In this document: positions 1 to 28,944 of the stretch, piece by piece
How positions within the stretch are numbered: the stretch's first letter is position 1
How the letters are laid out: the number at the start of each line of letters is the position of its first letter
IMG/VR virus record: IMGVR_UViG_3300045988_129873
Location: 1-28,944 of that record
DNA: 28,944 nucleotides
DNA from: a virus
Taxonomy: Duplodnaviria > Heunggongvirae > Uroviricota > Caudoviricetes
Strand: one strand, 5' to 3'
The notes under the pieces: model-generated
Seen by the model: only the letters and a program-made list of their open reading frames with translations
Databases searched by the model: none
Told to the model about the DNA's origin: nothing
Translations under genes and position numbers: made by a program

Positions 1-279
1 AAAAAATGATGCAGCCCATTTCTGTGTTACTCAGGGCAAAAAAATGCAGATAGTTGACCTGAAGACAGAAGGTGCAGGATTACATGGCGTCGCTCGTCTG
101 ACATTCAAATGTGGAGAGTGAGAATATTTTTTGGTAAGCGTCAAACATGCGCGTTCTGGTTGTGCTTAGCCGGAACCTGTGCGAGCACGATGCCGTTACG
201 TGAAAGGCATCGTGCTATGAAGGGAGATTCTATCGATGTGGTCAATGGAAGACGGTGACCAGGGATAGGGCTTATGCAT

Positions 280-306
280 AAAAAATAAGCCCGTGTAAGG
301 GAGATT
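280..306. other. attL: Attachment site core (attL-type junction) next to int
   Basis: The 27-nt string aaaaaataagcccgtgtaagggagatt matches my recollection of the P2 att core. It lies 80 bp beyond the int stop, as expected for the int-proximal prophage junction. Confidence 0.6.
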
Positions 307-385
307 TAGGGTGTCACCAGTAGGGGCTTTCAACGGTACAATGCGGGTTTGAGCGGCATAAATTACCACTGAAAGCCCTTAAACG

Positions 386-1399
386 TTACTCTACTGTGGA
401 CACTGTGTGGACACTCTCGGCTTCAGTACCACCTCTTAGCGGATTAAGAGAAATGGCGTCCTGAAGGTACTCTGGCGCAAAATGAGCGTAAACCATAGTT
501 TGCTCAATCCGCGTGTGACCTAGTATCCGTTGTAGCGTGATAATACTTCCTCCATTAATCATGAAATGAGTGGCAAAGCTGTGCCTTAGTGCATGTGTGG
601 CTTGCCCCGTTGGCAAATCCGGTTTTATTGCTTTCATTGTTCGTCTGAAGCGAGGGTAATCAGCATCAGGGAATAAAAAACCTCGTTTGTTATCCGCGAT
701 CATTTTGGCAACAGCCTCTGAGATCGGGACGGTGCGTGGTTTGTTTGTTTTCGTTTTAACAAACGTGACGCGGTTATGGATGATATTTTCTGCTTTCAAA
801 CGAGCTGCTTCTCCCCAACGTGCTCCTGTACTCAGGCAAAGAATCGCAATCTTTTTGTTGTCGCCGTCAAGTGCTGCAAGCAGTAAGGCAATTTCTTCCT
901 GTGTGAGATAGCCTGTTTCTGGTTTTTCCTCCTTAAGCCTCTTTGTCCCTCTGATAGGGTGCTCACCAAAGAATAACTCCGCTTCAATCAGGGCTGTAAA
1001 CATGCCGCTAATACATGTTAAATCACGATTGATACTCGAAGGTTTAATACCCTGACTTCTTCGGGTGGCGCAGTACTGGCTGATAAGGGATTTCGTGATT
1101 TGAAATGCGCATGGGTCATTCGTTATTTTTGTGAAGATTTCAATTTTTCCAAGATTAGATTTCCCATGCTCTTCGTGTTTACCCTTTAAATCCCACCAGA
1201 TCTGTGTCAGTTCCGACAGACGTCGTTTGTCTGTTGGTTTTGATAGCCATTCTTTATTGTGGTGGTTGTACAACGTGTATTTTTCGAAAGCGACAGCTTC
1301 GCTTTTCTTATCAAACTTCCTACGGATGCGTTTTCCGTTACGTCCAGTAGGGCGGATGTCCACTTCATATCGACCATCATCGAGTTTTTTGATTGCCAT
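386..1399 (-). CDS. int: Tyrosine recombinase / phage integrase (P2 Int-like, 337 aa)
   Basis: The ORF-track entry begins at a TTG. I trimmed it to the ATG at 1399, which is preceded by a GGAGGG SD. The C-terminal HxLRHxxA and catalytic-Tyr region (ATHALRHSFATHF...TMVYAHF) is typical of tyrosine integrases. Position next to att and the C repressor. Confidence 0.93.
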   Translation of the reverse strand: MAIKKLDDGRYEVDIRPTGRNGKRIRRKFDKKSEAVAFEKYTLYNHHNKEWLSKPTDKRRLSELTQIWWDLKGKHEEHGKSNLGKIEIFTKITNDPCAFQITKSLISQYCATRRSQGIKPSSINRDLTCISGMFTALIEAELFFGEHPIRGTKRLKEEKPETGYLTQEEIALLLAALDGDNKKIAILCLSTGARWGEAARLKAENIIHNRVTFVKTKTNKPRTVPISEAVAKMIADNKRGFLFPDADYPRFRRTMKAIKPDLPTGQATHALRHSFATHFMINGGSIITLQRILGHTRIEQTMVYAHFAPEYLQDAISLNPLRGGTEAESVHTVSTVE

Positions 1400-1514
1400 C
1401 AGAAAACCCTCCAAGTGGTACTTTTTTTTGCTACTACTAATCGCTTTTTTCGTGGTGGCTGAAATTTAGCCACCAATAGTAGGCACTTGTGATGAATATA
1501 TTCACGATAAATTG

Positions 1515-1814
1515 TTAACCAGTCTTTTGACCGGAGTGGGGCGACGTTGTTTCGTTTTGCCCAAAGTGTGCGAGAGCGGGCGCAATTTGCCCGGCTTCTG
1601 GAGCTACCTGATCAGTCATGAACCACAAAGTATATTTAGTAAATCTGGGATGTTGTAAGACCTTCATTATGGCTTCAACTCCAGCGTTTTTTGACCGGCT
1701 CTCATAGCTCGAAAGTGAGCTGTAGGCTACACCAGTTAATTCACTGAATTCTTTACGGTTTAACCTTTCAGATTCACGGATTAGCTTCAACTTCTCCGAA
1801 ACGTCTATTGACAT
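1515..1814 (-). CDS. C: Immunity repressor C (P2 C-like, 99 aa, HTH)
   Basis: ATG at 1814 with a GGAG SD. Helix-turn-helix segment LNRKEFSELTGVAYSSLSSYE. Divergent from cox. Length equals P2 C. Confidence 0.88.
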   Translation of the reverse strand: MSIDVSEKLKLIRESERLNRKEFSELTGVAYSSLSSYESRSKNAGVEAIMKVLQHPRFTKYTLWFMTDQVAPEAGQIAPALAHFGQNETTSPHSGQKTG

Positions 1815-1891
1815 AATTACTCCGATTGCGTAATTTATTGCTGATAGTGTGAAATGTTGTGCTTCTGGAGTTATCCTTTTAGGCAATAATT

Positions 1892-1910
1892 AGCCATTAG
1901 GAGCCATTAG
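1892..1910. promoter_or_regulatory. Candidate operator: two direct repeats agccattag with 10-bp periodicity in the Pe/Pc switch region between C and cox
   Basis: Direct repeat seen at 1892..1900 and 1902..1910, 26-44 bp upstream of the cox ATG. P2-type C repressors bind direct repeats at the early promoter (established knowledge). Exact promoter elements not resolved. Confidence 0.4.
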
Positions 1911-1935
1911 AAGCACTAAGGGAGAATCGTAGCAG

Positions 1936-2211
1936 ATGAATAGACAGCTTGTAAGCGTGACTGATGCCGTGCCTTATCAGGAGTTTGCAAAACTCATTGG
2001 TAAAACTCCAAGAGCTGTAAGGGGCATGATTGAGAAAGGGAAATTACCAGTTATTGAGATTACTGACCCTCAGTCAGCTTCAGGTCGTGCAGGTGAATAT
2101 TGGGTATACCTTCCGGCATGGAATAACGGACTAAAACTGGCTTATGAAAGCCGCCCTAAAGAGATTCGTGACGGCTGGTTGATGTGGTTAGGTCTCGGTG
2201 AACCACGTTAA
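1936..2211 (+). CDS. cox: Cox (excisionase / early-promoter regulator), 91 aa
   Basis: 91 aa, same length as P2 Cox. Conserved PVIEITDPQSASGRAGEYWVYLPAWNNGLKLAYESRPKEIRDGWLMWLGLGEPR C-terminal part. First gene of the rightward early operon. Confidence 0.92.
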   Translation: MNRQLVSVTDAVPYQEFAKLIGKTPRAVRGMIEKGKLPVIEITDPQSASGRAGEYWVYLPAWNNGLKLAYESRPKEIRDGWLMWLGLGEPR

Positions 2212-2221
2212 GGAGAACCGT

Positions 2222-2392
2222 ATGAATGAGCCTCGTTGTATTGCTCAGTTACTGCGTAACGAAAGCCCCAGGGCGATTGACTTCACCATCACCCACGGTA
2301 AGGGGCGTAAGGGAATCATTATCCGCACCAAAAAACAGAGTCCGTTAAAAAAGGCTCTGACCTTTCTGAAAAGCCGGAGGGTATGGAAATGA
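2222..2392 (+). CDS. Hypothetical early protein (P2 orf78-like position)
   Basis: ATG at 2222 is preceded by AGGAGA at 5-nt spacing. The ORF-track version starts at an upstream GTG. Overlaps the B start by 4 nt (translational coupling). Confidence 0.6.
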   Translation: MNEPRCIAQLLRNESPRAIDFTITHGKGRKGIIIRTKKQSPLKKALTFLKSRRVWK

Positions 2393-2889
2393 CAGTGATG
2401 ACGCTCAATCTCGTTGAAAAACAGCCAGCAGCTATGCGCCGGATAATTGGCAAGCATCTTGCCGTCCCTCGCTGGCAGGATACATGTGATTATTTTAATC
2501 AGATGATGGAGCGCGAACGGCTAACGGTTTGCTTTCATGCACAGTTAAAACAGCGTCACGCAACGATGCGTTTTGAAGAAATGAACGACGTCGAACGTGA
2601 ACGGCTGGTTTGTGCAATTGATGAATTGCGTGGGGCATTCTCAAAACGCCGTCAGGTCGGTGCAAGTGAGTATGCATATATTAGTTTTTTAACAGTCAGC
2701 CAGCGACGTACTTTATTTATGCACGCACGACTGACAGAAAAAGAATTCAACCAGCCGTACTGGCGAATTAATGAAGAATCATGTTACTGGCGTGATGCTT
2801 TATTCCGTGCATTACGTGAATTATTCAGTCTGTTTGAGTATGCACCGACAATTCTGACATCGGTAAAACCAGAGCAATATCTGCATTAA
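2389..2889 (+). CDS. B: Replication protein B (P2 gpB-like, 166 aa)
   Basis: ATG at 2389 has GGAGG 8 nt upstream. 166 aa, same as P2 B. Position between cox and A. Confidence 0.8.
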   Translation: MTVMTLNLVEKQPAAMRRIIGKHLAVPRWQDTCDYFNQMMERERLTVCFHAQLKQRHATMRFEEMNDVERERLVCAIDELRGAFSKRRQVGASEYAYISFLTVSQRRTLFMHARLTEKEFNQPYWRINEESCYWRDALFRALRELFSLFEYAPTILTSVKPEQYLH

Positions 2890-2951
2890 GTAATTAACCA
2901 GAGTTTTTAACGCACTTAATTGTGCGGGGCTTCTTTTGCCTGGAGAAAGTC

Positions 2952-3176
2952 ATGCATACAGTTTCTGAAAATCAGTGCGGTAAATACGCATTACTGCTGC
3001 AACAGGCCAGAACCGAAGCACAGGCCGATGCAGCGACGCGCTTTTCTTCTCATCTTGACGCCATGATTCGCCACATCACAAAGGCGGAATTATCCCGCGT
3101 GGAGATAGTCGAGCTGCTCAGTCAGGAGTCGGAAAAATTTCACAATATCGGATTGTCTCGCGGGGAGGTGCTTTGA
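2952..3176 (+). CDS. Hypothetical early protein (P2 orf80 position)
   Basis: ATG at 2952 with a GGAG SD. Small early-operon ORF. Confidence 0.55.
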
Positions 3177-3478
3177 TGTCCTGTTCTCGTTCAGTTGTAT
3201 TACTGAATAACGCCTTAAAAATCGCCGTTATGAAAAATGGCGATTTATCTCTTATTCAACTTGGTCTTGATAAAGAAAAACGCGAAATAACTGAGTCTGT
3301 TATCGCGATTTATCAGAACGAATTAAATCTCCTGTCTGATGTGGTCAATTTACTTGTTAAACGCGCTGTATTTCACAAGCAAATCTCCTCCGTGGATGAA
3401 CTGACGAAATTAACGACAGAAATTGCCAGCTATTGCGCTGATGAATTTAAAAAACTTAACGACAAAAGGAGCTGGTAA
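3176..3478 (+). CDS. Hypothetical early protein (P2 orf81 position)
   Basis: ATG at 3176 overlaps the previous stop (TGATG) and is preceded by GGAGG. Confidence 0.55.
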   Translation: MSCSRSVVLLNNALKIAVMKNGDLSLIQLGLDKEKREITESVIAIYQNELNLLSDVVNLLVKRAVFHKQISSVDELTKLTTEIASYCADEFKKLNDKRSW

Positions 3479-3702
3479 TGCCGGACAACGTAGATTTTAT
3501 TCAGGAACAACAGGCTGAATTACTGGAGCGTCAGATTAACGCGGCAAGGGTAAAACATTGCGGTGCTTCTGCGCTGATTTGCGAAGAGTGTGACGCGCCA
3601 ATACCTGCTGCCCGTCGTGCGGCTTATCCGTCAGCCACGCGTTGTGTTTCCTGCCAGTCAGTCTTTGAAGCAAAAAACAAACATTACCGGAGAACGGCAT
3701 GA
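3478..3702 (+). CDS. TraR/DksA-family C4 zinc-finger protein (P2 orf82 position)
   Basis: 74 aa with CxxC...CxxC (CEECDAPIP...CVSCQ). AAAGGA SD 7 nt upstream. Confidence 0.75.
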   Translation: MPDNVDFIQEQQAELLERQINAARVKHCGASALICEECDAPIPAARRAAYPSATRCVSCQSVFEAKNKHYRRTA

Positions 3703-3974
3703 GTATTCGTATTGAAATTGGCGAACGTTATGTCGTTACCAGTGACAGCTTTCAGTTTATTCTCCACGAGAAAAAGAGAGCGGAAAGCGGTAAAAACGCC
3801 GGTCAGGAATGGCTGGCGGTGGTTGGTTATTATCCGAAATTAAGCCAGCTCGTTTCCGGCCTGATGCATCACGATATTCTGACCGGAAGCGCAAAGTCTT
3901 TTGCTGATTTAAACGCGCAGGTTGAGCAACTCAGCAAGCGTTGTTCAGAGGCTTTTGGCTCATATGGCCGTTAA
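3699..3974 (+). CDS. Hypothetical early protein (P2 orf83 position)
   Basis: ATG at 3699 with a GGAGA SD. Overlaps the A start by 11 nt. Confidence 0.55.
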   Translation: MSIRIEIGERYVVTSDSFQFILHEKKRAESGKNAGQEWLAVVGYYPKLSQLVSGLMHHDILTGSAKSFADLNAQVEQLSKRCSEAFGSYGR

Positions 3975-6240
3975 AGCCTCCGGGCGTTTTGTCCCTCCGT
4001 CAGCATTTGCTGCAGGCACCGGTAAGGCGTTTACCGGTGCTTATGCATGGAACGCGCCACGCGAGGCTGTCGGGCGCGAAAGACCCCTTACACGTGACGA
4101 GATGCGTCAGGTGCAAGGTGTTTTATCCACGATTAACCGCCTGCCTTACTTTTTGCGCTCGCTGTTTACGTCACGCTATGACTACATCCGGCGCAATAAA
4201 AGCCCGGTGCACGGGTTTTATTTCCTCACATCCACTTTTCAGCGTCGTTTATGGCCGCGCATTGAGCGTGTGAATCAGCGCCATGAAATGAACACCGACG
4301 CGTCGATGCTGTTTCTGGCTGAGCGTGACCACTATGCGCGCCTGCCGGGAATGAATGACAAGGAGCTGAAAAAGTTTGCCGCCCGTATCTCATCGCAGCT
4401 TTTCATGATGTATGAGGAACTCAGCGATGCCTGGGTGGATGCGCATGGCGAAAAAGAATCGCTGTTTACGGATGAGGCGCAGGCTCACCTCTATGGTCAT
4501 GTTGCTGGCGCTGCACGTGCTTTCAATATTTCCCCTCTCTACTGGAAAAAATACCGTAAAGGACAGATGACCACGAGGCAGGCATATTCTGCCATTGCCC
4601 GTCTGTTTAACGATGAGTGGTGGATTAGTCAGCTTAAAGGCCAGCGTATGCGCTGGCATGAGGCGTTACTGATTGCTGTCGGGGAGGTCAATAAAGACCG
4701 TTCTCCTTATGCCAGTAAACATGCCATTCGTGATGTGCGTGCACGCCGCCAGGCAAATCTGGAATTTCTTAAATCGTGTGATCTCGAAAACAGGGAAACA
4801 GGCGAGCGCATCGACCTTATCAGTAAGGTGATGGGCAGTATTTCTAATCCTGAAATTCGCCGGATGGAACTGATGAACACCATTGCCGGTATTGAGCGTT
4901 ACGCCGCCGCAGAAGGTGATGTGGGGATGTTTATCACGCTGACCGCGCCGTCAAAGTATCACCCGACACGTCAGGTTGGAAAAGGCGAAAGTAAAACCGT
5001 CCAGCTAAATCACGGCTGGAACGATGAGGCATTTAATCCAAAGGATGCGCAGCGTTATCTCTGCCGTATCTGGAGCCTGATGCGCACGGCATTCAAGGAT
5101 AATGATTTACAGGTCTACGGTTTGCGAGTCGTCGAGCCACACCACGACGGAACGCCGCACTGGCATATGATGCTTTTTTGTAATCCACGCCAGCGTAACC
5201 AGATTATCGAAATCATGCGTCGCTACGCGCTCAAAGAGGATGGCGACGAAAGAGGAGCTGCGCGAAACCGTTTTCAGGCAAAACATCTTAATCGGGGCGG
5301 TGCTGCGGGGTATATCGCGAAATACATCTCAAAAAATATCGACGGCTATGCACTGGATGGGCAGCTCGATAACGATAGCGGCAGACCGCTGAAAGATACT
5401 GCCGCGGCTGTTACCGCATGGGCGTCAACGTGGCGCATTCCGCAATTTAAAACGGTTGGCCTGCCGACAATGGGGGCTTACCGTGAACTACGCAAATTGC
5501 CTCGCGGCGTCAGCATTGCTGATGAGTTTGACGAGCGCGTCGAGGCTGCACGCGCCGCCGCAGACAGTGGTGATTTTGCGCTGTATATCAGCGCGCAGGG
5601 TGGGGCAAATGTCCCGCGCGATTGTCAGACTGTCAGGGTCGCCCGTAGTCCGTCGGATGAAGTTAACGAGTACGAGGAAGAAGTCGAGAGAGTGGTCGGC
5701 ATTTACGCGCCGCATCTCGGCGCGCGTCATATTCATATCACCAGAACGACGGACTGGCGCATTGTTCCGAAAGTGCCGGTCGTTGAGCCTTTGACTTTAA
5801 AAAGCGGCATCGCCGCGCCTCGGAGTCCTGTCAATAACTGTGGAAAGCTCACCGGTGGTGATACTTCGTTACCGGCTCCCACACCTTCTGAGCACGCCGC
5901 AGCAGTGCTTAATCTGGTTGATGACGGTGTTATCGAATGGAATGAGCCGGAGGTCGTGAAGGCGCTCAGGGGCGCATTAAAACACGGGCTGGGAACGCCA
6001 AATCGTCAGCAAAGAAACGGAAGCCCGTTAAAACCGCATGAAATTGCACCATCGGCCAGACTGACCCGGCCGGAACGATTGCAAATCACCCGTATCCGCG
6101 TTGACCTTGCTCAGAACGGTATCAGGCCGCAGCGATGGGAGCTTGAGGCGCTGGCGCGTGGGGCAACCGTAAATTATGACGGGAAAAAATTCACGTATCC
6201 GGTTGCTGATGAGTGGCCGGGGTTCTCGTTACCCATTTGA
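3964..6240 (+). CDS. A: Replication initiation endonuclease A (rolling-circle HUH nickase, P2 gpA-like)
   Basis: Trimmed to the ATG at 3964 (MAVKASGRF...); the track start is a TTG. Contains the HUH-type motif HWHMMLF and the tyrosine-pair region YIAKYISK characteristic of rolling-circle initiators. Confidence 0.92.
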   Translation: MAVKASGRFVPPSAFAAGTGKAFTGAYAWNAPREAVGRERPLTRDEMRQVQGVLSTINRLPYFLRSLFTSRYDYIRRNKSPVHGFYFLTSTFQRRLWPRIERVNQRHEMNTDASMLFLAERDHYARLPGMNDKELKKFAARISSQLFMMYEELSDAWVDAHGEKESLFTDEAQAHLYGHVAGAARAFNISPLYWKKYRKGQMTTRQAYSAIARLFNDEWWISQLKGQRMRWHEALLIAVGEVNKDRSPYASKHAIRDVRARRQANLEFLKSCDLENRETGERIDLISKVMGSISNPEIRRMELMNTIAGIERYAAAEGDVGMFITLTAPSKYHPTRQVGKGESKTVQLNHGWNDEAFNPKDAQRYLCRIWSLMRTAFKDNDLQVYGLRVVEPHHDGTPHWHMMLFCNPRQRNQIIEIMRRYALKEDGDERGAARNRFQAKHLNRGGAAGYIAKYISKNIDGYALDGQLDNDSGRPLKDTAAAVTAWASTWRIPQFKTVGLPTMGAYRELRKLPRGVSIADEFDERVEAARAAADSGDFALYISAQGGANVPRDCQTVRVARSPSDEVNEYEEEVERVVGIYAPHLGARHIHITRTTDWRIVPKVPVVEPLTLKSGIAAPRSPVNNCGKLTGGDTSLPAPTPSEHAAAVLNLVDDGVIEWNEPEVVKALRGALKHGLGTPNRQQRNGSPLKPHEIAPSARLTRPERLQITRIRVDLAQNGIRPQRWELEALARGATVNYDGKKFTYPVADEWPGFSLPI

Positions 6241-6500
6241 GTAAAAACACAACGTGATTTGATATGGCATTGAATGGCTTATGCGGAGCAGTTATGGGGC
6301 AGCAGAAGGTCAATAGCATGCTGAATTAGAAGGCTAAATGCTATTGAGTGACTAGCATGTCGGTAAGGACGGCCGTTTGATCCGGGTCATAAAAGGCCAT
6401 CCATTTAGTCTAATAAAATCATTGCGGGTAACCTTATGTCGACGCATAATTCATCTTGAGCGAAGTCTTGTCAGTCTTTCATCGTATTGATGATGGGCGC

Positions 6501-6531
6501 AAAAAAACCACCCTGGCAGGTGGTTTTTTTG
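6501..6531. terminator. Bidirectional rho-independent terminator (A-tract, 7-bp stem aaccacc/ggtggtt, 6-nt loop, T-tract)
   Basis: aaaaaaaccaccctggcaggtggttttttt read directly. Lies immediately 3' of the minus-strand small ORF and about 260 bp 3' of gene A. Confidence 0.7.
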
Positions 6532-6542
6532 TTTGAAGCATA

Positions 6543-6656
6543 TTAAAGCATAATGCTGACATTGATATTACTGACGTTTACTGACAAACCACTCGGACTA
6601 CCGTTTGGATAGCCAAAGAGGGCCAGAACGAGCATGCAGTAATAGCATTTCTTCAT
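6543..6656 (-). CDS. Candidate small hydrophobic peptide, 37 aa (MKKCYYCMLVLALFGYPNGSPSGLSVNVSNINVSIML)
   Basis: ATG at 6656 is preceded by a perfect AGGAGG SD at 4-nt spacing. The terminator at 6501..6531 follows directly after the stop. The longer 88-aa track ORF has no SD at its upstream starts. Confidence 0.4.
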   Translation of the reverse strand: MKKCYYCMLVLALFGYPNGSPSGLSVNVSNINVSIML

Positions 6657-6801
6657 ATTGCCTCCTGTAAGTAGAGGGCAACTTCCACCGGTATATGCGC
6701 TTCTTAGGTGGAATGACTTTTGAGCGAAGTCTTGCCCTGAAATAATGCTCTGTTTAAACGCAAAGTGATTTGGCATATCACCGAACAGAGAGCCGGAAAA
6801 A

Positions 6802-6849
6802 CACAACATATAGTATGTCGTTGTTTCTAGACATACATTCTATGTTGTG
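6802..6849. promoter_or_regulatory. Imperfect palindrome / hairpin (cacaacatatagtatgtc ... gacatacattctatgttgtg)
   Basis: 9-bp perfect outer arms plus inner 6-7 bp pairing around a 10-nt loop, upstream (minus-strand sense) of the small ORF. Confidence 0.4.
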
Positions 6850-7134
6850 TAACAAGGGCTTTGCATTAAACATGTTTGAGATTTTATTGATGTAGCTCAA
6901 AGTAAAAAACAGAGACTACGGTTGATAAGGTCTTGAAAGCAATGTAAATTTTTTAAAGTTGCCAATTGCTTAAAAATGTACAGTTGCGGTATGGCGTACT
7001 TAAAAAGCTATGCATGCAACAAGTGAATGTTTTTGCATGCGTTGGGGATGTCCGTTCAGGCTGCGTGCGGTCAGGACTGGTGCGGATCCATAGTATCTAT
7101 GCAACTGCATTAAAACCGCCCCGTGAAGCGGGCG

Positions 7135-7153
7135 GGCGAGGCGGGGAAAGCAC
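7135..7153. other. cos: cos site (19-nt cohesive end sequence ggcgaggcggggaaagcac)
   Basis: Matches the P2 cohesive-end sequence as I recall it. It is a GC-rich island in an otherwise AT-rich intergenic region, located between A and Q as expected for a prophage. Confidence 0.7.
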
Positions 7154-7297
7154 TGCGCGCAGCCCGTCAAGAATAAAAAACTCTCTTGCAGGTAGAAAAC
7201 ATTCTGTTAACATTTGTCTGGATGAAGTTTAAGTTAGAAATTTATGTTAATGAACTGATTGATACTTATGTTTTGTCAATAATTTAGGAATGTTAAG

Positions 7298-8434
7298 ATG
7301 ACAAGCTATGTTACATGGGCAAATAAAGGTGGAATAGGTAAATCAACATTATCTTTCCAATTGGCGTTAAAATACGCGAGATTAAACACGAATAAAAAAG
7401 TAATCATAATAGATATGAGCCCTCAGTGTGATGTCTCTAGAATGTTATTGGGGGGAGGGCATTTTAACGGTGAGCAAAAGATCTTGGATAGAATGACCTC
7501 TAATCCAAGGTTGACAATTTACCGGTATCTTGAGGCCTGTGTTAATGATGTTCCTTCTGGGAGGGGATGGCCTGATTCATTATCATACTTAATTGAACCT
7601 AATTCTTTTCGAGACGAAAACGCAGAAAAATTGCCTGATAATATTAGTATGGTCTGTGGAGATTTCGACTTAGAGAGGGTTACTCATAGTTTAGATAATT
7701 TGCCACAACCTCAACCAAGAGGCGGGCGTGTTCCGTCGGGTGCTCATTACTCAGCATATTTATTGCCACGCACTTTTCTACGGAAAATGGTGGAGGACTT
7801 TGAGCGCGAATACAGGGATGTGACAATTTTTATTGATACAGATCCATATTATTCGGTAGTAACAACACATCTGGGGCTTCTGGCTGCAGACAGGTTGATT
7901 TCGGCATACTCTCCTTCATCTCAAGCAAGCCAGTATGCAGTATATCGTAGCTTAGAGTTTCTATACGATCCTAATTATGGACTGGTGCAAGAGGTTAATA
8001 CACAGAGAGCAATATATGGTACCCCTTGGTTTGATAGTTTAAATAATATAATTACAACACCGAATATATCTGTTGCAAATCTTTATATGGTAGTAAGTAA
8101 CATGAATACGCCTCAGGCTGGAAGAGGACAACCTCCATACAGCCAACCCCAAAAACTACATAGACAATCGCAACAAGAAGTTATATCTAGAATTAATGAC
8201 ACATTAAGTAGTTTGGGGATCGCGCATGATTATGTTCATGACTATTTATGGGATCTCAAGAGATTAGGTTTGATTTGTGATTATAATGGTTTTGATTTAG
8301 CAACAATTCAATTAGGGGAAAATTATGCGGAACCAAGTGATGATGGTAATTATTATGTAAATACTACAGGTGGAACACCGATCCAATTATCATCCTATAA
8401 TGCTAGGATCGAAACTGTTACATCAAAACTATAA
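7298..8434 (+). CDS. AT-rich cargo gene: ParA/MinD-like P-loop ATPase (deviant Walker A) with uncharacterised C-terminal half, 378 aa
   Basis: Deviant Walker A KGGIGKST at residues 10-17 (7325..7348), an IIIDMSPQ motif like ParA DxDPQ, and a Walker-B-like TIFIDTDP near residue 175. AGGAA SD 7 nt upstream. Much lower GC than the backbone. Hairpin terminator directly after the stop. No ParB or parS partner seen. Confidence 0.8.
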   Translation: MTSYVTWANKGGIGKSTLSFQLALKYARLNTNKKVIIIDMSPQCDVSRMLLGGGHFNGEQKILDRMTSNPRLTIYRYLEACVNDVPSGRGWPDSLSYLIEPNSFRDENAEKLPDNISMVCGDFDLERVTHSLDNLPQPQPRGGRVPSGAHYSAYLLPRTFLRKMVEDFEREYRDVTIFIDTDPYYSVVTTHLGLLAADRLISAYSPSSQASQYAVYRSLEFLYDPNYGLVQEVNTQRAIYGTPWFDSLNNIITTPNISVANLYMVVSNMNTPQAGRGQPPYSQPQKLHRQSQQEVISRINDTLSSLGIAHDYVHDYLWDLKRLGLICDYNGFDLATIQLGENYAEPSDDGNYYVNTTGGTPIQLSSYNARIETVTSKL

Positions 8435-8440
8435 GAACTA

Positions 8441-8460
8441 GGGGAGCAAATGCTCCCTTT
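8441..8460. terminator. Hairpin gggagc-aaat-gctccc followed by a T-rich run; convergent terminator between the cargo ATPase and Q
   Basis: Read directly from the sequence; 6-bp GC-rich stem, 4-nt loop, TTT after. Confidence 0.55.
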
Positions 8461-8506
8461 CTATATATGGGTTATTAATTACCCGCTTATATAAATATTG
8501 AAGAAA

Positions 8507-9526
8507 CTATAGGGTGTATTGTCTGAATTTTATTACATTCTGACCGAGCCAGCCGTTTATTTCCCGAATCCTGTCCTGTAACGGGATAAGCTCATTGCGG
8601 ACAAAGACCTTTGCCACTTTCTCAATATCACCCAGCGACCCGACGTTCTCCGGCTTGCCACCCATCAACTGAAAGGGGATGCGGTGTGCGTCCAGCAGGT
8701 CAGCGGCGCTGGCTTTTTTGATATTAAAAAAATCATCCTTCGTTGCCACTTCACTGAGCGGGATAATTTTAATGCCGTCGGCTTTCCCTTGTGGGGCATA
8801 GAGGAACAGGTTTTTAAAGTTGTTGCGGCCTTTCGACTTCACCATGTTTTCGCGGAGCATTTCGATATCGTTGCGATCCTGCACGGCATCGGTGACGTAC
8901 ATGATGTATCCGGCATGTGCGCCGTTTTCGTAATACTTGCGGCGGAACAGCGTGGCCGACTCATTCAGCCAGGCAGAATTAAGGGCGCTCAGATATTCCG
9001 GCAGGCCGTACAGCTCCTGATTGATATCCGGCTCCAGCAGGTGAAACACGGAGCCGGGCGTGAAGGCTGTCGGCTCGTTGAAGGACGGCACCCACCAGTA
9101 AACATCCTCCTCCACGCCACGGCGGGTATATTTTGCCGGTGAGGTTTCCAGTCTGATGACCTTACCGGTGGTGCTGTAACGCTTTTCCAGAAACGCATTA
9201 CCGAACACCAGAAAATCCAGCACAAAGCGGCTGAAATCCTGCTGGGAAAGCCACGGATGCGGGATAAATGTCGAGGCCAGAATATTGCGTTTGACGTAAA
9301 TCGGTGAGCTGTGATGCACGGCAGCACGCAGGCTTTTTGCCAGACCGGTAAAGCTGACCGGTGGCTCATACCATCTGCCGTTACTGATGCACTCGACGTA
9401 ATCCAGAATGTCACGGCGGTCGAGTACCGGCACCGGCTCACCAAAGGTGAATGCCTCCATTTTCGGGGCGCTGGCGGTCATTTTTTTTGCCGCAGGTTGC
9501 GGTGTTTTCCCTTTTTTCTTGCTCAT
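8507..9526 (-). CDS. Q: Portal protein Q (P2 gpQ-like)
   Basis: 339 aa. Start ATG overlaps the P stop (ATGA). Order Q-P divergent from O-N-M-L as in P2. Confidence 0.92.
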   Translation of the reverse strand: MSKKKGKTPQPAAKKMTASAPKMEAFTFGEPVPVLDRRDILDYVECISNGRWYEPPVSFTGLAKSLRAAVHHSSPIYVKRNILASTFIPHPWLSQQDFSRFVLDFLVFGNAFLEKRYSTTGKVIRLETSPAKYTRRGVEEDVYWWVPSFNEPTAFTPGSVFHLLEPDINQELYGLPEYLSALNSAWLNESATLFRRKYYENGAHAGYIMYVTDAVQDRNDIEMLRENMVKSKGRNNFKNLFLYAPQGKADGIKIIPLSEVATKDDFFNIKKASAADLLDAHRIPFQLMGGKPENVGSLGDIEKVAKVFVRNELIPLQDRIREINGWLGQNVIKFRQYTL

Positions 9527-11298
9527 CAGTAAAACTCCAGAATGGTGGATGTCAGCGGGGTGCTTATACCGGCGGTGAGTGGCTCATTTAACAGGGCGTG
9601 CATGGTCGCCCAGGCGAGGTCGGCGTGGCTGGCTTCCTCGCTGCGGCTGGCCTCATAGGTGGCACTGCGTCCGCTGCTGGTCATGGTCTTGCGGATAGCC
9701 ATAAACGAGCTGGTGATGTCGGTGGCGCTGACGTCATATTCCAGACAGCCACGGCGGATAACGTCTTTTGCCTTGAGCACCATTGCGGTTTTCATTTCCG
9801 GCGTGTAGCGGATATCGCGCGCGGCGGGATAGAACGAGCGCACGAGCTGGAACACGCCGACACCGAGGCCGGTGGCATCAATACCGATGTATTCGACGTT
9901 ATATTTTTCGGTGAGTTTGCGGATGGATTCAGCCTGAGTGGCAAAGTCCATGCCTTTCCACTGGTGACGCTCAAGTATTCTGAATTTGCCACCGGCCACC
10001 ACCGGCGGTGCCAGCACCACGCATCCGGCGCTGTCGCCACGGTGTGACGGGTCGTAACCAATCCATACCGGGCGGGAACCGAACGGATTGGCGGCAAAGG
10101 GTGCATAGTCTTCCCATTCTTCCAGCGTGTCGACCATGCAGCGTTGCAGCTCCTCGAACGGGAACACCGACGCCTTGTCGTCAACAAATTCACACATGAA
10201 CAGGTTTTTAAAATCGTCGGCGCTGTTTTCGCGTTTGAGCTGTTCAATGTCGAACAGCGTGCAGCCACCTTTCAGGGCGTCCTCAATGGTGACAATCTGC
10301 CGCCACTGGCCGTCTGCACAGAGAAGCCCACCGGCAAGGGCGTTATGACTGACGTCGATTTCCACGCGTTCGGCGGCGCTGGCGCGTCCCCGGTTGAACA
10401 GTTCACCCGACCAGAACGGGTAGGCGTCGTGCGCCAGCGTGGACGGGGTGGAGAAATAGGTCGAGCGCAGGTGACTCTGTGAGGCCATACCTGATGCCAC
10501 CTTACGCAGTACCTGAAAATTCGGGATCCAGAAAATCTCATCGACGTACAGGTCGCCGTTATGGCTCTGCGCGGTGTTGGAGTTGGTGCCGAGAAAAATC
10601 AGTTTTGCGCCGTTATTGCCCAGGACAATCGGGTCACCGGTCAGGTCAACGTCAACCAGCCGGGCAAAGGCGATGATGTATTCGCGGAACACATACGCCT
10701 GCGTTTTACTGGCCGACAGAAAAATCTGGTTATGACCGGTTTTCAGGGCGCGCAGCAGCGCCTCGCGGGAAAAATAAAACGTCGCGCCAATCTGGCGGGA
10801 TTTCAGGATATCGCGGATGCGGTGCTCAAGCCCGGCGCGATACCAGTGCAACTGATACTCGAAAGACTGCTCAAAGAAAATCTGCTCCAGCTTTTCGATG
10901 GCCTCGTCACTGAAAAAATTCTTTTTCGGTTTGCGACGCCCGCCTTTGTTGCGGTTAGCGACGTTCGGATTAAGGTCTGCCTCGTTGCCGGTCTGACTGT
11001 AACGGTTGACCCGTGCCAGTCGTTCAATCTGGCGTCCGAGCAGGTCAATTTCCTTGAAGTCACCGCCGGTTTTCTGCGGTTTGATGATGAGCTGGGTCAG
11101 CCGCGCTTCCAGACTCATTTCGACACGGCTGATGGGGGCAACGCTGTCCCAGCCGTCGCGCTGTTTCCAGCTCTGCACCGTCGGGCGTTTCATCTGCAAC
11201 ATGGCGGCAATCTGCGGCACGGAAAACCCCTGCCAGTACAGCAGCGCCGCCTGACGACGCGGGTCGTGTAAAAGAGTGGTGTCTGTGGTGATGGTCAT
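9526..11298 (-). CDS. P: Terminase large subunit / ATPase P (P2 gpP-like, 590 aa)
   Basis: Trimmed to the ATG at 11298 (MTITTDTTLLHD...), giving 590 aa, the P2 P length. Confidence 0.92.
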   Translation of the reverse strand: MTITTDTTLLHDPRRQAALLYWQGFSVPQIAAMLQMKRPTVQSWKQRDGWDSVAPISRVEMSLEARLTQLIIKPQKTGGDFKEIDLLGRQIERLARVNRYSQTGNEADLNPNVANRNKGGRRKPKKNFFSDEAIEKLEQIFFEQSFEYQLHWYRAGLEHRIRDILKSRQIGATFYFSREALLRALKTGHNQIFLSASKTQAYVFREYIIAFARLVDVDLTGDPIVLGNNGAKLIFLGTNSNTAQSHNGDLYVDEIFWIPNFQVLRKVASGMASQSHLRSTYFSTPSTLAHDAYPFWSGELFNRGRASAAERVEIDVSHNALAGGLLCADGQWRQIVTIEDALKGGCTLFDIEQLKRENSADDFKNLFMCEFVDDKASVFPFEELQRCMVDTLEEWEDYAPFAANPFGSRPVWIGYDPSHRGDSAGCVVLAPPVVAGGKFRILERHQWKGMDFATQAESIRKLTEKYNVEYIGIDATGLGVGVFQLVRSFYPAARDIRYTPEMKTAMVLKAKDVIRRGCLEYDVSATDITSSFMAIRKTMTSSGRSATYEASRSEEASHADLAWATMHALLNEPLTAGISTPLTSTILEFY

Positions 11299-11471
11299 GA
11301 ATACCTCGCCGTGATGAATACACGGCAAGGCTACTGAGTCGCGCCCCGCGATTCGCTAAGGTGCTGTTGTGTCAGTGATAAGCCATCCGGGACTGATGGC
11401 GGAGGATGCGCATCGTCGGGAAACTGATGCCGACATGTGACTCCTCTAATCACTATTCAGGACTCCTGACA

Positions 11472-12326
11472 ATGGCAAAAAAAGTCTCAAAATTCTTTCG
11501 TATCGGCGTTGAGGGTGACACCTGTGACGGGCGTGTCATCAGTGCGCAGGATATTCAGGAAATGGCCGAAACCTTTGACCCGCGTGTCTATGGTTGCCGC
11601 ATTAACCTGGAACATCTGCGCGGCATCCTGCCTGACGGTATTTTTAAGCGTTATGGCGATGTGGCCGAACTGAAGGCCGAAAAGATTGACGATGATTCGG
11701 CGCTGAAAGGCAAATGGGCGCTGTTTGCGAAAATCACCCCGACCGATGACCTTATCGCGATGAACAAGGCCGCGCAGAAGGTCTACACCTCAATGGAAAT
11801 TCAGCCGAACTTTGCCAACACCGGCAAATGTTATCTGGTGGGTCTGGCCGTCACCGATGACCCGGCAAGCCTCGGCACGGAATACCTGGAATTCTGCCGC
11901 ACGGCAAAACACAACCCCCTGAACCGCTTCAAATTAAGCCCTGAAAACCTGATTTCAGTGGCAACGCCTGTTGAGCTGGAATTTGAAGACCTACCTGAAA
12001 CCGTGTTCACCGCCCTGACCGAAAAGGTGAAATCCATTTTTGGCCGCAAACAGGCCAGCGATGACGCCCGTCTGAATGACGTGCATGAAGCGGTGACCGC
12101 TGTTGCTGAACATGTGCAGGAAAAACTGAGCGCCACTGAGCAGCGACTCGCTGAGATGGAAACCGCCTTTTCCGCACTTAAGCAGGAGGTGACTGACAGG
12201 GCGGATGAAACCAGTCAGGCATTCACCCGCCTGAAAAACAGTCTCGACAGCGCCGAAAGTCTGACCCAGCAGCGCCGCAGCAAGGCCACCGGCGGTGGCG
12301 GTGACGCCCTGATGACGAACTGCTGA
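11472..12326 (+). CDS. O: Capsid scaffolding protein O (P2 gpO-like, 284 aa)
   Basis: Trimmed to the ATG at 11472 (MAKKVSKFFRIGVEGDTCDG...). Coiled-coil C-terminus. Divergent from P. Confidence 0.9.
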   Translation: MAKKVSKFFRIGVEGDTCDGRVISAQDIQEMAETFDPRVYGCRINLEHLRGILPDGIFKRYGDVAELKAEKIDDDSALKGKWALFAKITPTDDLIAMNKAAQKVYTSMEIQPNFANTGKCYLVGLAVTDDPASLGTEYLEFCRTAKHNPLNRFKLSPENLISVATPVELEFEDLPETVFTALTEKVKSIFGRKQASDDARLNDVHEAVTAVAEHVQEKLSATEQRLAEMETAFSALKQEVTDRADETSQAFTRLKNSLDSAESLTQQRRSKATGGGGDALMTNC

Positions 12327-12384
12327 CCGGCGTCAGTCAGTCCGGGAAAACCTTCACGATTAACCCTTAATTTCAGGAAAAACT

Positions 12385-13458
12385 ATGCGCCAGGAAACCC
12401 GCTTTAAATTTAATGCCTACCTGTCCCGTGTTGCCGAACTGAACGGCATCGACGCCGGTGATGTGTCGAAAAAATTCACCGTTGAACCGTCGGTCACCCA
12501 GACCCTGATGAACACCATGCAGGAGTCCTCTGACTTTCTGACCCGCATCAACATTGTGCCGGTCAGCGAAATGAAAGGGGAAAAAATTGGTATTGGTGTC
12601 ACCGGCTCCATCGCCAGCACCACAGACACCGCCGGTGGCACCGAGCGTCAGCCGAAGGACTTCTCGAAGCTGGCGTCAAACAAGTACGAATGCGACCAGA
12701 TTAACTTCGATTTTTATATCCGCTACAAAACGCTTGACCTGTGGGCGCGTTATCAGGATTTCCAGCTCCGTGTCCGTAACGCCATTATCAAACGCCAGTC
12801 CCTTGATTTAATCATGGCCGGTTTTAACGGCGTAAGGCGTGCCGAAACCTCTGACCGCAGCAGTAACCAGATGCTGCAGGATGTGGCGGTCGGCTGGCTG
12901 CAGAAATACCGCAATGAAGCCCCGGCGCGCGTGATGGGCAAGGTTACTGACGAGGAAGGTCACACCACCTCTGAGGTTATCCGCGTGGGTAAGGGCGGTG
13001 ATTATGCCAGCCTTGATGCACTGGTGATGGATGCGACCAACAACCTGATTGAGCCGTGGTATCAGGAAGACCCTGACCTTGTGGTGATTGTGGGGCGTCA
13101 GTTACTGGCGGACAAGTATTTCCCCATCGTTAACAAGGAGCAGGACAACAGCGAAATGCTGGCCGCTGACGTCATCATCAGCCAGAAACGCATCGGTAAC
13201 CTGCCAGCGGTACGCGTCCCGTACTTCCCGGCGGATGCGATGCTCATCACGAAGCTGGAAAACCTGTCCATCTACTACATGGATGACAGCCATCGCCGCG
13301 TGATTGAGGAAAACCCGAAACTCGACCGCGTGGAGAACTACGAGTCAATGAACATTGATTACGTGGTGGAAGACTACGCCGCCGGTTGTCTGGTGGAAAA
13401 AATTAAGGTCGGTGATTTCTCCACACTGGCTAAAGCGACCGCAGAGCCGGGAGCGTAA
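12385..13458 (+). CDS. N: Major capsid protein N (P2 gpN-like, 357 aa)
   Basis: 357 aa, same as P2 N. Follows O. Confidence 0.92.
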   Translation: MRQETRFKFNAYLSRVAELNGIDAGDVSKKFTVEPSVTQTLMNTMQESSDFLTRINIVPVSEMKGEKIGIGVTGSIASTTDTAGGTERQPKDFSKLASNKYECDQINFDFYIRYKTLDLWARYQDFQLRVRNAIIKRQSLDLIMAGFNGVRRAETSDRSSNQMLQDVAVGWLQKYRNEAPARVMGKVTDEEGHTTSEVIRVGKGGDYASLDALVMDATNNLIEPWYQEDPDLVVIVGRQLLADKYFPIVNKEQDNSEMLAADVIISQKRIGNLPAVRVPYFPADAMLITKLENLSIYYMDDSHRRVIEENPKLDRVENYESMNIDYVVEDYAAGCLVEKIKVGDFSTLAKATAEPGA

Positions 13459-13461
13459 CCG

Positions 13462-14205
13462 ATGACGAGTCCCGCACAGCGCCACATGATGCGGGTCTCG
13501 GCAGCGATGACCGCGCAGCGGGAAGCCGCCCCGCTGCGACATGCAACTGTCTATGAGCAGATGCTGGTTAAGCTCGCCGCAGACCAGCGCACACTGAAAG
13601 CGATTTATTCAAAAGAGCTGAAGGCCGCGAAAAAACGCGAACTGCTGCCGTTCTGGTTGCCGTGGGTGAACGGCGTGCTGGAGCAGGGCAAAGGTGCACA
13701 GGATGACATTCTGATGACGGTCATGCTGTGGCGTCTGGATACCGGCGATATTGCCGGTGCGCTGGAGATTGCCCGTTATGCCTTGAAGTACGGTCTGACC
13801 ATGCCGGGTAAACACCGCCGTACCCCGCCGTACATGTTCACCGAGGAGGTAGCGCTTGCGGCCATGCGCGCTCACGCTGCCGGTGAGTCTGTGGATACCC
13901 GCCTGCTGATGGAGACCCTTGAACTGACCGCCACGGCTGACATGCCTGATGAAGTGCGCGCAAAGCTGCACAAAATTACCGGTCTGTTTCTGCGTGACGG
14001 TGGTGATGCCGCCGGTGCGCTGGCGCACCTGCAACGTGCGACACAGCTCGACTGTCAGGCAGGCGTCAAAAAAGAGATTGAACGACTGGAGCGGGAACTG
14101 AAACCGAAGCCGGAGCCGCAGCCAAAAGCGGCCACGCGCGCCCCGCGTAAGACCCGGAGCGTGGCACCGGCAAAACGTGGACGCCCGAAAAAGAAAGCCA
14201 GTTAA
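13462..14205 (+). CDS. M: Terminase small (endonuclease) subunit M (P2 gpM-like, 247 aa)
   Basis: 247 aa. Basic, lysine-rich C-terminus. Follows N. Confidence 0.9.
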   Translation: MTSPAQRHMMRVSAAMTAQREAAPLRHATVYEQMLVKLAADQRTLKAIYSKELKAAKKRELLPFWLPWVNGVLEQGKGAQDDILMTVMLWRLDTGDIAGALEIARYALKYGLTMPGKHRRTPPYMFTEEVALAAMRAHAAGESVDTRLLMETLELTATADMPDEVRAKLHKITGLFLRDGGDAAGALAHLQRATQLDCQAGVKKEIERLERELKPKPEPQPKAATRAPRKTRSVAPAKRGRPKKKAS

Positions 14206-14304
14206 CAACCGAATGCGCCCCGCGCCAGGGCGGCACGCCGGTCAGTGAGGGTGAATCACCTGACACTGCACCAGCGTCCACCGCCCGACTTTTCAGAGGT
14301 AGTC

Positions 14305-14814
14305 ATGATGACGCTGATTATTCCGCGAAAGGAGGCTCCCGTGTCCGGTGAGGGTACGGTGGTCATCCCGCAACCGGCAGGCGACGAGCCGGTGATTAAA
14401 AACACGTTCTTTTTCCCCGATATCGACCCGAAGCGCGTCCGGGAACGTATGCGCCTTGAGCAGACCGTCGCCCCCGCTCGTCTGCGTGAGGCCATCAAGT
14501 CAGGCATGGCGGAGACGAATGCGGAGCTGTACGAGTACCGCGAACAGAAAATTGCCGCCGGTTTTACGCGTCTGGCGGACGTCCCGGCGGACGATATCGA
14601 CGGTGAAAGCATCAAAGTTTTTTACTACGAGCGCGCCGTGTGTGCGATGGCGACCGCGTCGCTTTATGAGCGTTATCGCGGCGTGGATGCCAGTGCGAAA
14701 GGCGACAAGAAGGCTGACAGCATTGACAGCACCATTGATGAACTGTGGCGGGATATGCGCTGGGCGGTGGCGCGTATCCAGGACAAGCCGCGCTGCATCG
14801 TGAGTCAAATCTGA
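14305..14814 (+). CDS. L: Head completion protein L (P2 gpL-like, 169 aa)
   Basis: Trimmed to the ATG at 14305 (MMTLIIPRKEAPVSG...) with a GAGG SD. Confidence 0.88.
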   Translation: MMTLIIPRKEAPVSGEGTVVIPQPAGDEPVIKNTFFFPDIDPKRVRERMRLEQTVAPARLREAIKSGMAETNAELYEYREQKIAAGFTRLADVPADDIDGESIKVFYYERAVCAMATASLYERYRGVDASAKGDKKADSIDSTIDELWRDMRWAVARIQDKPRCIVSQI

Positions 14815-15017
14815 TGAAGACCTTTGCGCTACAGGGCGACACGCTCGACGCCATCTGTGTCCGGTATTACGGGCGCACTGAGGGCGTGGTTGAGACCGTG
14901 CTCGCCGCAAATCCGGGACTGGCTGAACAGAGTGCGGTGCTGCCACACGGCACCGCCGTCGAACTGCCCGACGTTCAGACCGCGCCCGTGGCTGAAACTG
15001 TCAATCTGTGGGAGTAA
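14814..15017 (+). CDS. X: Tail protein X (P2 gpX-like, 67 aa)
   Basis: ATG overlaps the L stop (TGATG). MKTFALQGDTLDAICVRYYG... 67 aa. Confidence 0.85.
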   Translation: MKTFALQGDTLDAICVRYYGRTEGVVETVLAANPGLAEQSAVLPHGTAVELPDVQTAPVAETVNLWE

Positions 15018-15020
15018 CGC

Positions 15021-15302
15021 ATGACAGCAGAAGAAAAAAGCGTCCTGTCGCTTTTCATGATTGGGGTGCTGATTGTTGTCGGCAAGGTGCTTGCCGGTGG
15101 TGAACCCATCACCCCGCGTCTGTTTATCGGGCGCATGTTGCTCGGTGGTTTTGTCTCGATGGTTGCCGGTGTTGTTCTGGTGCAGTTTCCTGACCTGTCA
15201 CTGCCTGCGGTGTGCGGTATCGGCTCCATGCTGGGTATCGCCGGTTATCAGGTGATTGAGATTGCCATTCAGCGCCGCTTTAAGGGCAGGGGGAAACCGT
15301 AA
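15021..15302 (+). CDS. Y: Holin Y (93 aa)
   Basis: 93 aa with multiple transmembrane segments, immediately upstream of the endolysin. Confidence 0.88.
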   Translation: MTAEEKSVLSLFMIGVLIVVGKVLAGGEPITPRLFIGRMLLGGFVSMVAGVVLVQFPDLSLPAVCGIGSMLGIAGYQVIEIAIQRRFKGRGKP

Positions 15303-15799
15303 TGCCGGTAATTAACACGCATCAGAATATCGCCGCCTTTCTCGACATGCTGGCCGTGTCCGAAGGGACGGCGAATCATCCGCTGACGAAAAACCGGGGC
15401 TATGACGTGATAGTCACCGGACTGGACGGGAAGCCGGAAATTTTCACTGACTACAGTGACCACCCGTTCGCGCATGGCCGACCGGCGAAGGTGTTTAACC
15501 GTCGCGGTGAAAAATCCACGGCCTCCGGTCGCTATCAGCAGCTTTACCTGTTCTGGCCGCACTACCGCAAACAGCTTGCCCTGCCGGATTTCAGTCCGTT
15601 GTCACAGGACAGGCTCGCCATTCAGTTGATCCGCGAACGCGGTGCACTGGATGACATCCGGGCGGGACGCATTGAGCGCGCCATTTCACGCTGTCGCAAT
15701 ATCTGGGCGTCCCTGCCGGGTGCCGGTTACGGTCAGCGTGAGCATTCACTGGAAAAACTGGTCACCGTCTGGCGTACCGCCGGCGGTGTACCTGCTTAA
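15302..15799 (+). CDS. K: Endolysin K (165 aa)
   Basis: 165 aa, same length and position as the P2 endolysin K, directly after the holin. Confidence 0.9.
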   Translation: MPVINTHQNIAAFLDMLAVSEGTANHPLTKNRGYDVIVTGLDGKPEIFTDYSDHPFAHGRPAKVFNRRGEKSTASGRYQQLYLFWPHYRKQLALPDFSPLSQDRLAIQLIRERGALDDIRAGRIERAISRCRNIWASLPGAGYGQREHSLEKLVTVWRTAGGVPA

Positions 15800-15813
15800 A
15801 CGGAGTAAACACC

Positions 15814-16239
15814 ATGAAGAAATTATCCCTTTCACTGATGCTGAATGTGTCGCTGGCGCTGATGCTGGCACTGTCCCTGATTTACCCGCAGAGCGTGGCC
15901 GTCAATTTTGTCGCCGCCTGGGCGATTCTGGCGACGGTTATCTGTGTGGTTGCCGGTGGTGTCGGCGTGTATGCCACTGAGTATGTGCTGGAACGCTACG
16001 GGCGGGAGCTGCCACCGGAATCGCTGGCCGTGAAGATTGTCACGTCACTGTTTTTGCAGCCGGTGCCGTGGTGCAGACGGGCAGTGGCTCTGGTGGCGAT
16101 GGTGGCGACATTTATCTCGCTGGTCGCCGCCGGATGGATTTTTACCGCGCTGATTTATCTTGTGGCGTCGCTGTTTTTCCGGCTGATACGTAAAGCCTGT
16201 CGTCAGCGTCTTGAGGGGCGGGAATTATGTCAAAGCTGA
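15814..16239 (+). CDS. lysA: Lysis accessory membrane protein LysA (141 aa)
   Basis: 141 aa, hydrophobic, multiple TM segments. P2 position. Confidence 0.85.
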   Translation: MKKLSLSLMLNVSLALMLALSLIYPQSVAVNFVAAWAILATVICVVAGGVGVYATEYVLERYGRELPPESLAVKIVTSLFLQPVPWCRRAVALVAMVATFISLVAAGWIFTALIYLVASLFFRLIRKACRQRLEGRELCQS

Positions 16240-16652
16240 TGATTGTGCTGGTCGTGTTGTTATCGCTGGCGGTGGCCGGTCTGTTTCTGGTGAAACACAA
16301 AAATGCCAGCCTGCGCGCCTCGCTGGACAGGGCGAATAACGTCGCCAGTGAACAGCAGACGACCATCACCATGCTGAAAAATCAGCTTCATGTTGCCATC
16401 ACCAGGGCAGACAAAAACGAGCTGGCGCAGGTGGCACTGCGTCAGGAACTGGAGAACGCCGCGAAGCGTGAAGCACAGCGCGAGAAAACCATCACGAGGT
16501 TACTCAATGAAAACGAAGATTTTCGCCGCTGGTACGGCGATGATCTGCCTGATGCTGTGCGCCGGTTGCACCAGCGCCCCGCCTGCACCGACGCCAGTGA
16601 TTGTCCACAACGCCTGCCCGAAAGTGAGCCTTTGCCCGATGCCGGGCAGTGA
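16227..16652 (+). CDS. lysB: LysB, Rz-like i-spanin (141 aa)
   Basis: N-terminal TM anchor plus a periplasmic coiled-coil. Contains lysC in another frame. Confidence 0.85.
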   Translation: MSKLMIVLVVLLSLAVAGLFLVKHKNASLRASLDRANNVASEQQTTITMLKNQLHVAITRADKNELAQVALRQELENAAKREAQREKTITRLLNENEDFRRWYGDDLPDAVRRLHQRPACTDASDCPQRLPESEPLPDAGQ

Positions 16653-16797
16653 CCCGCAGACGAACGGCGATTTAAGTGCCGATATCCGGCAGCTTGAGAA
16701 CGCGCTGGCGCGCTGTGCCAGCCAGGTAAAAATGATTAAACACTGTCAGGACGAAAACGATGCTCAAACCCGACAGCCTGCGCAGGGCGCTGACTGA
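16507..16797 (+). CDS. lysC: LysC, Rz1-like o-spanin lipoprotein (96 aa), embedded out of frame in lysB
   Basis: ATG at 16507. Signal peptide with lipobox (MKTKIFAAGTAMICLMLCAGC). Pro-rich mature part. Confidence 0.8.
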   Translation: MKTKIFAAGTAMICLMLCAGCTSAPPAPTPVIVHNACPKVSLCPMPGSDPQTNGDLSADIRQLENALARCASQVKMIKHCQDENDAQTRQPAQGAD

Positions 16798-17227
16798 TGC
16801 CGTCACGGTGCTGAAAACCAGCCCCGAGATGCTGCGGATATTCGTGGATAACGGGAGTATTGCCTCCACACTGGCGACGTCGCTGTCATTCGAAAAGCGT
16901 TACACGCTCAATGTGATTGTGACCGACTTTACCGGTGATTTTGACCTGCTCATTGTGCCGGTGCTGGCGTGGCTGCGGGAGAATCAGCCCGACATCATGA
17001 CCACCGACGCAGGCCAGAAAAAGGGCTTCACGTTTTATGCAGACATCAACAATGACAGCAGCTTTGATATCAGCATCAGCCTGATGCTGACCGAGCGCAC
17101 GCTGGTCAGTGAGGTGGACGGCGCGCTGCATGTGAAGAATATCCCGGAACCCCCGCCGCCGGAGCCGGTCACCCGCCCGATGGAGCTTTATATCAATGGC
17201 GAACTGGTGAGCAAGTGGGATGAATGA
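16760..17227 (+). CDS. R: Tail completion protein R (155 aa)
   Basis: 155 aa. P2 order lysC-R-S. Confidence 0.88.
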   Translation: MLKPDSLRRALTDAVTVLKTSPEMLRIFVDNGSIASTLATSLSFEKRYTLNVIVTDFTGDFDLLIVPVLAWLRENQPDIMTTDAGQKKGFTFYADINNDSSFDISISLMLTERTLVSEVDGALHVKNIPEPPPPEPVTRPMELYINGELVSKWDE

Positions 17228-17672
17228 GTTTAAGCGTTTTGAAGACCGGCTGGCCGGACTTATTGAATCGCTGTCACCGTCAGGGCGTCGGCGACTGAGT
17301 GCCGAACTGGCGAAACGTCTGCGTCAGAGTCAGCAGCGTCGGGTGATGGCACAGAAAGCCCCGGACGGCACACCCTTCGCGCCACGCCAGCAGCAGAGAG
17401 CCAGAAAAAAGACCGGTCGCGTTAAGCGAAAAATGTTTGCGAAACTTATCACCAGTCGTTTTTTGCATATCCGCGCCAGCCCGGAACAGGCATCAATGGA
17501 ATTTTACGGCGGGAAGTCACCGAAAATCGCCAGTGTGCATCAGTTCGGTCTGTCGGAAGAAACCCGGAAAGACGGTAAGAAAATTGATTATCCGGCGCGT
17601 CCTCTGCTCGGCTTTACCGGTGAGGATGTGCAGATGATTGAAGAGATTATCCTGGCTCACCTCGACCGTTAG
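17220..17672 (+). CDS. S: Tail completion protein S (150 aa)
   Basis: 150 aa. Follows R with an overlapping start. Confidence 0.88.
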   Translation: MNEFKRFEDRLAGLIESLSPSGRRRLSAELAKRLRQSQQRRVMAQKAPDGTPFAPRQQQRARKKTGRVKRKMFAKLITSRFLHIRASPEQASMEFYGGKSPKIASVHQFGLSEETRKDGKKIDYPARPLLGFTGEDVQMIEEIILAHLDR

Positions 17673-17738
17673 TTGTGCCATTCCCGACACCTCATCGTCA
17701 CATTGCCGCCGGTATGACCCGGCGGCATCCTTCCCGTT

Positions 17739-18374
17739 ATGAACACTCTCGCAAATATTCAGGAACTCGCGCGCGCACTGCGCAACATGATACGCACCGG
17801 CATTATCGTCGAAACCGACCTTAACGCCGGTCGCTGCCGTGTGCAGACCGGCGGCATGTGCACCGACTGGCTTCAGTGGCTGACCCATCGCGCCGGACGT
17901 TCGCGCACGTGGTGGGCACCTTCCGAGGGGGAACAGGTGCTGATTCTGGCCGTGGGCGGTGAACTCGACACAGCGTTCGTTCTGCCGGGGATTTATTCCG
18001 GTGATAACCCCGCGCCGTCTGCGTCGGCGGATGCCCTGCATATCCGTTTCCCTGACGGGGCGGTGATTGAGTATGAACCCGAAACCAGTGCACTCACGGT
18101 AAGCGGAATTAAAACGGCCAGCGTGACGGCTTCTGATTCTGTTACTGCCACGGTGCCGGTGGTCATGGTGAAAGCGTCAACCCGCATCACCCTGGACACC
18201 CCGGAGGTGGTCTGCACCAACAGACTGATTACCGGCGCGCTGGAAGTGCAGAAGGGCGGGACGATGCGCGGCAACATTAAACATACCGGCGGTGAACTCT
18301 CATCAAACGGTAAGGTACTGCATACCCATAAACACCCCGGCGACAGCGGCGGCACAACCGGGAGTCCTCTATGA
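17739..18374 (+). CDS. V: Baseplate spike / assembly protein V (211 aa)
   Basis: 211 aa. First gene of the V-W-J-I-H-G late operon. Confidence 0.9.
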   Translation: MNTLANIQELARALRNMIRTGIIVETDLNAGRCRVQTGGMCTDWLQWLTHRAGRSRTWWAPSEGEQVLILAVGGELDTAFVLPGIYSGDNPAPSASADALHIRFPDGAVIEYEPETSALTVSGIKTASVTASDSVTATVPVVMVKASTRITLDTPEVVCTNRLITGALEVQKGGTMRGNIKHTGGELSSNGKVLHTHKHPGDSGGTTGSPL

Positions 18375-18718
18375 CAGCGCGTTATCTTGGAATGAATCGC
18401 AGTGATGGCCTGACTGTCACTGACCTTGAGCATATCAGCCAGAGTATCGGCGATATCCTGCGCACGCCGGTCGGCTCACGGGTGATGCGTCGTGATTACG
18501 GCTCATTGCTGGCGTCAATGATTGACCAGCCGCAGACCCCGGCGCTTGAGTTACAGATTAAGGTCGCCTGTTACATGGCGGTGCTGAAATGGGAACCCCG
18601 CGTCACCCTGTCATCCGTCACCACTGAGCGCAGTTTTGACGGGCGAATGACAGTTACGTTAACCGGCCAGCACAACGACACCGGCCAGCAACTTTCGTTA
18701 ACCATCCCTGTGAGTTGA
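18371..18718 (+). CDS. W: Baseplate wedge protein W (gp25-like, 115 aa)
   Basis: 115 aa. Overlapping start with the V stop. Confidence 0.9.
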   Translation: MTARYLGMNRSDGLTVTDLEHISQSIGDILRTPVGSRVMRRDYGSLLASMIDQPQTPALELQIKVACYMAVLKWEPRVTLSSVTTERSFDGRMTVTLTGQHNDTGQQLSLTIPVS

Positions 18719-18722
18719 AACC

Positions 18723-19631
18723 ATGCCGATTATCGACCTGAACCAGCTACCCGCACCGGATGTGGTCGAGGAGCTGGACTTTGAAACCATTCTTGCCGAA
18801 CGCAAGGCGACACTGATTTCCCTTTACCCGGAAGACCAGCAGGAGGCGGTTGCCCGTACCCTGACGCTGGAATCCGAGCCTCTCGTCAAACTGCTGGAGG
18901 AAAATGCTTATCGTGAGCTTATCTGGCGTCAGCGTGTGAATGAGGCCGCACGGGCGGTAATGCTGGCCTGTGCCGCCGGTAATGACCTTGATGTGATTGG
19001 TGCCAATTACAACACCACACGCCTGATTATCACCCCGGCAGATGATTCGACCATCCCGCCGACACCGGCAGTGATGGAATCTGACACCGATTATCGGCTG
19101 CGTATTCAGCAGGCGTTTGAAGGTTTAAGCGTCGCCGGGTCGGTGGGTGCCTATCAGTATCATGGCCGCAGTGCCGACGGGCGTGTCGCGGATATCTCTG
19201 TCACCAGTCCGTCTCCGGCCTGCGTCACTATCTCTGTGCTGTCACGTGAAAATAACGGTGTCGCATCCGAAGACCTGCTGGCGGTGGTGCGTAACGCCCT
19301 TAATGGCGAGGACGTCAGGCCGGTGGCCGACCGCGTGACCGTGCAGTCTGCCGCCATCGTTGAATACCAGATAAACGCCACGCTTTACCTTTACCCTGGT
19401 CCCGAAAGCGAACCCATACGCGCTGCCGCCGTGAAAAAACTGGAAGCGTATATCACGGCACAGCACCGGCTGGGGCGCGATATCCGACTGTCTGCCATTT
19501 ATGCCGCTTTGCATGTGGAAGGCGTGCAGCGTGTCGAACTGGCTGCACCGCTGGCCGATATCGTGCTTAACAGCACGCAGGCGTCTTTCTGTACCGAATA
19601 CAGCGTCGTGACCGGAGGCTCGGATGAGTGA
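18723..19631 (+). CDS. J: Baseplate protein J (302 aa)
   Basis: 302 aa. P2 order. Confidence 0.9.
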   Translation: MPIIDLNQLPAPDVVEELDFETILAERKATLISLYPEDQQEAVARTLTLESEPLVKLLEENAYRELIWRQRVNEAARAVMLACAAGNDLDVIGANYNTTRLIITPADDSTIPPTPAVMESDTDYRLRIQQAFEGLSVAGSVGAYQYHGRSADGRVADISVTSPSPACVTISVLSRENNGVASEDLLAVVRNALNGEDVRPVADRVTVQSAAIVEYQINATLYLYPGPESEPIRAAAVKKLEAYITAQHRLGRDIRLSAIYAALHVEGVQRVELAAPLADIVLNSTQASFCTEYSVVTGGSDE

Positions 19632-20154
19632 TTCGCGACTGCTGCCGACCGGCTCATCACCGCTTGAAGTCGCCGCCGCAAAAGCCTGTGCGGAAATTGA
19701 AAAAACGCCGGTCAGGATTCGTGAGCTGTGGAACCCGGACACCTGCCCGGCAAATTTGCTGCCGTGGCTGGCGTGGGCGTTTTCGGTCGACAGATGGGAT
19801 GAAAAGTGGCCGGAAGCGACAAAACGCGCCGTTATCCGCGATGCCTATTTCATCCACTGTCATAAAGGCACTATCGGCGCAATCCGGCGTGTGGTGGAGC
19901 CGCTCGGCTATCTCATCAACGTGACGGAGTGGTGGGAAAACAGTGACCCGCCCGGCACCTTCCGGCTCGATATTGGTGTACTGGAAAGCGGCATCACAGA
20001 GGCAATGTATCAGGAAATGGAACGGCTGATTGCTGATGCCAAACCTGCAAGTCGCCACCTTATTGGCCTGAACATTACCCGGGACATTCCCGGCTACCTG
20101 TTCGCCGGTTGTGTGGCTTACGACGGCGATGTAATTACGGTTTACCCCGGATAA
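19624..20154 (+). CDS. I: Baseplate protein I (176 aa)
   Basis: 176 aa. Overlaps the J end. Confidence 0.9.
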   Translation: MSDSRLLPTGSSPLEVAAAKACAEIEKTPVRIRELWNPDTCPANLLPWLAWAFSVDRWDEKWPEATKRAVIRDAYFIHCHKGTIGAIRRVVEPLGYLINVTEWWENSDPPGTFRLDIGVLESGITEAMYQEMERLIADAKPASRHLIGLNITRDIPGYLFAGCVAYDGDVITVYPG

Positions 20155-20164
20155 GTGAGGAATA

Positions 20165-22414
20165 ATGAGCACAAAATTCAGAACCGTTATCACCACTGCC
20201 GGTGCAGCAAAGCTGGCAGCGGCAACCGCGCCGGGAGGGCGGAAGGTCAACATTACCACGATGGCCGTCGGGGATGGCGGTGGTAAATTGCCTGTCCCGG
20301 ATGCCGGACAGACCGGGCTTATCCACGAAGTCTGGCGACATGCGCTGAACAAAATCAGCCAGGACAAACGAAACAGTAATTATATTATCGCAGAGCTGGT
20401 TATTCCGCCGGAGGTGGGCGGTTTCTGGATGCGTGAGCTTGGCCTGTACGATGATGCGGGAACGTTAATTGCCGTGGCGAACATGGCCGAAAGTTATAAG
20501 CCTGCCCTTGCCGAAGGCTCAGGGCGTTCGCAGACCTGCCGCATGGTCATCATCGTCAGCAGTGTGGCCTCAGTGGCGCTGACCATTGACACCACAACGG
20601 TGATGGCAACGCAGGATTACGTTGATGACAAAATTGCAGAGCACGAACAGTCACGACGTCACCCGGACGCCTCGCTGACCGCAAAAGGTTTTACTCAGCT
20701 AAGCAGCGCGACCAACAGCACGTCTGAAACACTGGCCGCAACGCCGAAAGCAGTAAAGACCGCCTATGACCTTGCTAACGGGAAATATACTGCGCAGGAT
20801 GCCACCACAGCGCGAAAAGGTCTTGTCCAGCTCAGTAGTGCCACCAACAGCACGTCTGAAACGCTCGCCGCAACACCAAAAGCGGTTAAGGCAGCGTATG
20901 ACCTTGCTAACGGGAAATACACTGCACAGGACGCCACCACAGCGCGAAAAGGTCTTGTCCAGCTCAGTAGCGTCACCAACAGCGATTCTGAAACGCTTGC
21001 GGCAACGCCAAAGGCGGTAAAGGCCGCGTATGACCTTGCTAACGGGAAATACACTGCACAGGATGCCACTACAGCGCGAAAAGGTCTTGTCCAGCTCAGT
21101 AGCGCCACCAACAGTGATTCTGAAACGCTGGCCGCAACATCAAAAGCGGTGAAGTCTGCCTATGACAATGCTGAAAAACGTCTTCAGAAAGATCAGAACG
21201 GTGCGGATATTCCTGATAAAGGACGCTTCCTGAGTAACATTAATGTTTACAGCAAAGGTGAAGTGGATAAGAAAAAGGGAATGCGAAAGTATTCGTTTGC
21301 AGCCCCTGCAAATGTCGTTGCCGGGAAGTGGTATCCCGTTATCTTTCGCCGTGCTGCCAGCCTTTCAGGAGAAATGGCATCCCGCGTCGTTATTTCAACT
21401 GGTTGTTATAACGGCGATTATGTAATGAATAACTGCGAGTTTAATGGCATGGTTATGCCCGGAGGCTGGACCGATCGTGGTTCATATGCGGCAGGTTATT
21501 TCTGGACGTATCAGACTAATGAGCGTTCAATCCATTCCATTGTTACAAGCCTGAAAGATGATGATGTATGTAGTGTTTTTTATGTTGAAGCCAGAGCTTT
21601 CCCAGTACAAATTCTTGCAGAGGAAGGGCTAACGGTTATTGTTCCGACAGAGGATTATGTCGTCGGTCAGACGACATATAAGTGGGGGGCAACTAATCCC
21701 GCTACAGAAAGCACGAACGTACAGGCTATTCTGGATTTTAAAAATGGACGTGGTTATTACTGTTCACATCCATTTATTTCCAGCCTTTCAGGAAATGCTG
21801 CAACAGCAACGAAGTTAGCGAACGCAAGAAATATTAATGGTGTCAGATTTGATGGCTCTGCCGATATAAATATTAATACACTGGTATCCAGAAACCGTGT
21901 TACTGCATTAGGTGGGAGCGTAAAGGGGACACCAGGTATTCAGATGTATGAGGCATACAACAATGGCTACCCAACAGCCTATGGTAATGTGCTTCATCTC
22001 ACTGGCGTAACCGCTGTAGGAGAGGGTGAGTTACTTATTGGCTGGAGTGGAACCAGCGGTGCTCATGCTCCGGCATATATTCGCTCCCGACGAGATACCA
22101 CAGATGCTAACTGGTCTGGATGGGCGCAACTATATACAACTGCTCATAAACCCTCAGCGGGAGATGTTGGTGCATACACCAAAGCTGAGTCAGATTCACG
22201 TTATGTGAGAGACATGCGGTTGGGCGGTGCATCTACATATAAACCAGCAAATAATGGTACTACATGGACGCATCAGGCTCCGTCAGGTTGCGTATATACC
22301 GGCATTATTGTTCAGGATACCGGCTCAAACTCTGCCGATAACATTGGTGGCGTATATTACAGACCGGTGCAGAAATACATTAACGGGACATGGTATAACG
22401 TGGCGCAGGTATAA
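20165..22414 (+). CDS. H: Tail fibre protein H (749 aa) with internal tandem repeats and a lower-GC C-terminal receptor-binding part
   Basis: Conserved N-terminal baseplate-attachment region. Fibre repeat motifs (SSATNSTSETLAATPKAVK). Position before tail-fibre assembly gene G. Confidence 0.9.
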   Translation: MSTKFRTVITTAGAAKLAAATAPGGRKVNITTMAVGDGGGKLPVPDAGQTGLIHEVWRHALNKISQDKRNSNYIIAELVIPPEVGGFWMRELGLYDDAGTLIAVANMAESYKPALAEGSGRSQTCRMVIIVSSVASVALTIDTTTVMATQDYVDDKIAEHEQSRRHPDASLTAKGFTQLSSATNSTSETLAATPKAVKTAYDLANGKYTAQDATTARKGLVQLSSATNSTSETLAATPKAVKAAYDLANGKYTAQDATTARKGLVQLSSVTNSDSETLAATPKAVKAAYDLANGKYTAQDATTARKGLVQLSSATNSDSETLAATSKAVKSAYDNAEKRLQKDQNGADIPDKGRFLSNINVYSKGEVDKKKGMRKYSFAAPANVVAGKWYPVIFRRAASLSGEMASRVVISTGCYNGDYVMNNCEFNGMVMPGGWTDRGSYAAGYFWTYQTNERSIHSIVTSLKDDDVCSVFYVEARAFPVQILAEEGLTVIVPTEDYVVGQTTYKWGATNPATESTNVQAILDFKNGRGYYCSHPFISSLSGNAATATKLANARNINGVRFDGSADININTLVSRNRVTALGGSVKGTPGIQMYEAYNNGYPTAYGNVLHLTGVTAVGEGELLIGWSGTSGAHAPAYIRSRRDTTDANWSGWAQLYTTAHKPSAGDVGAYTKAESDSRYVRDMRLGGASTYKPANNGTTWTHQAPSGCVYTGIIVQDTGSNSADNIGGVYYRPVQKYINGTWYNVAQV
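20684..21181 (+). repeat. Tandem 132-bp (44-aa) in-frame repeat array, about 3.75 copies, inside gene H
   Basis: aaaggtcttgtccagctcagtag recurs at 20816, 20948 and 21080 (period 132). Protein units KG[FL][TV]QLSS[AV]TNS[TD]SETLAATPKAVK[TA]AYDLANGKYTAQDATTAR. Confidence 0.9.
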
Positions 22415-22417
22415 TTT

Positions 22418-22945
22418 ATGCAGCATTTAAAAAATATTACGGCGGGTAATCCAAAAACGGTTGAACAATATCAATTGACAAAGGACTTTGATGTTGTCTG
22501 GTTTTTTTCAGAAGATGGTAAGAACTGGTACGAAGAACAAAAGTATTTTGCTGATGACACGATAAAAATAGCGTACGACAAAGATAATATCATCCACTAT
22601 GTGGAAAAGGATGTGACAGCTATCAGACCGGATGGATTAAGTGTTGTTGAAGTGGCGGATATTACTGCTAACCGACGGGCGGACATTTCAGGGAACTGGA
22701 TGTTTAAGGACGGCAAAGTGATTAAACGCATTTATACGGCAGAGGAATTACAGCAGCAGGCAGAAATTCGGAAAGCCAGACTTCTTGCAGATGCTGAATC
22801 CGTGATTTTGCCGCTGGAGCGCGCGGTCAGACTGAACATGGCAACAGATGAGGAGCGCAGCCGACTGGAAGCATGGGAACGCTACAGCGTTCTGGTCAGT
22901 CGTGTGGATCCTGCAAATCCTGAATGGCCGGAAATGCCGCAATAA
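22418..22945 (+). CDS. G: Tail fibre assembly chaperone G (175 aa)
   Basis: 175 aa. Directly downstream of H. Confidence 0.88.
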
Positions 22946-23107
22946 GTTGTATGAGCTCTGGTGTGAGCTTACATATTTATGGCACAGAGTAAAGCCTAAT
23001 CTGACAGTCCGCTCTGTGCCACGAGCGGAAGCTGTCAAGATCATGCTAGATAGCGGGAGGGGCAAGCAATAGCAGATATGCGAACATGGTGATATATAAG
23101 ATAAATA

Positions 23108-23136
23108 GCCTATCAATAATAAAATCCCTGATAGGC
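23108..23136 (-). terminator. Candidate hairpin terminator downstream of the 720-aa cargo gene (stem gcctatca/tgataggc, 13-nt loop)
   Basis: Inverted repeat read from the sequence, about 50 bp 3' of the minus-strand stop. The loop is long and the T-tract weak. Confidence 0.3.
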
Positions 23137-23182
23137 TGTGATGAATAATTAATTCAGTCATTGAACCATATACTGCGGTTTT

Positions 23183-25345
23183 TTAGTTCTTTATTTTTGC
23201 CATTTTTTTATAATGTGCAGAATAACCTGTGTGCTCAAACACTAATCTAAGCCCCTCTTTGAAATCATTATAGTTAAATTCCTTGAAGTCAAAAATGTTC
23301 TGTCCTAATGAGTGTGACTCTCTGTTTATGTAACGAATAAAGGATTGAAATCGTGGTTTTTTTAACTCTGGTTTTTGAGTGACATTGCTTAAATCTGCTT
23401 TTTGTACAAAATTGAAAAAGTATTCAATTATATTTCTCATGCAGTTAGCAATTAAGGCAGGAGGCTGTTTGTCATCATTGATTACTGACCAATAAGACTG
23501 GTAGTCATTTTGTATTTCATCGTATTTCATTAAGATAATTGAACTGCCGTTGGAGTTTTTAGAAAGCCTAAATAAATTTTGATTTTCTTTTCTTCTTTCA
23601 TGGTTTGCATCAGCGAGTTCATAGAAAAAATATAAGCTGTGAGATAAAACAAATATCTGCTCTATTTCATTAGAGTTAAAGAAATCATTTTTTATTAGTT
23701 GGCCTATATTGTAGACAAAAATATGTGATAAGCTTGATACAGGATCATCGATTATAGCTATTTTTTTGGTTTTACCCTCGGTGGCGACTCTTTTACCTCT
23801 GAATAGTTCTCTAAAATACAAAAGGCTGATAATCATTTTTTCGCCTTCACTTAATGATGAGAATACTTTAGAATTAGAGTCATTACGTACTATGCGATAA
23901 AGAGTATCCTCATATTTTGCGATGTGAAAATCTGTGATTCCGATGTCATTTAAACCTTGGTTTATGTTGAATACGGCATCATCTATATTTACTGTTGATT
24001 TCTGATATTCAATCCGTTCTGCATCTTTAGTCTTTATTTTTGCTTCTTTTTCATCTTTGGCGGTGTTTTTTCTGATTATTATAATGTTTGCACTTTCTTT
24101 TATTTCGTTGAAATTTAAAATTGTTTGATCATACTCATACCTTAAGAACTGCCAGAAAGAAATTTTTATTTTTTCTAGCTCGTGTTTTGCATTGTCTATT
24201 TTTGAGTTATGTGTGGTTATTTCATTGTTCACTAATTTCACTAATGAATTGAAGTTATCAACAGAGTTGGATATATCATTCAGCGTTACTGGGGTACTGG
24301 GGTTTGTTACCTTCTGCTTTATTAGTTCCAAGTTGCTCTCTGTATCTTTTCTTAACAGGGCGTAACAGTCGCTTAATTGAACTATATAATTTGAAGATAG
24401 TTTGCATTCTTTATAAGTATCCAGTGAAGGAATACTGTCAATCAATGAGTTATATTTGGTCTGAATGGATTTTATTTTTTTTACACTATCTTGATACGTT
24501 TCATCGAAATAGTTGCGAATATGCTGAACCAAGTTTTCAGTTATAATTTGAGATTGACAAAATGGACACTGAGAATCTCCTGTTTGTTCTAAGTATTTTA
24601 GTCCTTCATTTACCCAATCAGAGTTCTGAAGCTTACTTATAAGATATGAAACGGGACTATCTGTACTTCCCACAATTATATTCTGAAGTAATTCCACTTC
24701 ATCGAGTGATAATACGATGGTGTGAATCTCCTCTAGCATGCTGTATTTTATTGCTGTTTCGCCATCAATCGCACTTGCTTCTTCTTTTAAGTCAGAGATG
24801 TTTTTTGATGGCTTAGAATTAGGTAAAGGAATGGAGCAAAGATGGTTGAATAATGATTCTTTACTTCCCATTTTTCCTAATAAACAAAATTCAAGGACCC
24901 TGTCACCACCTGAATAGTTGGTTTTTATTTCCCATGTTTTATTTTGAGCTTTGTTTTTTGCATCAGAAACAGAGGTGTTTTGTGCTGTTATTTCTTTTTC
25001 AATTTCACGTTTTTCATCAGATAGTTTTATTATTTCTAATGTGAGGCTCTCAACCTTTTCTTTTGCTTCTTTATTTTCCTTGGACAAGCTAAATATTCCA
25101 TTTAAAGAATCCTTTGCATAAAAGTTATCCTGAATGAATTTCTGATTGTAGACAAGGATTTCATCATACTCACCTGAGTGGGAACAATTCTCATATTTTT
25201 TATTATCTATGTCATAGAAATAATTGGAGAAGGTGCTTTTACCTGTTCCATTTAAACCATAAATAATATTTACTTTTTTATCAGTATTTAACTCTGATTT
25301 TGACTTATAACTTGCAACTTTATTTAGAACTATATTGTTTATCAT
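23183..25345 (-). CDS. AT-rich cargo gene at the Z/fun position: ABC/SMC-type ATPase with coiled-coil, CxxC hook-like motif and C-terminal HEPN-like R-x6-H; candidate RloC/PrrC-like defence nuclease, 720 aa
   Basis: Walker A GLNGTGKST at residues 30-38 (25232..25258). Charged coiled-coil stretches around residues 85-135 and 370-450. SQCPFCQ at residues 257-263 (about 24557..24577). ABC-signature-like SLSEGEK at 497-503. Walker B KKIAIIDDP at 527-535 (23741..23767). H-loop-like VLSHS at about 566-570. RYINRESH at 671-678 (23312..23335). About 25-30% GC in sampled stretches. Confidence 0.8.
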   Translation of the reverse strand: MINNIVLNKVASYKSKSELNTDKKVNIIYGLNGTGKSTFSNYFYDIDNKKYENCSHSGEYDEILVYNQKFIQDNFYAKDSLNGIFSLSKENKEAKEKVESLTLEIIKLSDEKREIEKEITAQNTSVSDAKNKAQNKTWEIKTNYSGGDRVLEFCLLGKMGSKESLFNHLCSIPLPNSKPSKNISDLKEEASAIDGETAIKYSMLEEIHTIVLSLDEVELLQNIIVGSTDSPVSYLISKLQNSDWVNEGLKYLEQTGDSQCPFCQSQIITENLVQHIRNYFDETYQDSVKKIKSIQTKYNSLIDSIPSLDTYKECKLSSNYIVQLSDCYALLRKDTESNLELIKQKVTNPSTPVTLNDISNSVDNFNSLVKLVNNEITTHNSKIDNAKHELEKIKISFWQFLRYEYDQTILNFNEIKESANIIIIRKNTAKDEKEAKIKTKDAERIEYQKSTVNIDDAVFNINQGLNDIGITDFHIAKYEDTLYRIVRNDSNSKVFSSLSEGEKMIISLLYFRELFRGKRVATEGKTKKIAIIDDPVSSLSHIFVYNIGQLIKNDFFNSNEIEQIFVLSHSLYFFYELADANHERRKENQNLFRLSKNSNGSSIILMKYDEIQNDYQSYWSVINDDKQPPALIANCMRNIIEYFFNFVQKADLSNVTQKPELKKPRFQSFIRYINRESHSLGQNIFDFKEFNYNDFKEGLRLVFEHTGYSAHYKKMAKIKN

Positions 25346-25871
25346 GATTTGCCATTTAGATGTTCGTGAATAAAGATTGATAAAGTATCTCTTATGAGGG
25401 CTCTAAGCAAGTAAAAGAGTGATATTTTGCGACATAGATACAAAAGATATTACCTCGCTGCTGCGGGGGGGTATCTTCATTGCAAGGCTTGGGTGTCAGT
25501 TAATTTAAGTGGTGGTTTTGATTATCTTTATATTTTCATGATTAACTAATCACTGTAAAAATTATTTTGTATTTTAGTTGGTCTTTTTTGATTCTAAAAT
25601 TAATAGTGTGCAGGATAAGCGTAAACTAATTTATTCACCGAAACGGTTGGCGGTTCTGTTCGTATTTTTTTCATTCTTGTAGACCCCGCTTCATTCAACA
25701 GTACGTTCAGTAGGTGAGCCTTTATACCACAAGTTTTTTAACTGCCCATAAAAATATTAAAAGTGCGCCTACGAAGTTGCAAGGCCTGCTCCTCGCTCAA
25801 GCAGGCTGTCAGATTTGATAGCGTTTTGGCTATGTAAACTGTCAGTCGGAAAATGAGTGAGTACAAATCAA

Positions 25872-25902
25872 GGCAGGCAATCTGATTGCCCGCCTTTTCT
25901 TT
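25872..25902 (+). terminator. Rho-independent terminator (stem ggcaggcaa/ttgcccgcc with one mismatch, loop tctga, T-tract ttttctttatc), probably ending the H-G late transcript beyond the cargo island
   Basis: Read directly from the sequence. Sits between the cargo island and the FI start. Confidence 0.55.
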
Positions 25903-25998
25903 ATCTGTTGTTTCATCCACTGACCAGTCAGGTCAAATAGCGTCTCATGCACTGCCCAACAGAAAATAGTTGCACCCATTAACCACGGAGTTAAACGG

Positions 25999-27189
25999 AT
26001 GAGTGACTATCATCATGGCGTGCAGGTGCTGGAGATTAACGACGGCACCCGCGTCATTTCCACCGTATCCACTGCCATTGTCGGCATGGTCTGCACGGCC
26101 AGCGATGCGGATGCGGAAACCTTCCCCCTCAATAAACCTGTGCTGATTACCAATGCCCAGAGCGCAATTGCAAAGGCCGGTAAAAAAGGCACGCTGGCGG
26201 CATCGTTGCAGGCCATCGCTGACCAGTCAAAACCGGTCACCGTTGTCGTGCGCGTGGAAGACGGCACCGGTGATGACGAGGAAACGAAACTCGCGCAGAC
26301 CGTTTCCAATATCATCGGCACCACCGACGAAAACGGTCAGTACACCGGACTAAAAGCCCTGCTGGCGGCGGAGTCGGTAACCGGTGTTAAACCGCGTATT
26401 CTCGGTGTGCCGGGACTGGATACCAAAGAGGTGGCTGTTGCACTGGCATCCGTCTGTCAGAAGCTGCGCGCTTTCGGATATATCAGCGCATGGGGCTGTA
26501 AGACCATTTCCGAGGTGAAAGCCTACCGCCAGAATTTCAGCCAGCGTGAGCTGATGGTCATCTGGCCGGATTTCCTCGCATGGGATACGGTCACCAGTAC
26601 CACCGCCACCGCGTATGTCACCGCCCGTGCGCTGGGTCTGCGCGCTAAAATCGACCAGGAGCAGGGCTGGCATAAAACGCTGTCCAACGTCGGGGTAAAC
26701 GGTGTTACCGGCATCAGCGCGTCCGTATTCTGGGATTTGCAGGAGTCCGGCACCGATGCTGACCTGCTTAACGAGTCAGGCGTCACAACGCTGATTCGCC
26801 GTGACGGTTTCCGCTTCTGGGGTAACCGTACCTGCTCTGATGACCCGCTGTTCCTCTTTGAAAACTACACCCGCACCGCGCAGGTGCTGGCCGACACGAT
26901 GGCTGAGGCGCACATGTGGGCGGTGGACAAGCCCATCACCGCAACGCTGATTCGCGACATCGTTGACGGCATCAATGCCAAATTCCGAGAGCTGAAAACA
27001 AACGGCTATATCGTGGATGCGACCTGCTGGTTCAGCGAAGAATCCAACGATGCGGAAACCCTCAAGGCCGGAAAACTGTATATCGACTACGACTATACCC
27101 CGGTGCCTCCTCTCGAAAACCTGACCCTGCGCCAGCGTATTACCGATAAATACCTGGCAAATCTGGTCACCTCGGTTAACAGCAATTAA
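25999..27189 (+). CDS. FI: Tail sheath protein FI (396 aa)
   Basis: 396 aa, same as P2 FI. Followed by FII-E-T. Confidence 0.92.
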   Translation: MSDYHHGVQVLEINDGTRVISTVSTAIVGMVCTASDADAETFPLNKPVLITNAQSAIAKAGKKGTLAASLQAIADQSKPVTVVVRVEDGTGDDEETKLAQTVSNIIGTTDENGQYTGLKALLAAESVTGVKPRILGVPGLDTKEVAVALASVCQKLRAFGYISAWGCKTISEVKAYRQNFSQRELMVIWPDFLAWDTVTSTTATAYVTARALGLRAKIDQEQGWHKTLSNVGVNGVTGISASVFWDLQESGTDADLLNESGVTTLIRRDGFRFWGNRTCSDDPLFLFENYTRTAQVLADTMAEAHMWAVDKPITATLIRDIVDGINAKFRELKTNGYIVDATCWFSEESNDAETLKAGKLYIDYDYTPVPPLENLTLRQRITDKYLANLVTSVNSN

Positions 27190-27201
27190 GGAGCCTGACC
27201 G

Positions 27202-27720
27202 ATGGCAATGCCGCGCAAACTCAAATACATGAATGTCTTTCTGAACGGCTACAGCTATCAGGGCGTTGCAACGTCCGTCACGCTGCCAAAACTGACCCGT
27301 AAGCTCGAAAATTATCGCGGTGCGGGGATGAACGGCAGCGCACCGGTAGACCTCGGCCTTGATGACGATGCGCTGTCAATGGAGTGGTCGCTCGGGGGTT
27401 TCCCGGATTCGGTTATCTGGGAGCTTTACGCTGCAACCAGTGCTGATGCCGTACCGATTCGTTTTGCTGGTTCTTACCAGCGCGACGATACCGGCGAAAC
27501 GGTGGCCGTCGAAGTGGTCATGCGTGGGCGTCAGAAAGAAGTCGACACCGGAGAGGGTAAACAGGGAGAGGATACCGAATCGAAACTCCCGGTGATTTGT
27601 ACTTATTTCCGGCTGACGATGGACGGTAAGGAGCTGGTCGAAATCGACACCATCAACATGATTGAGAAGGTGAACGGCGTCGACCGGCTGGAGCAACACC
27701 GCCGAAATATCGGCCTGTGA
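27202..27720 (+). CDS. FII: Tail tube protein FII (172 aa)
   Basis: 172 aa. P2 order. Confidence 0.92.
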   Translation: MAMPRKLKYMNVFLNGYSYQGVATSVTLPKLTRKLENYRGAGMNGSAPVDLGLDDDALSMEWSLGGFPDSVIWELYAATSADAVPIRFAGSYQRDDTGETVAVEVVMRGRQKEVDTGEGKQGEDTESKLPVICTYFRLTMDGKELVEIDTINMIEKVNGVDRLEQHRRNIGL

Positions 27721-27776
27721 TTTTCATACGGTCAGCCAGGCTGACCGGTTAACCCTGATTCAGAAGTGAGAAAACC

Positions 27777-28052
27777 ATGAACAAAGAAAATGTCATTACC
27801 CTGGAAAATCCGGTCAAACGTGGTGAGCAGGTTATCGAACAGGTCACGCTGATGAAACCCAATGCCGGGACGCTGCGCGGTGTCAGTCTGGCTGCGGTTG
27901 CAAACTCCGAAGTCGATGCACTGATTAAGGTGCTGCCGCGCATGACGGCACCGATGCTGACCGAGCAGGAAGTCGCCGCGCTGGAACTGCCTGACCTTGT
28001 GGCGCTGGCCGGTAAGGTGGTCGGTTTTTTGTCGCCGAACTCGGTGCAGTGA
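27777..28052 (+). CDS. E: Tail assembly chaperone E (91 aa)
   Basis: 91 aa. Ends ...VGFLSPNSVQ, just after the slippery heptamer. Confidence 0.88.
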   Translation: MNKENVITLENPVKRGEQVIEQVTLMKPNAGTLRGVSLAAVANSEVDALIKVLPRMTAPMLTEQEVAALELPDLVALAGKVVGFLSPNSVQ

Positions 28053-28204
28053 CGTTTCCGAAAAATCTGTCGGTCGATGACCTGATGGCGGATGTGGCAG
28101 TGATATTTCACTGGCCGCCATCAGAACTGTATCCCATGAGCCTGACCGAACTCATCACATGGCGCGAAAAGGCGCTCCGGCGAAGCGGAAACACGAATGA
28201 GTAA
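27777..28204 (+). CDS. E': E+E' fusion produced by programmed -1 ribosomal frameshift at 28025..28031
   Basis: Heptamer T-TTT-TTG in the E frame. Manual translation of the -1 frame from 28031 gives VAELGAVTFPKNLSVDDLMADVAVIFHWPPSELYPMSLTELITWREKALRRSGNTNE, stop at 28202..28204, overlapping the T start. Confidence 0.8.
28025..28031 (+). promoter_or_regulatory. -1 frameshift slippery heptamer TTTTTTG
   Basis: X-XXY-YYZ pattern confirmed in the E reading frame (codons TTT 28026..28028, TTG 28029..28031). Confidence 0.8.
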
Positions 28205-28944
28205 CAATGTAAAATTACAGGTATTGCTCAGGGCTGTTGACCAGGCATCCCGCCCGTTTAAATCCATCCGTACAGCGAGCAAGTCGCTGTCGGGGGATAT
28301 CCGGGACACACAAAAATCACTGCGCGAGCTGAACGGTCACGCATCCCGTATTGAGGGATTTCGCAAGACCAGCGCACAGCTTGCCGTGACTGGTCATGCA
28401 CTTGAGAAGGCACGGCTGGAAGCCGAAGCCCTTGCCACACAGTTTAAAAATACCGAACGTCCGACCCGTGCTCAGGCGAAAGTGCTGGAATCCGCAAAGC
28501 GAGCGGCGGAGGACTTACAGGCGAAATATAACCGCCTGACGGATTCCGTTAAACGCCAGCAGCGGGAACTGGCTGCTGTGGGAATTAATACCCGCAATCT
28601 TGCACATGATGAGCAGGGGCTGAAAAACCGTATCAGTGAAACCACCGCGCAGCTTAACCGGCAGCGTGACGCGCTGGCGCGTGTCAGTGCGCAACAGGCA
28701 AAACTTAACGCAGTCAAACAGCGTTATCAGGCCGGAAAGGAACTGGCCGGAAATATGGCCTCAGTGGGCGCTGCCGGTGTGGGGATTGCTGCTGCGGGAA
28801 CGATGGCCGGAGTTAAGTTGCTGATGCCCGGTTATGAGTTTGCGCAGAAAAACTCAGAATTGCAGGCTGTGCTCGGTGTGGCAAAAGACTCCGCCGAAAT
28901 GGCTGCACTACGCAAGCAGGCGCGCCAGCTCGGCGACAATACCG
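28197..28944 (+). CDS. T: Tail tape measure protein T, 5' part only (runs off the window end)
   Basis: ATG at 28197 (MSNNVKLQVLLRAVDQ...). Alpha-helical, Ala/Gln/Arg-rich sequence. No stop before 28944. Confidence 0.88.
   Translation, partial: MSNNVKLQVLLRAVDQASRPFKSIRTASKSLSGDIRDTQKSLRELNGHASRIEGFRKTSAQLAVTGHALEKARLEAEALATQFKNTERPTRAQAKVLESAKRAAEDLQAKYNRLTDSVKRQQRELAAVGINTRNLAHDEQGLKNRISETTAQLNRQRDALARVSAQQAKLNAVKQRYQAGKELAGNMASVGAAGVGIAAAGTMAGVKLLMPGYEFAQKNSELQAVLGVAKDSAEMAALRKQARQLGDNT

What the first reader, a model, noticed from the sequence alone, without database searches (positions are those of the whole stretch)
6455..6734. Mini-module between gene A and cos: 37-aa hydrophobic peptide ORF with perfect SD and terminator, bracketed by 15-bp direct repeats
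The exact 15-mer ttgagcgaagtcttg occurs twice in direct orientation, about 265 bp apart. Between the copies lie a minus-strand ORF (MKKCYYCMLVLALFGYPNGSPSGLSVNVSNINVSIML) with AGGAGG 4 nt before the ATG and a strong bidirectional rho-independent terminator right after its stop. The architecture resembles small membrane-peptide toxins (type I toxin-like) or a moron inserted by site-specific or microhomology-mediated recombination. It occupies the position where P2 has orf91/tin/old, which are absent here.
Basis: seen in the sequence. Interest (0 to 1): 0.55.

Follow-up and report, generated by a model that had tools for sequence, protein, structure and literature searches.

The report
Unannotated small-peptide and antisense-RNA module
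The 15-bp "direct repeats" are not insertion scars. They are the pairing sites of a conserved, unannotated small-peptide gene and a convergent small RNA (a type I toxin-antitoxin-like cassette), and this cassette also occurs on hundreds of Klebsiella plasmids and in three kinds of prophage.

Summary

They belong to one autonomous cassette of about 555 bp (window ~6411-6965). The same cassette occurs in about 150 of 5426 complete E. coli genomes (P2-like prophages), 436 PLSDB plasmids (397 Klebsiella), an N15-like linear plasmid-prophage and filamentous prophages. It is almost never annotated.

- **The ORF codes for protein.** It is 37-39 codons in all 14 lineages, indels are in frame only, third-position changes are in excess, and pN/pS is 0.18-0.50.
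- **Copy 1** is the 5' end of a predicted ~75-nt plus-strand sRNA. This sRNA has a conserved TTGCGR-17/18-CATAAT promoter, a covarying hairpin and the shared terminator.
- **Copy 2** lies in the single-stranded 5'UTR of the peptide mRNA, 64-80 nt upstream of a hairpin-sequestered SD.
- **The two copies covary.** Four pairs changed on both sides, and every internal difference is G·U-compatible only for this strand assignment.

The architecture matches par/Fst of pAD1. The regulation and peptide design resemble tisB/istR-1 and timP/timR. No Rfam, Pfam, NCBIfam or TimP membership was found.

The mRNA promoter is homologous to the FNR-dependent nrdDG promoter.

Transcripts, toxicity and FNR control are inferred, not shown.

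The parts
6411..6965 (.). Whole cassette: the block conserved between P2-like, N15-like and filamentous prophages and plasmids
   Evidence: Alignments A2 and A4 and the extra lineages. Flanks differ completely between contexts. Inside P2-like prophages, 6240-6410 is much more diverged than 6456-6960.
6422..6450 (+). Predicted sRNA promoter: -35 TTGCGG (6422-6427), 17-nt spacer, -10 CATAAT (6445-6450)
   Evidence: Both hexamers are kept in all 14 lineages. The spacer sequence diverges but its length stays at 17-18 nt. The consensus scan flags TTGCGA-17-CATAAT at the homologous place in E24377A. The start site is inferred.
6457..6531 (+). Predicted ~75-nt antisense sRNA (candidate antitoxin): 5' seed, middle hairpin (~6474-6498), terminator
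   Evidence: Fold -29.5 kcal/mol, z = -3.7. In the alignment folds the middle hairpin has 6 pairs with compensatory changes and many G·U pairs that would be A·C on the other strand. No transcript data.
6456..6472 (+). Repeat copy 1 = seed at the 5' end of the sRNA (the 15-mer plus 2 nt that pair through U·G and C-G)
6501..6530 (.). Shared bidirectional intrinsic terminator (A7 CCACC CTGGCA GGTGG T7). The 3' ends of the two RNAs are complementary here
   Evidence: The stem is invariant and the loop varies in only 1 of 14 lineages, although the cassettes are otherwise only 72-75% identical.
6543..6656 (-). 37-codon peptide gene (candidate toxin), MKKCYYCMLVLALFGYPNGSPSGLSVNVSNINVSIML, stop included
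   Evidence: Kept at 37-39 codons in all lineages with in-frame indels only. Third-position excess and pN/pS 0.18-0.50. The upstream in-frame extension is broken by frameshifting indels in homologues.
6657..6682 (-). SD (AGGAGG 6661-6666) held in a hairpin with an upstream CCCU anti-SD
   Evidence: Single-sequence fold. Consensus folds keep the anti-SD/SD pairs in 9-10 of 10 sequences.
6683..6713 (-). Middle 5'UTR hairpin (UCCACC...GGUGGA) with conserved loop GAAGCGCA.AUA
   Evidence: compensatory A-U/G-C/U-A changes.
6720..6736 (-). Repeat copy 2 = sRNA-binding site in the single-stranded part of the 5'UTR (mRNA 5'-GGCAAGACUUCGCUCAA-3'), 64-80 nt upstream of the AUG
   Evidence: Best predicted duplex in every lineage.
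6748..6790 (-). 5' hairpin of the mRNA leader (CUCUGUU...AACAGAG around GGUGAU...AUCACU)
   Evidence: Five of the 7 outer pairs show changes on both sides in at least one lineage. One inner pair is G·U in 9 of 10 sequences, which is strand specific.
6837..6900 (-). Predicted peptide-mRNA promoter, homologous to PnrdDG: FNR-like box TTGAGctacATCAA (6900-6887), degenerate second box TTAATgcaaAGCCC (6869-6856), -10 TAGAAT (6842-6837), start ~6830
   Evidence: Alignment with Salmonella and E. coli nrdD upstream DNA (A10). FNR and NrdR control of nrdDG is taken from PMC2892513 and PMC12176259. Function here is inferred by homology only.

Best explanation
The region is a self-contained type I toxin-antitoxin-like cassette.

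**Peptide mRNA.** A minus-strand mRNA of about 330 nt starts near 6830. Its promoter is homologous to the FNR-activated nrdDG promoter. It carries a structured leader of about 175 nt, encodes a 37-aa peptide, and ends at the bidirectional terminator. The peptide has a signal-anchor-like hydrophobic N-terminus, a GYPxGSxSG turn, and an alternating polar/hydrophobic C-terminus.

**sRNA.** A convergent plus-strand sRNA of about 75 nt has its own sigma-70 promoter and ends at the same terminator. Its single-stranded 5' end is repeat copy 1. This end pairs over 14-18 bp with repeat copy 2 in the open stretch of the leader, between two hairpins and 64-80 nt upstream of an AUG whose SD is locked in a hairpin.

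**Proposed action.** Pairing is proposed to block ribosome loading (standby-site occlusion) and/or to trigger duplex cleavage. That would keep the peptide off while the sRNA is made. The complementary terminator hairpins give a second contact, as in par of pAD1.

**What is shown.** Conservation of every element across 14 lineages. Protein-level selection on the ORF. Covariation of the two repeat copies and of the RNA hairpins, with strand-specific G·U evidence.

**What is inferred.** The transcripts and their ends, repression by the sRNA, toxicity or membrane action of the peptide, anaerobic (FNR) induction, and the biological role (stabilising the element, or defence).
For: 1. **Spread.** The cassette is kept as a unit in unrelated replicons:
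   - P2-like prophages, 150 of 5426 complete E. coli genomes.
   - 436 plasmids.
   - An N15-like prophage beside a protelomerase gene.
   - Filamentous prophages beside Secretin/Zot genes.
2. **Coding.** The ORF is 37-39 codons everywhere. Indels in the ORF are in frame, while leader indels are not multiples of 3. Codon-position differences are, for example, [4,9,19]. pN/pS is 0.18-0.50.
3. **Pairing.** The 14 core pairs form in 10 of 10 distinct sequences.
   - Four pairs changed on both sides: three in the Salmonella plasmid lineage and one in L174. Only 5 of 500 shuffles reach this.
   - Sliding the register drops pairing from 92% to 28-43%.
   - All four internal differences between the copies (T/C three times, G/A once) give G·U only if copy 1 is read on + and copy 2 on -.
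4. **sRNA.** Promoter hexamers are kept with a diverged spacer of fixed length. The middle hairpin covaries.
5. **mRNA leader.** Nine pairs have compensatory changes and the SD is sequestered.
6. **Architecture.** It equals the published par architecture: convergent promoters, a shared bidirectional terminator, direct repeats giving complementarity, and an SD-sequestering stem (PMC7472228).
7. **Promoter.** Homology to PnrdDG.
Against: - No expression data of any kind. Both transcripts, their ends and the repression are predictions.
- The hydrophobic stretch is only about 13 residues, short for a classic type I toxin helix. The C-terminus is polar and beta-like rather than charged. Toxicity is therefore uncertain, and the peptide might be a benign small membrane or exported protein under sRNA control.
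- Three of the four compensatory duplex changes come from a single lineage, so there are few independent events. Gene conversion between the copies cannot be formally excluded.
- The -35 regions of both promoters are weak matches in the window itself. The window's TTGCGG failed the consensus scan.
- A single FNR-box match is not above chance within the window. The FNR argument rests on homology.
- In the P2 context, read-through from gene A could also supply copy 1 as a 3'UTR.
Confidence: 0.72

Rival explanations
1. Moron inserted by site-specific or microhomology-mediated recombination. The two 15-mers are duplicated target or attachment sequences that bracket the inserted DNA.
For: The unit is autonomous and occurs in many different mobile elements, often next to variable cargo or IS elements. 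An exact 15-bp direct repeat at 264 bp is the kind of signal such events leave.
Against: - The conserved, transferred block extends about 45 bp beyond copy 1 and about 230 bp beyond copy 2 in every context.
- No relative with a single 'empty-site' copy was seen among related loci.
- The two copies changed together at 3-4 positions in diverged lineages, and asymmetric changes are wobble-compatible. Scars under no selection would not behave this way.
Confidence: 0.04
2. A genuine small-protein gene with a dedicated sRNA regulator, but not a toxin-antitoxin pair. The peptide would be a non-toxic small membrane or exported protein, perhaps with an anaerobic function, carried by mobile elements. 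The sRNA would merely tune its expression.
For: - The peptide looks like a short signal-anchor plus a polar tail, not a typical charged-tail type I toxin.
- The promoter is homologous to an FNR/NrdR-controlled housekeeping promoter.
- Deleting the analogous TimR did not cause a growth defect in Salmonella (PMC7667032).
Against: - Tight multilayer repression (sequestered SD plus a dedicated antisense RNA plus complementary terminators) is the hallmark of toxic peptides.
- Occurrence is almost exclusively on plasmids and prophages. No species-representative genome contains it apart from one weak hit (40% identity, E 9e-6) in a candidate division KSB1 metagenome-assembled genome that I took for spurious. 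This fits an addiction or defence gene better than a physiological one.
Confidence: 0.18
3. The repeats are two binding sites for a protein (a replication, packaging or regulatory factor of the phage), and the small ORF is incidental.
For: The location is between the replication gene A and cos. Repeated short sites are common in ori and cos regions.
Against: - The cassette works in replicons that share no replication or packaging proteins.
- The ORF is under purifying selection.
- The copies differ only by changes that are neutral for RNA pairing in one strand orientation, which a DNA-binding protein would not distinguish.
- No other copy exists in the window.
Confidence: 0.03
4. Leader-peptide or attenuator element, or a chance ORF in front of a terminator.
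For: Weak Rfam hits to Phe_leader and other terminator-containing families.
Against: - All those hits are below the gathering score and align only to the terminator hairpin.
- Nothing lies downstream of the terminator on the minus strand to regulate.
- The ORF is conserved at the protein level.
Confidence: 0.02

Closest known systems
par (Fst / RNA I - RNA II) of Enterococcus faecalis plasmid pAD1, and the SprA1/SprA1as arrangement
   Same: - Convergent promoters.
- Toxin mRNA and sRNA share one bidirectional intrinsic terminator, so their 3' ends are complementary.
- DNA direct repeats transcribed in opposite directions give a second region of complementarity in the 5' part of the mRNA.
- An intramolecular stem sequesters the SD.
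- Small peptide of 33-37 aa, carried on mobile elements (PMC7472228; PMC8594479).
   Different: - There is no sequence relation. The Fst hallmarks (PXXXG motif, charged C-terminal tail) are absent.
- There is one repeat pair instead of DRa and DRb.
- The pairing site lies 64-80 nt upstream of the start codon rather than over the initiation region.
- The hosts are Enterobacteriaceae. The T1TAdb paper lists this 3'-side arrangement only for Gram-positive families.
tisB/istR-1, zorO/orzO, shoB/ohsC (enterobacterial type I systems with short trans-like pairing in the 5'UTR)
   Same: - Short (about 15-20 nt) complementarity between the sRNA 5' end and a single-stranded leader region far upstream of a structurally closed RBS.
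- A long structured leader.
- A small hydrophobic peptide.
   Different: - In those systems the sRNA gene is divergent, 5' of the toxin gene, and shares no terminator (PMC8594479).
- There is no sequence or Rfam match: OrzO-P scores 21 bits against a gathering score of 60, on the terminator only.
- tisB is LexA-controlled, whereas here the promoter is nrdDG-like.
timP/timR (RyfA/RyfB) of Salmonella and E. coli
   Same: A peptide of about 38-41 aa with an N-terminal signal-sequence-like segment (MK..C.CI.L) and a polar Asn/Ser-rich tail. A long 5'UTR is bound by the 5' end of a dedicated sRNA that ends in an intrinsic terminator (PMC7667032).
   Different: - timR is divergent and upstream.
- No RyfA Rfam match even at E<=10.
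- No NCBIfam TimP hit.
- Profile-profile probability is 9%, over 11 N-terminal residues only.
- timPR is chromosomal core DNA, whereas this cassette rides on plasmids and prophages.
nrdDG promoter of E. coli / Salmonella
   Same: About 90 bp of colinear similarity, covering both FNR boxes, the -10 and, in some lineages, the NrdR boxes.
   Different: It drives a 37-aa peptide gene instead of the anaerobic ribonucleotide reductase. In the window itself the downstream FNR box and NrdR box 1 are degenerate.

Membership tests
Type I toxin-antitoxin system (general class) | Small (<60 aa) hydrophobic peptide gene that is really coding | tested here: met
   37-39 codons in 14 lineages, pN/pS 0.18-0.50, third-position excess, in-frame indels only. 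N-terminal mean hydropathy 2.0-2.9.
Type I toxin-antitoxin system (general class) | Adjacent antisense sRNA gene with complementarity to the toxin mRNA | tested here: met
   Predicted only. Conserved promoter, covarying hairpin and terminator. A 14-18 bp duplex with covariation. Transcript not observed.
Type I toxin-antitoxin system (general class) | Peptide is toxic when expressed, and the sRNA represses its synthesis | not testable with these tools
   Needs expression experiments.
par / Fst-RNAII family | Convergent transcription, shared bidirectional terminator, direct repeats giving 5' complementarity, SD-sequestering stem | tested here: met
   compared with PMC7472228.
par / Fst-RNAII family | Fst/Ldr-type toxin (hydrophobic helix with PXXXG(C) motif and a charged C-terminal tail) | tested here: not met
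   The peptide has no such motif or charged tail. No Pfam or NCBIfam hit at E<=10.
TimP/TimR (RyfA, Rfam RF00126) | Sequence and structure match to RyfA RNA / TimP protein | tested here: not met
   No Rfam hit. NCBIfam none. hhalign probability 9%.
Known enterobacterial antitoxin sRNA families in Rfam (Sok, Sib, Rdl, IstR, OhsC, OrzO, SymR, AgrB, ptaRNA1...) | Covariance-model match at the gathering score | tested here: not met
   0 matches at gathering in the whole window. Sub-threshold hits align only to the terminator.
FNR-activated nrdDG-type promoter | Colinear homology with the two FNR boxes and the -10 of PnrdDG | tested here: met
   A10. 86.8% identity over 68 nt to E. coli nrdD upstream DNA. 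The upstream box TTGAGctacATCAA has 1 mismatch to TTGAT-N4-ATCAA.
FNR-activated nrdDG-type promoter | Anaerobic, FNR-dependent transcription | not testable with these tools
   Needs reporter fusions in wild-type and fnr-mutant strains, with and without oxygen.
Insertion bracketed by target-site duplication / att repeats | Repeats lie exactly at the boundaries of the transferred DNA, and empty sites carry one copy | tested here: not met
   The conserved block extends well beyond both copies. No single-copy relatives among related loci.

The most novel reading that the evidence does not exclude
A previously unrecognised family of type I toxin-antitoxin cassettes in Enterobacteriaceae that uses the par/Fst-type design: a convergent sRNA, a shared terminator and direct-repeat pairing. 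This design has so far been described only in Gram-positive bacteria. Its toxin promoter was captured from the oxygen-sensing nrdDG promoter. Plasmids and prophages, including the P2 defence hotspot, would then carry an addiction or abortive-infection peptide that is armed specifically under anaerobic gut conditions.
Probability: 0.3. Interest if true: 0.72.

Novelty: new variant of a known kind. Interest (0 to 1): 0.6.

Why it matters
If confirmed, this adds a new family to the short list of enterobacterial type I toxin-antitoxin systems. The family is invisible to current annotation. There is no Pfam, NCBIfam or Rfam model, and the DNA is left unannotated in nearly all RefSeq records examined.

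The cassette sits on hundreds of clinically important Klebsiella IncF plasmids, in about 3% of complete E. coli genomes, and in linear-plasmid and filamentous prophages.

It would also show that the par-type regulatory design is not confined to Gram-positive bacteria. And it would link a plasmid or prophage peptide to oxygen sensing through an nrdDG-derived promoter. That link gives a directly testable hypothesis about element maintenance or phage defence in the anaerobic gut.

For genome scanning, it shows that short direct repeats flanking a small ORF and a bidirectional terminator can signal RNA-RNA pairing rather than recombination.

Tried and rejected
- **Rfam.** Gathering threshold on the whole window, and E<=10 on 6300-7100. 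Only sub-threshold hits driven by the terminator.
- **Pfam and NCBIfam** on five peptide variants at E<=10: nothing.
- **Word-indexed protein search** with the peptide: one 37-aa cluster only. The full HMMER search of 1.84 billion representatives gave only 6 clusters, none named.
- **TimP membership:** rejected.
- **Genome-contig scan** with peptide patterns: only one weak hit (40% identity, E 9e-6) in a candidate division KSB1 metagenome-assembled genome, which I took for spurious. The cassette is therefore absent from species-representative genomes.
- **Metagenome and IMG/VR DNA-pattern scans** added copies but little new diversity. The 14-mer scan was mostly chance hits. The terminator pattern also hit unrelated ColE1-type RNAI.
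- **Literature.** Full-text searches for the seed sequence, the peptide motif, and type I TA with P2, Klebsiella or plasmid terms found no description.
- **Alternative minus-strand promoter** CTGACA-17-AATTAT, overlapping copy 1: considered and set aside, because its -35 is degraded (CTAGCA) in most P2 lineages.
- **Alternative Klebsiella-only promoter** TAAACA-16-TATTAT: not conserved.
- **The 88-aa extended ORF:** rejected, because its upstream part is frameshifted in homologues.
- **RNAduplex energies** were inflated by long internal loops. I used them only to show that the best duplex is always anchored at the repeat.
- **Structure prediction** of the 37-aa peptide was not attempted. A single short sequence would be uninformative, and the alignment rows from other loci may not be submitted.
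Full report
**Observation**

The window is a P2-like prophage of E. coli. Gene A (replication endonuclease) ends at 6240, and cos lies near 7137-7155.

The 15-mer TTGAGCGAAGTCTTG occurs exactly twice, at 6456-6470 and 6720-6734, on the same strand. There is no third copy even at two mismatches.

Between the copies lie three features:
- the minus-strand ORF 6543..6656 (37 aa);
- AGGAGG, 4 nt before its ATG;
- a hairpin A7-CCACC-CTGGCA-GGTGG-T7 at 6501-6530, which can terminate transcription in both directions.

An exact 15-mer direct repeat within 1 kb is expected 0.04 times per shuffled window, and 6 of 200 shuffles had at least one. On its own the repeat is only moderately improbable, so the case rests on comparison with other sequences.

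**What is conserved**

Eight P2-like homologues at 85-100% identity show a striking pattern. DNA just after gene A (6240-6455) is diverged. From copy 1 onwards, to about 6960, it is nearly invariant. The conserved unit is therefore much larger than the ORF.

The same unit, at 72-76% identity, then turned up in unrelated replicons:
- An IMG/VR contig (L092) between a Toprim-containing replication protein and a protelomerase. This is an N15-like linear plasmid-prophage.
- 436 PLSDB plasmids, 397 of them Klebsiella and mostly conjugative IncFIB/IncFII, in varied neighbourhoods. Nothing was annotated under the match in nearly all records listed.
- A more diverged Salmonella IncFIB plasmid lineage.
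- Two lineages next to Secretin, Zot and DUF2523 genes. These are filamentous prophages.

In complete E. coli genomes it occurs in 158 of 5426, always chromosomal, and 150 of these carry at least 80% of it.

The shared block runs from about 6411 to about 6965 in window coordinates. Both repeat copies are well inside it, so they are not insertion scars. Because plasmids have no cos, they are not packaging signals either.

**The ORF is a gene**

All 14 lineages keep an ORF of 37 codons at the same place (38 or 39 in two of them), with a GGAG-type SD.

The conserved pattern is M-[KND]-[KR]-x3-C-[IM]-L-V-L-[AT]-L-F-G-Y-P-x-G-S-[PQ]-S-G-[LW]-S-x-x-V-S-[NH]-I-x-V-x-I-x-L.

- Indels inside the ORF are multiples of three.
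- Indels in the leader are not, and they destroy the 88-aa upstream extension.
- Substitutions concentrate at third positions, for example [4,9,19].
- pN/pS is 0.18-0.50 across lineage pairs.

The peptide has a hydrophobic N-terminal stretch of about 13 residues after MKK/MNR, then a Gly/Pro/Ser turn, then a tail of alternating hydrophobic and Asn/Ser residues.

It matches no Pfam or NCBIfam model at E<=10. It is almost absent from protein databases: one cluster in the word-indexed search, and six clusters at 50% identity among 1.84 billion representatives, none named.

**The repeats are an RNA-RNA pairing site**

A direct repeat in DNA becomes complementarity if the two copies are transcribed from opposite strands.

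*The sRNA.* Upstream of copy 1 on the plus strand lies TTGCGR-17/18 nt-CATAAT.
- The hexamers are kept in every lineage. The spacer sequence diverges but keeps its length.
- The scan flags this promoter in E24377A.
- Transcription would start at copy 1 and stop at the terminator, giving an RNA of about 75 nt: a 5' seed, a middle hairpin and the terminator.
- The middle hairpin has a different sequence in each lineage but is always a hairpin. Six pairs have compensatory changes, and many U·G pairs would be C·A on the other strand. This places the RNA on the plus strand.

*The mRNA leader.* Copy 2 lies on the minus-strand mRNA in an unpaired stretch between two conserved hairpins, 64-80 nt upstream of the AUG. 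The SD is paired with an upstream CCCU.
- The leader hairpins show nine compensatory pairs.
- They also contain a G·U pair that is specific to the minus strand.

*The duplex.* I joined copy 1 to the reverse complement of copy 2 for the 10 distinct versions.
- The 14 core pairs form in all 10.
- Four pairs changed on both sides. Three are in the Salmonella plasmid, where both copies read TGAGCAAAGCCTTACC. One is in L174, where both copies have T where Klebsiella has C.
- Only 5 of 500 column shuffles reach this.
- Shifting the register drops pairing from 92% to 28-43%.

Where the two copies differ internally, it is T in copy 1 with C in copy 2 (window, L092 twice, P2 clades) or G with A (L175). 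These are U·G or G·U pairs for the proposed strands, and mismatches for the opposite assignment.

In every lineage the best predicted sRNA-mRNA duplex is anchored at the repeat. In the window the duplex is 17 bp: sRNA 6456-6472 with mRNA 6736-6720.

The terminator stem is invariant, and its loop varies in only one lineage. This contrasts with 25% divergence elsewhere. It fits a second RNA-RNA contact between the complementary 3' hairpins, but that function is inference.

**Promoter of the peptide mRNA**

The upstream third of the cassette also matches DNA outside the cassette. That DNA proved to be the chromosomal nrdD (anaerobic ribonucleotide reductase) upstream region of Salmonella and E. 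coli.

The alignment is colinear over about 90 bp. It covers:
- an upstream FNR-type box, TTGAGctacATCAA in the window at 6900-6887;
- a second box, TTGATgcaaATCAC in most lineages but degenerate in the window;
- the -10, TAGAAT/TAAAAT at 6842-6837;
- in L092 and L174, sequences like the two NrdR boxes of the E. coli nrdDG probe (PMC12176259).

nrdDG is activated anaerobically by FNR and repressed by NrdR (PMC2892513). I therefore predict anaerobic, FNR-dependent transcription of the peptide mRNA from about 6830. This is inference by homology. One FNR-like match is not above chance in the window by itself.

**Mechanism proposed**

- The sRNA is made from its own sigma-70-type promoter.
- The peptide mRNA is made from an nrdDG-type promoter. 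It is translationally closed by its SD hairpin.
- The sRNA seed occupies the open leader segment that ribosomes would need as a loading or standby site, or it creates an RNase III substrate.
- If the sRNA is lost, or the mRNA is induced strongly, the peptide is made and inserts into the inner membrane.

Shown: conservation, coding selection and covariation. Inferred: everything about expression, repression, toxicity and role.

**Comparison with known systems**

- *par of pAD1.* The architecture is that of par: convergent promoters, a shared bidirectional terminator, direct repeats read in opposite directions, and an SD-sequestering stem (PMC7472228). The T1TAdb paper lists this arrangement, a 3'-side sRNA with the interaction outside the overlap, only for the Gram-positive Fst/RNAII and SprA1 families. 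Enterobacterial non-overlapping systems place the sRNA 5' of the toxin gene (PMC8594479). The peptide lacks the Fst hallmarks, so this is not a member of that family.
- *tisB/istR-1 and zorO/orzO.* Pairing far upstream of a closed RBS resembles these systems.
- *TimP.* The peptide design resembles TimP, whose E. coli sequence is MKIRCFCIVLIVSGALLTEVNNNRSLSGDNLLVVNNLQSSK. Membership was tested and not met. There is no RyfA match and no NCBIfam TimP hit. The profile-profile probability is 9%, over 11 residues.
- *Literature.* Full-text searches for the seed, the peptide motif and relevant keywords found no description. The library does not cover subscription journals, so prior description cannot be fully excluded.

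**Verdict**

The 'bracketed by recombination repeats' reading is rejected.

The feature is best described as a new, unannotated family of type I toxin-antitoxin-like cassettes. It has a par-type layout and an nrdDG-type promoter, and it is spread on plasmids and three kinds of prophage.

- Confidence in the peptide-plus-antisense-sRNA model: about 0.7.
- Confidence that the peptide is a true toxin: lower, about 0.5.

The main rival is a non-toxic small membrane protein under the same sRNA control.

Noticed in passing
window 7298-8434 (+): A lone ParA/MinD-like P-loop ATPase gene (Pfam AAA_31, CbiA; no PADLOC hit) lies between cos and the portal gene Q (8507-9526, minus strand). This is cargo on the far side of cos. 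Other P2-like prophages with the same cassette carry different cargo at this hotspot: ImmA/IrrE plus a hypothetical protein, an AAA ATPase, or a large hypothetical protein.
   Followed up: partly
window 6837-6925; L170 2501-2626; L173 1501-1568: The promoter region of the peptide mRNA is homologous to the chromosomal nrdDG promoter of E. coli and Salmonella (FNR boxes, -10, remnants of NrdR boxes). A mobile cassette appears to have captured, or to share ancestry with, a housekeeping oxygen-responsive promoter.
   Followed up: partly
window 6501-6536; L150 5920-5946: The cassette's terminator hairpin and its tail (AAAAAAACCACCCTGGCAGGTGGTTTTTTTGTTTG) are nearly identical to the 3' stem-loop of RNAI in some ColE1-type small plasmids. 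This explains the weak Rfam RNAI hits. Whether it reflects common origin or convergence is unknown.
   Followed up: no
window 20696-21166: A tandem repeat with a 132-bp period, 3.6 copies and 88% matches. The period is in frame (44 aa), so it is presumably a repeat inside the tail-fibre gene.
   Followed up: no
L174 3001-3114; L175 1009-1125; L176 68-184: Two further cassette lineages lie beside Secretin, Zot and DUF2523 genes, that is, in filamentous (inovirus-type) prophages. The cassette has therefore moved among at least four kinds of mobile element.
   Followed up: partly
and one search hit tables (record_from 2277): Many complete E. coli assemblies have the match at coordinates 2277-3037. 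This means the chromosome sequence was rotated to start at the P2-like gene A ('replication endonuclease'). It is probably an artefact of start-fixing software that picks a phage replication gene instead of dnaA.
   Followed up: no

What the first reader, a model, noticed from the sequence alone, without database searches (positions are those of the whole stretch)
7135..7153. cos site located between the two cargo elements, splitting the variable region
The 19-nt sequence ggcgaggcggggaaagcac (the P2 cohesive-end sequence as I recall it) lies 144 bp upstream of the ParA-like gene. The small-peptide module is on the A side of cos, and the ParA-like ATPase on the Q side. In the linear virion genome these would therefore be at opposite ends, with the ATPase gene the first gene at the left end, next to the packaging site.
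Basis: partly seen in the sequence, partly recalled or inferred. Interest (0 to 1): 0.35.

Follow-up and report, generated by a model that had tools for sequence, protein, structure and literature searches.

The report
P2 phage cos site between cargo
The 19-base sequence is the packaging cut site (cos) of a P2-like prophage, sitting in a known variable region with accessory genes on both sides, which is correct but ordinary.

Summary
Confirmed. Window 7135-7153 is an exact copy of the cohesive end annotated in phage P2. It lies inside a 55-bp block (7106-7160) that is 100% identical to P2 and is the core shared with satellite P4. It sits between replication gene A and portal gene Q, and the terminase genes are intact.

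The ParA-like gene (7298-8434) starts 144 bp after cos. It lies in a 1,371-bp AT-rich foreign segment (7161-8531). That segment replaces the usual P2 left-end spacer and the last codons of Q.

The layout is not new:
- Phage phiCTX carries its toxin gene in the same cos-Q slot.
- The literature already calls that slot an insertion hotspot.
- In 76 P2-like prophages from different species, 31 carry extra DNA there, including the known defence systems Olokun, Lamassu and Avs5.

All conserved cos sequence lies on the A side, plus only 7 bp on the Q side, so cargo can abut cos on the Q side.

The two sides assort independently, and all four combinations of the two cargo alleles exist. This fits exchange at cos.

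The ParA-like protein is an orphan ParA/MinD-fold ATPase with no ParB partner. It also occurs in other mobile islands, and its function is unknown. Cleavage at this cos is inferred, not shown.

The parts
3922..6240 (+). Replication gene A (gpA), the left border of the A-Q variable region
   Evidence: Pfam Phage_GPA, E 2e-123
6241..7017 (.). A-side variable segment (the 'small-peptide module'). It holds a 37-aa ORF at 6543-6656 (-) and a bidirectional terminator hairpin at 6500-6531.
   Evidence: Present at >=80% coverage in 149 of 5426 complete E. coli genomes, with no annotated gene there. The ORF is kept in diverged copies, with 8 of 11 substitutions at third codon positions.
7018..7134 (+). 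Conserved right-end flank of cos, the presumed terminase recognition region. Blocks: TGAAT...TTTGCAT at 7024-7038, a weak inverted repeat at 7070-7085, and ATGCAACTGCATTAAAACCGCCCCGTGAAGCGGGCG at 7099-7134.
   Evidence: Conservation profile over 77 distinct P2-like cos regions; alignment with P2, 186 and P4
7106..7160 (+). 55-bp core cos, 100% identical to P2 and shared with satellite P4
   Evidence: BLAST 7106-7160 against P2, 55/55. The P2/P4 shared block has the same extent. The '55-bp core' of Ziermann & Calendar 1990 is as cited in PMC5694545 and PMC9594776.
7135..7153 (+). 19-nt cohesive-end sequence (the finding)
   Evidence: Exact match to P2 cosL/cosR
7154..7160 (+). TGCGCGC, the only conserved sequence on the Q side of cos
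   Evidence: Nearly invariant in 76 loci; conservation falls to zero from +27
7161..8531 (+). Foreign ParA cassette. It replaces P2 left-end nt 27 to about 211, including the tQ terminator and the last ~8 codons of Q.
   Evidence: Homology to P2, L006, L007 and L008 stops at 7160 and resumes at 8532. GC is 0.369 against 0.54-0.56 in the flanking genes. The same cassette with the same junctions is in 2 of 5426 E. coli genomes.
7298..8434 (+). ParA-like ATPase gene, 378 aa, transcribed from cos towards Q
   Evidence: Pfam AAA_31/CbiA. Deviant Walker A NKGGIGKST and a conserved 377-378-aa family. AF2 model pLDDT 91.6, matching Soj/McdA/ParA folds. No PADLOC hit.
8442..8457 (.). Hairpin GGGAGCATTTGCTCCC between the convergent ParA and Q genes, a putative terminator
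   Evidence: Terminator-like site; sequence
8507..9526 (-). Portal gene Q (339 aa), with its C-terminal tail rewritten by the cassette
   Evidence: Pfam Phage_portal; junction at 8531/8532
9526..11328 (-). Large terminase gpP
   Evidence: Pfam Terminase_5 + Terminase_6N + Terminase_6C
13462..14205 (+). Small terminase gpM
   Evidence: Pfam Phage_term_smal, E 8.5e-48

Best explanation
Window 7135-7153 is the cos cleavage site of a P2-like (Peduovirus) prophage. The phage terminase (gpM + gpP) would recognise about 140 bp (7018-7160) and make nicks staggered by 19 nt, giving the 5' cohesive ends of virion DNA. This cleavage step is inferred. The recognition sequence is one-sided. Everything conserved lies on the gene-A side of the 19-mer, and only TGCGCGC is conserved on the portal side. 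Foreign DNA can therefore start 8 bp after the cut site on the Q side, whereas on the A side it must stay more than about 115 bp away. The A-Q accessory region is thus two separate slots joined by cos. Here the A-side slot holds a small-peptide module. The Q-side slot holds a 1.37-kb AT-rich moron encoding an orphan ParA/MinD-fold ATPase, which replaced the normal left-end spacer, the tQ terminator and the last codons of Q. The shared cos core is where the two slots are re-assorted between phages, either by homologous recombination in the core or by annealing of cohesive ends from different genomes. Which of the two operates is inferred and unresolved. In virion DNA the ParA-like gene would be the first gene at the left end and the small-peptide module would lie at the right end.
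For: Identity with P2:
- The 19-mer matches the annotated P2 cosL/cosR exactly.
- The 55-bp core is 100% identical to P2 and has the same extent as the P2/P4 shared block.
- The gene order is gpA - cos - gpQ - gpP, and portal, large and small terminase, scaffold and capsid genes are intact.

Across other P2-like prophages:
- 76 of 80 P2-like loci from different species carry one cos-like site with the same flanks and orientation.
- Conservation runs from -111 to +26 and is nil from +27.

Dispensability of the Q-side flank:
- P4 is packaged by P2 terminase (established knowledge, PMC9122126). It diverges from P2 straight after +26.
- 31 of 76 loci have 380-3962 bp between cos and Q. That DNA is AT-rich, mostly transcribed towards Q, and includes Olokun, Lamassu, Avs5, AbiC-like and SIR2 genes.
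- phiCTX has cosL, then ctx with its own promoter and terminators, then Q.
- PMC5694545 calls cosL-gpQ a hotspot for foreign genes.

Independent assortment:
- The A-side module is in 149 E. coli genomes and the ParA cassette in 2, never together.
- Those two genomes carry a different A-side cargo.
- That A-side cargo also occurs without ParA.
- Homology breakpoints are at 7160 and 7091.
Against: No virion DNA ends were mapped, so cleavage here is inferred from homology. The window ends before the prophage does, so completeness of the tail and late-regulation genes is not shown. A non-coding element at +27 to +80 (GGTGGT...AGCGTCTGAGCGCGTCGTG) is conserved among the 43 canonical loci aligned with P2 and 186, and it is missing here, so some loss of packaging efficiency cannot be excluded. 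The last ~8 residues of the portal are replaced, with unknown effect. No convincing sigma-70 promoter was found upstream of the ParA-like gene. The crossover cannot be placed more precisely than 7091-7160, so homologous recombination and cohesive-end joining cannot be told apart. Repeated independent insertion of the same cassette is not formally excluded.
Confidence: 0.85

Rival explanations
1. The cos is a relic in a defective prophage. Replacing the left-end spacer, the tQ terminator and the portal C-terminus with the ParA cassette has disabled packaging or portal function, so the site is no longer used.
For: The canonical +27 to +80 element, conserved among 45 canonical loci, is absent. 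The portal C-terminal tail is altered. The cassette is rare, in 2 of 5426 E. coli genomes. The window does not show the whole prophage.
Against: P4 lacks the same element yet is packaged by P2 terminase (PMC9122126). 27 of 31 cargo-bearing loci also lack it. phiCTX is a viable phage with the same layout. All packaging ORFs are full length. The cassette is 99.6% identical with identical junctions in unrelated strains from duck, seawater and this window, on different A-side backgrounds, which suggests spread by recombination among active phages.
Confidence: 0.1
2. The ParA-like ATPase sits next to cos because it acts on cos or on the phage genome. It might partition a plasmid-form prophage or modulate packaging, rather than being unrelated cargo.
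For: It is a true ParA/MinD-fold ATPase with an intact deviant Walker A motif. It lies 144 bp from cos.
Against: There is no ParB-like partner or room for one, since only 72 bp separate it from Q. Close and distant homologues sit in elements where no P2-type cos was found: a Klebsiella integrase-primase-Ogr/Delta island, a P. aeruginosa island, Burkholderia islands beside AbiE, and non-P2 viral contigs. Other phages hold unrelated defence genes in the same slot.
Confidence: 0.04
3. The 19-mer is a chance match or belongs to a P4-like satellite rather than to this phage.
For: P4 carries the identical 19-mer.
Against: About 0.01 matches are expected by chance. The 117 bp upstream match P2-family flanks, and the site is bracketed by gpA and gpQ/gpP of one P2-like genome. 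No P4 genes are adjacent.
Confidence: 0.01

Closest known systems
cos site of coliphage P2 (also P4 and 186; Ziermann & Calendar 1990 '55-bp core')
   Same: Identical 19-nt cohesive end and identical 55-bp core. The upstream TGCAT-type blocks are the same. It has the same place in the genome, between the A-side accessory region and portal gene Q.
   Different: In P2 the 19-mer is followed by a ~167-bp non-coding spacer with terminator tQ and then Q. Here that spacer and the end of Q are replaced by a 1.37-kb gene cassette.
ctx locus of Pseudomonas phage phiCTX (cosL - ctx - Q)
   Same: A single accessory gene lies between cosL and the portal gene. It is transcribed from cos towards Q and is followed by terminators facing Q.
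   Different: phiCTX has a 21-nt cos, a different genus and host, and a pore-forming toxin as cargo. Here the cargo is a ParA/MinD-fold ATPase of unknown role.
P2 gpA-gpQ defence hotspot (old/tin 'TO region'; Rousset et al. 2022, PMC9122126; NAR 2026, PMC13586616)
   Same: This is the same locus. [quoted passage not shown]
   Different: Those catalogues treat gpA-gpQ as one locus 'adjacent to cos'. The window and the 76-locus survey show two slots separated by cos that re-assort.
cosL-gpQ insertion hotspot noted for 186-related retron prophages and Ralstonia phiRSY1 (Dodd & Egan 1996 and Nakayama 1999, as cited in PMC5694545)
   Same: Foreign DNA replaces the stretch between cos and the terminator or portal gene.
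   Different: The cargo differs (retrons, Vgr-like genes). I could not read the two primary papers, so the exact breakpoints were not compared.

Membership tests
P2/186/P4-type cos site (Peduoviridae) | 19-nt sequence equal or nearly equal to the experimentally determined cohesive end | tested here: met
   19/19 to the P2 cosL/cosR annotation; 17/19 to 186
P2/186/P4-type cos site (Peduoviridae) | 55-bp core shared by P2 and P4, plus conserved right-end flank | tested here: met
   7106-7160 is 55/55 identical to P2. The P4 alignment is and the profile over 77 loci.
P2/186/P4-type cos site (Peduoviridae) | Position between the gene-A side and portal gene Q, with cognate terminase genes present | tested here: met
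   gpA 3922-6240, Q 8507-9526, gpP 9526-11328, gpM 13462-14205
P2/186/P4-type cos site (Peduoviridae) | Staggered cleavage giving 5' 19-nt overhangs in virion DNA | not testable with these tools
   Needs virion DNA. The only support is that several deposited phage genomes start or end at the equivalent base (OQ383618, ON146439, 186).
cos-Q moron / insertion hotspot of P2-like phages | Extra gene(s) between cosL and Q that are absent from close relatives, with deviant base composition | tested here: met
   7161-8531 is absent from P2, L006, L007 and L008. GC is 0.369 against about 0.55. 31 of 76 loci have cargo in the same slot.
cos-Q moron / insertion hotspot of P2-like phages | Own transcription signals | tested here: inconclusive
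   A hairpin lies after the gene, but no sigma-70 consensus of 9/12 or better was found in 7161-7297.
ParABS partition system | ParA/MinD fold with deviant Walker A (KGGxGK[ST]) | tested here: met
   NKGGIGKST is invariant. The AF2 model matches Soj, McdA and ParA.
ParABS partition system | Adjacent ParB-type adaptor gene and centromere repeats | tested here: not met
   No ORF lies between the gene and Q, which are 72 bp apart. No repeat array is present. Homologues elsewhere also lack a ParB neighbour.
Catalogued anti-phage defence system (PADLOC-DB v2) | Significant match to a defence-protein model | tested here: not met
   0 families at E <= 0.01. The gene is listed but not tested in Rousset Table S5.

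The most novel reading that the evidence does not exclude
The conserved cos core is the joint at which two separate cargo slots (A-cos and cos-Q) are re-assorted among P2-like phages, and possibly with satellites. Hotspot catalogues that count gpA-gpQ as one locus would then conflate two independently evolving loci. The orphan 378-aa ParA/MinD-fold ATPase may also be an unrecognised single-gene factor for phage exclusion or competition between mobile elements. It moves between the cos-Q slot, satellite-like islands and other prophages.
Probability: 0.3. Interest if true: 0.45.

Novelty: already known. Interest (0 to 1): 0.18.

Why it matters
The finding mainly serves as correct annotation. It fixes the virion genome ends and shows that the ParA-like gene is cargo in a known insertion slot, not part of the packaging machinery.

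Two modest points go beyond that.
- The survey puts a number on something the recent hotspot papers do not separate. About 40% of P2-like prophages sampled across species carry cargo on the portal side of cos. The conserved cos sequence is one-sided, which explains why cargo can abut the cut site there.
- This window completes a four-combination pattern of A-side and Q-side cargo. That is the signature expected if cos is the exchange point, an idea Rousset et al. raised only as speculation.

The ParA-like ATPase is a well-conserved, widely mobile and untested candidate for a defence or competition function.

Tried and rejected
- Rfam scan of 6100-8600 at a permissive threshold: only sub-threshold chance hits on the terminator hairpin.
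- DNA search of the ParA cassette against 50,697 phage records: no match. The protein search found only distant N-terminal ParA matches in non-P2 phages.
- PADLOC on the ParA-like protein and nearby small ORFs: nothing. The overlapping ORFs 6966-7232 and 7000-7170 have no family hits and cover cos itself, so I treated them as non-genes.
- Promoter scan: no strong promoter upstream of the ParA-like gene.
- I first read as showing the A-side module in more than 2000 E. coli genomes. A dedicated search showed 149. Most hits were to the cos core only.
- cannot give the E. coli frequency of Q-side cargo, because cos-only hits include P4-like satellites.
- No P2-type cos was found in the Klebsiella element that carries the 78%-identical ParA homologue, so I call it satellite-like rather than P4-like.
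- Viral contigs with ~50%-identical homologues are not P2-like.
- Dodd & Egan 1996 and Odegrip 2006 could not be read.
- PMC2920897 added nothing specific to this slot.

Full report
**Observation**

The sequence GGCGAGGCGGGGAAAGCAC occurs once in the window, at 7135-7153 on the + strand. No second site exists within three mismatches, and shuffles of the window give 0.01 sites on average. It equals bases 1-19 of the P2 genome record AF063097, annotated there as 'cosL; left cohesive end', and the 'cosR' copy at the end of that record. Phage 186 differs at two positions. The ParA-like ORF begins at 7298, exactly 144 nt after the 19-mer.

**Genomic setting**

The window is a P2-like prophage. Gene A lies at 3922-6240 (Pfam Phage_GPA) and portal gene Q at 8507-9526 on the minus strand. 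Large terminase P is at 9526-11328 and small terminase M at 13462-14205. The scaffold and capsid genes are also full length. The order A - cos - Q - P is that of P2.

**Anatomy of the site**

- An alignment with the joined ends of P2 and 186 shows similarity for about 120 bp on the A side, through the 19-mer, and for 7 more bases (TGCGCGC).
- The window is 55/55 identical to P2 over 7106-7160. This has the same extent as the block shared by P2 and satellite P4, the '55-bp core' attributed to Ziermann & Calendar 1990 in PMC5694545 and PMC9594776.
- I fetched 80 loci encoding relatives of Q from one genome per species. Of these, 76 contain exactly one cos-like 19-mer between Q and A in the expected orientation, with near-invariant flanks.
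- A conservation profile over 77 distinct sequences was anchored on cos. Conservation is high from -35 to +26. There is a second block (TGCAT...TTTGCAT) at -111 to -96 and a weak inverted repeat at -65 to -50. From +27 onward there is no conservation.
- The recognisable cos is therefore one-sided: about 115 bp on the A side and 7 bp on the Q side.

**The Q side**

- Homology of the window to P2 and to close relatives without the ParA gene stops at 7160 and resumes at 8532.
- The 1,371 bp in between have GC 0.369, against 0.54-0.56 in the flanking genes. They replace the usual left-end spacer, the tQ terminator and about the last eight codons of Q.
- The segment holds one gene (7298-8434) and a hairpin at 8442-8457. 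I found no clear sigma-70 promoter.

**Is cargo in this slot unusual?**

No.

- In the 76 loci, the distance from the Q stop to cos is 149-228 bp in 45, 380 bp or more in 31, and 823-3962 bp in 28.
- The extra DNA is AT-rich, with GC 0.32-0.56, and is mostly transcribed towards Q.
- It encodes Olokun, Lamassu, Avs5 and several PADLOC candidate systems, along with AbiC-like, SIR2, KAP NTPase and HicB proteins.
- Phage phiCTX has cosL at 1-21, ctx at 362-1222 with its own promoter and terminators, and then Q on the other strand.
[quoted passage not shown] 1999. I could not read those two papers.
- Rousset et al. 2022 and a 2026 NAR paper define the whole gpA-gpQ interval as one defence hotspot 'adjacent to cos'.

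**Does the replacement harm cos?**

- Among the 43 canonical loci aligned with P2 and 186, a non-coding element at about +27 to +80 is fairly conserved. It is absent here and in 27 of 31 cargo-bearing loci.
- It is also absent from P4, whose sequence diverges from P2 immediately after +26. P4 is nevertheless packaged by the P2 terminase (established knowledge, stated in PMC9122126).
- The element is therefore probably dispensable for packaging. That is an inference, and reduced efficiency cannot be excluded.

**Independent assortment**

- The A-side segment 6241-7100 is present at 80% coverage or more in 149 of 5426 complete E. coli genomes. In strain WP7-S18-ESBL-09 it is followed by the canonical cos-Q spacer.
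- The ParA cassette is in two genomes only, at 99.6% identity and with the same junctions. No genome has both.
- Those two genomes carry a different A-side cargo, an ImmA/IrrE peptidase plus a hypothetical protein.
- Rousset's Table S5 lists that trio as one arrangement with the same ParA accession, WP_074400489. It also lists the peptidase pair without ParA.
- All four combinations therefore exist. Similarity to the two parental types changes within 7091-7160, which contains cos.
- This is the pattern expected from exchange at cos. Rousset et al. speculated that cohesive ends could be recombination substrates. The data cannot separate that from ordinary homologous recombination in the conserved core, or from repeated insertion.

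**The ParA-like protein**

- Pfam matches AAA_31 and CbiA in the N-terminal half, and PADLOC gives nothing.
- It belongs to a family of constant length, 377-378 aa, found from Enterobacterales to Vibrio, Pseudomonas, Burkholderia and Myxococcota. A 36-sequence alignment has 61% mean column identity, with invariant NKGGIGKST, DLSPQCD and IDTDPY motifs.
- An AlphaFold model (pLDDT 91.6) is one expanded ParA/MinD fold. The best PDB matches are the uncharacterised DIP2308 (3pg5), Soj, McdA and ParA, at 12-17% identity.
- There is no ParB partner. Homologues sit in a Klebsiella integrase-primase-Ogr/Delta island next to a DUF8370 gene. They also sit in a P. aeruginosa island with a resolvase and an integrase, in Burkholderia islands beside AbiEi/AbiEii, and in non-P2 viral contigs.
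- It behaves as mobile hotspot cargo. A defence or competition role is plausible but untested.

**Verdict**

The observation and the interpretation hold. The site is the P2-type cos, cargo lies on both sides, and in virion DNA the ParA-like gene would be the first gene at the left end. All of this fits arrangements already described for P2-like phages, so the finding is ordinary. Two points are worth keeping: the quantified two-slot view of the hotspot, and the untested ParA-like gene.

Noticed in passing
window 6543-6656 (-): An unannotated 37-aa ORF (MKKCYYCMLVLALFGYPNGSPSGLSVNVSNINVSIML) has an AGGAGG ribosome-binding site and is followed by a bidirectional terminator at 6500-6531. It is kept in 86-92% diverged copies, with 8 of 11 substitutions at third codon positions. 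It is annotated as a CDS in Salmonella phage OQ383618 but not in RefSeq E. coli genomes.
   Followed up: partly
window 6456-6470 and 6720-6734; 6245-6274 and 6756-6785: An exact 15-nt direct repeat (TTGAGCGAAGTCTTG) and a 30-nt 73%-identical repeat flank the small ORF. Their role is unknown.
   Followed up: no
window 23183-25345 (-) and 22748-23161 (-): The second P2 hotspot (Z/fun position, between tail-fibre and sheath genes) holds a 720-aa AAA_13 ATPase. It matches the PADLOC candidate PDC-S06 (E 1e-254). A 137-aa ORF with no hits lies beside it.
   Followed up: partly
window 8507-8531 (-): The last ~8 codons of portal gene Q come from the foreign cassette, giving a 339-aa portal against 344 aa in P2. 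The same altered end is in E. coli NC22.
   Followed up: partly
P2 (L001) 27-80 and 45 canonical loci: A non-coding element just inside the left end (GGTGGT...A/T-rich...AGCGTCTGAGCGCGTCGTG) is conserved among P2-like phages without Q-side cargo. It is absent from P4 and from most cargo-bearing phages. Its function is unknown.
   Followed up: partly
Rousset et al. 2022, Table S5 (PMC9122126): [quoted passage not shown] Arrangement counts there may mix two loci.
   Followed up: partly
L092 4540-7137 (Klebsiella): A 78%-identical ParA homologue is paired with a 477-aa DUF8370 protein, next to the integrase of a primase/Ogr-Delta island. Similar 'hypothetical + AAA_31' pairs appear in Rousset's P4 table. 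In some elements the system may therefore have two genes.
   Followed up: no
L009, L011, L063: Enterobacterial P2-like prophage sequence (73-97% portal identity) sits in assemblies labelled Bacillota MAG, Vagococcus sp. and Chryseobacterium sp. This probably reflects contamination or mis-binning in those assemblies.
   Followed up: no

Follow-up and report, generated by a model that had tools for sequence, protein, structure and literature searches.

The gene analysed here lies in a window of 28,944 nucleotides of viral DNA (IMGVR_UViG_3300045988_129873), between the cos site and the portal gene Q of a P2-like prophage (Table 1). An earlier note, made from the sequence of the window, had described it as a stand-alone, probably non-partition ATPase gene of the ParA/MinD type, oriented convergently with Q in an integrative phage and equipped with its own Shine-Dalgarno sequence and hairpin. 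The open reading frame (ORF), its coordinates, orientation and neighbours were all recovered as described, with the AGGA Shine-Dalgarno sequence placed 8 nt ahead of the ATG and an integrase gene elsewhere in the window. In the annotation of reference P2, the 19-mer bounding the locus on the left is cosL/cosR.

Table 1 Features of the cos-Q locus and related elements in the window.
Feature	Coordinates	Strand	Remarks
Integrase	386..1414		Present in window
P2 cos cohesive end GGCGAGGCGGGGAAAGCAC	7135..7153	+	19-nt exact single match; left edge of locus
Cargo cassette	7161..8539	.	Takes the place of ~210 bp at the cos-Q junction of empty prophages
AT-rich leader	7161..7297	+	AGGA Shine-Dalgarno at 7286-7289
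ParA-type ATPase gene	7298..8434	+	SIMIBI, deviant Walker A; 378 aa; fold predicted throughout
8-bp hairpin AGGGGAGC/GCUCCCUU, loop AAAU	8440..8459	.	T-rich runs flank it on both strands
Portal gene Q	8507..9526	-	Pfam Phage_portal; 339 aa; convergent neighbour

The edges of the cassette carrying this gene were defined by BLASTN against an empty P2-like prophage (L002), which matched the surroundings at 6200-7160 and 8540-8700 only; the prophage of Escherichia coli NC22 (L001) matched the window over 7091-8700. The left edge falls directly after the cos core common to P2 and P4 and the right edge is within Q, where the final 11 codons have been replaced. The ORF has a GC content of 38.2% (37.3% for 7154-8506), as compared with 52-57% for the flanking P2 genes, so that the low GC content claimed in the earlier note was confirmed but not its figure of 33%. 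Q is not part of the ParA-like system, and its 3' end has been remodelled by the cassette: it encodes 339 amino acids here versus 344 in P2 and in the empty prophage, with an altered 3' end at 8507-8539. The final 11 codons read differently in empty prophages, and replacement of the portal C-terminus through cargo exchange is evidently tolerated.

In reference P2, orf91, tin and old are found between A and cosR, and the cosL-Q interval measures 167 bp and contains only the tQ terminator. The ParA-like gene therefore sits on the Q side of cos, opposite to the exclusion genes old and tin on the A side; the earlier note had correctly recognised the cos-proximal hotspot but had assigned the gene to the old/tin locus. 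Both sides of cos are filled in NC22, with an ImmA/IrrE gene and a hypothetical gene on the A side and the ParA-like gene on the Q side, and a Serratia P4-like satellite exhibits the same order, cos and then the gene. The NC22 pair on the old/tin side (L001 4269-5909) encodes an ImmA/IrrE protein (Peptidase_M78), the peptidase domain of which has weak PADLOC matches to RmrA, capP and PD-Lambda-2_B, and a 213-aa hypothetical protein. In the window, the backbone spacer between A and cos, common to empty P2-like prophages, contains an exact 15-nt direct repeat TTGAGCGAAGTCTTG (6456-6470 and 6720-6734, 264 bp apart), a perfect 13-bp inverted-repeat terminator (6500-6531) and a small ORF (6543-6809, minus strand) that matches no Pfam family and has an internal MKKCYYCMLVLALFG start resembling a signal peptide or lipoprotein.

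Upstream of the gene, a consensus promoter scan of 7154-7297 retrieved no site scoring at least 9/12, the best candidate read by hand for sigma-70 being TTAACA (7207-7212)-17-TAAGTT, with 8/12. We also considered a promoter or leader common to the P2 and P4 copies and rejected it, as similarity was limited to the ORF and the cos core. The hairpin downstream folds at -16.7 kcal/mol (z = -3.5) and likely serves as a bidirectional terminator for the ParA-like gene and the convergent P-Q operon, replacing tQ of P2. The P4 copies each have their own unrelated hairpin 3' of the stop codon.

The motifs listed in the earlier note are real and, in an alignment of 52 full-length homologs, invariant: the deviant Walker A KGGIGKST (residues 10-17, with K10 and K15), IIIDMSPQ (residues 36-43), which contains the switch I aspartate D39 after beta-2, and IFIDTDP (residues 177-183; listed earlier as TIFIDTDP), corresponding to the Walker B/switch II D180-T-D-P183. 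Strand beta-6 carries a conserved asparagine, N268. The signature lysine of this superfamily contacts the partner subunit across the ATP-sandwich dimer. All the nucleotide-binding and switch motifs, this lysine included, are intact, and the ATPase is apparently complete and catalytically competent, judging from its sequence.

Pfam AAA_31 (E 4e-10) and CbiA scored above their gathering thresholds over residues 8-206, and the match to PHROG 164 ('ParA-like partition protein') covered residues 1-208. Sequence methods reached solved ParA/NifH proteins over the first 50-85 residues only, which explains the impression conveyed by the earlier note of an unknown C-terminal domain. The structural comparison that it had proposed did not bear this out. 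Foldseek alignments based on a confident structure model extended over 375-384 columns (target-normalised TM 0.72-0.77), well beyond the 208-residue N-terminal half, so that the C-terminal half, rich in Q, P, Y and N, corresponds to the second half of a ParA fold. A single seven-stranded fold of the ParA/MinD type, closest to ParA/Soj/McdA, is thus predicted to span the full protein. The closest structural matches were partition ParAs and McdA, with further neighbours including pNOB8 ParA, delta of pSM19035, ParA2, MinD, FleN and NifH, as well as FlhG and MipZ; the BFVD viral structure library provided one weak ParA match only. Family-specific insertions, ~120 residues in sum, are located near residues 85-115, 134-155, 224-260, 271-285 and 331-359. 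No nuclease, toxin, transmembrane or DNA-binding domain has been added to the 378-aa protein. It also lacks the C-terminal amphipathic membrane-targeting helix of MinD, its C-terminus (...RIETVTSKL) being the packed terminal helix of the predicted fold. A long ParA-like protein of known structure, the actinobacterial DIP2308 from Corynebacterium diphtheriae (PDB 3pg5), shares ~15% identity with it.

The homologs, ~50% identical and uniformly 377-378 aa long, come from Enterobacterales, Vibrio, Pseudomonas, Burkholderia, an alphaproteobacterium and myxobacteria. Around 80 positions are invariant across Gamma-, Beta- and Alphaproteobacteria and Myxococcota, including the family-specific motifs SPQCD, CGDFDLER, YSPSSQASQYA and RRLGLICDYNG. 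The cassette was detected in two of 5426 complete E. coli genomes, with no diverged DNA-level copies in E. coli besides those two, and its 90%-identity cluster occurs on several hundred draft E. coli contigs. More widely, the family was found in six of 100,044 species-representative genomes and on two IMG/VR contigs. When 1.84 billion representatives at 50% identity were scanned exhaustively, a single full-length cluster emerged, at 606 bits, below which scores fall to 134 bits in a halo of 'long ParA-like' proteins of 340-375 aa (at least 272 clusters, counted at E ≤1e-10). Longer relatives (450-700 aa) were inspected for domain fusions as a functional clue, an idea that we rejected because they carry no additional Pfam domain.

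The family is rare, patchily distributed and under strong purifying selection. Comparison with the Serratia and Klebsiella orthologs gave dN values of 0.10-0.18 with saturated dS, so that dN/dS was not computable for most pairs; where it was, it amounted to 0.085 for the C-terminal half and 0.15 for the N-terminal half, indicating purifying selection on both. Two homologs appear to be decaying copies: that of Enterobacter ludwigii (L028 8144-9136), an ORF of 330 aa without a proper 5' end, and that of a gammaproteobacterial MAG (L029 8001-9135), split into two ORFs. These two copies and the great rarity of the gene are what might be expected of functionless hitch-hiking or decaying DNA, an explanation that we find hardly credible given the constant protein length, the invariant positions in four taxa, dN/dS of at most ~0.15 and the confident structure model.

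The genomic contexts of the homologs are varied. In Klebsiella the gene occupies a P4-satellite hotspot between delta and the integrase, just past a DUF8370 gene located 28 bp upstream, and in the P4 hotspot of Serratia it is alone. In Pseudomonas aeruginosa it belongs to a small integrase/resolvase islet beside ligA, in Burkholderia pseudomallei it adjoins a resolvase and an AbiE pair, and in Cronobacter it is part of a resolvase island, with CBASS close by in one case. A high-GC P2-like phage from IMG/VR (L024 7223-9956) carries a 51%-identical homolog at another insertion site, of the orf30 moron type, flanked by the tail-completion gene S on one side and the baseplate genes V/W/J on the other; there the ORF is 19.5 GC points under its flanks. 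In 10 of 13 loci, the ORF has a GC content 10-20 points lower than its flanks. The gene is stand-alone accessory cargo of prophages and other mobile genetic elements and is not confined to the cos hotspot; in the P2-like prophage it constitutes an autonomous accessory ('moron') cassette. Some defence-type genes (reverse transcriptase, PD-T4-6-like kinases and others) were also present next to the most distant homologs, with modest enrichment. A serine recombinase (resolvase) of ~185-190 aa was observed 0.1-1.7 kb from the homolog in three unrelated lineages, at Pseudomonas, Burkholderia and Cronobacter loci (L003, L012-L017). A 2025 preprint proposed serine recombinases as markers of defence loci, with ParA-type genes unmentioned (PMC12632615).

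An all-versus-all BLASTP comparison of the neighbours at 17 loci led us to reject the existence of a conserved partner gene, as only resolvases (in three lineages) and integrases recurred. No ParB or adaptor gene was detected at any of the 17 loci and, around the gene in the window (6240-8560), we found no iterons or parS-like centromere repeats, only two-copy repeats at chance level. These results bear on the possibility that the protein is an orphan partition or maintenance ATPase for an excised element, such as the plasmid state of P4, with its adaptor and DNA site encoded elsewhere. Its top structural matches, partition ParAs and McdA, its PHROG annotation and the frequency of StbA/StbB partition modules in P2 hotspots agree with such a role. 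Nevertheless, it differs from partition ParA/Soj/McdA proteins (type Ib; PDB 8ray, 6noo, 2bek, 5u1j, 2oze) by the ~120 extra residues in five insertions and by the lack of a ParB/McdB-type partner and of a centromere, and it fails the NCBIfam ParA_partition equivalog model, with 26 bits against a cut-off of 180 and residues 9-45 alone matched. Moreover, the gene is found in integrative P2 and in chromosomal islets, and a homologous protein from an integrated Gifsy prophage, GiPD474 (see below), gives phage resistance. A partition function consequently appears quite improbable, in agreement with the earlier note.

Whether the protein might be one component of a multi-gene system, inactive alone in this prophage, was considered for two sets of neighbours, the ImmA/IrrE gene with its hypothetical companion and DUF8370. 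The DUF8370 protein (477 aa) matches the PADLOC candidate PDC-M36A (E 1.5e-46), and its loci are L008 6540-7973, L022 5001-6434 and L021 5001-6434; it stands alone in an E. coli P4 hotspot and beside an HTH gene in another island. We rejected DUF8370/PDC-M36A as an obligate partner because it and the ParA-like gene each stand alone in P4 hotspots, the solitary DUF8370 of E. coli indicating that the two are independent modules. The close linkage of both genes in the Klebsiella P4 element would fit a multi-gene system, as would other P2 loci, where ParA-type genes are paired with RelA_SpoT or DUF5855, as reported by Rousset et al. (PMC9122126). These authors also gave the ImmA/IrrE gene, the hypothetical gene and the ParA-like gene of the NC22 type as one three-gene locus, despite the cos between them (PMC9122126). 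However, in NC22 the ImmA pair and the gene lie on opposite sides of cos, the gene has only cos and the portal gene as neighbours in this window and is likewise alone in the Serratia P4, no neighbour family is common to different lineages, and the summary table of the same study contains it as a single-gene system. We accordingly regard the multi-gene explanation as very improbable.

The single-gene entry in question is system #160, 'AAA_31/CbiA' (n=11), among the P2-hotspot systems of Table S5B of Rousset et al. (2022), and the protein itself (WP_074400489) is included in their table of P2 hotspot loci (PMC9122126). The gene had thus been noticed before, contrary to what the earlier note implied, although system #160 is absent from their table of cloned and tested systems (PMC9122126). 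About one-third of the hotspot systems cloned in that study were active, partition systems and toxins also occurred in the hotspots, and P2 hotspots often held StbA/StbB modules (PMC9122126). P4 hotspots in addition hold pairs of the 'hypothetical + AAA_31' type (Table S5B, PMC9122126). ATPases of the ParA type may be a module from which hotspot cargo is repeatedly assembled. The term 'ParA' does not occur in the main text of Rousset et al. 2022, of a 2026 P2/P4 preprint, of the serine-recombinase paper or of the domain-centric discovery paper. In PADLOC-DB 2.0.0 the protein had no significant match to a defence model, only a P-loop-level match to PDC-M28B (E 0.064).

The best matches in the phage database were ParA-like genes situated just 3' of cI-type repressors. 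A search started from one of these cI-proximal genes retrieved a cluster (P0114) of 361-aa proteins with members in Salmonella Typhimurium and E. coli and the motif GGVGKT at residues 29-34. This cluster matches the family of GiPD474 by its published description, WP_000368620.1 not being among the members listed. GiPD474 (WP_000368620.1), reported by Bosma, Noireaux & Bowden (AEM, November 2025), is a 361-aa single gene product from the immunity region of Gifsy-1 in S. Typhimurium 4/74, with an AAA_31/ParA-MinD-Soj-like fold (PMC12724215). It decreases plating of T4 and Alf5 by ~5 logs and also restricts Felix O1, with T7, SP6, S16 and others unaffected; it is active in both Salmonella and E. 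coli K-12, and its authors infer a block after adsorption (PMC12724215). GiPD474 was named in one paper only in our literature search. A single-gene prophage defence based on a ParA-like protein is therefore a known kind, only since late 2025, and the statement of the earlier note that none had been described no longer applies.

Profile comparison with hhalign showed that the ParA-like family (A1) and the GiPD474 family (A2) are homologous over their full length (99.95% probability, E 9e-38, 339 columns), residues 1-378 of the former aligning to residues 16-361 of GiPD474 with ~25% identity. BLASTP with a Klebsiella phage member of the GiPD474 family gave 27% identity over 306 aa (E 2e-23). 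Both families have in common the P-loop lysines, D39, PQ...S..LGG, P113/N115, GDxDL, R158, D180/P183, R217, N268 and the positions of the insertions, but neither the insertion sequences nor the invariant cysteines agree. The cysteines do not align, which led us to reject a common conserved cysteine or metal site. In size (378 versus 361 aa), deviant Walker A and a ParA/MinD/Soj fold extending nearly throughout, the two proteins are alike, and both are encoded by single-gene prophage cargo without partner, are annotated merely as 'ParA family protein' and have no match in PADLOC 2.0. The GiPD474 authors counted as homologs proteins with at least 70% identity and 70% coverage (PMC12724215). Our protein falls below this threshold and, given the ~25% identity and its separate 50%-identity cluster, its family is a sister of GiPD474 and not an ortholog. 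It is far rarer (96 versus >2200 90%-identity clusters) and occupies other niches: the cos-Q junction of P2, P4 hotspots and resolvase islets, instead of the cI-proximal immunity region of lambdoid prophages. It represents a new, distinct branch that had already been catalogued.

These observations make a defence role the best reading, since the gene is low-GC cargo of a P2 hotspot with homologs in P4 hotspots and defence-rich islets. Given its remote homology to GiPD474 from end to end, it probably functions in phage exclusion, with expression in the lysogen. GiPD474 protects a heterologous host on its own, which favours this reading, as does the defence candidate at the second hotspot of the same prophage. 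That candidate is a 720-aa AAA_13 ATPase (23183-25345, minus strand), encoded in a second low-GC island (~31% GC) between the tail-fibre assembly gene G and the sheath gene FI, at the place known in P2 as the classical Z/fun hotspot; among PADLOC single-gene candidates it matches PDC-S06 (E ~1e-254), and both hotspots of the prophage thus hold candidate defence cargo. The ParA-like gene resembles old, tin and fun(Z) of P2 in being low-GC, non-essential lysogenic-conversion cargo of variable loci beside cos, for which expression in the lysogen is expected, and the T-even phages are a class blocked by tin and GiPD474 alike. Nonetheless, it has no sequence or fold relationship with the P2 exclusion genes, Old being an ABC-type ATPase plus a Toprim nuclease.

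The ParA/MinD fold is also used by regulators, such as Soj acting on DnaA, FleN on FleQ and MinD on division. The gene might accordingly have another lysogenic-conversion or conflict function, modulating host replication, division or transcription, or intervening in the conflict between P2 helpers and P4 satellites. The presence of the regulators FleN, FlhG, MinD and MipZ among its structural neighbours, its occurrence in P2 and P4, which are mutually antagonistic, and the anti-phage activity of only about one-third of the hotspot systems in the screen of Rousset et al. (PMC9122126) are all compatible with this idea. Yet it is carried by Pseudomonas, Burkholderia and myxobacterial islets without P2 or P4; the sole experimentally studied homolog is anti-phage and works in a heterologous host; the protein scores far under the cut-offs of NCBIfam MinD/FleN-type models (12.9 bits versus 212.9 for minD_bact, TIGR01968); and the amphipathic tail of MinD is missing. 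A regulatory or conflict function seems unlikely in view of these points.

If the gene does act in phage exclusion, the protein would be made in the lysogen and cycle between a monomer and an ATP-bound dimer, presumably an ATP-sandwich as in other deviant-Walker-A ATPases, as the conserved signature lysine suggests. The ~120 residues of conserved insertions would form a family-specific surface on this dimer and recognise a phage component, either DNA or a protein acting early, in replication or in packaging. Since nuclease, toxin and membrane domains are all absent, the ATPase itself would be the effector and would block a step after adsorption by binding or sequestering its target in an ATP-dependent manner, not by destroying it enzymatically. 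We hold these mechanistic details (dimerisation, target binding, no host-encoded effector) with much less confidence than the defence role itself. The function could also differ from that of GiPD474, in view of the ~25% identity and the sharp separation of the cluster, with scores dropping from 606 to 134 bits. More tentatively still, one might imagine that this family and GiPD474 together embody an effector-less immunity, in which an ATP-locked dimer captures or mislocalises phage DNA or a replication or packaging protein on the nucleoid, and that the long ParA-like halo represents a large unrecognised defence superfamily, a rather doubtful scenario. If true, defence would operate through spatial sequestration instead of nuclease, NADase, membrane or signalling effectors.

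The Q side of the P2 cos, a mere 167 bp in P2, is able to carry cargo, with an edge exactly where the cos core shared by P2 and P4 ends. Among the defence hotspots on mobile elements of E. coli, the P2 cos region and the P4 hotspot are the best validated, and the family is located in both. If active, it would add a compact defence gene of 1.1 kb, improve the annotation of prophage 'ParA family protein' genes and raise the question of how a positioning ATPase devoid of an effector domain stops a phage. Having the architecture of the GiPD474 family but being deeply diverged from it, the family offers a basis of comparison for single-gene ParA-type defence: residues conserved in both would delimit the common engine, with the divergent insertions as candidate determinants of specificity.

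Follow-up and report, generated by a model that had tools for sequence, protein, structure and literature searches.

Module structure of a P2-type prophage tail fibre gene and its assembly chaperone

The tail fibre genes of phage P2 are reportedly mosaics exchanged among unrelated phages, as the 1992 paper of Haggård-Ljungquist, Halling and Calendar on H and G, cited in PMC13100340, is said to describe. P2 (Peduoviridae) H has 669 amino acids and two units of the PF03406 'phage tail fibre repeat' family, the first starting at residue 174. P2 G has 175 amino acids. In phage Mu, the fibre protein S has one PF03406 unit, a DNAxxRLxKDxNGADIP linker and a C-terminal tip. The Tfa proteins U and U', which accompany S and S', belong to the Caudo_TAP chaperone family. 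In both Mu and P1 the variable part of the fibre lies on an invertible segment with an invertase. Lambdoid fibres, such as lambda Stf and the collagen-like fibres of EHEC prophages, also contain PF03406 repeats. Here, the units come after a PF08400 N-terminal domain, sometimes with collagen-like stretches between them; a 2012 paper describes the PF03406 domain as poorly known (PMC3368898). The hypervariable distal regions of fibres determine host range in P2-like coliphages (PMC5285337). The published model for Mu Tfa assigns fibre binding to a variable N-terminal domain and trimerisation to a conserved C-terminal one (PMC9608196).

We analysed a stretch of 28,944 nucleotides, hereafter the window, that corresponds to IMG/VR record IMGVR_UViG_3300045988_129873. 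It carries a P2-like prophage with an integrase gene at 386-1414 and the gpA replication gene at 3922-6240. Protein I, H and G were identified using Pfam and comparison with the P2 annotation; the other gene assignments derive solely from the layout of open reading frames (ORFs). H, encoding the tail fibre protein, spans 20165-22414 (749 aa; coordinates include the stop codon) on the plus strand, as do all features described below unless stated. PF12571 matches residues 1-151 (196.8 bits; cut-off 23) and PF03406 matches four tandem stretches (261 bits; cut-off 22). The ORF upstream of H encodes a Tail_P2_I protein, and H sits in a V-W-J-I-H-G late operon with the gene order of the P2 annotation. 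Domain content and operon position indicate that this is a P2-type H. The start of G is 4 nt past the H stop codon. This gene (22418-22945, 175 aa), directly 3' of the fibre gene, encodes a putative tail fibre assembly chaperone (PF02413 Caudo_TAP, 118.1 bits against a cut-off of 22.1; phrog_136). Pfam and the P2 order thus bear out the earlier note, which had read the locus as a P2-type H fibre gene followed by the chaperone gene G. The J-I DNA is 96-97% identical to P2-like contigs. Around 62 complete E. coli genomes contain the H-G stretch at 80% or more of the query length. Among the matches listed, which cover 40 of these genomes, it is 97-99% identical and annotated 'tail fiber protein'. 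Hence, the H-G stretch is an ordinary mosaic P2-type tail fibre gene of an already known type. Its discovery value is small, since dozens of annotated E. coli genomes already contain it. We conclude that this P2-like (Peduoviridae) prophage very probably has a trimeric tail fibre of modular design, encoded by H, with parts of differing evolutionary age.

The first 173 residues of H are 97% identical to P2 H. As in P2, the genes run J-I-H-G, the PF03406 units begin at residue 174, G has 175 residues and the H protein ends in the same C-terminal tail, QKYINGTWYNVAQV. However, overall identity between the two H proteins is 53% and the distal 400 aa are largely unrelated. For the distal modules M1 and M2, defined below, global alignment with P2 H gives about 5% identity. 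The N-terminal halves of the two G proteins are about 68% identical. H of the window is the longer protein, as had been claimed. It has four PF03406 units rather than two, which adds 88 aa; the C-terminal modules differ by -8 aa, and the net difference is +80 aa.

The N-terminal domain (aa 1-173; 20165-20683) has a backbone-like composition, with a GC content of 0.568 and a third-position GC content (GC3) of 0.624. By its family assignment to PF12571 (Phage_tail_fib), this domain would dock the fibre on the baseplate. Relatives of the locus were gathered using the N-terminal domain. This gave around 103 homologous loci, from 80 IMG/VR contigs, 23 GTDB species genomes and 3 annotated records. 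The mean pairwise divergence of the domain was 1.9% among 44 distinct relatives. The N-terminal domain evolves slowly.

An array of four PF03406 units follows (aa 174-337; 20684-21175), as identified by Tandem Repeats Finder (TRF), a custom HMM and Pfam. Units 1, 2 and 3 lie at 20684-20815 (aa 174-217), 20816-20947 (aa 218-261) and 20948-21079 (aa 262-305), respectively. Unit 4 (21080-21175; aa 306-337) is shortened and keeps about 32 of the 44 residues. TRF reported a period of 132 bp at 20696-21166, with 3.6 copies, 88% matches, no indels and a score of 704. In a second repeat search the copies were spaced 132 nt apart, starting from 20683. The array therefore comprises three full units and one truncated unit of 132 bp, or 44 aa, all in frame. 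Position, unit size and the count of nearly four in-frame copies agree with the earlier description. A minus-strand ORF within the array (20764-21111; 115 aa) was rejected as a by-product of the repeats, its own translation being repetitive.

Tandem repeats are generally prone to assembly errors, and the array might be an assembly or sequencing artefact. The probability of this is close to nil. Most of the ~62 complete E. coli genomes, as well as 10 IMG/VR contigs, align to the 2781-bp H-G stretch without a gap, and the units have diverged enough to be assembled unambiguously. Exact runs common to adjacent units reach at most 38 nt. Such runs are too short to confuse assemblers.

Between units 1, 2 and 3, 13-22 of the 132 nucleotides differ in pairwise comparison (10-17%), mostly at third codon positions. 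Only 2-5 codons have non-synonymous differences. Nei-Gojobori estimates between units gave dS values of 0.36-0.88 and dN/dS ratios of 0.06-0.28. Hence, the description of the copies as having few substitutions holds for the protein and fails for the DNA. Purifying selection has preserved the protein sequence of the array, and synonymous sites have drifted. Each unit was also compared with the units of 56 other four-unit alleles. In every case, the best match was the unit at the same position, with identities of 0.93-0.955 compared to 0.74-0.89 for units at other positions. Between orthologous alleles the array has diverged by 6.2% on average, roughly three times the 1.9% of the adjoining N-terminal domain.

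These data bear on the explanation proposed in the earlier note. This held that the array expanded recently in the prophage of the window and that the whole distal 400 aa plus G form a single host-range cassette. Some observations point that way: the units are nearly identical as protein, H exceeds P2 H by 80 aa, GC content drops right after the array and, at one related locus (L013), units 3 and 4 are 99% identical. We nevertheless consider the proposal very improbable. Units that differ at 10-17% of bases, with dS as high as 0.36-0.88, are not expected of a recent expansion, and the four-unit arrangement is common to 56 other alleles, position by position. The high dS between units and the unit-by-position orthology show that the four-unit array is old and inherited, predating the divergence of these prophages.

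The number of units is not fixed, as comparison across related prophages revealed. Among homologues with a complete H ORF, seven had one unit, 16 had two, 10 had three, 55 had four and 13 had five. The IMG/VR relatives were the best 80 of 424 matches, so these frequencies carry a sampling bias and are not population estimates. The C-terminal module of the window is itself found behind arrays of different length. With two units it occurs in 661-aa proteins (P0002-P0015) from several E. coli assemblies. These are draft assemblies, in which repeat collapse is possible for some records, yet unlikely for these because the units share at most 38 identical bases. The three-unit version (705 aa) is encoded by the complete genome of strain PapRG-06-3. 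Four units are found in most of the ~62 complete genomes, with the listed 40 nearly all gap-free and of equal length. The five-unit version (793 aa) is that of L013, in which the near identity of units 3 and 4 points to a genuinely fresh duplication.

An identical run of 38 nt suffices for occasional homologous exchange. Unequal exchange between units would add or remove whole 44-aa units in frame, and so would yield the two-, three-, four- and five-unit versions seen with the distal module of the window. Each unit would be a fixed axial increment of the trimeric fibre shaft, and exchange would alter fibre length by 44 aa at a time. It is conceivable, though doubtful, that unit number is a selected 'length dial', which fits the reach of the fibre to the depth of O-antigen or capsule, and that the array is also a DNA-level adaptor (~85% identity with fibre genes of lambdoid prophages in the same cell) that channels the exchange of distal modules between phage families. 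The series of alleles with two to five units on one tip offers a clean test of how shaft length relates to adsorption.

Composition changes along H. In the late genes of the prophage backbone, GC content is 0.567 ± 0.022 (500-nt windows), with a minimum of 0.506. Directly after the array, GC content drops from about 0.57 to 0.42-0.48 and remains low across G. Every 500-nt window in 21224-22945, which covers distal H and G, has a GC content of 0.416-0.484. The array has a GC content of 0.526 and a GC3 of 0.489 (measured over 20684-21223). GC3 declines stepwise: 0.62 in the N-terminal domain, 0.49 in the array and 0.35-0.44 in distal H. The maximum-likelihood change point for GC3 is codon 316 (nt 21113), within the last unit (log-likelihood ratio 16.0, compared to a maximum of 6.9 in 500 permutations). 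Within G, the N-terminal half (22418-22702) has a GC content of 0.393 and a GC3 of 0.40. The corresponding values for the C-terminal half are 0.521 and 0.50. The composition of H and G is therefore not uniform, and distal H and G are indeed richer in AT than the N-terminal part of H. However, AT-richness is not a mark of this allele. Each of the 17 E. coli-type H length classes examined showed the drop, P2 among them, so that in E. coli it characterises the whole family.

Low distal GC content could instead arise from local functional constraints, that is, amino acid content, codon choice or expression tuning, rather than from foreign origin. That every E. coli P2-like allele shows the drop, irrespective of its distal module, fits such constraints. 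We think this explanation unlikely on three grounds. Third codon positions, where the influence of amino acids is least, show the strongest drop (0.62 to 0.35-0.44). Phages of unrelated families carry close relatives of the modules. Finally, distal GC3 reaches 0.68 in P2-like H of other genera, so low GC content is not intrinsic to the fold. We thus favour horizontal exchange of the receptor-binding distal part. This part of the earlier proposal is upheld by modules that have relatives in other phages and that occur in shifting combinations.

A conserved linker (...DNAEKRLQKDQNGADIPDKGRFLSNI; 21176-21241) separates the array from the distal region and contains the first recombination breakpoint. 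Here, the homology of many alleles ends at 21223 or 21241. The same linker is found after a single repeat unit in Mu S (5yvq, 8ju3) and in another E. coli fibre, P0099. The distal region was divided into three modules. M1 (aa 354-548; 21224-21808) is AT-rich, with a GC content of 0.446 and a GC3 of 0.374, and is probably a beta-rich shaft or knob domain. M2 (aa 549-676; 21809-22192; GC 0.474, GC3 0.352) starts inside a GNAATATKL motif (aa 543-551). M3, the distal tip (aa 677-749; 22193-22411), starts at a DSRYV motif and ends in RPVQKYINGTWYNVAQV. In alignments to related loci, high-scoring segment pairs (HSPs) end recurrently at five places. The first, 21223/21241, is just 3' of the array and linker. 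The second, 21807, is inside the GNAATATKL motif. Next is 22115/22193, of which 22193 coincides with the DSRYV motif, and then 22355, at the onset of the conserved RPVQKYINGTWYNVAQV tail. The last, 23020-23040, is 75-95 nt beyond G.

At least nine distal architectures occur on the four-unit array, in H proteins of 642, 657, 696, 736, 740, 748, 749, 764 and 772 aa. M1 of the window is common, at 96-98% nucleotide identity, only to the 740-, 748-, 749-, 705- and 793-aa alleles and to phages P22H4 and 9W. In the 740- and 748-aa alleles, it is paired with a different M2. Conversely, M3 and G of the window occur with other M1 and M2 modules in the 621-, 709-, 736-, 748- and 772-aa alleles. Since M1, M2 and M3 plus G occur in differing combinations, the AT-rich part is not one cassette. 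The 740-, 748-, 772-, 736-, 709- and 621-aa alleles, in which these parts are recombined, thus also weigh against a single exchange of the whole distal region with G. On this evidence, the AT-rich part consists of at least three independently assorting modules. The resulting map of H and G, with precise breakpoints and the linkage of tip and G, could be of use in designing chimeric P2-type fibres.

Each module has relatives in other phages. For M1, protein relatives occur in siphophage JenK1 (57%) and in a lambdoid side tail fibre (53%), and at 31-42% identity in fibres of T5-like, rV5-like and Aeromonas T4-like phages. M2 is 72-78% identical to segments of P1 S (77.5%), SSU5 (75%) and jumbo phage Goslar (72%). 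It is also 87% identical to a segment of P0099, which consists of one PF03406 unit, the linker, an M1-like part, this M2 and then a collar-domain tip. The last unit and linker match Mu S and S/S' (PDB 5YVQ, 8JU3), the C-terminal end of M2 matches Mu S/S' 385-421, and M3 matches both the C-terminus of Mu S (5yvq 433-503) and residues 480-552 of the phiTE short tail fibre. In the phiTE structure 9CUY, residues 3-92 are modelled, so the tip is outside the model (PMC11972413). A PDB sequence search with M1 alone returned nothing at E <= 1, and a search with M2 alone returned the Mu S/S' segment as its sole match. Hence, the homology check suggested for the distal part gave relatives in Mu S, P1 S, lambdoid side tail fibres and T5-like and T4-like fibres, and in the PDB none for M1. 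An AlphaFold2 monomer model of aa 339-749, built from a 29-sequence alignment, had a mean pLDDT of 47.9 and a pTM of 0.37. Fold matches of models with so little confidence mean nothing, and the model was rejected. P2 and Mu suggest, by analogy, that the fibre probably recognises an LPS core structure.

The linkage of tip and chaperone was assessed by correlating module identities with those of G. M3 identity correlated with that of the N-terminal half of G (r = 0.89) and with that of the C-terminal half (r = 0.76). M1 and M2 identities did not correlate with G (r ~0.27). The N-terminal half of G is 95-100% identical whenever M3 identity is at least 93%; otherwise it is 68-72% identical. The C-terminal half is 81-89% identical even with non-matching tips. 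G thus has a variable N-terminal and a conserved C-terminal domain. Together, these identities indicate that joint inheritance with G is confined to the last 73 aa of H, and that within the chaperone it is the fibre-binding N-terminal half that goes with M3. Linkage of M3 to this half, with conservation of the other, agrees with the published Mu Tfa model. The idea that tip and chaperone move as one cassette of about 400 aa is therefore sound for these 73 residues (r = 0.89) and not for M1 and M2, which assort separately.

The locus resembles that of Mu in its linker, its homologous C-terminal tip and the family of its chaperone, and that of P1 in M2. It differs from both in its N-terminal attachment domain and in having no invertible segment with an invertase. 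A search for a segment like Mu G or P1 C gave only two inverted pairs (20-23 nt, 78-80% complementary), which are at chance level. No Gin/Cin-type invertase was found at the neighbouring genes, which are I upstream and a gene for a PDC-S06 AAA_13 protein downstream. The modules of the window are drawn from a pool common to the fibres of Mu, P1, lambdoid, T5-like and other enterobacterial phages, and short conserved motifs are the sites at which they recombine. Matches to the repeat DNA occur in 2728 of 5426 complete E. coli genomes, in up to 14 places per genome. The repeat DNA is about 85% identical to lambdoid fibre genes of E. coli, annotated 'prophage tail fiber N-terminal domain'. Repeats in other prophage fibre genes of the host may thus supply homology for distal swaps that change host range. 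More generally, the conserved array, linker and short motifs could act as homology patches for such module exchange. The suggested role of the repeats as a recombination adaptor is based on the positions of breakpoints and on shared DNA.

To the right, the H-G block extends beyond G (22946-23040), and the homology of relatives ends at 23020-23040, as judged from HSP ends. A cargo hotspot starts past this edge, and GC content is around 0.31 at the PDC-S06 AAA_13 gene, the next after G. In P2, the slot downstream of G is occupied by fun(Z), a different cargo gene. A downstream promoter scan found no excess over shuffled sequence. A weak terminator-like hairpin is present at 22952-22971, 3' of G.

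The tail fibre gene H carries an array of four 132-bp (44-aa) PF03406 units. We compared orthologous arrays (20684-21223) among 56 four-unit alleles. These differ by 6.2% on average and by 12.6% at most. For the adjacent N-terminal domain (20165-20683), the same comparison gave 1.9%. Hence, the array is three times more diverged than the sequence that it adjoins. Divergence between paralogous units is also uneven; the 5' 78 nt differ by 19% compared with 7.5% for the 3' 54 nt. Together, these patterns hint at partial gene conversion, or exchange with other fibre genes. Separately, a 115-aa antisense ORF (20764-21111, - strand) lies entirely inside the array. Its own translation is repetitive. 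Hence, this ORF most likely exists only because of the repeats and is probably not a gene.

Signs of rearrangement near H and the chaperone gene G were seen in relatives. Protein P0001 (E. coli, 621 aa) is a fusion whose first ~163 aa correspond to baseplate protein V. Fused directly to these are the end of one H repeat unit, then the final unit, and then the exact distal module of the window, meaning the AT-rich part of H downstream of the array. The likely origin of P0001 is a defective prophage in which a deletion took out W, J and I together with the start of H. The related locus L003 (E. coli AHB5, NZ_OZ546922.1) has the same H-G allele as the window. At this locus, ~1 kb downstream of G, lies a truncated pseudogene (6816-6998) for a second tail fibre assembly protein. 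It looks like a remnant from a previous exchange of the tip or the chaperone. At a further locus, L011 (IMGVR_UViG_2551306525_000002, 3088-6643), the alignment is split and covers window positions 19304-19776 twice. The pattern suggests that ~470 nt have been duplicated in the J/I part of that contig.

In the window, a 720-aa AAA_13 (PF13166) ATPase (23183-25345, - strand) is encoded in the slot that separates G from the tail sheath gene. The GC content of this gene is only 31%. Over nearly its full length, the protein matches PDC-S06, a candidate defence family in PADLOC (842 bits); it also matches phrog_2801. In P2, by contrast, the slot is occupied by fun(Z). L003 instead has a RES-family NAD+ phosphorylase and a hypothetical gene here; in the related locus L002 the cargo is a different hypothetical gene.

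A 378-aa ParA/MinD-like ATPase (AAA_31, CbiA; 7298-8434, + strand) is encoded between the gpA replication gene and the next large ORF on the - strand (8507-9526). In P2, the tin/old accessory genes lie at roughly this position. The ATPase may be further accessory or defence cargo.

Follow-up and report, generated by a model that had tools for sequence, protein, structure and literature searches.

We identified, in a window of 28,944 nucleotides (the whole stretch of viral DNA that was analysed, IMG/VR record IMGVR_UViG_3300045988_129873), a 720-aa gene whose product is supported by its sequence as a further member of the known RloC family, and which is probably stand-alone defence cargo of a P2-like prophage of E. 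coli. Its sequence and an AlphaFold (AF2) model predict an ABC ATPase of the RloC family that carries a coiled-coil/zinc-hook insert and ends in an RNase domain of the PrrC/RloC type. The family was described by Davidov and Kaufmann (2008) as joining a Rad50-like ATPase to an RNase of the PrrC type, its orthologues (658-897 aa) being recognised by ABC motifs, a CXXC within a helical insert and an ACNase triad. The 720-aa protein has all three, i.e. the ABC motifs, the hook insert and an Arg-Glu-His triad. The homology is far beyond chance, since the protein matches Pfam AAA_13 over residues 10-699 (E=3e-108) and the PADLOC model PDLC04886 of PDC-S06 over residues 1-717 (positions 1-723 of the 727 of the profile, E=9.8e-255), and has relatives in 2881 clusters at 50% identity. 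A first-pass annotation had proposed the architecture of an RloC/PrrC-type nuclease, and this is now supported by the AAA_13 and PDC-S06 matches, the conserved motifs, the PrrC HMM, and the alignments to the APEC O1 and Ralstonia-type proteins. Its alternative of a new variant holds less well, since the prophage-associated clade of proteins of ~720-740 aa with a CPFCQ hook, to which this one belongs, is already noticed in the literature.

A cargo cassette between genes G and FI

The gene lies between the tail-fibre-assembly gene G (22418-22945) and the sheath gene FI (25999-27189), on the opposite strand, at a locus documented as the second defence hotspot of P2-like phages. The open reading frame, its length and its minus-strand orientation are as annotated from the letters alone, as is its position as a single opposite-strand gene at the Z/fun site, where the borders match the Z region of P2-EC58 (Table 1). 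The GC content of the gene is 31.3%, slightly above the 25-30% of the earlier estimate, versus ~55-58% in the flanking late genes, and rare codons account for 9.8% of the gene versus 2.0% of FI. No AGGAGG-like Shine-Dalgarno sequence was found upstream of the ATG, in line with the weak one claimed before.

Table 1. Features of the cassette, the gene and the encoded protein, with positions in the window
Feature	Position	Strand	Basis or equivalents
Variable cargo cassette of the P2 Z/fun (G-FI) hotspot	23039..25770		AJ512683 homology up to 23038 and again from 25771
Conserved left Z-region border, including the P2-EC58 'left inverted repeat'	22916..23038		95% identity to AJ512683 1-121
Conserved right Z-region border, including the 'right inverted repeat', upstream of FI	25771..25998		90% identity to AJ512683 1729-1959
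5' leader, presumed promoter and 5'UTR	25346..25799	minus	Co-conserved with the gene at the Raoultella locus
CDS, 720 aa, ATG start	23183..25345	minus	ORF, AAA_13, PDC-S06, AF2, dN/dS
Walker A / P-loop GLNGTGKST, residues 30-38	25232..25258	minus	Translation; G30 and K36 in 120/121 relatives
Helical insert, 364 aa, residues 89-452, splitting the ABC head in Rad50/SMC style	23990..25081	minus	AF2, Foldseek
CPFC zinc-hook motif (C260, P261, F262, C263)	24557..24568	minus	Conservation, AF2 loop, alignment to classical RloC
ABC signature LSEGEK, residues 498-503	23837..23854	minus	S499, E500, E502 invariant
Walker B / D-loop IAIIDDP(VSSLS), residues 529-535	23741..23761	minus	D533, D534, P535, S538, S540 invariant
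H-loop / switch histidine H569	23639..23641	minus	121/121 relatives
C-terminal all-helical domain, residues 608-720, 113 aa; predicted PrrC/RloC-type (HEPN-class) RNase	23186..23524	minus	
R637-N638-I-I-E641	23423..23437	minus	EcoPrrC R320-N321-x2-E324; GkaRloC R692-x3-E696
R671-Y-I-N674-R-E-S-H678	23312..23335	minus	EcoPrrC R349-x2-N352-x3-H356; GkaRloC H737

The intergenic region between the gene and FI spans 653 bp, of which ~425-454 bp belong to the cargo cassette, a figure that replaces the leader of about 350 bp given at first. This leader had been called free of ORFs, and we found no convincing small ORF in it. It also lacks a match to any Rfam family and an unusual RNA fold (z=0.09), and its number of promoter-like sites does not exceed that of shuffled sequences. 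A hairpin in the right border (25870-25896) is terminator-like on both strands, and there are no tRNA genes within the window.

Positions 23067-25799 align contiguously, at 88% identity, with a chromosomal locus of Raoultella. The leader is 79% identical in the two copies and best conserved in its last ~140 nt, and a 47-bp piece of the left border (23007-23053) also flanks the Raoultella copy. Leader and gene travel as one cassette. Relative to the Raoultella copy, the gene has a dN/dS of 0.13 and is under purifying selection. Of 5426 E. coli genomes, 1045 have the flanks of the cassette and 2 have the cargo.

Of 80 viral loci with relatives of the protein, 17 have them at the gpA-portal hotspot. 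Such relatives are recurrent cargo of this P2 hotspot, and the G-FI placement of the 720-aa gene is unusual. Relatives were also found on 220 plasmids, 161 of them conjugative; a homologue on a Shewanella plasmid is truncated by IS10 and was used for its C-terminal part only. The chromosomal copy of Raoultella adjoins a SymE toxin gene. A partner gene encoded elsewhere had been named beforehand as an observation that would count against the nuclease reading, and a comparison of the P2, Raoultella and Vibrio contexts gave no conserved partner or antitoxin next to the gene.

Conserved residues and predicted domains

All the motifs listed in the first-pass annotation were found in the translation, and their conservation was counted in 121 diverse relatives with 28-58% identity to the 720-aa protein. 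In the ATPase head, GLNGTGKST, LSEGEK, IAIIDDPVSSLS and H569 are invariant or at least 97% conserved. The equivalent of K36 in GkaRloC is K44, needed for ACNase activation, and D533/D534 are the equivalents of the literature residues D572 of GkaRloC and D215/D216 of EcoPrrC.

The AF2 model of the monomer has a mean pLDDT of 90.8 and a pTM of 0.60, and the full model matches, in Foldseek, the heads with coiled coils of Rad50, SMC, LmuB and PtuA. The insert is modelled with two long helices adjoining the head (residues 90-137 and 406-449), further helices at 282-404, and an ascending arm (~139-255) of short helices and loops. The CPFC motif follows a conserved W244-V-x2-G248, lies within the loop that separates helix 242-255 from helix 270-279, and aligns with the CxFC of classical and Ralstonia-type RloC. 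W244, C260, P261 and C263 occur in 121/121 relatives and F262 in 118/121. The CxxC hook motif claimed earlier is present in the middle of the insert, with its cysteines at 260 and 263 instead of 259 and 262. An AlphaFold model had been suggested as a check of the coiled-coil hook: it contains the helical insert and the CPFC loop but not a continuous ascending coiled coil over residues ~139-255, so that the Rad50-like hook geometry is only putative.

The evidence for a nuclease comes from the C-terminal domain. Six residues of EcoPrrC (R320, N321, E324, R349, N352 and H356) are essential by mutagenesis and reported as conserved in RloC, and the catalytic triad of GkaRloC (R692/E696/H737) is also reported as essential. 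Among the 121 relatives, the corresponding positions are R637 in all, N638 in 109, E641 as 113 E and 8 D, R671 in 116, N674 as 95 N and 16 D, and H678 in 119. Within R637-N-x2-E641 and within R671-x2-N674-x3-H678, the residues are spaced exactly as in EcoPrrC, and 41 residues separate R637 from H678. The former is aligned across clades, and the His motif of related clades is varied (W-x-N-D-G-S-H) or absent. The C-terminal 217 aa alone match the PADLOC HMM of PrrC over positions 170-348 of 372, the nuclease part of the profile (E=1.6e-6). Between the 720-aa protein and the Raoultella copy, the C-terminal domain has dN=0 and dS=0.41 and is the most constrained part of the protein. RYINRESH had been described as fitting the HEPN Rx4-6H motif at its upper bound, and R671-x6-H678 does so. 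This motif is the part of the proposed HEPN-like tail that stood; structure searches did not confirm a HEPN fold, or identify a nuclease fold, for the C-terminal domain. The first-pass annotation missed the R637-N638-I-I-E641 motif, which is more diagnostic of the nuclease than the other half of the signature. We identified no equivalent of PrrC His295 in the protein, and KYDEIQNDYQSY, considered as the PrrC LARP motif, was rejected because its columns are not conserved in the family.

Searches of other collections were less informative. NCBIfam returned no family and only weak matches to Rad50 P-loops, PHROGs returned families of 'unknown function' only, and the PDB sequences, searched with the single protein and then with a profile, gave P-loops of Rad50, SMC and AriA and no PrrC or RloC structure. 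Neither Pfam nor PADLOC revealed domains beyond AAA_13 and PDC-S06. Pfam had been expected to show AAA_13 together with a HEPN or Abi-type domain, and only AAA_13 was recovered.

Proposed function and alternative explanations

If the 720-aa protein works as a stand-alone RloC, then by analogy with GkaRloC and EcoPrrC it would be produced at a low level in the lysogen; the weak Shine-Dalgarno and the rare codons agree with the low expression described for genes of the rloC kind. It would dimerise through its ABC heads and through Zn2+ shared at the hooks, and remain latent. A superinfecting phage perturbing the DNA (breaks, free ends or foreign DNA) could then lead the DNA-dependent ATPase to activate the C-terminal RNase, which would cleave the anticodon loops of tRNAs. 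GkaRloC excises the wobble nucleotide and leaves 2',3'-cyclic-P and 5'-OH ends, which phage repair enzymes cannot simply re-ligate. The resulting halt in translation would abort the infection, protecting sibling lysogens and the prophage itself. Cleavage of the anticodon loop with wobble excision, activated by a DNA-dependent ATPase, is shown only for GkaRloC, and in the RloC literature that we found an antiviral role is put forward as a proposal, with no plaque assay to show it.

The same architecture could follow another logic, and we give a modest chance to an ABC-HEPN abortive-infection RNase whose trigger, substrate, or both differ from those of classical RloC. Its trigger might be, for instance, a phage protein or a replication intermediate recognised by the middle module that is not coiled, or its target might be another set of tRNAs, mRNA or rRNA. 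Substrate preference already differs between PrrC and RloC, and the protein is only ~25% identical to a Ralstonia-type RloC, is shorter (720 vs 767-897 aa), and has the stretch predicted as non-coiled at residues ~139-255. The variation or loss of the His motif in related clades points the same way, as does the HEPN survey of Anantharaman et al. (2013), where the APECO1_4465 prophage group is kept apart from 'RloC-like'. However, the protein keeps, at the same spacing, every catalytic or hook residue of known importance in PrrC and RloC, and no additional Pfam or PADLOC domain suggests another sensor. We are more doubtful about a stronger version, in which the prophage/plasmid clade with the CPFCQ hook would differ in function from a plain RloC orthologue and be an ABC-RNase sensor that acts on an RNA target of its own, with the interrupted arm dedicated to sensing a phage-specific cue. 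In this version the cassette of leader and gene may also be exchanged among P2 Z-regions and chromosomes when the inverted repeats of the Z region recombine. Such movement is suggested by the 47-bp repeat fragment that flanks the Raoultella copy.

The carriage of relatives by plasmids, most of them conjugative, and the SymE toxin gene beside the Raoultella cassette raise the question of whether the gene is primarily anti-phage at all. It could be an addiction or competition module that stabilises the prophage or plasmid, or opposes rival plasmids, its presence in a hotspot being incidental. Many members of AAA_13 are, according to Pfam, proteins of conjugative transfer, which counts in favour of such a module. 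Yet the cassette family is found in two hotspots of P2-like phages that yielded validated defence genes, PDC-S06 was recovered through members embedded in defence loci (see below), and there is no conserved antitoxin-like partner, which together make this explanation improbable. The least credible explanation is that of a nuclease-dead SMC/Rad50-like ATPase, whose C-terminal helices would be a lid or adaptor recruiting an effector encoded elsewhere. In its favour, ATPases of the LmuB, PtuA and AriA types do use separate effectors, and the structure searches did not recognise the C-terminal domain as a nuclease fold. Against it stand the invariance of R637 and the conservation of E641, R671 and H678 at 93-98%, the dN of zero across the C-terminal domain, the alignment of the PrrC HMM through the nuclease region, and the lack of a conserved partner gene in three unrelated contexts. 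A stand-alone RloC-family protein carried as prophage defence cargo is the explanation that we favour.

Research on abortive-infection systems that cleave tRNAs (PrrC, PARIS, retron-Septu, Old, HepS) is very active, and RloC is among the most often annotated of these systems and yet the least tested. The gene studied here is a compact, single-gene version native to E. coli and contained in a defined 2.7-kb cassette, and thus a convenient test case. It could be used to ask whether the RloC family protects from phages, which signal activates it, and which tRNAs are cut. The family serves as cargo in both P2 hotspots, and its correspondence with PDC-S06 helps to reconcile the outputs of annotation tools.

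Comparison with known systems

Classical RloC (G. kaustophilus, A. baylyi, Ralstonia/Burkholderia) shares with the 720-aa protein a single polypeptide with a split ABC head, a CxxC hook after WVxxG, the same LSEGEK, DDPxSS and TH motifs, and a C-terminal R-x3-E followed ~41-49 residues later by R-[YF]-I-N-[RK]-x-S-H. It also has no obligatory R-M linkage and has features of low expression. The classical proteins are longer, and have a hook of the form HK...C-x-F-C-G where this one has CPFCQ. The distance from R to H is 41 residues here, 45 in GkaRloC and 49 in L083, a protein taken as Ralstonia-type RloC by its agreement with the Ralstonia/Burkholderia rows of Fig. S1 of the founding paper. 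L083 is colinear with the 720-aa protein, nuclease motifs included, at ~25% identity (E=3e-30), and has RFINKYSH in the place of RYINRESH. Activity, substrate and trigger are, for the 720-aa protein, only predicted by analogy.

Another close relative in kind is a protein from a P2-like prophage of E. coli APEC O1 (YP_852004 / WP_000423308.1, 738 aa), which Davidov and Kaufmann (2008) listed as an RloC orthologue and which probably corresponds to the ABC-HEPN group of APECO1_4465 in Anantharaman et al. (2013). It is colinear with the 720-aa protein at 33% full-length identity (E=1e-92), has the same top PADLOC model PDLC04886 (~845 bits each), and shares the CPFCQ hook and the MRNILEY...RYINRxSHSD tail. 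Unlike the present gene, it lies in the gpA-portal (old/tin) hotspot, between replication and portal genes. The 720-aa protein is itself a full-length, top-scoring member of PDC-S06, a single-gene candidate found through its embedding in RM, BREX or DISARM loci; the PADLOC authors list PDC as untested candidates. PDC-S06 is also the best PADLOC match of L083, which aligns end-to-end with the model of the clade of the 720-aa protein. Since PDC-S06 captures this Ralstonia-type RloC too, it is in effect the RloC family with a different label.

PrrC, from the E. coli prr locus, has the same combination of an ABC N-domain and a C-terminal RNase, with essential residues that match in identity and spacing. 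However, it has ~396 aa and no coiled-coil or hook insert, as opposed to 720 aa and an insert of 364 aa, and it is encoded within, and kept silent by, a type Ic R-M (hsd/prrI) locus, whereas the 720-aa gene has no R-M neighbours and neither the window nor the related prophage has hsd genes. Rad50/SbcC, SMC, LmuB of Lamassu and PtuA of Septu and retrons resemble the protein in head fold, coiled-coil insert and CPxC-type hook. They differ from it in lacking a fused RNase and in working with separate nucleases (Mre11/SbcD, LmuA, PtuB), and the coiled coils of Rad50 and SMC are much longer than its insert. Finally, P2 Old is also a single-gene ABC-ATPase/nuclease cargo of a P2 hotspot, although its effector is a TOPRIM domain unrelated to the PrrC/RloC type, it has no hook, and it occupies the other hotspot. 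According to a 2026 preprint, Old is a DNA-activated abortive tRNase, which is the same logic as that proposed here for the 720-aa protein.

Gene, fold and nuclease signature

The ORF proved to be real: it starts with ATG and lies antisense between the tail-fibre assembly gene G and the sheath gene FI of a P2-like prophage, where the first-pass annotation had placed it. Its GC content is 31.3%, and not 25-30% as first estimated, against ~55-58% in the flanking late genes. Its GC3 is 0.29 and rare codons account for 9.8% of the gene versus 2.0% of FI. All motifs listed at first pass, from the Walker A to RYINRESH, were found in the protein, with the hook cysteines shifted by one position relative to the earlier numbering (259/262). 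No Shine-Dalgarno-like sequence was found upstream of the ATG, where a weak one had been described; the AT-rich leader is present, but spans ~450 bp and not ~350 bp. This leader matches no Rfam family, has no unusual RNA structure, and its promoter signal is not above chance.

Positions of features in the 720-aa protein (residues, aa) and in the window (nucleotides, nt)
Feature	Position	Strand	Remarks
ABC head	aa 1-88 + 453-607		AlphaFold2 model
Walker A	aa 30-38		GLNGTGKST
Helical insert	364 aa		AlphaFold2 model; long helices 90-137 and 406-449, further helices 282-404
Hook	aa 260-263		CPFC; loop between helices 242-255 and 270-279 in the AlphaFold2 model
Signature-like motif	aa 498-503		LSEGEK
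Walker B	aa 529-535		IAIIDDP
H-loop	aa 569		His
C-terminal domain	aa 608-720		AlphaFold2 model; all-helical
Second nuclease motif	aa 671-678		RYINRESH
gpA-portal hotspot	nt 6241-8506		low-GC cargo
ParA-like ORF	nt 7298-8434	+	378 aa
Tail fibre H	nt 20165-22414	+	
G	nt 22418-22945		tail-fibre assembly
Piece of left inverted repeat	nt 23007-23053		47 bp
Cargo	nt 23039-25770		
Cassette with leader	nt 23067-25799		
Gene under study	nt 23183-25345	-	720 aa
Hairpin	nt 25870-25896		12-bp stem
FI	nt 25999-27189		sheath

Pfam AAA_13, one of the families expected beforehand, spans residues 10-699 (E=3e-108), and the top PADLOC model is the phage defence candidate PDC-S06 (PDLC04886, residues 1-717, E=1e-254). 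NCBIfam lacks a model of this family, which PHROGs lists only under 'unknown function'. Clustered at 50% identity, the family forms 2881 groups with E<=1e-3 and 966 with E<=1e-30, and homologues 57-59% identical are already named 'wobble nucleotide-excising tRNase' or 'translation-disabling ACNase RloC' in some sources. We counted conservation per column in an alignment of 121 full-length relatives (28-58% identity). W244, C260, P261, C263, S499, E500, E502, D533, D534, P535, S538, S540, H569, Y615, W619, and R637 are invariant, while K36, E641 (113 E and 8 D), R671, H678, and H711 are kept in 113-120 of the relatives, N638 in 109, and N674 in 95 (with D in another 16).

With this alignment, AlphaFold2 produced a confident model of the monomer (mean pLDDT 90.8, pTM 0.60). 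In Foldseek the full model matched the heads of Rad50, SMC, Lamassu LmuB, and Septu/retron PtuA, and a profile search of PDB sequences matched Rad50, SMC, and AriA. Neither search returned a structure of PrrC or RloC, of which apparently none has been deposited. The C-terminal domain modelled alone (pLDDT 87, pTM 0.80) gave a best Foldseek E of 0.38, with cytochrome b562 bundles at the top. Hence, the basis of the HEPN label is the Rx6H motif together with the work of Anantharaman et al. 2013, whose profile analysis assigned the PrrC/RloC/APECO1_4465 domains to HEPN and termed them atypical.

Mutagenesis of E. coli PrrC revealed six essential residues (R320, N321, E324, R349, N352, H356), most of them reported as conserved in RloC (PMC3025547), and the triad of the Geobacillus kaustophilus protein (GkaRloC) is R692/E696/H737 (PMC2610378). 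Our protein carries R637-N638-x2-E641, missed at first pass, and R671-x2-N674-x3-H678, which had been spotted. Spacing within both motifs is the same as in PrrC, and the R-to-H distance is 41 residues (PrrC, 36; GkaRloC, 45). Taken by themselves, the last 217 residues match the PADLOC PrrC model (profile positions 170-348 of 372, E=1.6e-6). Relative to the 88%-identical Raoultella copy, dN/dS is 0.13 overall, and constraint is strongest in the C-terminal domain, which shows no amino-acid change despite a dS of 0.41. The match to PrrC and this pattern of selection support the assignment as a putative nuclease.

Cargo at the two P2 hotspots

The limits of the cargo were set by homology to the P2-EC58 Z-region record, which stops at 23038 and restarts at 25771. 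Of 5426 complete E. coli genomes, 1045 have the flanks and only two the cargo. G-FI (fun) has been documented as a second hotspot of P2-like phages that is enriched for defence genes (Vassallo et al. 2022). Among the best 80 viral loci, the relative is in the gpA-portal hotspot in 17 and in G-FI in none. RloC-type genes are thus recurrent P2 cargo, and only the G-FI position in the window is unusual. On viral contigs, a classical RloC with a C-x-F-C-G hook (L091) and more distant relatives (L056, L057) are also encoded between a gpA-like and a portal-like gene, in P2-like phages that are more divergent (protein identity 30-70%), indicating that the gpA-portal hotspot captured several RloC clades independently. 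A 33%-identical relative is also encoded by Enterobacter phage ENT4 (PV844615.1, 3413-5581), an unannotated record of P2-like size (31,342 bp).

The cassette and its leader share 88% identity with a chromosomal locus of Raoultella without phage genes (L002:5536-8279), where the copy (leader, gene, and 3' tail) adjoins genes for a SymE toxin and a DUF6602 protein. About 550 bp beyond it (L002:8830-8876) lies a 47-bp fragment of the left inverted repeat of the P2 Z region, which suggests that the cassette may have moved with or via Z-region repeats. The neighbours of a Vibrio vulnificus relative differ again. Between the cassette and FI, the conserved right border contains a GC-rich hairpin with a terminator-like score on both strands, which could shield the cargo from the late operon.

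The gpA-portal hotspot of the prophage encodes a ParA-like ATPase (Pfam AAA_31/CbiA) without a PADLOC match; this cargo corresponds to the 'putative partitioning system' found by Rousset et al. in ~1/4 of P2-like phages. In the two E. coli genomes whose Z cassette is 99.6% identical, the same hotspot holds a retron-Ec48-type RT, an effector, and a second RT, showing that the two hotspots assort independently. The tail fibre has four tandem copies of a ~46-aa repeat (…KGxxQLSSATNSxSETLAATPKAVKxAYDLANGKYTAQDATTAR…) and its GC falls in the C-terminal half, both typical of mosaic receptor-binding regions.

Proposed mechanism and alternatives

In GkaRloC a DNA-dependent ATPase activates the anticodon nuclease (ACNase), and the hook mutant C291G uncouples the two activities. 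By analogy with this protein and PrrC, the 720-aa protein would be expressed at low level in the lysogen and dimerise through its heads and a Zn-linked hook in a latent state. Activation via the ATPase would follow once an incoming phage perturbs DNA, and cleavage of tRNA anticodon loops would then abort the infection.

The same architecture might respond to another trigger or act on another target, which we regard as unlikely. Relatives occur on 220 plasmids, of which 161 are conjugative. A role in addiction or competition on mobile elements seems quite improbable. An ATPase with a dead nuclease and a partner encoded elsewhere is hardly credible: no partner gene is conserved across the P2, Raoultella, and V. 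vulnificus contexts. The RloC-family interpretation is the supported one, and this compact cassette from E. coli lends itself to asking if RloC-type proteins protect against phage, and by what means.

Comparison with known RloC proteins

A scan of viral contigs identified 103 relatives, which we sorted by hook and tail motifs. The clade of the 720-aa protein has a CPFCQ hook and an R-x2-N-x3-H tail; this tail accompanies a C-x-F-C-G hook in four loci (L083, L087, L090, L091). The Shewanella plasmid type combines CPFCQ with W-x-N-D-G-S-H. In S. decolorationis pNi1-3 (L011:3923-4936), IS10A truncated a PDC-S06/RloC-type gene, leaving 337 C-terminal aa whose tail (MRRIIENYF...WINDGSH...HY) has a variant His motif; the gene adjoins a TnpB gene, a context resembling the 2008 description of the RloC of the Shewanella sp. 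ANA-3 plasmid. A gut-phage clade with a CPYCQ hook (L043, L050, and ~25 other viral loci) retains the R-x3-E helix (RHILEYYF or RQILEYYF) and lacks a histidine at the position aligned with H678 (e.g. YMNDGPAV, YIGAENQ). Its members may be nuclease-inactive or have a differently arranged catalysis.

The L083 protein (768 aa) is a near residue-for-residue match to the Ralstonia/Burkholderia rows of Fig. S1 of the founding paper (Davidov & Kaufmann 2008). Its identity to ours is ~25% (E=3e-30), and the two proteins are colinear (Walker A, WVxxG, hook, LSEGEK, DDPVSS, TH, then ARKLMESFF...YRFINKYSHSD in L083). PDC-S06 also supplies its best model (PDLC04894, E=2e-169), and its alignment to the model of our protein's clade runs from end to end (E=1e-57), so PDC-S06 is effectively PADLOC's label for the RloC family. 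PDCs are candidate systems identified via their embedding in RM, BREX or DISARM loci. This fits the name rloC, which stands for restriction-linked ORF.

The founding paper took as RloC orthologues proteins of 658-897 aa in which the triad, CXXC, and ABC motifs occur together (Table S1). The same table includes a 738-aa protein from E. coli APEC O1 with the flanks 'phage replication initiation, capsid'. We located its gene in NC_008563.1 (WP_000423308.1, 925932-928148), within a P2-like prophage, with a replication endonuclease on one side and the portal gene on the other. This protein is 33% identical to ours over the full length (E=1e-92), matches the same PADLOC model with equal score, and its C-terminal part matches the PrrC model (E=1e-12). 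The 2008 definition, the homology to the APEC O1 and L083 proteins, and the PrrC-like spacing of the nuclease motifs all support the RloC/PrrC-type assignment proposed at first pass. The 720-aa protein falls within the CPFCQ clade, a prophage-associated group that had drawn notice in 2008 and again in 2013, and what differs in the window is the protein's seat in the second P2 hotspot.

What the first reader, a model, noticed from the sequence alone, without database searches (positions are those of the whole stretch)
25346..25902. Long AT-rich leader of the cargo ATPase and a terminator placed to stop antisense read-through from the H-G operon
Upstream of the 720-aa gene (minus strand) there is about 350 bp of very AT-rich, ORF-free sequence, and the gene has a poor SD. 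On the plus strand, the only good terminator after G is at 25872..25902, on the far side of the island. Late transcription from the V-W-J-I-H-G operon would therefore run antisense across the whole defence gene before terminating. This could couple silencing of the cargo gene to lytic induction; the AT-rich leader is also a plausible H-NS target.
Basis: inference. Interest (0 to 1): 0.45.

Follow-up and report, generated by a model that had tools for sequence, protein, structure and literature searches.

The report
P2 hotspot cargo leader and terminator
The stretch is the junction between a mobile, AT-rich defence-gene cassette, which brings its own upstream region, and the conserved terminator of a P2-like phage's tail-gene operon; the layout is real but is the ordinary architecture of a known phage hotspot, not a device built for this gene.

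Summary
An ORF-poor, 35% GC stretch lies upstream of the 720-aa AAA_13/PDC-S06 gene. Its Shine-Dalgarno is very weak. The hairpin at 25872-25894 plus UUUUCUUU is the only canonical intrinsic terminator on either strand between G and FI.

The region is composite:
- 25346 to about 25800 is the cargo cassette's own 5' region. The same leader precedes 82-90% identical homologues in six non-P2 contexts.
- 25786-25871 is the right inverted repeat of the known P2 Z/fun hotspot.
- 25870-25902 is the ancestral V-operon terminator (tV). It lies 4-6 nt after the G stop in nine relatives with no island, and at -123..-105 from FI in most of 61 distinct loci.
- From about 25909 on is the Ogr-dependent PF promoter.

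So the terminator was not placed for this gene; the island was inserted upstream of it. Cargo occurs on either strand at this hotspot, and islands rarely carry a + strand terminator of their own.

Late antisense read-through is anatomically plausible but untested. Rho-dependent termination of the 2.9 kb untranslated RNA is a serious rival. The leader has no conserved RNA structure and no Rfam match. H-NS binding could not be tested. This is a new member of a known kind, of modest interest.

The parts
22418..22945 (+). G, tail fibre assembly protein; last gene of the V-W-J-I-H-G late unit
   Evidence: Pfam Caudo_TAP 3.7e-34; ORF list; homologous to P2 G.
22946..23028 (+). Left inverted repeat of the Z/fun hotspot (conserved backbone). 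Contains the hairpin 22980-23021, with no U tract.
   Evidence: Conserved in P2 and in most island-bearing loci, absent from empty sites. Annotated as 'left inverted repeat' in AJ512680 and AJ512676. Folds at -24.7 kcal/mol, z -2.3. Pairs with 25800-25815 as inverted repeat I6.
23029..23182 (-). 3' flank of the cargo cassette. Contains the hairpin 23139->23107 (AGCCUAUCAGG...UGAUAGGCU), the probable weak terminator of the cargo gene.
   Evidence: Conserved downstream of homologues in non-P2 contexts, with compensatory changes in L098. Folds at -13.3 kcal/mol, z -4.0. Not canonical by the terminator score.
23183..25345 (-). Cargo gene: 720-aa AAA_13 ATPase (RloC-like family), PADLOC candidate defence system PDC-S06; 31% GC
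   Evidence: Pfam PF13166 3.2e-108. PADLOC PDC-S06 9.8e-255. No NCBIfam or PDB sequence match. GC content.
25346..25785 (-).
   Evidence: Aligns with the upstream regions of 82-90% identical homologues in six unrelated contexts: over the whole length in L096 and L100, and over the proximal ~175 nt in all. Identity is about that of third codon positions. No conserved RNA structure.
25382..25410 (-). Candidate weak sigma-70 promoter of the cargo gene: TTGCTT (25410->25405), 17-nt spacer, TACTTT (25387->25382)
   Evidence: Read from alignments A3 and A4. Hexamer positions and the 17-nt spacer are kept in all seven leader homologues. Only 6 of 12 consensus matches, and not called by the scan. Inference.
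25786..25871 (+). Right inverted repeat of the Z/fun hotspot (conserved backbone); itself a ~70-nt imperfect palindrome
   Evidence: Present in 1009 of 5426 E. coli genomes. Annotated as 'right inverted repeat' in AJ512680. The + strand fold is -29.2 kcal/mol (z -3.4) against -19.6 for the minus strand. 92.7% of cells are paired in 35 variants, but there is no covariation beyond shuffles. The + strand is more stable in 38 of 39 variants.
25870..25902 (+). tV: intrinsic terminator of the V-W-J-I-H-G late unit (stem 25870-25896, U tract 25895-25902); a weakened variant of the family consensus
   Evidence: Only d>0 site in 22900-26010. Found at -123..-105 from FI in most of 61 distinct loci, including 9 empty sites where it follows the G stop by 4-6 nt. 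90.6% of cells paired, with 2 compensatory pairs, in 24 variants.
25909..25926 (+). Probable Ogr activator site of the PF late promoter (TGT-N12-CCA, as in P2)
   Evidence: Aligns with the P2 feature 'activator binding site; activation of pF promoter' at 17555-17583. The sequence was read directly.
25999..27189 (+). FI, tail sheath protein; first gene of the F operon
   Evidence: Pfam Phage_sheath_1 2e-33; P2 annotation.

Best explanation
The 557 bp are a junction of two unrelated things.

The cassette side. From 25346 to about 25800 (minus-strand sense) lies the 5' region of a ~2.75 kb low-GC moron cassette: 5' region, AAA_13/PDC-S06 gene, weak 3' hairpin. The cassette also occurs, with the same upstream sequence, in chromosomal islands of other Enterobacterales. 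It probably carries the gene's own weak promoter and a short untranslated leader. In this P2-borne copy the SD has been weakened by a point mutation.

The backbone side. From 25786 to 25998 lies conserved P2-type backbone:
- the right inverted repeat of the Z/fun hotspot, itself a long hairpin on the + strand;
- the intrinsic terminator tV of the V-W-J-I-H-G late unit;
- the Ogr-activated PF promoter.

How the layout arose. tV is ancestral. In relatives without an island it lies a few bases after the G stop. The island, bracketed by the two inverted repeats, sits between the G stop and tV.

Consequence (inferred). Late transcripts that leave G meet no intrinsic terminator until tV. They either run antisense over the cargo gene or are stopped earlier by Rho. 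Any damping of cargo expression during lytic growth is a by-product of where the hotspot lies, not a design feature of this gene.

Shown: the anatomy, the conservation and the ancestry. Inferred: promoter position, read-through and its effect.
For: - Boundaries. 1009 of 5426 E. coli genomes match only from window ~25776-25799 onward; 2 match the whole leader.
- Empty sites. Yersinia P37, Salmonella FSL SP-004 and seven IMG/VR loci have G-FI spacers of 128-152 bp, with the hairpin directly after the G stop.
- tV position. It lies at -123..-105 from FI in most of 61 distinct intergenic regions, with d of 6 to 58.
- Exclusivity. tV is the only d>0 terminator on either strand in 22900-26010.
- Inverted repeats. 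They are annotated in AJ512680 and AJ512676, and are present only when an island is present.
- Leader. It is homologous to the upstream regions of homologues next to a SymE toxin gene, T6SS Hcp, psp operon, TIR and NACHT genes, in non-P2 contexts.
- Cassette 3' hairpin. It is conserved, with compensatory changes.
- SD energies.
- Orientation. Cargo occurs on both strands, and extra + strand terminators are rare: P2, L032 and L058 only.
- P2 contrast. The P2 record annotates its own V-operon terminator inside its island, next to fun(Z). That site scores d=17.7, while P2's copy of tV scores -7.2.
Against: - No transcript data were available, so read-through, promoter use and termination efficiency are all predictions.
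- tV in this window is a weakened variant: GGCAATC in place of GGCGGGC, d=9 against a typical 38.
- The terminator score is my own implementation of a published rule, written from memory.
- The candidate promoter matches only 6 of 12 consensus positions. The two 9-of-12 sites further upstream (25598->25571 and 25559->25532) are no more frequent than chance.
- Leader conservation is no higher than at synonymous sites. It therefore shows co-inheritance, not function.
- The 61 loci are mostly close relatives (FI 86-99% identical), so the counts are not independent events.
Confidence: 0.7

Rival explanations
1. Rho-dependent termination, possibly helped by H-NS bound to the AT-rich island, stops the untranslated late transcript soon after G. 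Little or no antisense RNA would then cover the cargo gene. On this view tV mainly ends the mRNAs of plus-oriented cargo in other islands and insulates PF.
For: - After the G stop the + strand RNA is untranslated for 2.9 kb.
- 36% of 78-nt windows have C>G. Several reach C/G 1.9-2.9, for example 23178-23324 and 24830-24954.
- Two windows also meet a regular C-spacing rule.
- Established knowledge: Rho preferentially terminates untranslated, antisense and horizontally acquired AT-rich transcription in E. coli.
- The + strand bias of the right-repeat hairpin is explained equally well by plus-oriented cargo mRNAs.
Against: - The + strand RNA of the island is U-rich and C-poor overall (15% C, 16% G, 41% T). 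That is not a classical rut composition.
- The first ~230 nt after G have G>=C.
- No experimental data bear on it.
Confidence: 0.35
2. The arrangement is selected so that late V-operon transcription silences the defence gene by antisense transcription or transcriptional interference at lytic induction. The AT-rich leader would be an H-NS-silenced control region.
For: - There is no intrinsic terminator between G and tV.
- The cargo is convergent with the late unit.
- The cargo's SD and candidate promoter are weak, so it would be easy to override.
- Transcriptional interference between convergent promoters is established in the related coliphage 186 (own knowledge).
Against: - The same layout is found with cargo on the + strand in about half of the island types, and tV pre-dates the island. 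There is thus no sign of selection for the antisense arrangement.
- P2 itself does the opposite. It carries a strong terminator between G and fun(Z).
- Protein made in the lysogen persists after induction, so late transcriptional silencing would have little effect within one lytic cycle.
- The H-NS motif is not enriched.
Confidence: 0.15
3. The left inverted-repeat hairpin (22980-23047) is the working 3' end of the V-operon mRNA. It would act as a U-tract-less terminator, a pause site, or an RNase-protected processing end.
For: - It is a strong fold, at -24.7 kcal/mol and z -2.3.
- It is conserved in all island-bearing relatives.
- It lies 35 nt after the G stop.
Against: - It has no U tract, so d is below -30.
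- It is absent from empty-site phages, where tV does the job.
- Hairpins without U tracts do not terminate E. coli RNA polymerase efficiently (established knowledge).
Confidence: 0.1
4. The long upstream region is a structured regulatory RNA leader (riboswitch, thermosensor or attenuator), or it encodes a small RNA or peptide.
For: - The proximal ~175 nt are recognisably conserved in seven contexts.
- A G+C-rich hairpin lies at 25446-25475.
Against: - The leader folds no better than shuffles (z 0.05).
- The consensus structure is -7 kcal/mol with a positive covariation term and no compensatory pairs.
- No Rfam family passes its threshold; the only match has E=1.
- The 25446-25475 hairpin is not conserved in relatives.
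- The small ORFs are not conserved. ATG AAG... stops after 4 codons in relatives.
Confidence: 0.05

Closest known systems
P2 Z/fun locus (the second P2 defence hotspot, between G and FI)
   Same: - Same position, between the tail fibre assembly gene G and the sheath gene FI.
- Same flanking inverted repeats, the same conserved hairpin and the same PF promoter.
- Low-GC, minus-strand, single-gene cargo, as with fun(Z).
- The hotspot is described in PMC9519451 and in bioRxiv 10.1101/2024.10.15.618418.
   Different: - The cargo is an AAA_13/PDC-S06 ATPase, not Fun(Z).
- The P2 island carries its own strong terminator between G and fun(Z), annotated as the V-operon terminator (d=17.7). This island has none.
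- Here tV scores d=9; in P2 it has decayed to d=-7.
Phage morons (autonomous promoter-gene-terminator insertions between late genes of temperate phages)
   Same: - Low-GC foreign gene inserted between two conserved late genes.
- It brings its own upstream and downstream non-coding DNA.
- It is presumably expressed from the prophage.
   Different: - Neither a clear promoter nor a canonical terminator could be shown.
- The cassette is antisense to the late unit. It lies inside that unit rather than between two units.
Transcriptional interference between convergent promoters (coliphage 186 pR/pL; own knowledge)
   Same: A strong phage promoter would fire across a weak convergent promoter in a P2-family phage.
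   Different: - Here the distance is ~7.6 kb from the V start to the cargo promoter, not tens of bp.
- No promoter has been mapped.
- Nothing shows that the strong transcript arrives.
RloC / PrrC anticodon nucleases (the described members of Pfam AAA_13)
   Same: - Full-length AAA_13 match.
- A CPFC motif in the middle of the protein, as in the RloC zinc hook (read from the translation).
- Some 57-59% identical homologues are named RloC or 'wobble nucleotide-excising tRNase' by their sources.
   Different: - The PADLOC PrrC model matches only the P-loop (1.1e-05).
- There is no NCBIfam or PDB match.
- Nuclease residues were not examined.
- This concerns the cargo, not the finding itself.

Membership tests
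Rho-independent (intrinsic) terminator | G+C-rich hairpin immediately followed by a U-rich tract | tested here: met
   An 11-bp stem with one A.C mismatch, -14.2 kcal/mol, followed by UUUUCUUU; d=9.3; also found by the consensus scan.
Rho-independent (intrinsic) terminator | Lies downstream of the last gene of a transcription unit, at a conserved position | tested here: met
   It lies 4-6 nt after the G stop in 9 empty-site relatives, and at -123..-105 from FI in most of 61 loci.
Rho-independent (intrinsic) terminator | Actually terminates transcription | not testable with these tools
   Needs Term-seq or a reporter assay.
P2 Z/fun hotspot island | Variable DNA between G and FI of a P2-like phage | tested here: met
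   Pfam assignments for G and FI; island boundaries.
P2 Z/fun hotspot island | Flanked by the left and right inverted repeats annotated in the Z-region records | tested here: met
   The repeats are annotated in AJ512680 and AJ512676. The window matches at 22946-23028 and 25786-25870. Inverted pair I6.
Phage moron | Base composition foreign to the phage | tested here: met
   31-35% GC against 52-56%.
Phage moron | Own promoter and own terminator | tested here: inconclusive
   There is a positionally conserved but weak TTGCTT-17-TACTTT. The 3' hairpin is conserved but lacks a proper U tract.
Antisense / convergent transcriptional interference | The transcript of the opposing unit extends over the target gene or its promoter | not testable with these tools
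   Only the absence of an intrinsic terminator is shown. Rho cannot be excluded.
H-NS-silenced xenogeneic DNA | AT-rich relative to the host and phage backbone | tested here: met
H-NS-silenced xenogeneic DNA | H-NS occupancy or high-affinity nucleation sites | tested here: inconclusive
   TCGATAAATT with up to 2 mismatches gives 30 matches against 29 expected in the window. Occupancy needs ChIP.
Structured cis-regulatory RNA leader | A fold more stable than chance, conserved with covariation | tested here: not met
   z 0.05; no compensatory pairs; no Rfam match passing threshold.
ERIC / IRU repeat | Significant similarity to the 127-nt ERIC consensus | tested here: not met
   Only short exact words are shared (GAGCTTACATA, TGAGCGA, TGCAACTT). 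Local alignment against shuffles gives p of about 0.02 and 0.08.

The most novel reading that the evidence does not exclude
The Z/fun hotspot of P2-like phages lies inside the late V transcription unit by design. The two inverted-repeat hairpins would act as a landing pad for cassettes, and the conserved tV downstream would make every cargo subject to late transcription. Plus-oriented cargo would be co-expressed and minus-oriented cargo, such as this defence ATPase, would be shut down. A prophage could then switch its defence genes off, or on, at induction without any dedicated regulator.
Probability: 0.12. Interest if true: 0.55.

Novelty: new member of a known kind. Interest (0 to 1): 0.27.

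Why it matters
The Z/fun hotspot is a recognised reservoir of anti-phage genes. Knowing that its cargo sits between the last late gene and that unit's conserved terminator has three uses.

- It tells anyone cloning or annotating such cargo where the cassette ends and the phage begins: here at about 23029 and about 25786-25800.
- It shows which non-coding DNA belongs to the gene. The whole 455-nt upstream region travels with it.
- It warns that expression during lytic growth may differ with cargo orientation.

It also corrects the impression, taken from the P2 reference record, that the V operon always ends before the island. None of this is surprising to a P2 specialist, and the functional claim remains untested.

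Tried and rejected
- ERIC origin of the hotspot repeats and cassette ends. Real ERIC copies were retrieved. Similarity to the flanks is not significant. Rejected as unsupported.
- Structured leader RNA. RNAalifold on 7 leaders and a single-sequence fold gave no signal.
- Rfam. The only match is a trpB motif at E=1, 26 bits against a gathering score of 59. Chance.
- Conserved upstream small ORFs. None is kept in relatives.
- The G+C-rich hairpin at 25446-25475 as an attenuator. It is not conserved in the other leaders, and it is stronger on the + strand than on the cargo's own strand.
- Metagenome pattern scan for more leader copies. Of 17 stretches, only L114 is real, and it is 100% identical to the window.
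- Representative-genome scan for the cargo. Only 28-49% identical relatives were found, too far for DNA comparison.
- Covariation in tV and in the right repeat. Pairing is kept (90.6% and 92.7% of cells). Compensatory changes are too few, and the sequences too close, to exceed the shuffles.
- H-NS motif count. At chance level.
- Literature. The accessible papers describe the hotspot but say nothing on its terminators or on antisense transcription. Nilsson et al. 2004 (doi 10.1093/molbev/msg223), which deposited the inverted-repeat annotations, is not held.

Full report
**Context.** The window is a P2-like (Peduovirus) prophage.
- The + strand carries V (17739-18374), W, J, I, H (20165-22414) and G (22418-22945). 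After a 3053-bp gap come FI (25999-27189) and FII.
- The gap holds one long ORF, on the minus strand (23183-25345, 720 aa). It matches Pfam AAA_13 over its full length (3.2e-108) and the PADLOC candidate defence family PDC-S06 (9.8e-255).
- This is the Z/fun position of P2, a recognised defence hotspot (PMC9519451; bioRxiv 10.1101/2024.10.15.618418).

**Checking the observation.**
- Composition. 25346-25700 is 34.1% GC and 25346-25785 is 35.2%. The backbone up to the G stop is 51.8% GC and FI onward is 56.1%.
- ORFs. There is no ORF of 50 aa or more between 25346 and 25737. The one nearby is a 60-aa GTG ORF at 25738-25920 on the minus strand. It has no Pfam match and lies over conserved non-coding backbone.
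- SD. The sequence before the ATG is ...CUAAAUGGCAAAUC-AUG, and its best duplex with the anti-SD is -1.5 kcal/mol. Six homologues with the same leader read AAGGG and give -4.4 to -8.3. The late genes of the window give -2.2 to -9.5. 'Poor SD' is correct, and it is a derived G->T change shared with the only other E. coli genome that carries this island (L002).
- Terminator. I scanned both strands of 22900-26010 with a hairpin-energy plus U-tail score. This is my own implementation, from memory, of the d'Aubenton-Carafa rule; P2's annotated V terminator scores 17.7 on it. The only site above zero is GGCAGGCAAUCUGAUUGCCCGCC (25872-25894) followed by UUUUCUUU, with d=9.3. On the whole window it is the first + strand site after 9511. 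It folds at -14.2 kcal/mol, z -3.4.
- Hairpin after G. The hairpin at 22980-23021 exists, with an alternative fold of -24.7 kcal/mol. It is followed by CGAGCGGAAG and fails the score.

**The region is composite.**
- A megablast of 25346-25998 against 5426 complete E. coli genomes hits 1009 of them, but nearly all matches start at window 25776-25799. Only two genomes hold the whole query. 25786-25998 is therefore phage backbone, and the AT-rich part is island.
- On the other side, backbone conservation ends at about 23028.
- The two backbone flanks, 22946-23028 and 25786-25870, are the 'left' and 'right inverted repeat' annotated in the Z-region records AJ512680 and AJ512676. They contain the inverted pair found by the repeat finder, 22998-23013 with 25800-25815.

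**The terminator is ancestral.**
- Yersinia phage P37 and Salmonella phage FSL SP-004 have G-FI spacers of 133 and 134 bp. The homologous hairpin and U tract begin 4-6 nt after the G stop and are followed directly by the PF region.
- I collected 61 distinct G-FI intergenic regions: 80 IMG/VR loci found through FI, plus reference phages. Nine are empty sites of 128-152 bp. The remainder are longer spacers, mostly islands of 849-4404 bp.
- A + strand terminator lies at -123..-105 (or -127..-109) from the FI start in most of them, with d of 6 to 58.
- The inverted repeats occur only where an island is present.
- Pairing in the hairpin is kept in 90.6% of cells across 24 variants, with two compensatory pairs. 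The sequences are too close for this to exceed the shuffles.
- The window's copy is a weakened variant: GGCAATC replaces GGCGGGC, and the stem shifts register, giving d 9 against the usual ~38.
- Downstream, TGT-N12-CCA at 25909-25926 aligns with the annotated Ogr site of P2 PF.

**The architecture is generic.**
- Among the island types, 17 have plus-strand ORFs only, 12 minus-strand only and 6 both.
- Only P2, L032 and L058 have another + strand terminator between G and tV.
- P2 is instructive. Its record annotates a 'putative rho-independent terminator for V operon' inside its island, abutting the 3' end of fun(Z). That site scores 17.7, while P2's copy of tV has decayed to -7.2.
- The present island has no such element. 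The terminator was not placed for this gene; the island was inserted upstream of it.

**The 'leader' belongs to the cassette.**
- Homologues 82-90% identical in protein lie in unrelated contexts: beside a SymE toxin gene in Raoultella; between T6SS hcp and the psp operon in an Enterobacteriaceae isolate; and next to TIR, NACHT or SMEK genes in metagenome contigs. None is a P2 hotspot.
- Their upstream DNA aligns with the window's. The alignment covers the whole 455 nt in L096 and L100 and the proximal ~175 nt in all six. The 71-72% identical clade has a different leader with a good SD.
- The 3' flank is also shared, through the hairpin AGCCUAUCAGG...UGAUAGGCU (window 23139->23107). That hairpin shows compensatory changes in L098 and folds at -13.3 kcal/mol, z -4.0.
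- The mobile unit is therefore about 23055-25800. Its 5' end (TTGAGCGAGGAG, 25800->25789) overlaps the inner end of the right repeat.
- Leader identity is 75-80% to L096 and L100. That is about the identity of third codon positions (82-84%), against 91% for the CDS overall. The conservation thus shows common descent, not extra constraint.
- No structure is conserved. The window leader folds no better than shuffles (z 0.05). RNAalifold gives -7 kcal/mol with no compensatory pair. Rfam gives nothing above threshold. Small ORFs are not kept.
- One weak promoter-like arrangement keeps its position and 17-nt spacer in all seven leaders: TTGCTT (25410->25405), 17 nt, TACTTT (25387->25382). If it is used, the transcribed leader is only ~30 nt, and most of the 'leader' is upstream DNA. 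This is an inference.

**The right repeat.**
- 25786-25871 is itself a ~70-nt imperfect palindrome. The + strand RNA folds at -29.2 kcal/mol (z -3.4) and the minus strand at -19.6, because three positions are G.U.
- The + strand is the more stable in 38 of 39 variants.
- Pairing holds in 92.7% of cells against ~30% for slid controls, but without covariation beyond shuffles.
- This suggests that the element acts in + strand RNA just before tV. Such RNA could be either late read-through or the mRNAs of plus-oriented cargo, so it does not decide the question.

**Does read-through happen?** This cannot be shown here.
- After the G stop the RNA is untranslated for 2.9 kb.
- Overall it is U-rich and C-poor (15% C). 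Even so, 36% of 78-nt windows have C>G, and several reach C/G 1.9-2.9.
- Rho is known to act on untranslated, antisense and foreign AT-rich transcription, so early Rho-dependent termination is a serious rival.
- H-NS could not be tested. AT-richness is met, but the high-affinity motif is at chance.
- Even if antisense RNA is made, the ATPase already present in the lysogen would persist through one lytic cycle. That weakens the functional reading.

**Comparison and verdict.**
- The closest known object is the P2 Z/fun locus itself: same site, repeats, hairpin and PF promoter, with a different cargo and without P2's island-borne terminator.
- It fits the moron concept in composition and in carrying its own flanks. 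A clear promoter and terminator could not be shown.
- An ERIC origin for the repeats was tested against genuine ERIC copies and is not supported.
The finding is a new member of a known kind, with a modest general point: cargo of this hotspot lies inside the late V unit, upstream of its conserved terminator.

Noticed in passing
window 6240-8507 (ORF 7298-8434 +): The other classical P2 hotspot, between gpA (3922-6240) and the portal gene (8507-9526, minus strand), carries a 378-aa ParA/MinD-like ATPase (AAA_31 4.4e-10, CbiA) with no PADLOC match. This fits the report that about a quarter of P2-like phages carry a putative partition system there (PMC9122126).
   Followed up: partly
window 17673-17738: S is followed directly by V: the orf30 insertion of P2 is absent. 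The 66-bp spacer holds TGT-N12-ACC (17675-17692) and a G+C-rich hairpin GCCGCCGG-TATGAC-CCGGCGGC (17705-17726), which P2 lacks at this place. In P2 the V transcript is annotated as starting at the first base of V.
   Followed up: partly
window 25789-25800 and 23022-23028; L096 3030-3050 and 5800-5830: The cassette ends carry a short shared word, TGAGCG(A/G)GGA / GAGCGGA. It appears at both ends of the homologous cassette in non-P2 contexts and at the inner ends of both P2 inverted repeats. It could be the microhomology, or the site, used for cassette exchange.
   Followed up: partly
window 25384-25470 compared with L096, L100, L097, L098, L118, L119: The P2-borne copy of the leader differs from all relatives in three ways: the SD G->T change, a 7-nt deletion (CCTTGGG) 30 nt upstream of the ATG, and an AGA deletion with a C-rich replacement at 25451-25466. 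Together these look like down-tuning or decay of expression signals.
   Followed up: no
L003 (P2) 4022-4044 compared with 2143-2165: In P2 the conserved hairpin upstream of PF scores below the terminator threshold (d -7), while the island-borne terminator next to fun(Z) is strong (d 17.7). It is as if the ancestral terminator relaxed once a new one arrived.
   Followed up: no
L009, L020, L022, L025, L029, L033 and others: A second class of relatives keeps only the PF-proximal ~90 nt and lacks G-end, repeats and tV matches upstream of FI. Phage records of this class annotate a DNA invertase next to FI (pro483 and S164), which points to a different tail-fibre module architecture.
   Followed up: no
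L114 (OGZY01000426.1) 3191-5805: A metagenome contig carries the cargo gene and the leader at 100% identity to the window. It is probably the same or a near-identical prophage.
   Followed up: no

Follow-up and report, generated by a model that had tools for sequence, protein, structure and literature searches.

The region between nucleotides 27777 and 28204 of the window, which is the whole 28,944-nucleotide stretch of DNA analyzed here, raises the question of whether two tail-assembly proteins are made from one start codon by a programmed −1 ribosomal frameshift, and whether such a frameshift would be a new one or one already known. The original prediction had named the genes involved as E, E′, and T, had placed the shift in the −1 direction, and had pointed to G/GT of bacteriophage lambda as the analogue. 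All of these designations proved correct, and the locus is 99% identical to that of bacteriophage P2.

Anatomy of the E/E′ locus and its identity with P2

In the last 3 kb of the window, the tail genes follow one another on the plus strand in the order sheath, tube, E/E′, and tape measure. The sheath gene FI (25999..27189; Pfam PF04984/PF17482) precedes the tail tube gene FII (27202..27720), which adjoins E upstream and codes for a 172-amino acid protein that matches the Phage_tube family (Pfam PF04985, E = 9.6e-60) and corresponds to P2 gpFII in the AF063097 record. E itself extends from an ATG to a TGA (27777..28052) and appears in the list of open reading frames (ORFs) as the frame-0 product gpE, a predicted tail assembly chaperone of 91 amino acids. 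The tape measure gene T starts with the ATG at 28197..28199 and runs off the window, which holds its N-terminal 249 codons (28197..28944). It is a long, coiled-coil ORF that corresponds to P2 gpT, and residues 199–249 of the portion available here match TIGR01760 tape_meas_TP901 (E = 4.1e-08). In P2, E and E′ are genes of the FETUD tail operon.

The 3′ end of E reads GGT TTT TTG TCG CCG AAC TCG GTG CAG TGA. Upstream, the −1 frame is closed by a TAA at 28013..28015 and is open from 28016. Since the frames of E and E′ overlap by just 37 nt (28016..28052, plus strand), a length that is identical in the closest relatives, the shift that joins E to E′ must fall within this stretch. It contains the heptamer T_TTT_TTG at 28025..28031, with position 28025 as the third base of the Gly codon GGT and with GGT TTT TTG as the frame-0 codons; the claim that a slippery TTTTTTG lies in X_XXY_YYZ phase in E is thereby borne out. 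The distance from the heptamer to the E stop is 21 nt. Upon re-reading of G28031, the −1 frame continues as GTC GCC GAA for a total of 57 sense codons, followed by the TAA at 28202..28204; the E′ segment accordingly occupies 28031..28204. The 58 codons said earlier to stay open past the site are obtained if the stop is counted, the number of sense codons being 57. Likewise, the 7 nt given as the distance from the T initiation codon to the end of E′ are obtained when counting starts from the first base of the ATG, whereas the overlap between the E′ stop and the T start amounts to 8 nt (ATGAGTAA, 28197..28204). The reconstructed fusion coding sequence, join(27777..28031, 28031..28204), specifies a 142-amino acid protein, gpE+E′, with the predicted junction VVGFL/VAELGAV (the slash marking the change of frame). 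It is indeed absent from the six-frame ORF track, as had been claimed; however, most of E′ is present there as a 51-amino acid ORF that starts with GTG (28049..28204).

Judged by its sequence, the window is a P2-like (Peduovirus) prophage of E. coli. Within positions 1..25000 of the window, about 75% is matched by P2 and related phages, at about 96% identity. Over the 601 nt spanning the site, identity to P2 is 98.5%, and several E. coli chromosomes carry exactly the same sequence there (100%). Over E/E′ and the start of T, 430 of 434 nt agree with the P2 record AF063097. Two of the differences are silent, and two are amino acid substitutions in gpE (89 of 91 residues identical), namely, E10 here versus D in P2, and N29 versus S; E′ is identical at 57 of 57 residues. 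The heptamer, its phase, the overlap stretch, the length of E′, the stop codon, the 8-nt overlap with T, and the flanking FII and T genes are all identical. At the Z/fun and tin/old loci, the prophage carries cargo other than that of P2, a difference that has no bearing on the frameshift.

The annotation of P2 speaks directly to the frame change. The AF063097 record describes gpE+E′ with the words ‘shares amino terminus with gpE; −1 frameshift; essential tail protein’. When the reconstruction used here is carried out on the P2 sequence, it reproduces the deposited gpE+E′ (AAD03292.1/NP_046780.1/UniProt O64312, TAPFS_BPP2, ‘Tail assembly protein E′’) residue for residue, and the fusion encoded in the window differs from O64312 at two residues. 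A misc_feature of the same record, ‘site of −1 translational frameshift’, is located at P2 position 19685, which corresponds to window position 28032 and adjoins the 3′ end of the heptamer. This placement raised the possibility of a Phe codon at the junction, which was rejected, the deposited P2 protein carrying Val. The presence of Val at the junction implies that G28031 is read twice, with the proviso that the Leu-Val junction of P2 is an annotation rather than a sequenced peptide. For P2, a −1 shift at TTTTTTG giving rise to a 91-amino acid E and a 142-amino acid E+E′ has been described (Lynch et al. 2010, PMC3091744, citing Christie et al. 2002 and Xu et al. 2004).

Both halves of the fusion belong to recognized protein families. 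The frame-0 part matches Pfam PF10109 Phage_TAC_7 (‘E, or 41 or 14’; E = 3.8e-12, 46.5 bits versus a cutoff of 25), and the −1-frame part matches Pfam PF06528 Phage_P2_GpE over fusion residues 104–139 (E = 1.2e-21, 76.3 bits versus a cutoff of 23). The same division is seen among PHROG families, with phrog_103 covering E (E = 6.8e-45) and phrog_1756 and phrog_6416 covering E′. The exact gpE protein is found on at least 1000 contigs under the name ‘phage tail assembly protein’. Neither E nor the fusion matched a model in NCBIfam, and a sequence search of the PDB with an E+E′ profile retrieved no relative of solved structure. On the strength of these family matches, the locus is a member of the P2 gpE/gpE+E′ family; at 99% identity, the feature is already known and represents the type example itself.

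Conservation of the heptamer and selection across the shift

A scan of IMG/VR yielded 80 related loci, 73 of them distinct, with 64–99% identity. The original prediction had looked to conservation of the site in relatives, and such conservation was found: in-phase TTTTTT(G/A) is kept in all 80 loci, as TTTTTTG in 78 and as TTTTTTA in two, in every case within the overlap of the two frames. Moreover, GGTTTTTT is invariant in the 73 distinct relatives although the third bases of GGT and TTT are synonymous in E. Upstream of the site, the mean variability at the three codon positions of frame 0 is 0.11/0.04/0.27, and downstream of the E stop the corresponding values for the −1 frame are 0.07/0.04/0.21. 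The most variable codon position thus changes frame at the heptamer, which indicates that purifying selection switches frame there. A tblastn search with the fusion returned 421 phage records from hosts including Escherichia, Klebsiella, Salmonella, Yersinia, Burkholderia, Ralstonia, Pseudomonas, Vibrio, Aeromonas, and Mannheimia, and nearly all of the 60 matches listed align in two frames.

These data bear on the view that E′ is a separate small gene translated from the GTG at 28049 (51 amino acids, 28049..28204), in which case no frameshift would be necessary. Such a gene appears in the mechanical ORF list, and the same ORF is annotated separately by RefSeq/PGAP in E. coli PCN033 as ‘GpE family phage tail protein’ (segment coordinates 6350..6505). 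A separate E′ is also encountered in phage records, e.g., as orf24.5 of phiCTX and in the records of Yersinia 56.17 and Aeromonas LPM4. However, no Shine-Dalgarno sequence lies within 20 nt before this GTG, and in just 17 of the 71 distinct relatives is GTG 28049 the first start-like codon; in 38 of the 71, this role falls to an ATG inside the conserved DDLMAD motif. Independent initiation of E′ would also not require a heptamer that is invariant even at positions synonymous in frame 0, and the P2 record lists E+E′ as a fusion with the amino terminus of gpE. Separate translation of E′ is therefore considered very unlikely.

A further alternative is that an open frame happens to follow a run of Ts and gives no functional product. 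The geometry taken by itself is common, since the −1 frame stays open for at least 57 codons at about 6% of in-gene positions, and TTTTTTG occurs 21 times in the window (14 times on the plus and seven times on the minus strand). In ORFs of 90 amino acids or more, 68 slippery heptamers are in phase, and five of these, the one in E included, open a −1 frame that extends at least 30 codons past the frame-0 stop; the ORFs with the other four overlap longer ORFs or oppose phage genes and look spurious. In contrast to what chance would provide, the −1-frame peptide of E′ falls within a curated Pfam family (E = 1.2e-21) and is under frame-specific purifying selection across genera. Together with the in-phase heptamer in 80 of 80 loci, the family membership and the frame-specific selection exclude chance, the probability of which is regarded as vanishingly small.

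The arrangement extends beyond close relatives. Peduoviridae and related phages such as Burkholderia KS5, KS14, and KL3, phiCTX, the Salmonella phage BIS20 (an Eganvirus), Vibrio VHML-like phages, and Mannheimia 535AP1 display the same two-domain, two-frame architecture, and most of them keep TTTTTTG. In a sample of 12 distant phages with 30–80% identity to the fusion, an in-phase T-rich heptamer occupies the homologous Gly/Thr-Phe-Leu position in 10, with TTTTTTG in eight, TTTTTTC in Vibrio MAR, and TTTTTTT in Vibrio 1F53 (1F53_PE003). Mannheimia phage 535AP1 has GGGAAAG instead (segment coordinates 582..588), the same heptamer as in lambda, and Citrobacter phage Shae_phiSM has a candidate AAATTTT (segment coordinates 552..558) with a longer linker before the E′ motif. 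This motif, DDLMADIAxIFHWPPSE...WRE, is encoded by the −1 frame in 12 of the 12. Unlike in the prophage studied here, no overlap exists between the end of E′ and the following gene in Vibrio MAR and Mannheimia.

The distant phages also inform the choice between ribosomal and transcriptional slippage. In the latter, an extra U would be inserted by RNA polymerase at the run of six Ts, and the junction would read GFFVAEL rather than GFLVAEL. The T run at the site is homopolymeric and is even longer in Vibrio phage 1F53_PE003 (T7), and sequence alone does not distinguish the two processes. Productive slippage by E. coli RNA polymerase takes place on runs of about 8–9 or more, and six Ts are shorter than this. 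The Mannheimia 535AP1 site, GGGAAAG, is a classical ribosomal heptamer and not homopolymeric, and the traits that are conserved are the X_XXY_YYZ phase and the G at the seventh base rather than the length of the run. The deposited P2 protein, as annotated, has the Leu-Val and not the Phe-Val junction. Taken together, these points make transcriptional slippage an extremely improbable source of the fusion.

Expected course of the frameshift

A programmed −1 ribosomal frameshift, by which this P2-like prophage obtains two tail-assembly chaperones from one start codon, is very probably what the locus encodes, and no feature of the sequence speaks against it. For the ribosomal nature of the shift, its frequency, the essentiality of E′, and the chaperone roles of both domains, the following account draws on inference and on the literature. 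Most ribosomes would read E to its stop and release gpE of 91 amino acids. A minority would slip back by one base while the P site holds Phe-tRNA paired to UUU and the A site holds Leu-tRNA paired to UUG. The slipped tRNAs would re-pair on UUU_UUU, and decoding would resume at GUC (Val) and proceed through the 57 codons of E′. Shifted ribosomes would then stop at the TAA at 28202..28204, inside the start of T, and release gpE+E′ of 142 amino acids. The expected tryptic junction peptide of such a tandem −1 slip is VVGFLVAELGAVTFPK, while recovery of the tryptic peptide VVGFFVAELGAVTFPK would indicate either a transcriptional insertion of one U or a slip confined to the P site. In P2, the fusion product has reportedly been verified, the efficiency of the shift is said to be about 10%, and E′ is reportedly essential. 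Production of the fusion by a ribosomal shift and its essentiality would be expected to hold for the present copy, given its 99% identity to P2.

Lambda provides the model for the roles of the two products, gpG and gpGT reportedly being tail assembly chaperones. The G/GT class is characterized by binding of the tape measure by the short product, binding of the tube subunit by the extension, and absence of both from the mature virion; by analogy, the shared E domain would coat the tape measure protein gpT, and the rare E′ domain would recruit subunits of the tail tube (and sheath). A low and fixed ratio of E+E′ to E, set by the slip frequency, would be what matters, because E would coat gpT and E′ would recruit the subunits. 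The two loci resemble each other in several respects. Both are situated between the gene for the major tail tube protein and that for the tape measure, both rely on a −1 slip on an X_XXY_YYZ heptamer near the end of the upstream ORF, and both yield an abundant short product along with a low-abundance fusion that has the same N-terminus. The distance from the heptamer to the stop of the upstream ORF is 18 nt in lambda (G) as compared with 21 nt here (E), and the stop of GT overlaps the start of H by 8 nt (ATGGCTGA, segment coordinates 1643..1650), the same length as in the prophage. Despite these likenesses, several differences exist. The lambda heptamer is G_GGA_AAG rather than T_TTT_TTG, the extension comprises 144 rather than 57 codons, and the lambda tail is non-contractile whereas that of P2 is contractile. 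Homology to lambda gpG/gpGT went undetected when a 13-sequence E+E′ profile was aligned with lambda GT by hhalign (probability 0.7%, E = 0.077). With no detectable sequence homology, ‘analogous’ is the right word, and the locus counts as a functional analogue of lambda G/GT whose homology is not demonstrable from sequence.

The sequence around the site held no credible conserved cis-acting stimulator of the dnaX/IS3 type, i.e., a hairpin or pseudoknot 5–9 nt 3′ or a Shine-Dalgarno-like element 10–14 nt 5′ of the heptamer. Lynch et al. (2010, PMC3091744) likewise mention finding no RNA structure downstream. The downstream segment 28032..28120 folds with z = −1.5, and 19 of 200 shuffled sequences fold as well. 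A 5-bp hairpin at 28033..28046 was rejected as a stimulator, for it begins 1 nt past the heptamer and displays no two-sided compensation; its three inner pairs are kept in 94–100% of relatives (one of them never varying), and its outer pairs are kept in 69% and broken in 31%. Upstream, a hairpin of 8 bp (four G-C and four G-U pairs, −10.2 kcal/mol) at 28004..28025 abuts the slippery T run and was flagged in a scan for the terminator consensus, which found six sites as against 4.8 expected. Its interpretation, jointly with the T run, as a conserved intrinsic terminator or attenuator was rejected, three of the pairs being kept in just 57–70% of close relatives. Distant relatives share no common fold with this hairpin, which is probably incidental. 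An AAGGTGG sequence resembling a Shine-Dalgarno element (28014..28020) was likewise dismissed as a dnaX-type stimulator owing to a spacing of 4 nt and its lack of conservation in distant relatives. Rfam gave nothing meaningful, either for the whole window at gathering thresholds or around the site at E ≤ 1.

A reporter survey carried out in E. coli (Sharma et al. 2014, PMC4066793) does not include U_UU.U_UU.G in its list of the most efficient motifs, and the efficiency at the present site is therefore not predictable from its sequence. The absence of the motif from this list is in keeping with selection for a ratio that is low and fixed, and not for high efficiency. The motif is almost invariant in the family despite having no place among the most efficient ones listed for E. 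coli.

The E′ stop overlaps the T start in 44 of 44 distinct junctions of relatives, by 8 nt in 40 of the 44, and no clear Shine-Dalgarno sequence precedes the start codon of T. Given the 8-nt overlap and the lack of an obvious Shine-Dalgarno sequence, translation of the tape measure might be coupled in part to the termination of frameshifted ribosomes, a reading considered rather unlikely. If such coupling took place, the frequency of the slip would set both the ratio of E+E′ to E and a roughly matched supply of gpT. Alternatively, the overlap of E′ and T could simply be a product of compact dual coding.

Annotation of E/E′ and other regions of the prophage

Of 5426 complete E. coli genomes, 1583 (about 29%) have a copy of the locus. 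Recoding at E/E′, which sets the proportions of two tail-assembly chaperones, is a textbook example, and the copy in the window adds no new knowledge to it. It matters for annotation only, automatic pipelines still splitting E from E′; the locus is correctly described as having one start and two products, the longer one being join(27777..28031, 28031..28204). In E. coli PCN033 (NZ_CP006632.1; locus at segment coordinates 6078..6505), for example, PGAP splits E′ off as a stand-alone gene of 51 amino acids.

Two further regions of the prophage carry cargo. Similarity to P2 ends at 23029, and an island of 33% GC (23030..25998), equivalent to the Z/fun locus of P2, lies between the tail-fibre assembly gene G and the sheath gene FI. 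On its minus strand (23183..25345), it encodes a 720-amino acid AAA_13 ATPase (PF13166, E = 3.2e-108) that matches the PADLOC candidate defence system PDC-S06 over nearly its full length (PDLC04886, E = 9.8e-255); by these matches, the gene is probably anti-phage cargo replacing fun(Z). Directly downstream of the PDC-S06 gene, an ATG ORF of 137 amino acids (22748..23161, minus strand) shares about 200 nt with the 3′ end of gene G. Neither Pfam nor PADLOC gives a match for this ORF, which may be spurious or may be a small gene acting as a partner to the island. The second region (6240..8500, 41–44% GC) is situated between the replication gene A and the portal gene Q and is equivalent to the tin/old locus of P2. 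An ORF on its plus strand (7298..8434) encodes a 378-amino acid ParA/MinD-like P-loop protein with an N-terminal KGGIGKST sequence (PF13614 AAA_31, E = 4.4e-10), which is without a match in PADLOC and may represent an uncharacterised cargo or defence gene.
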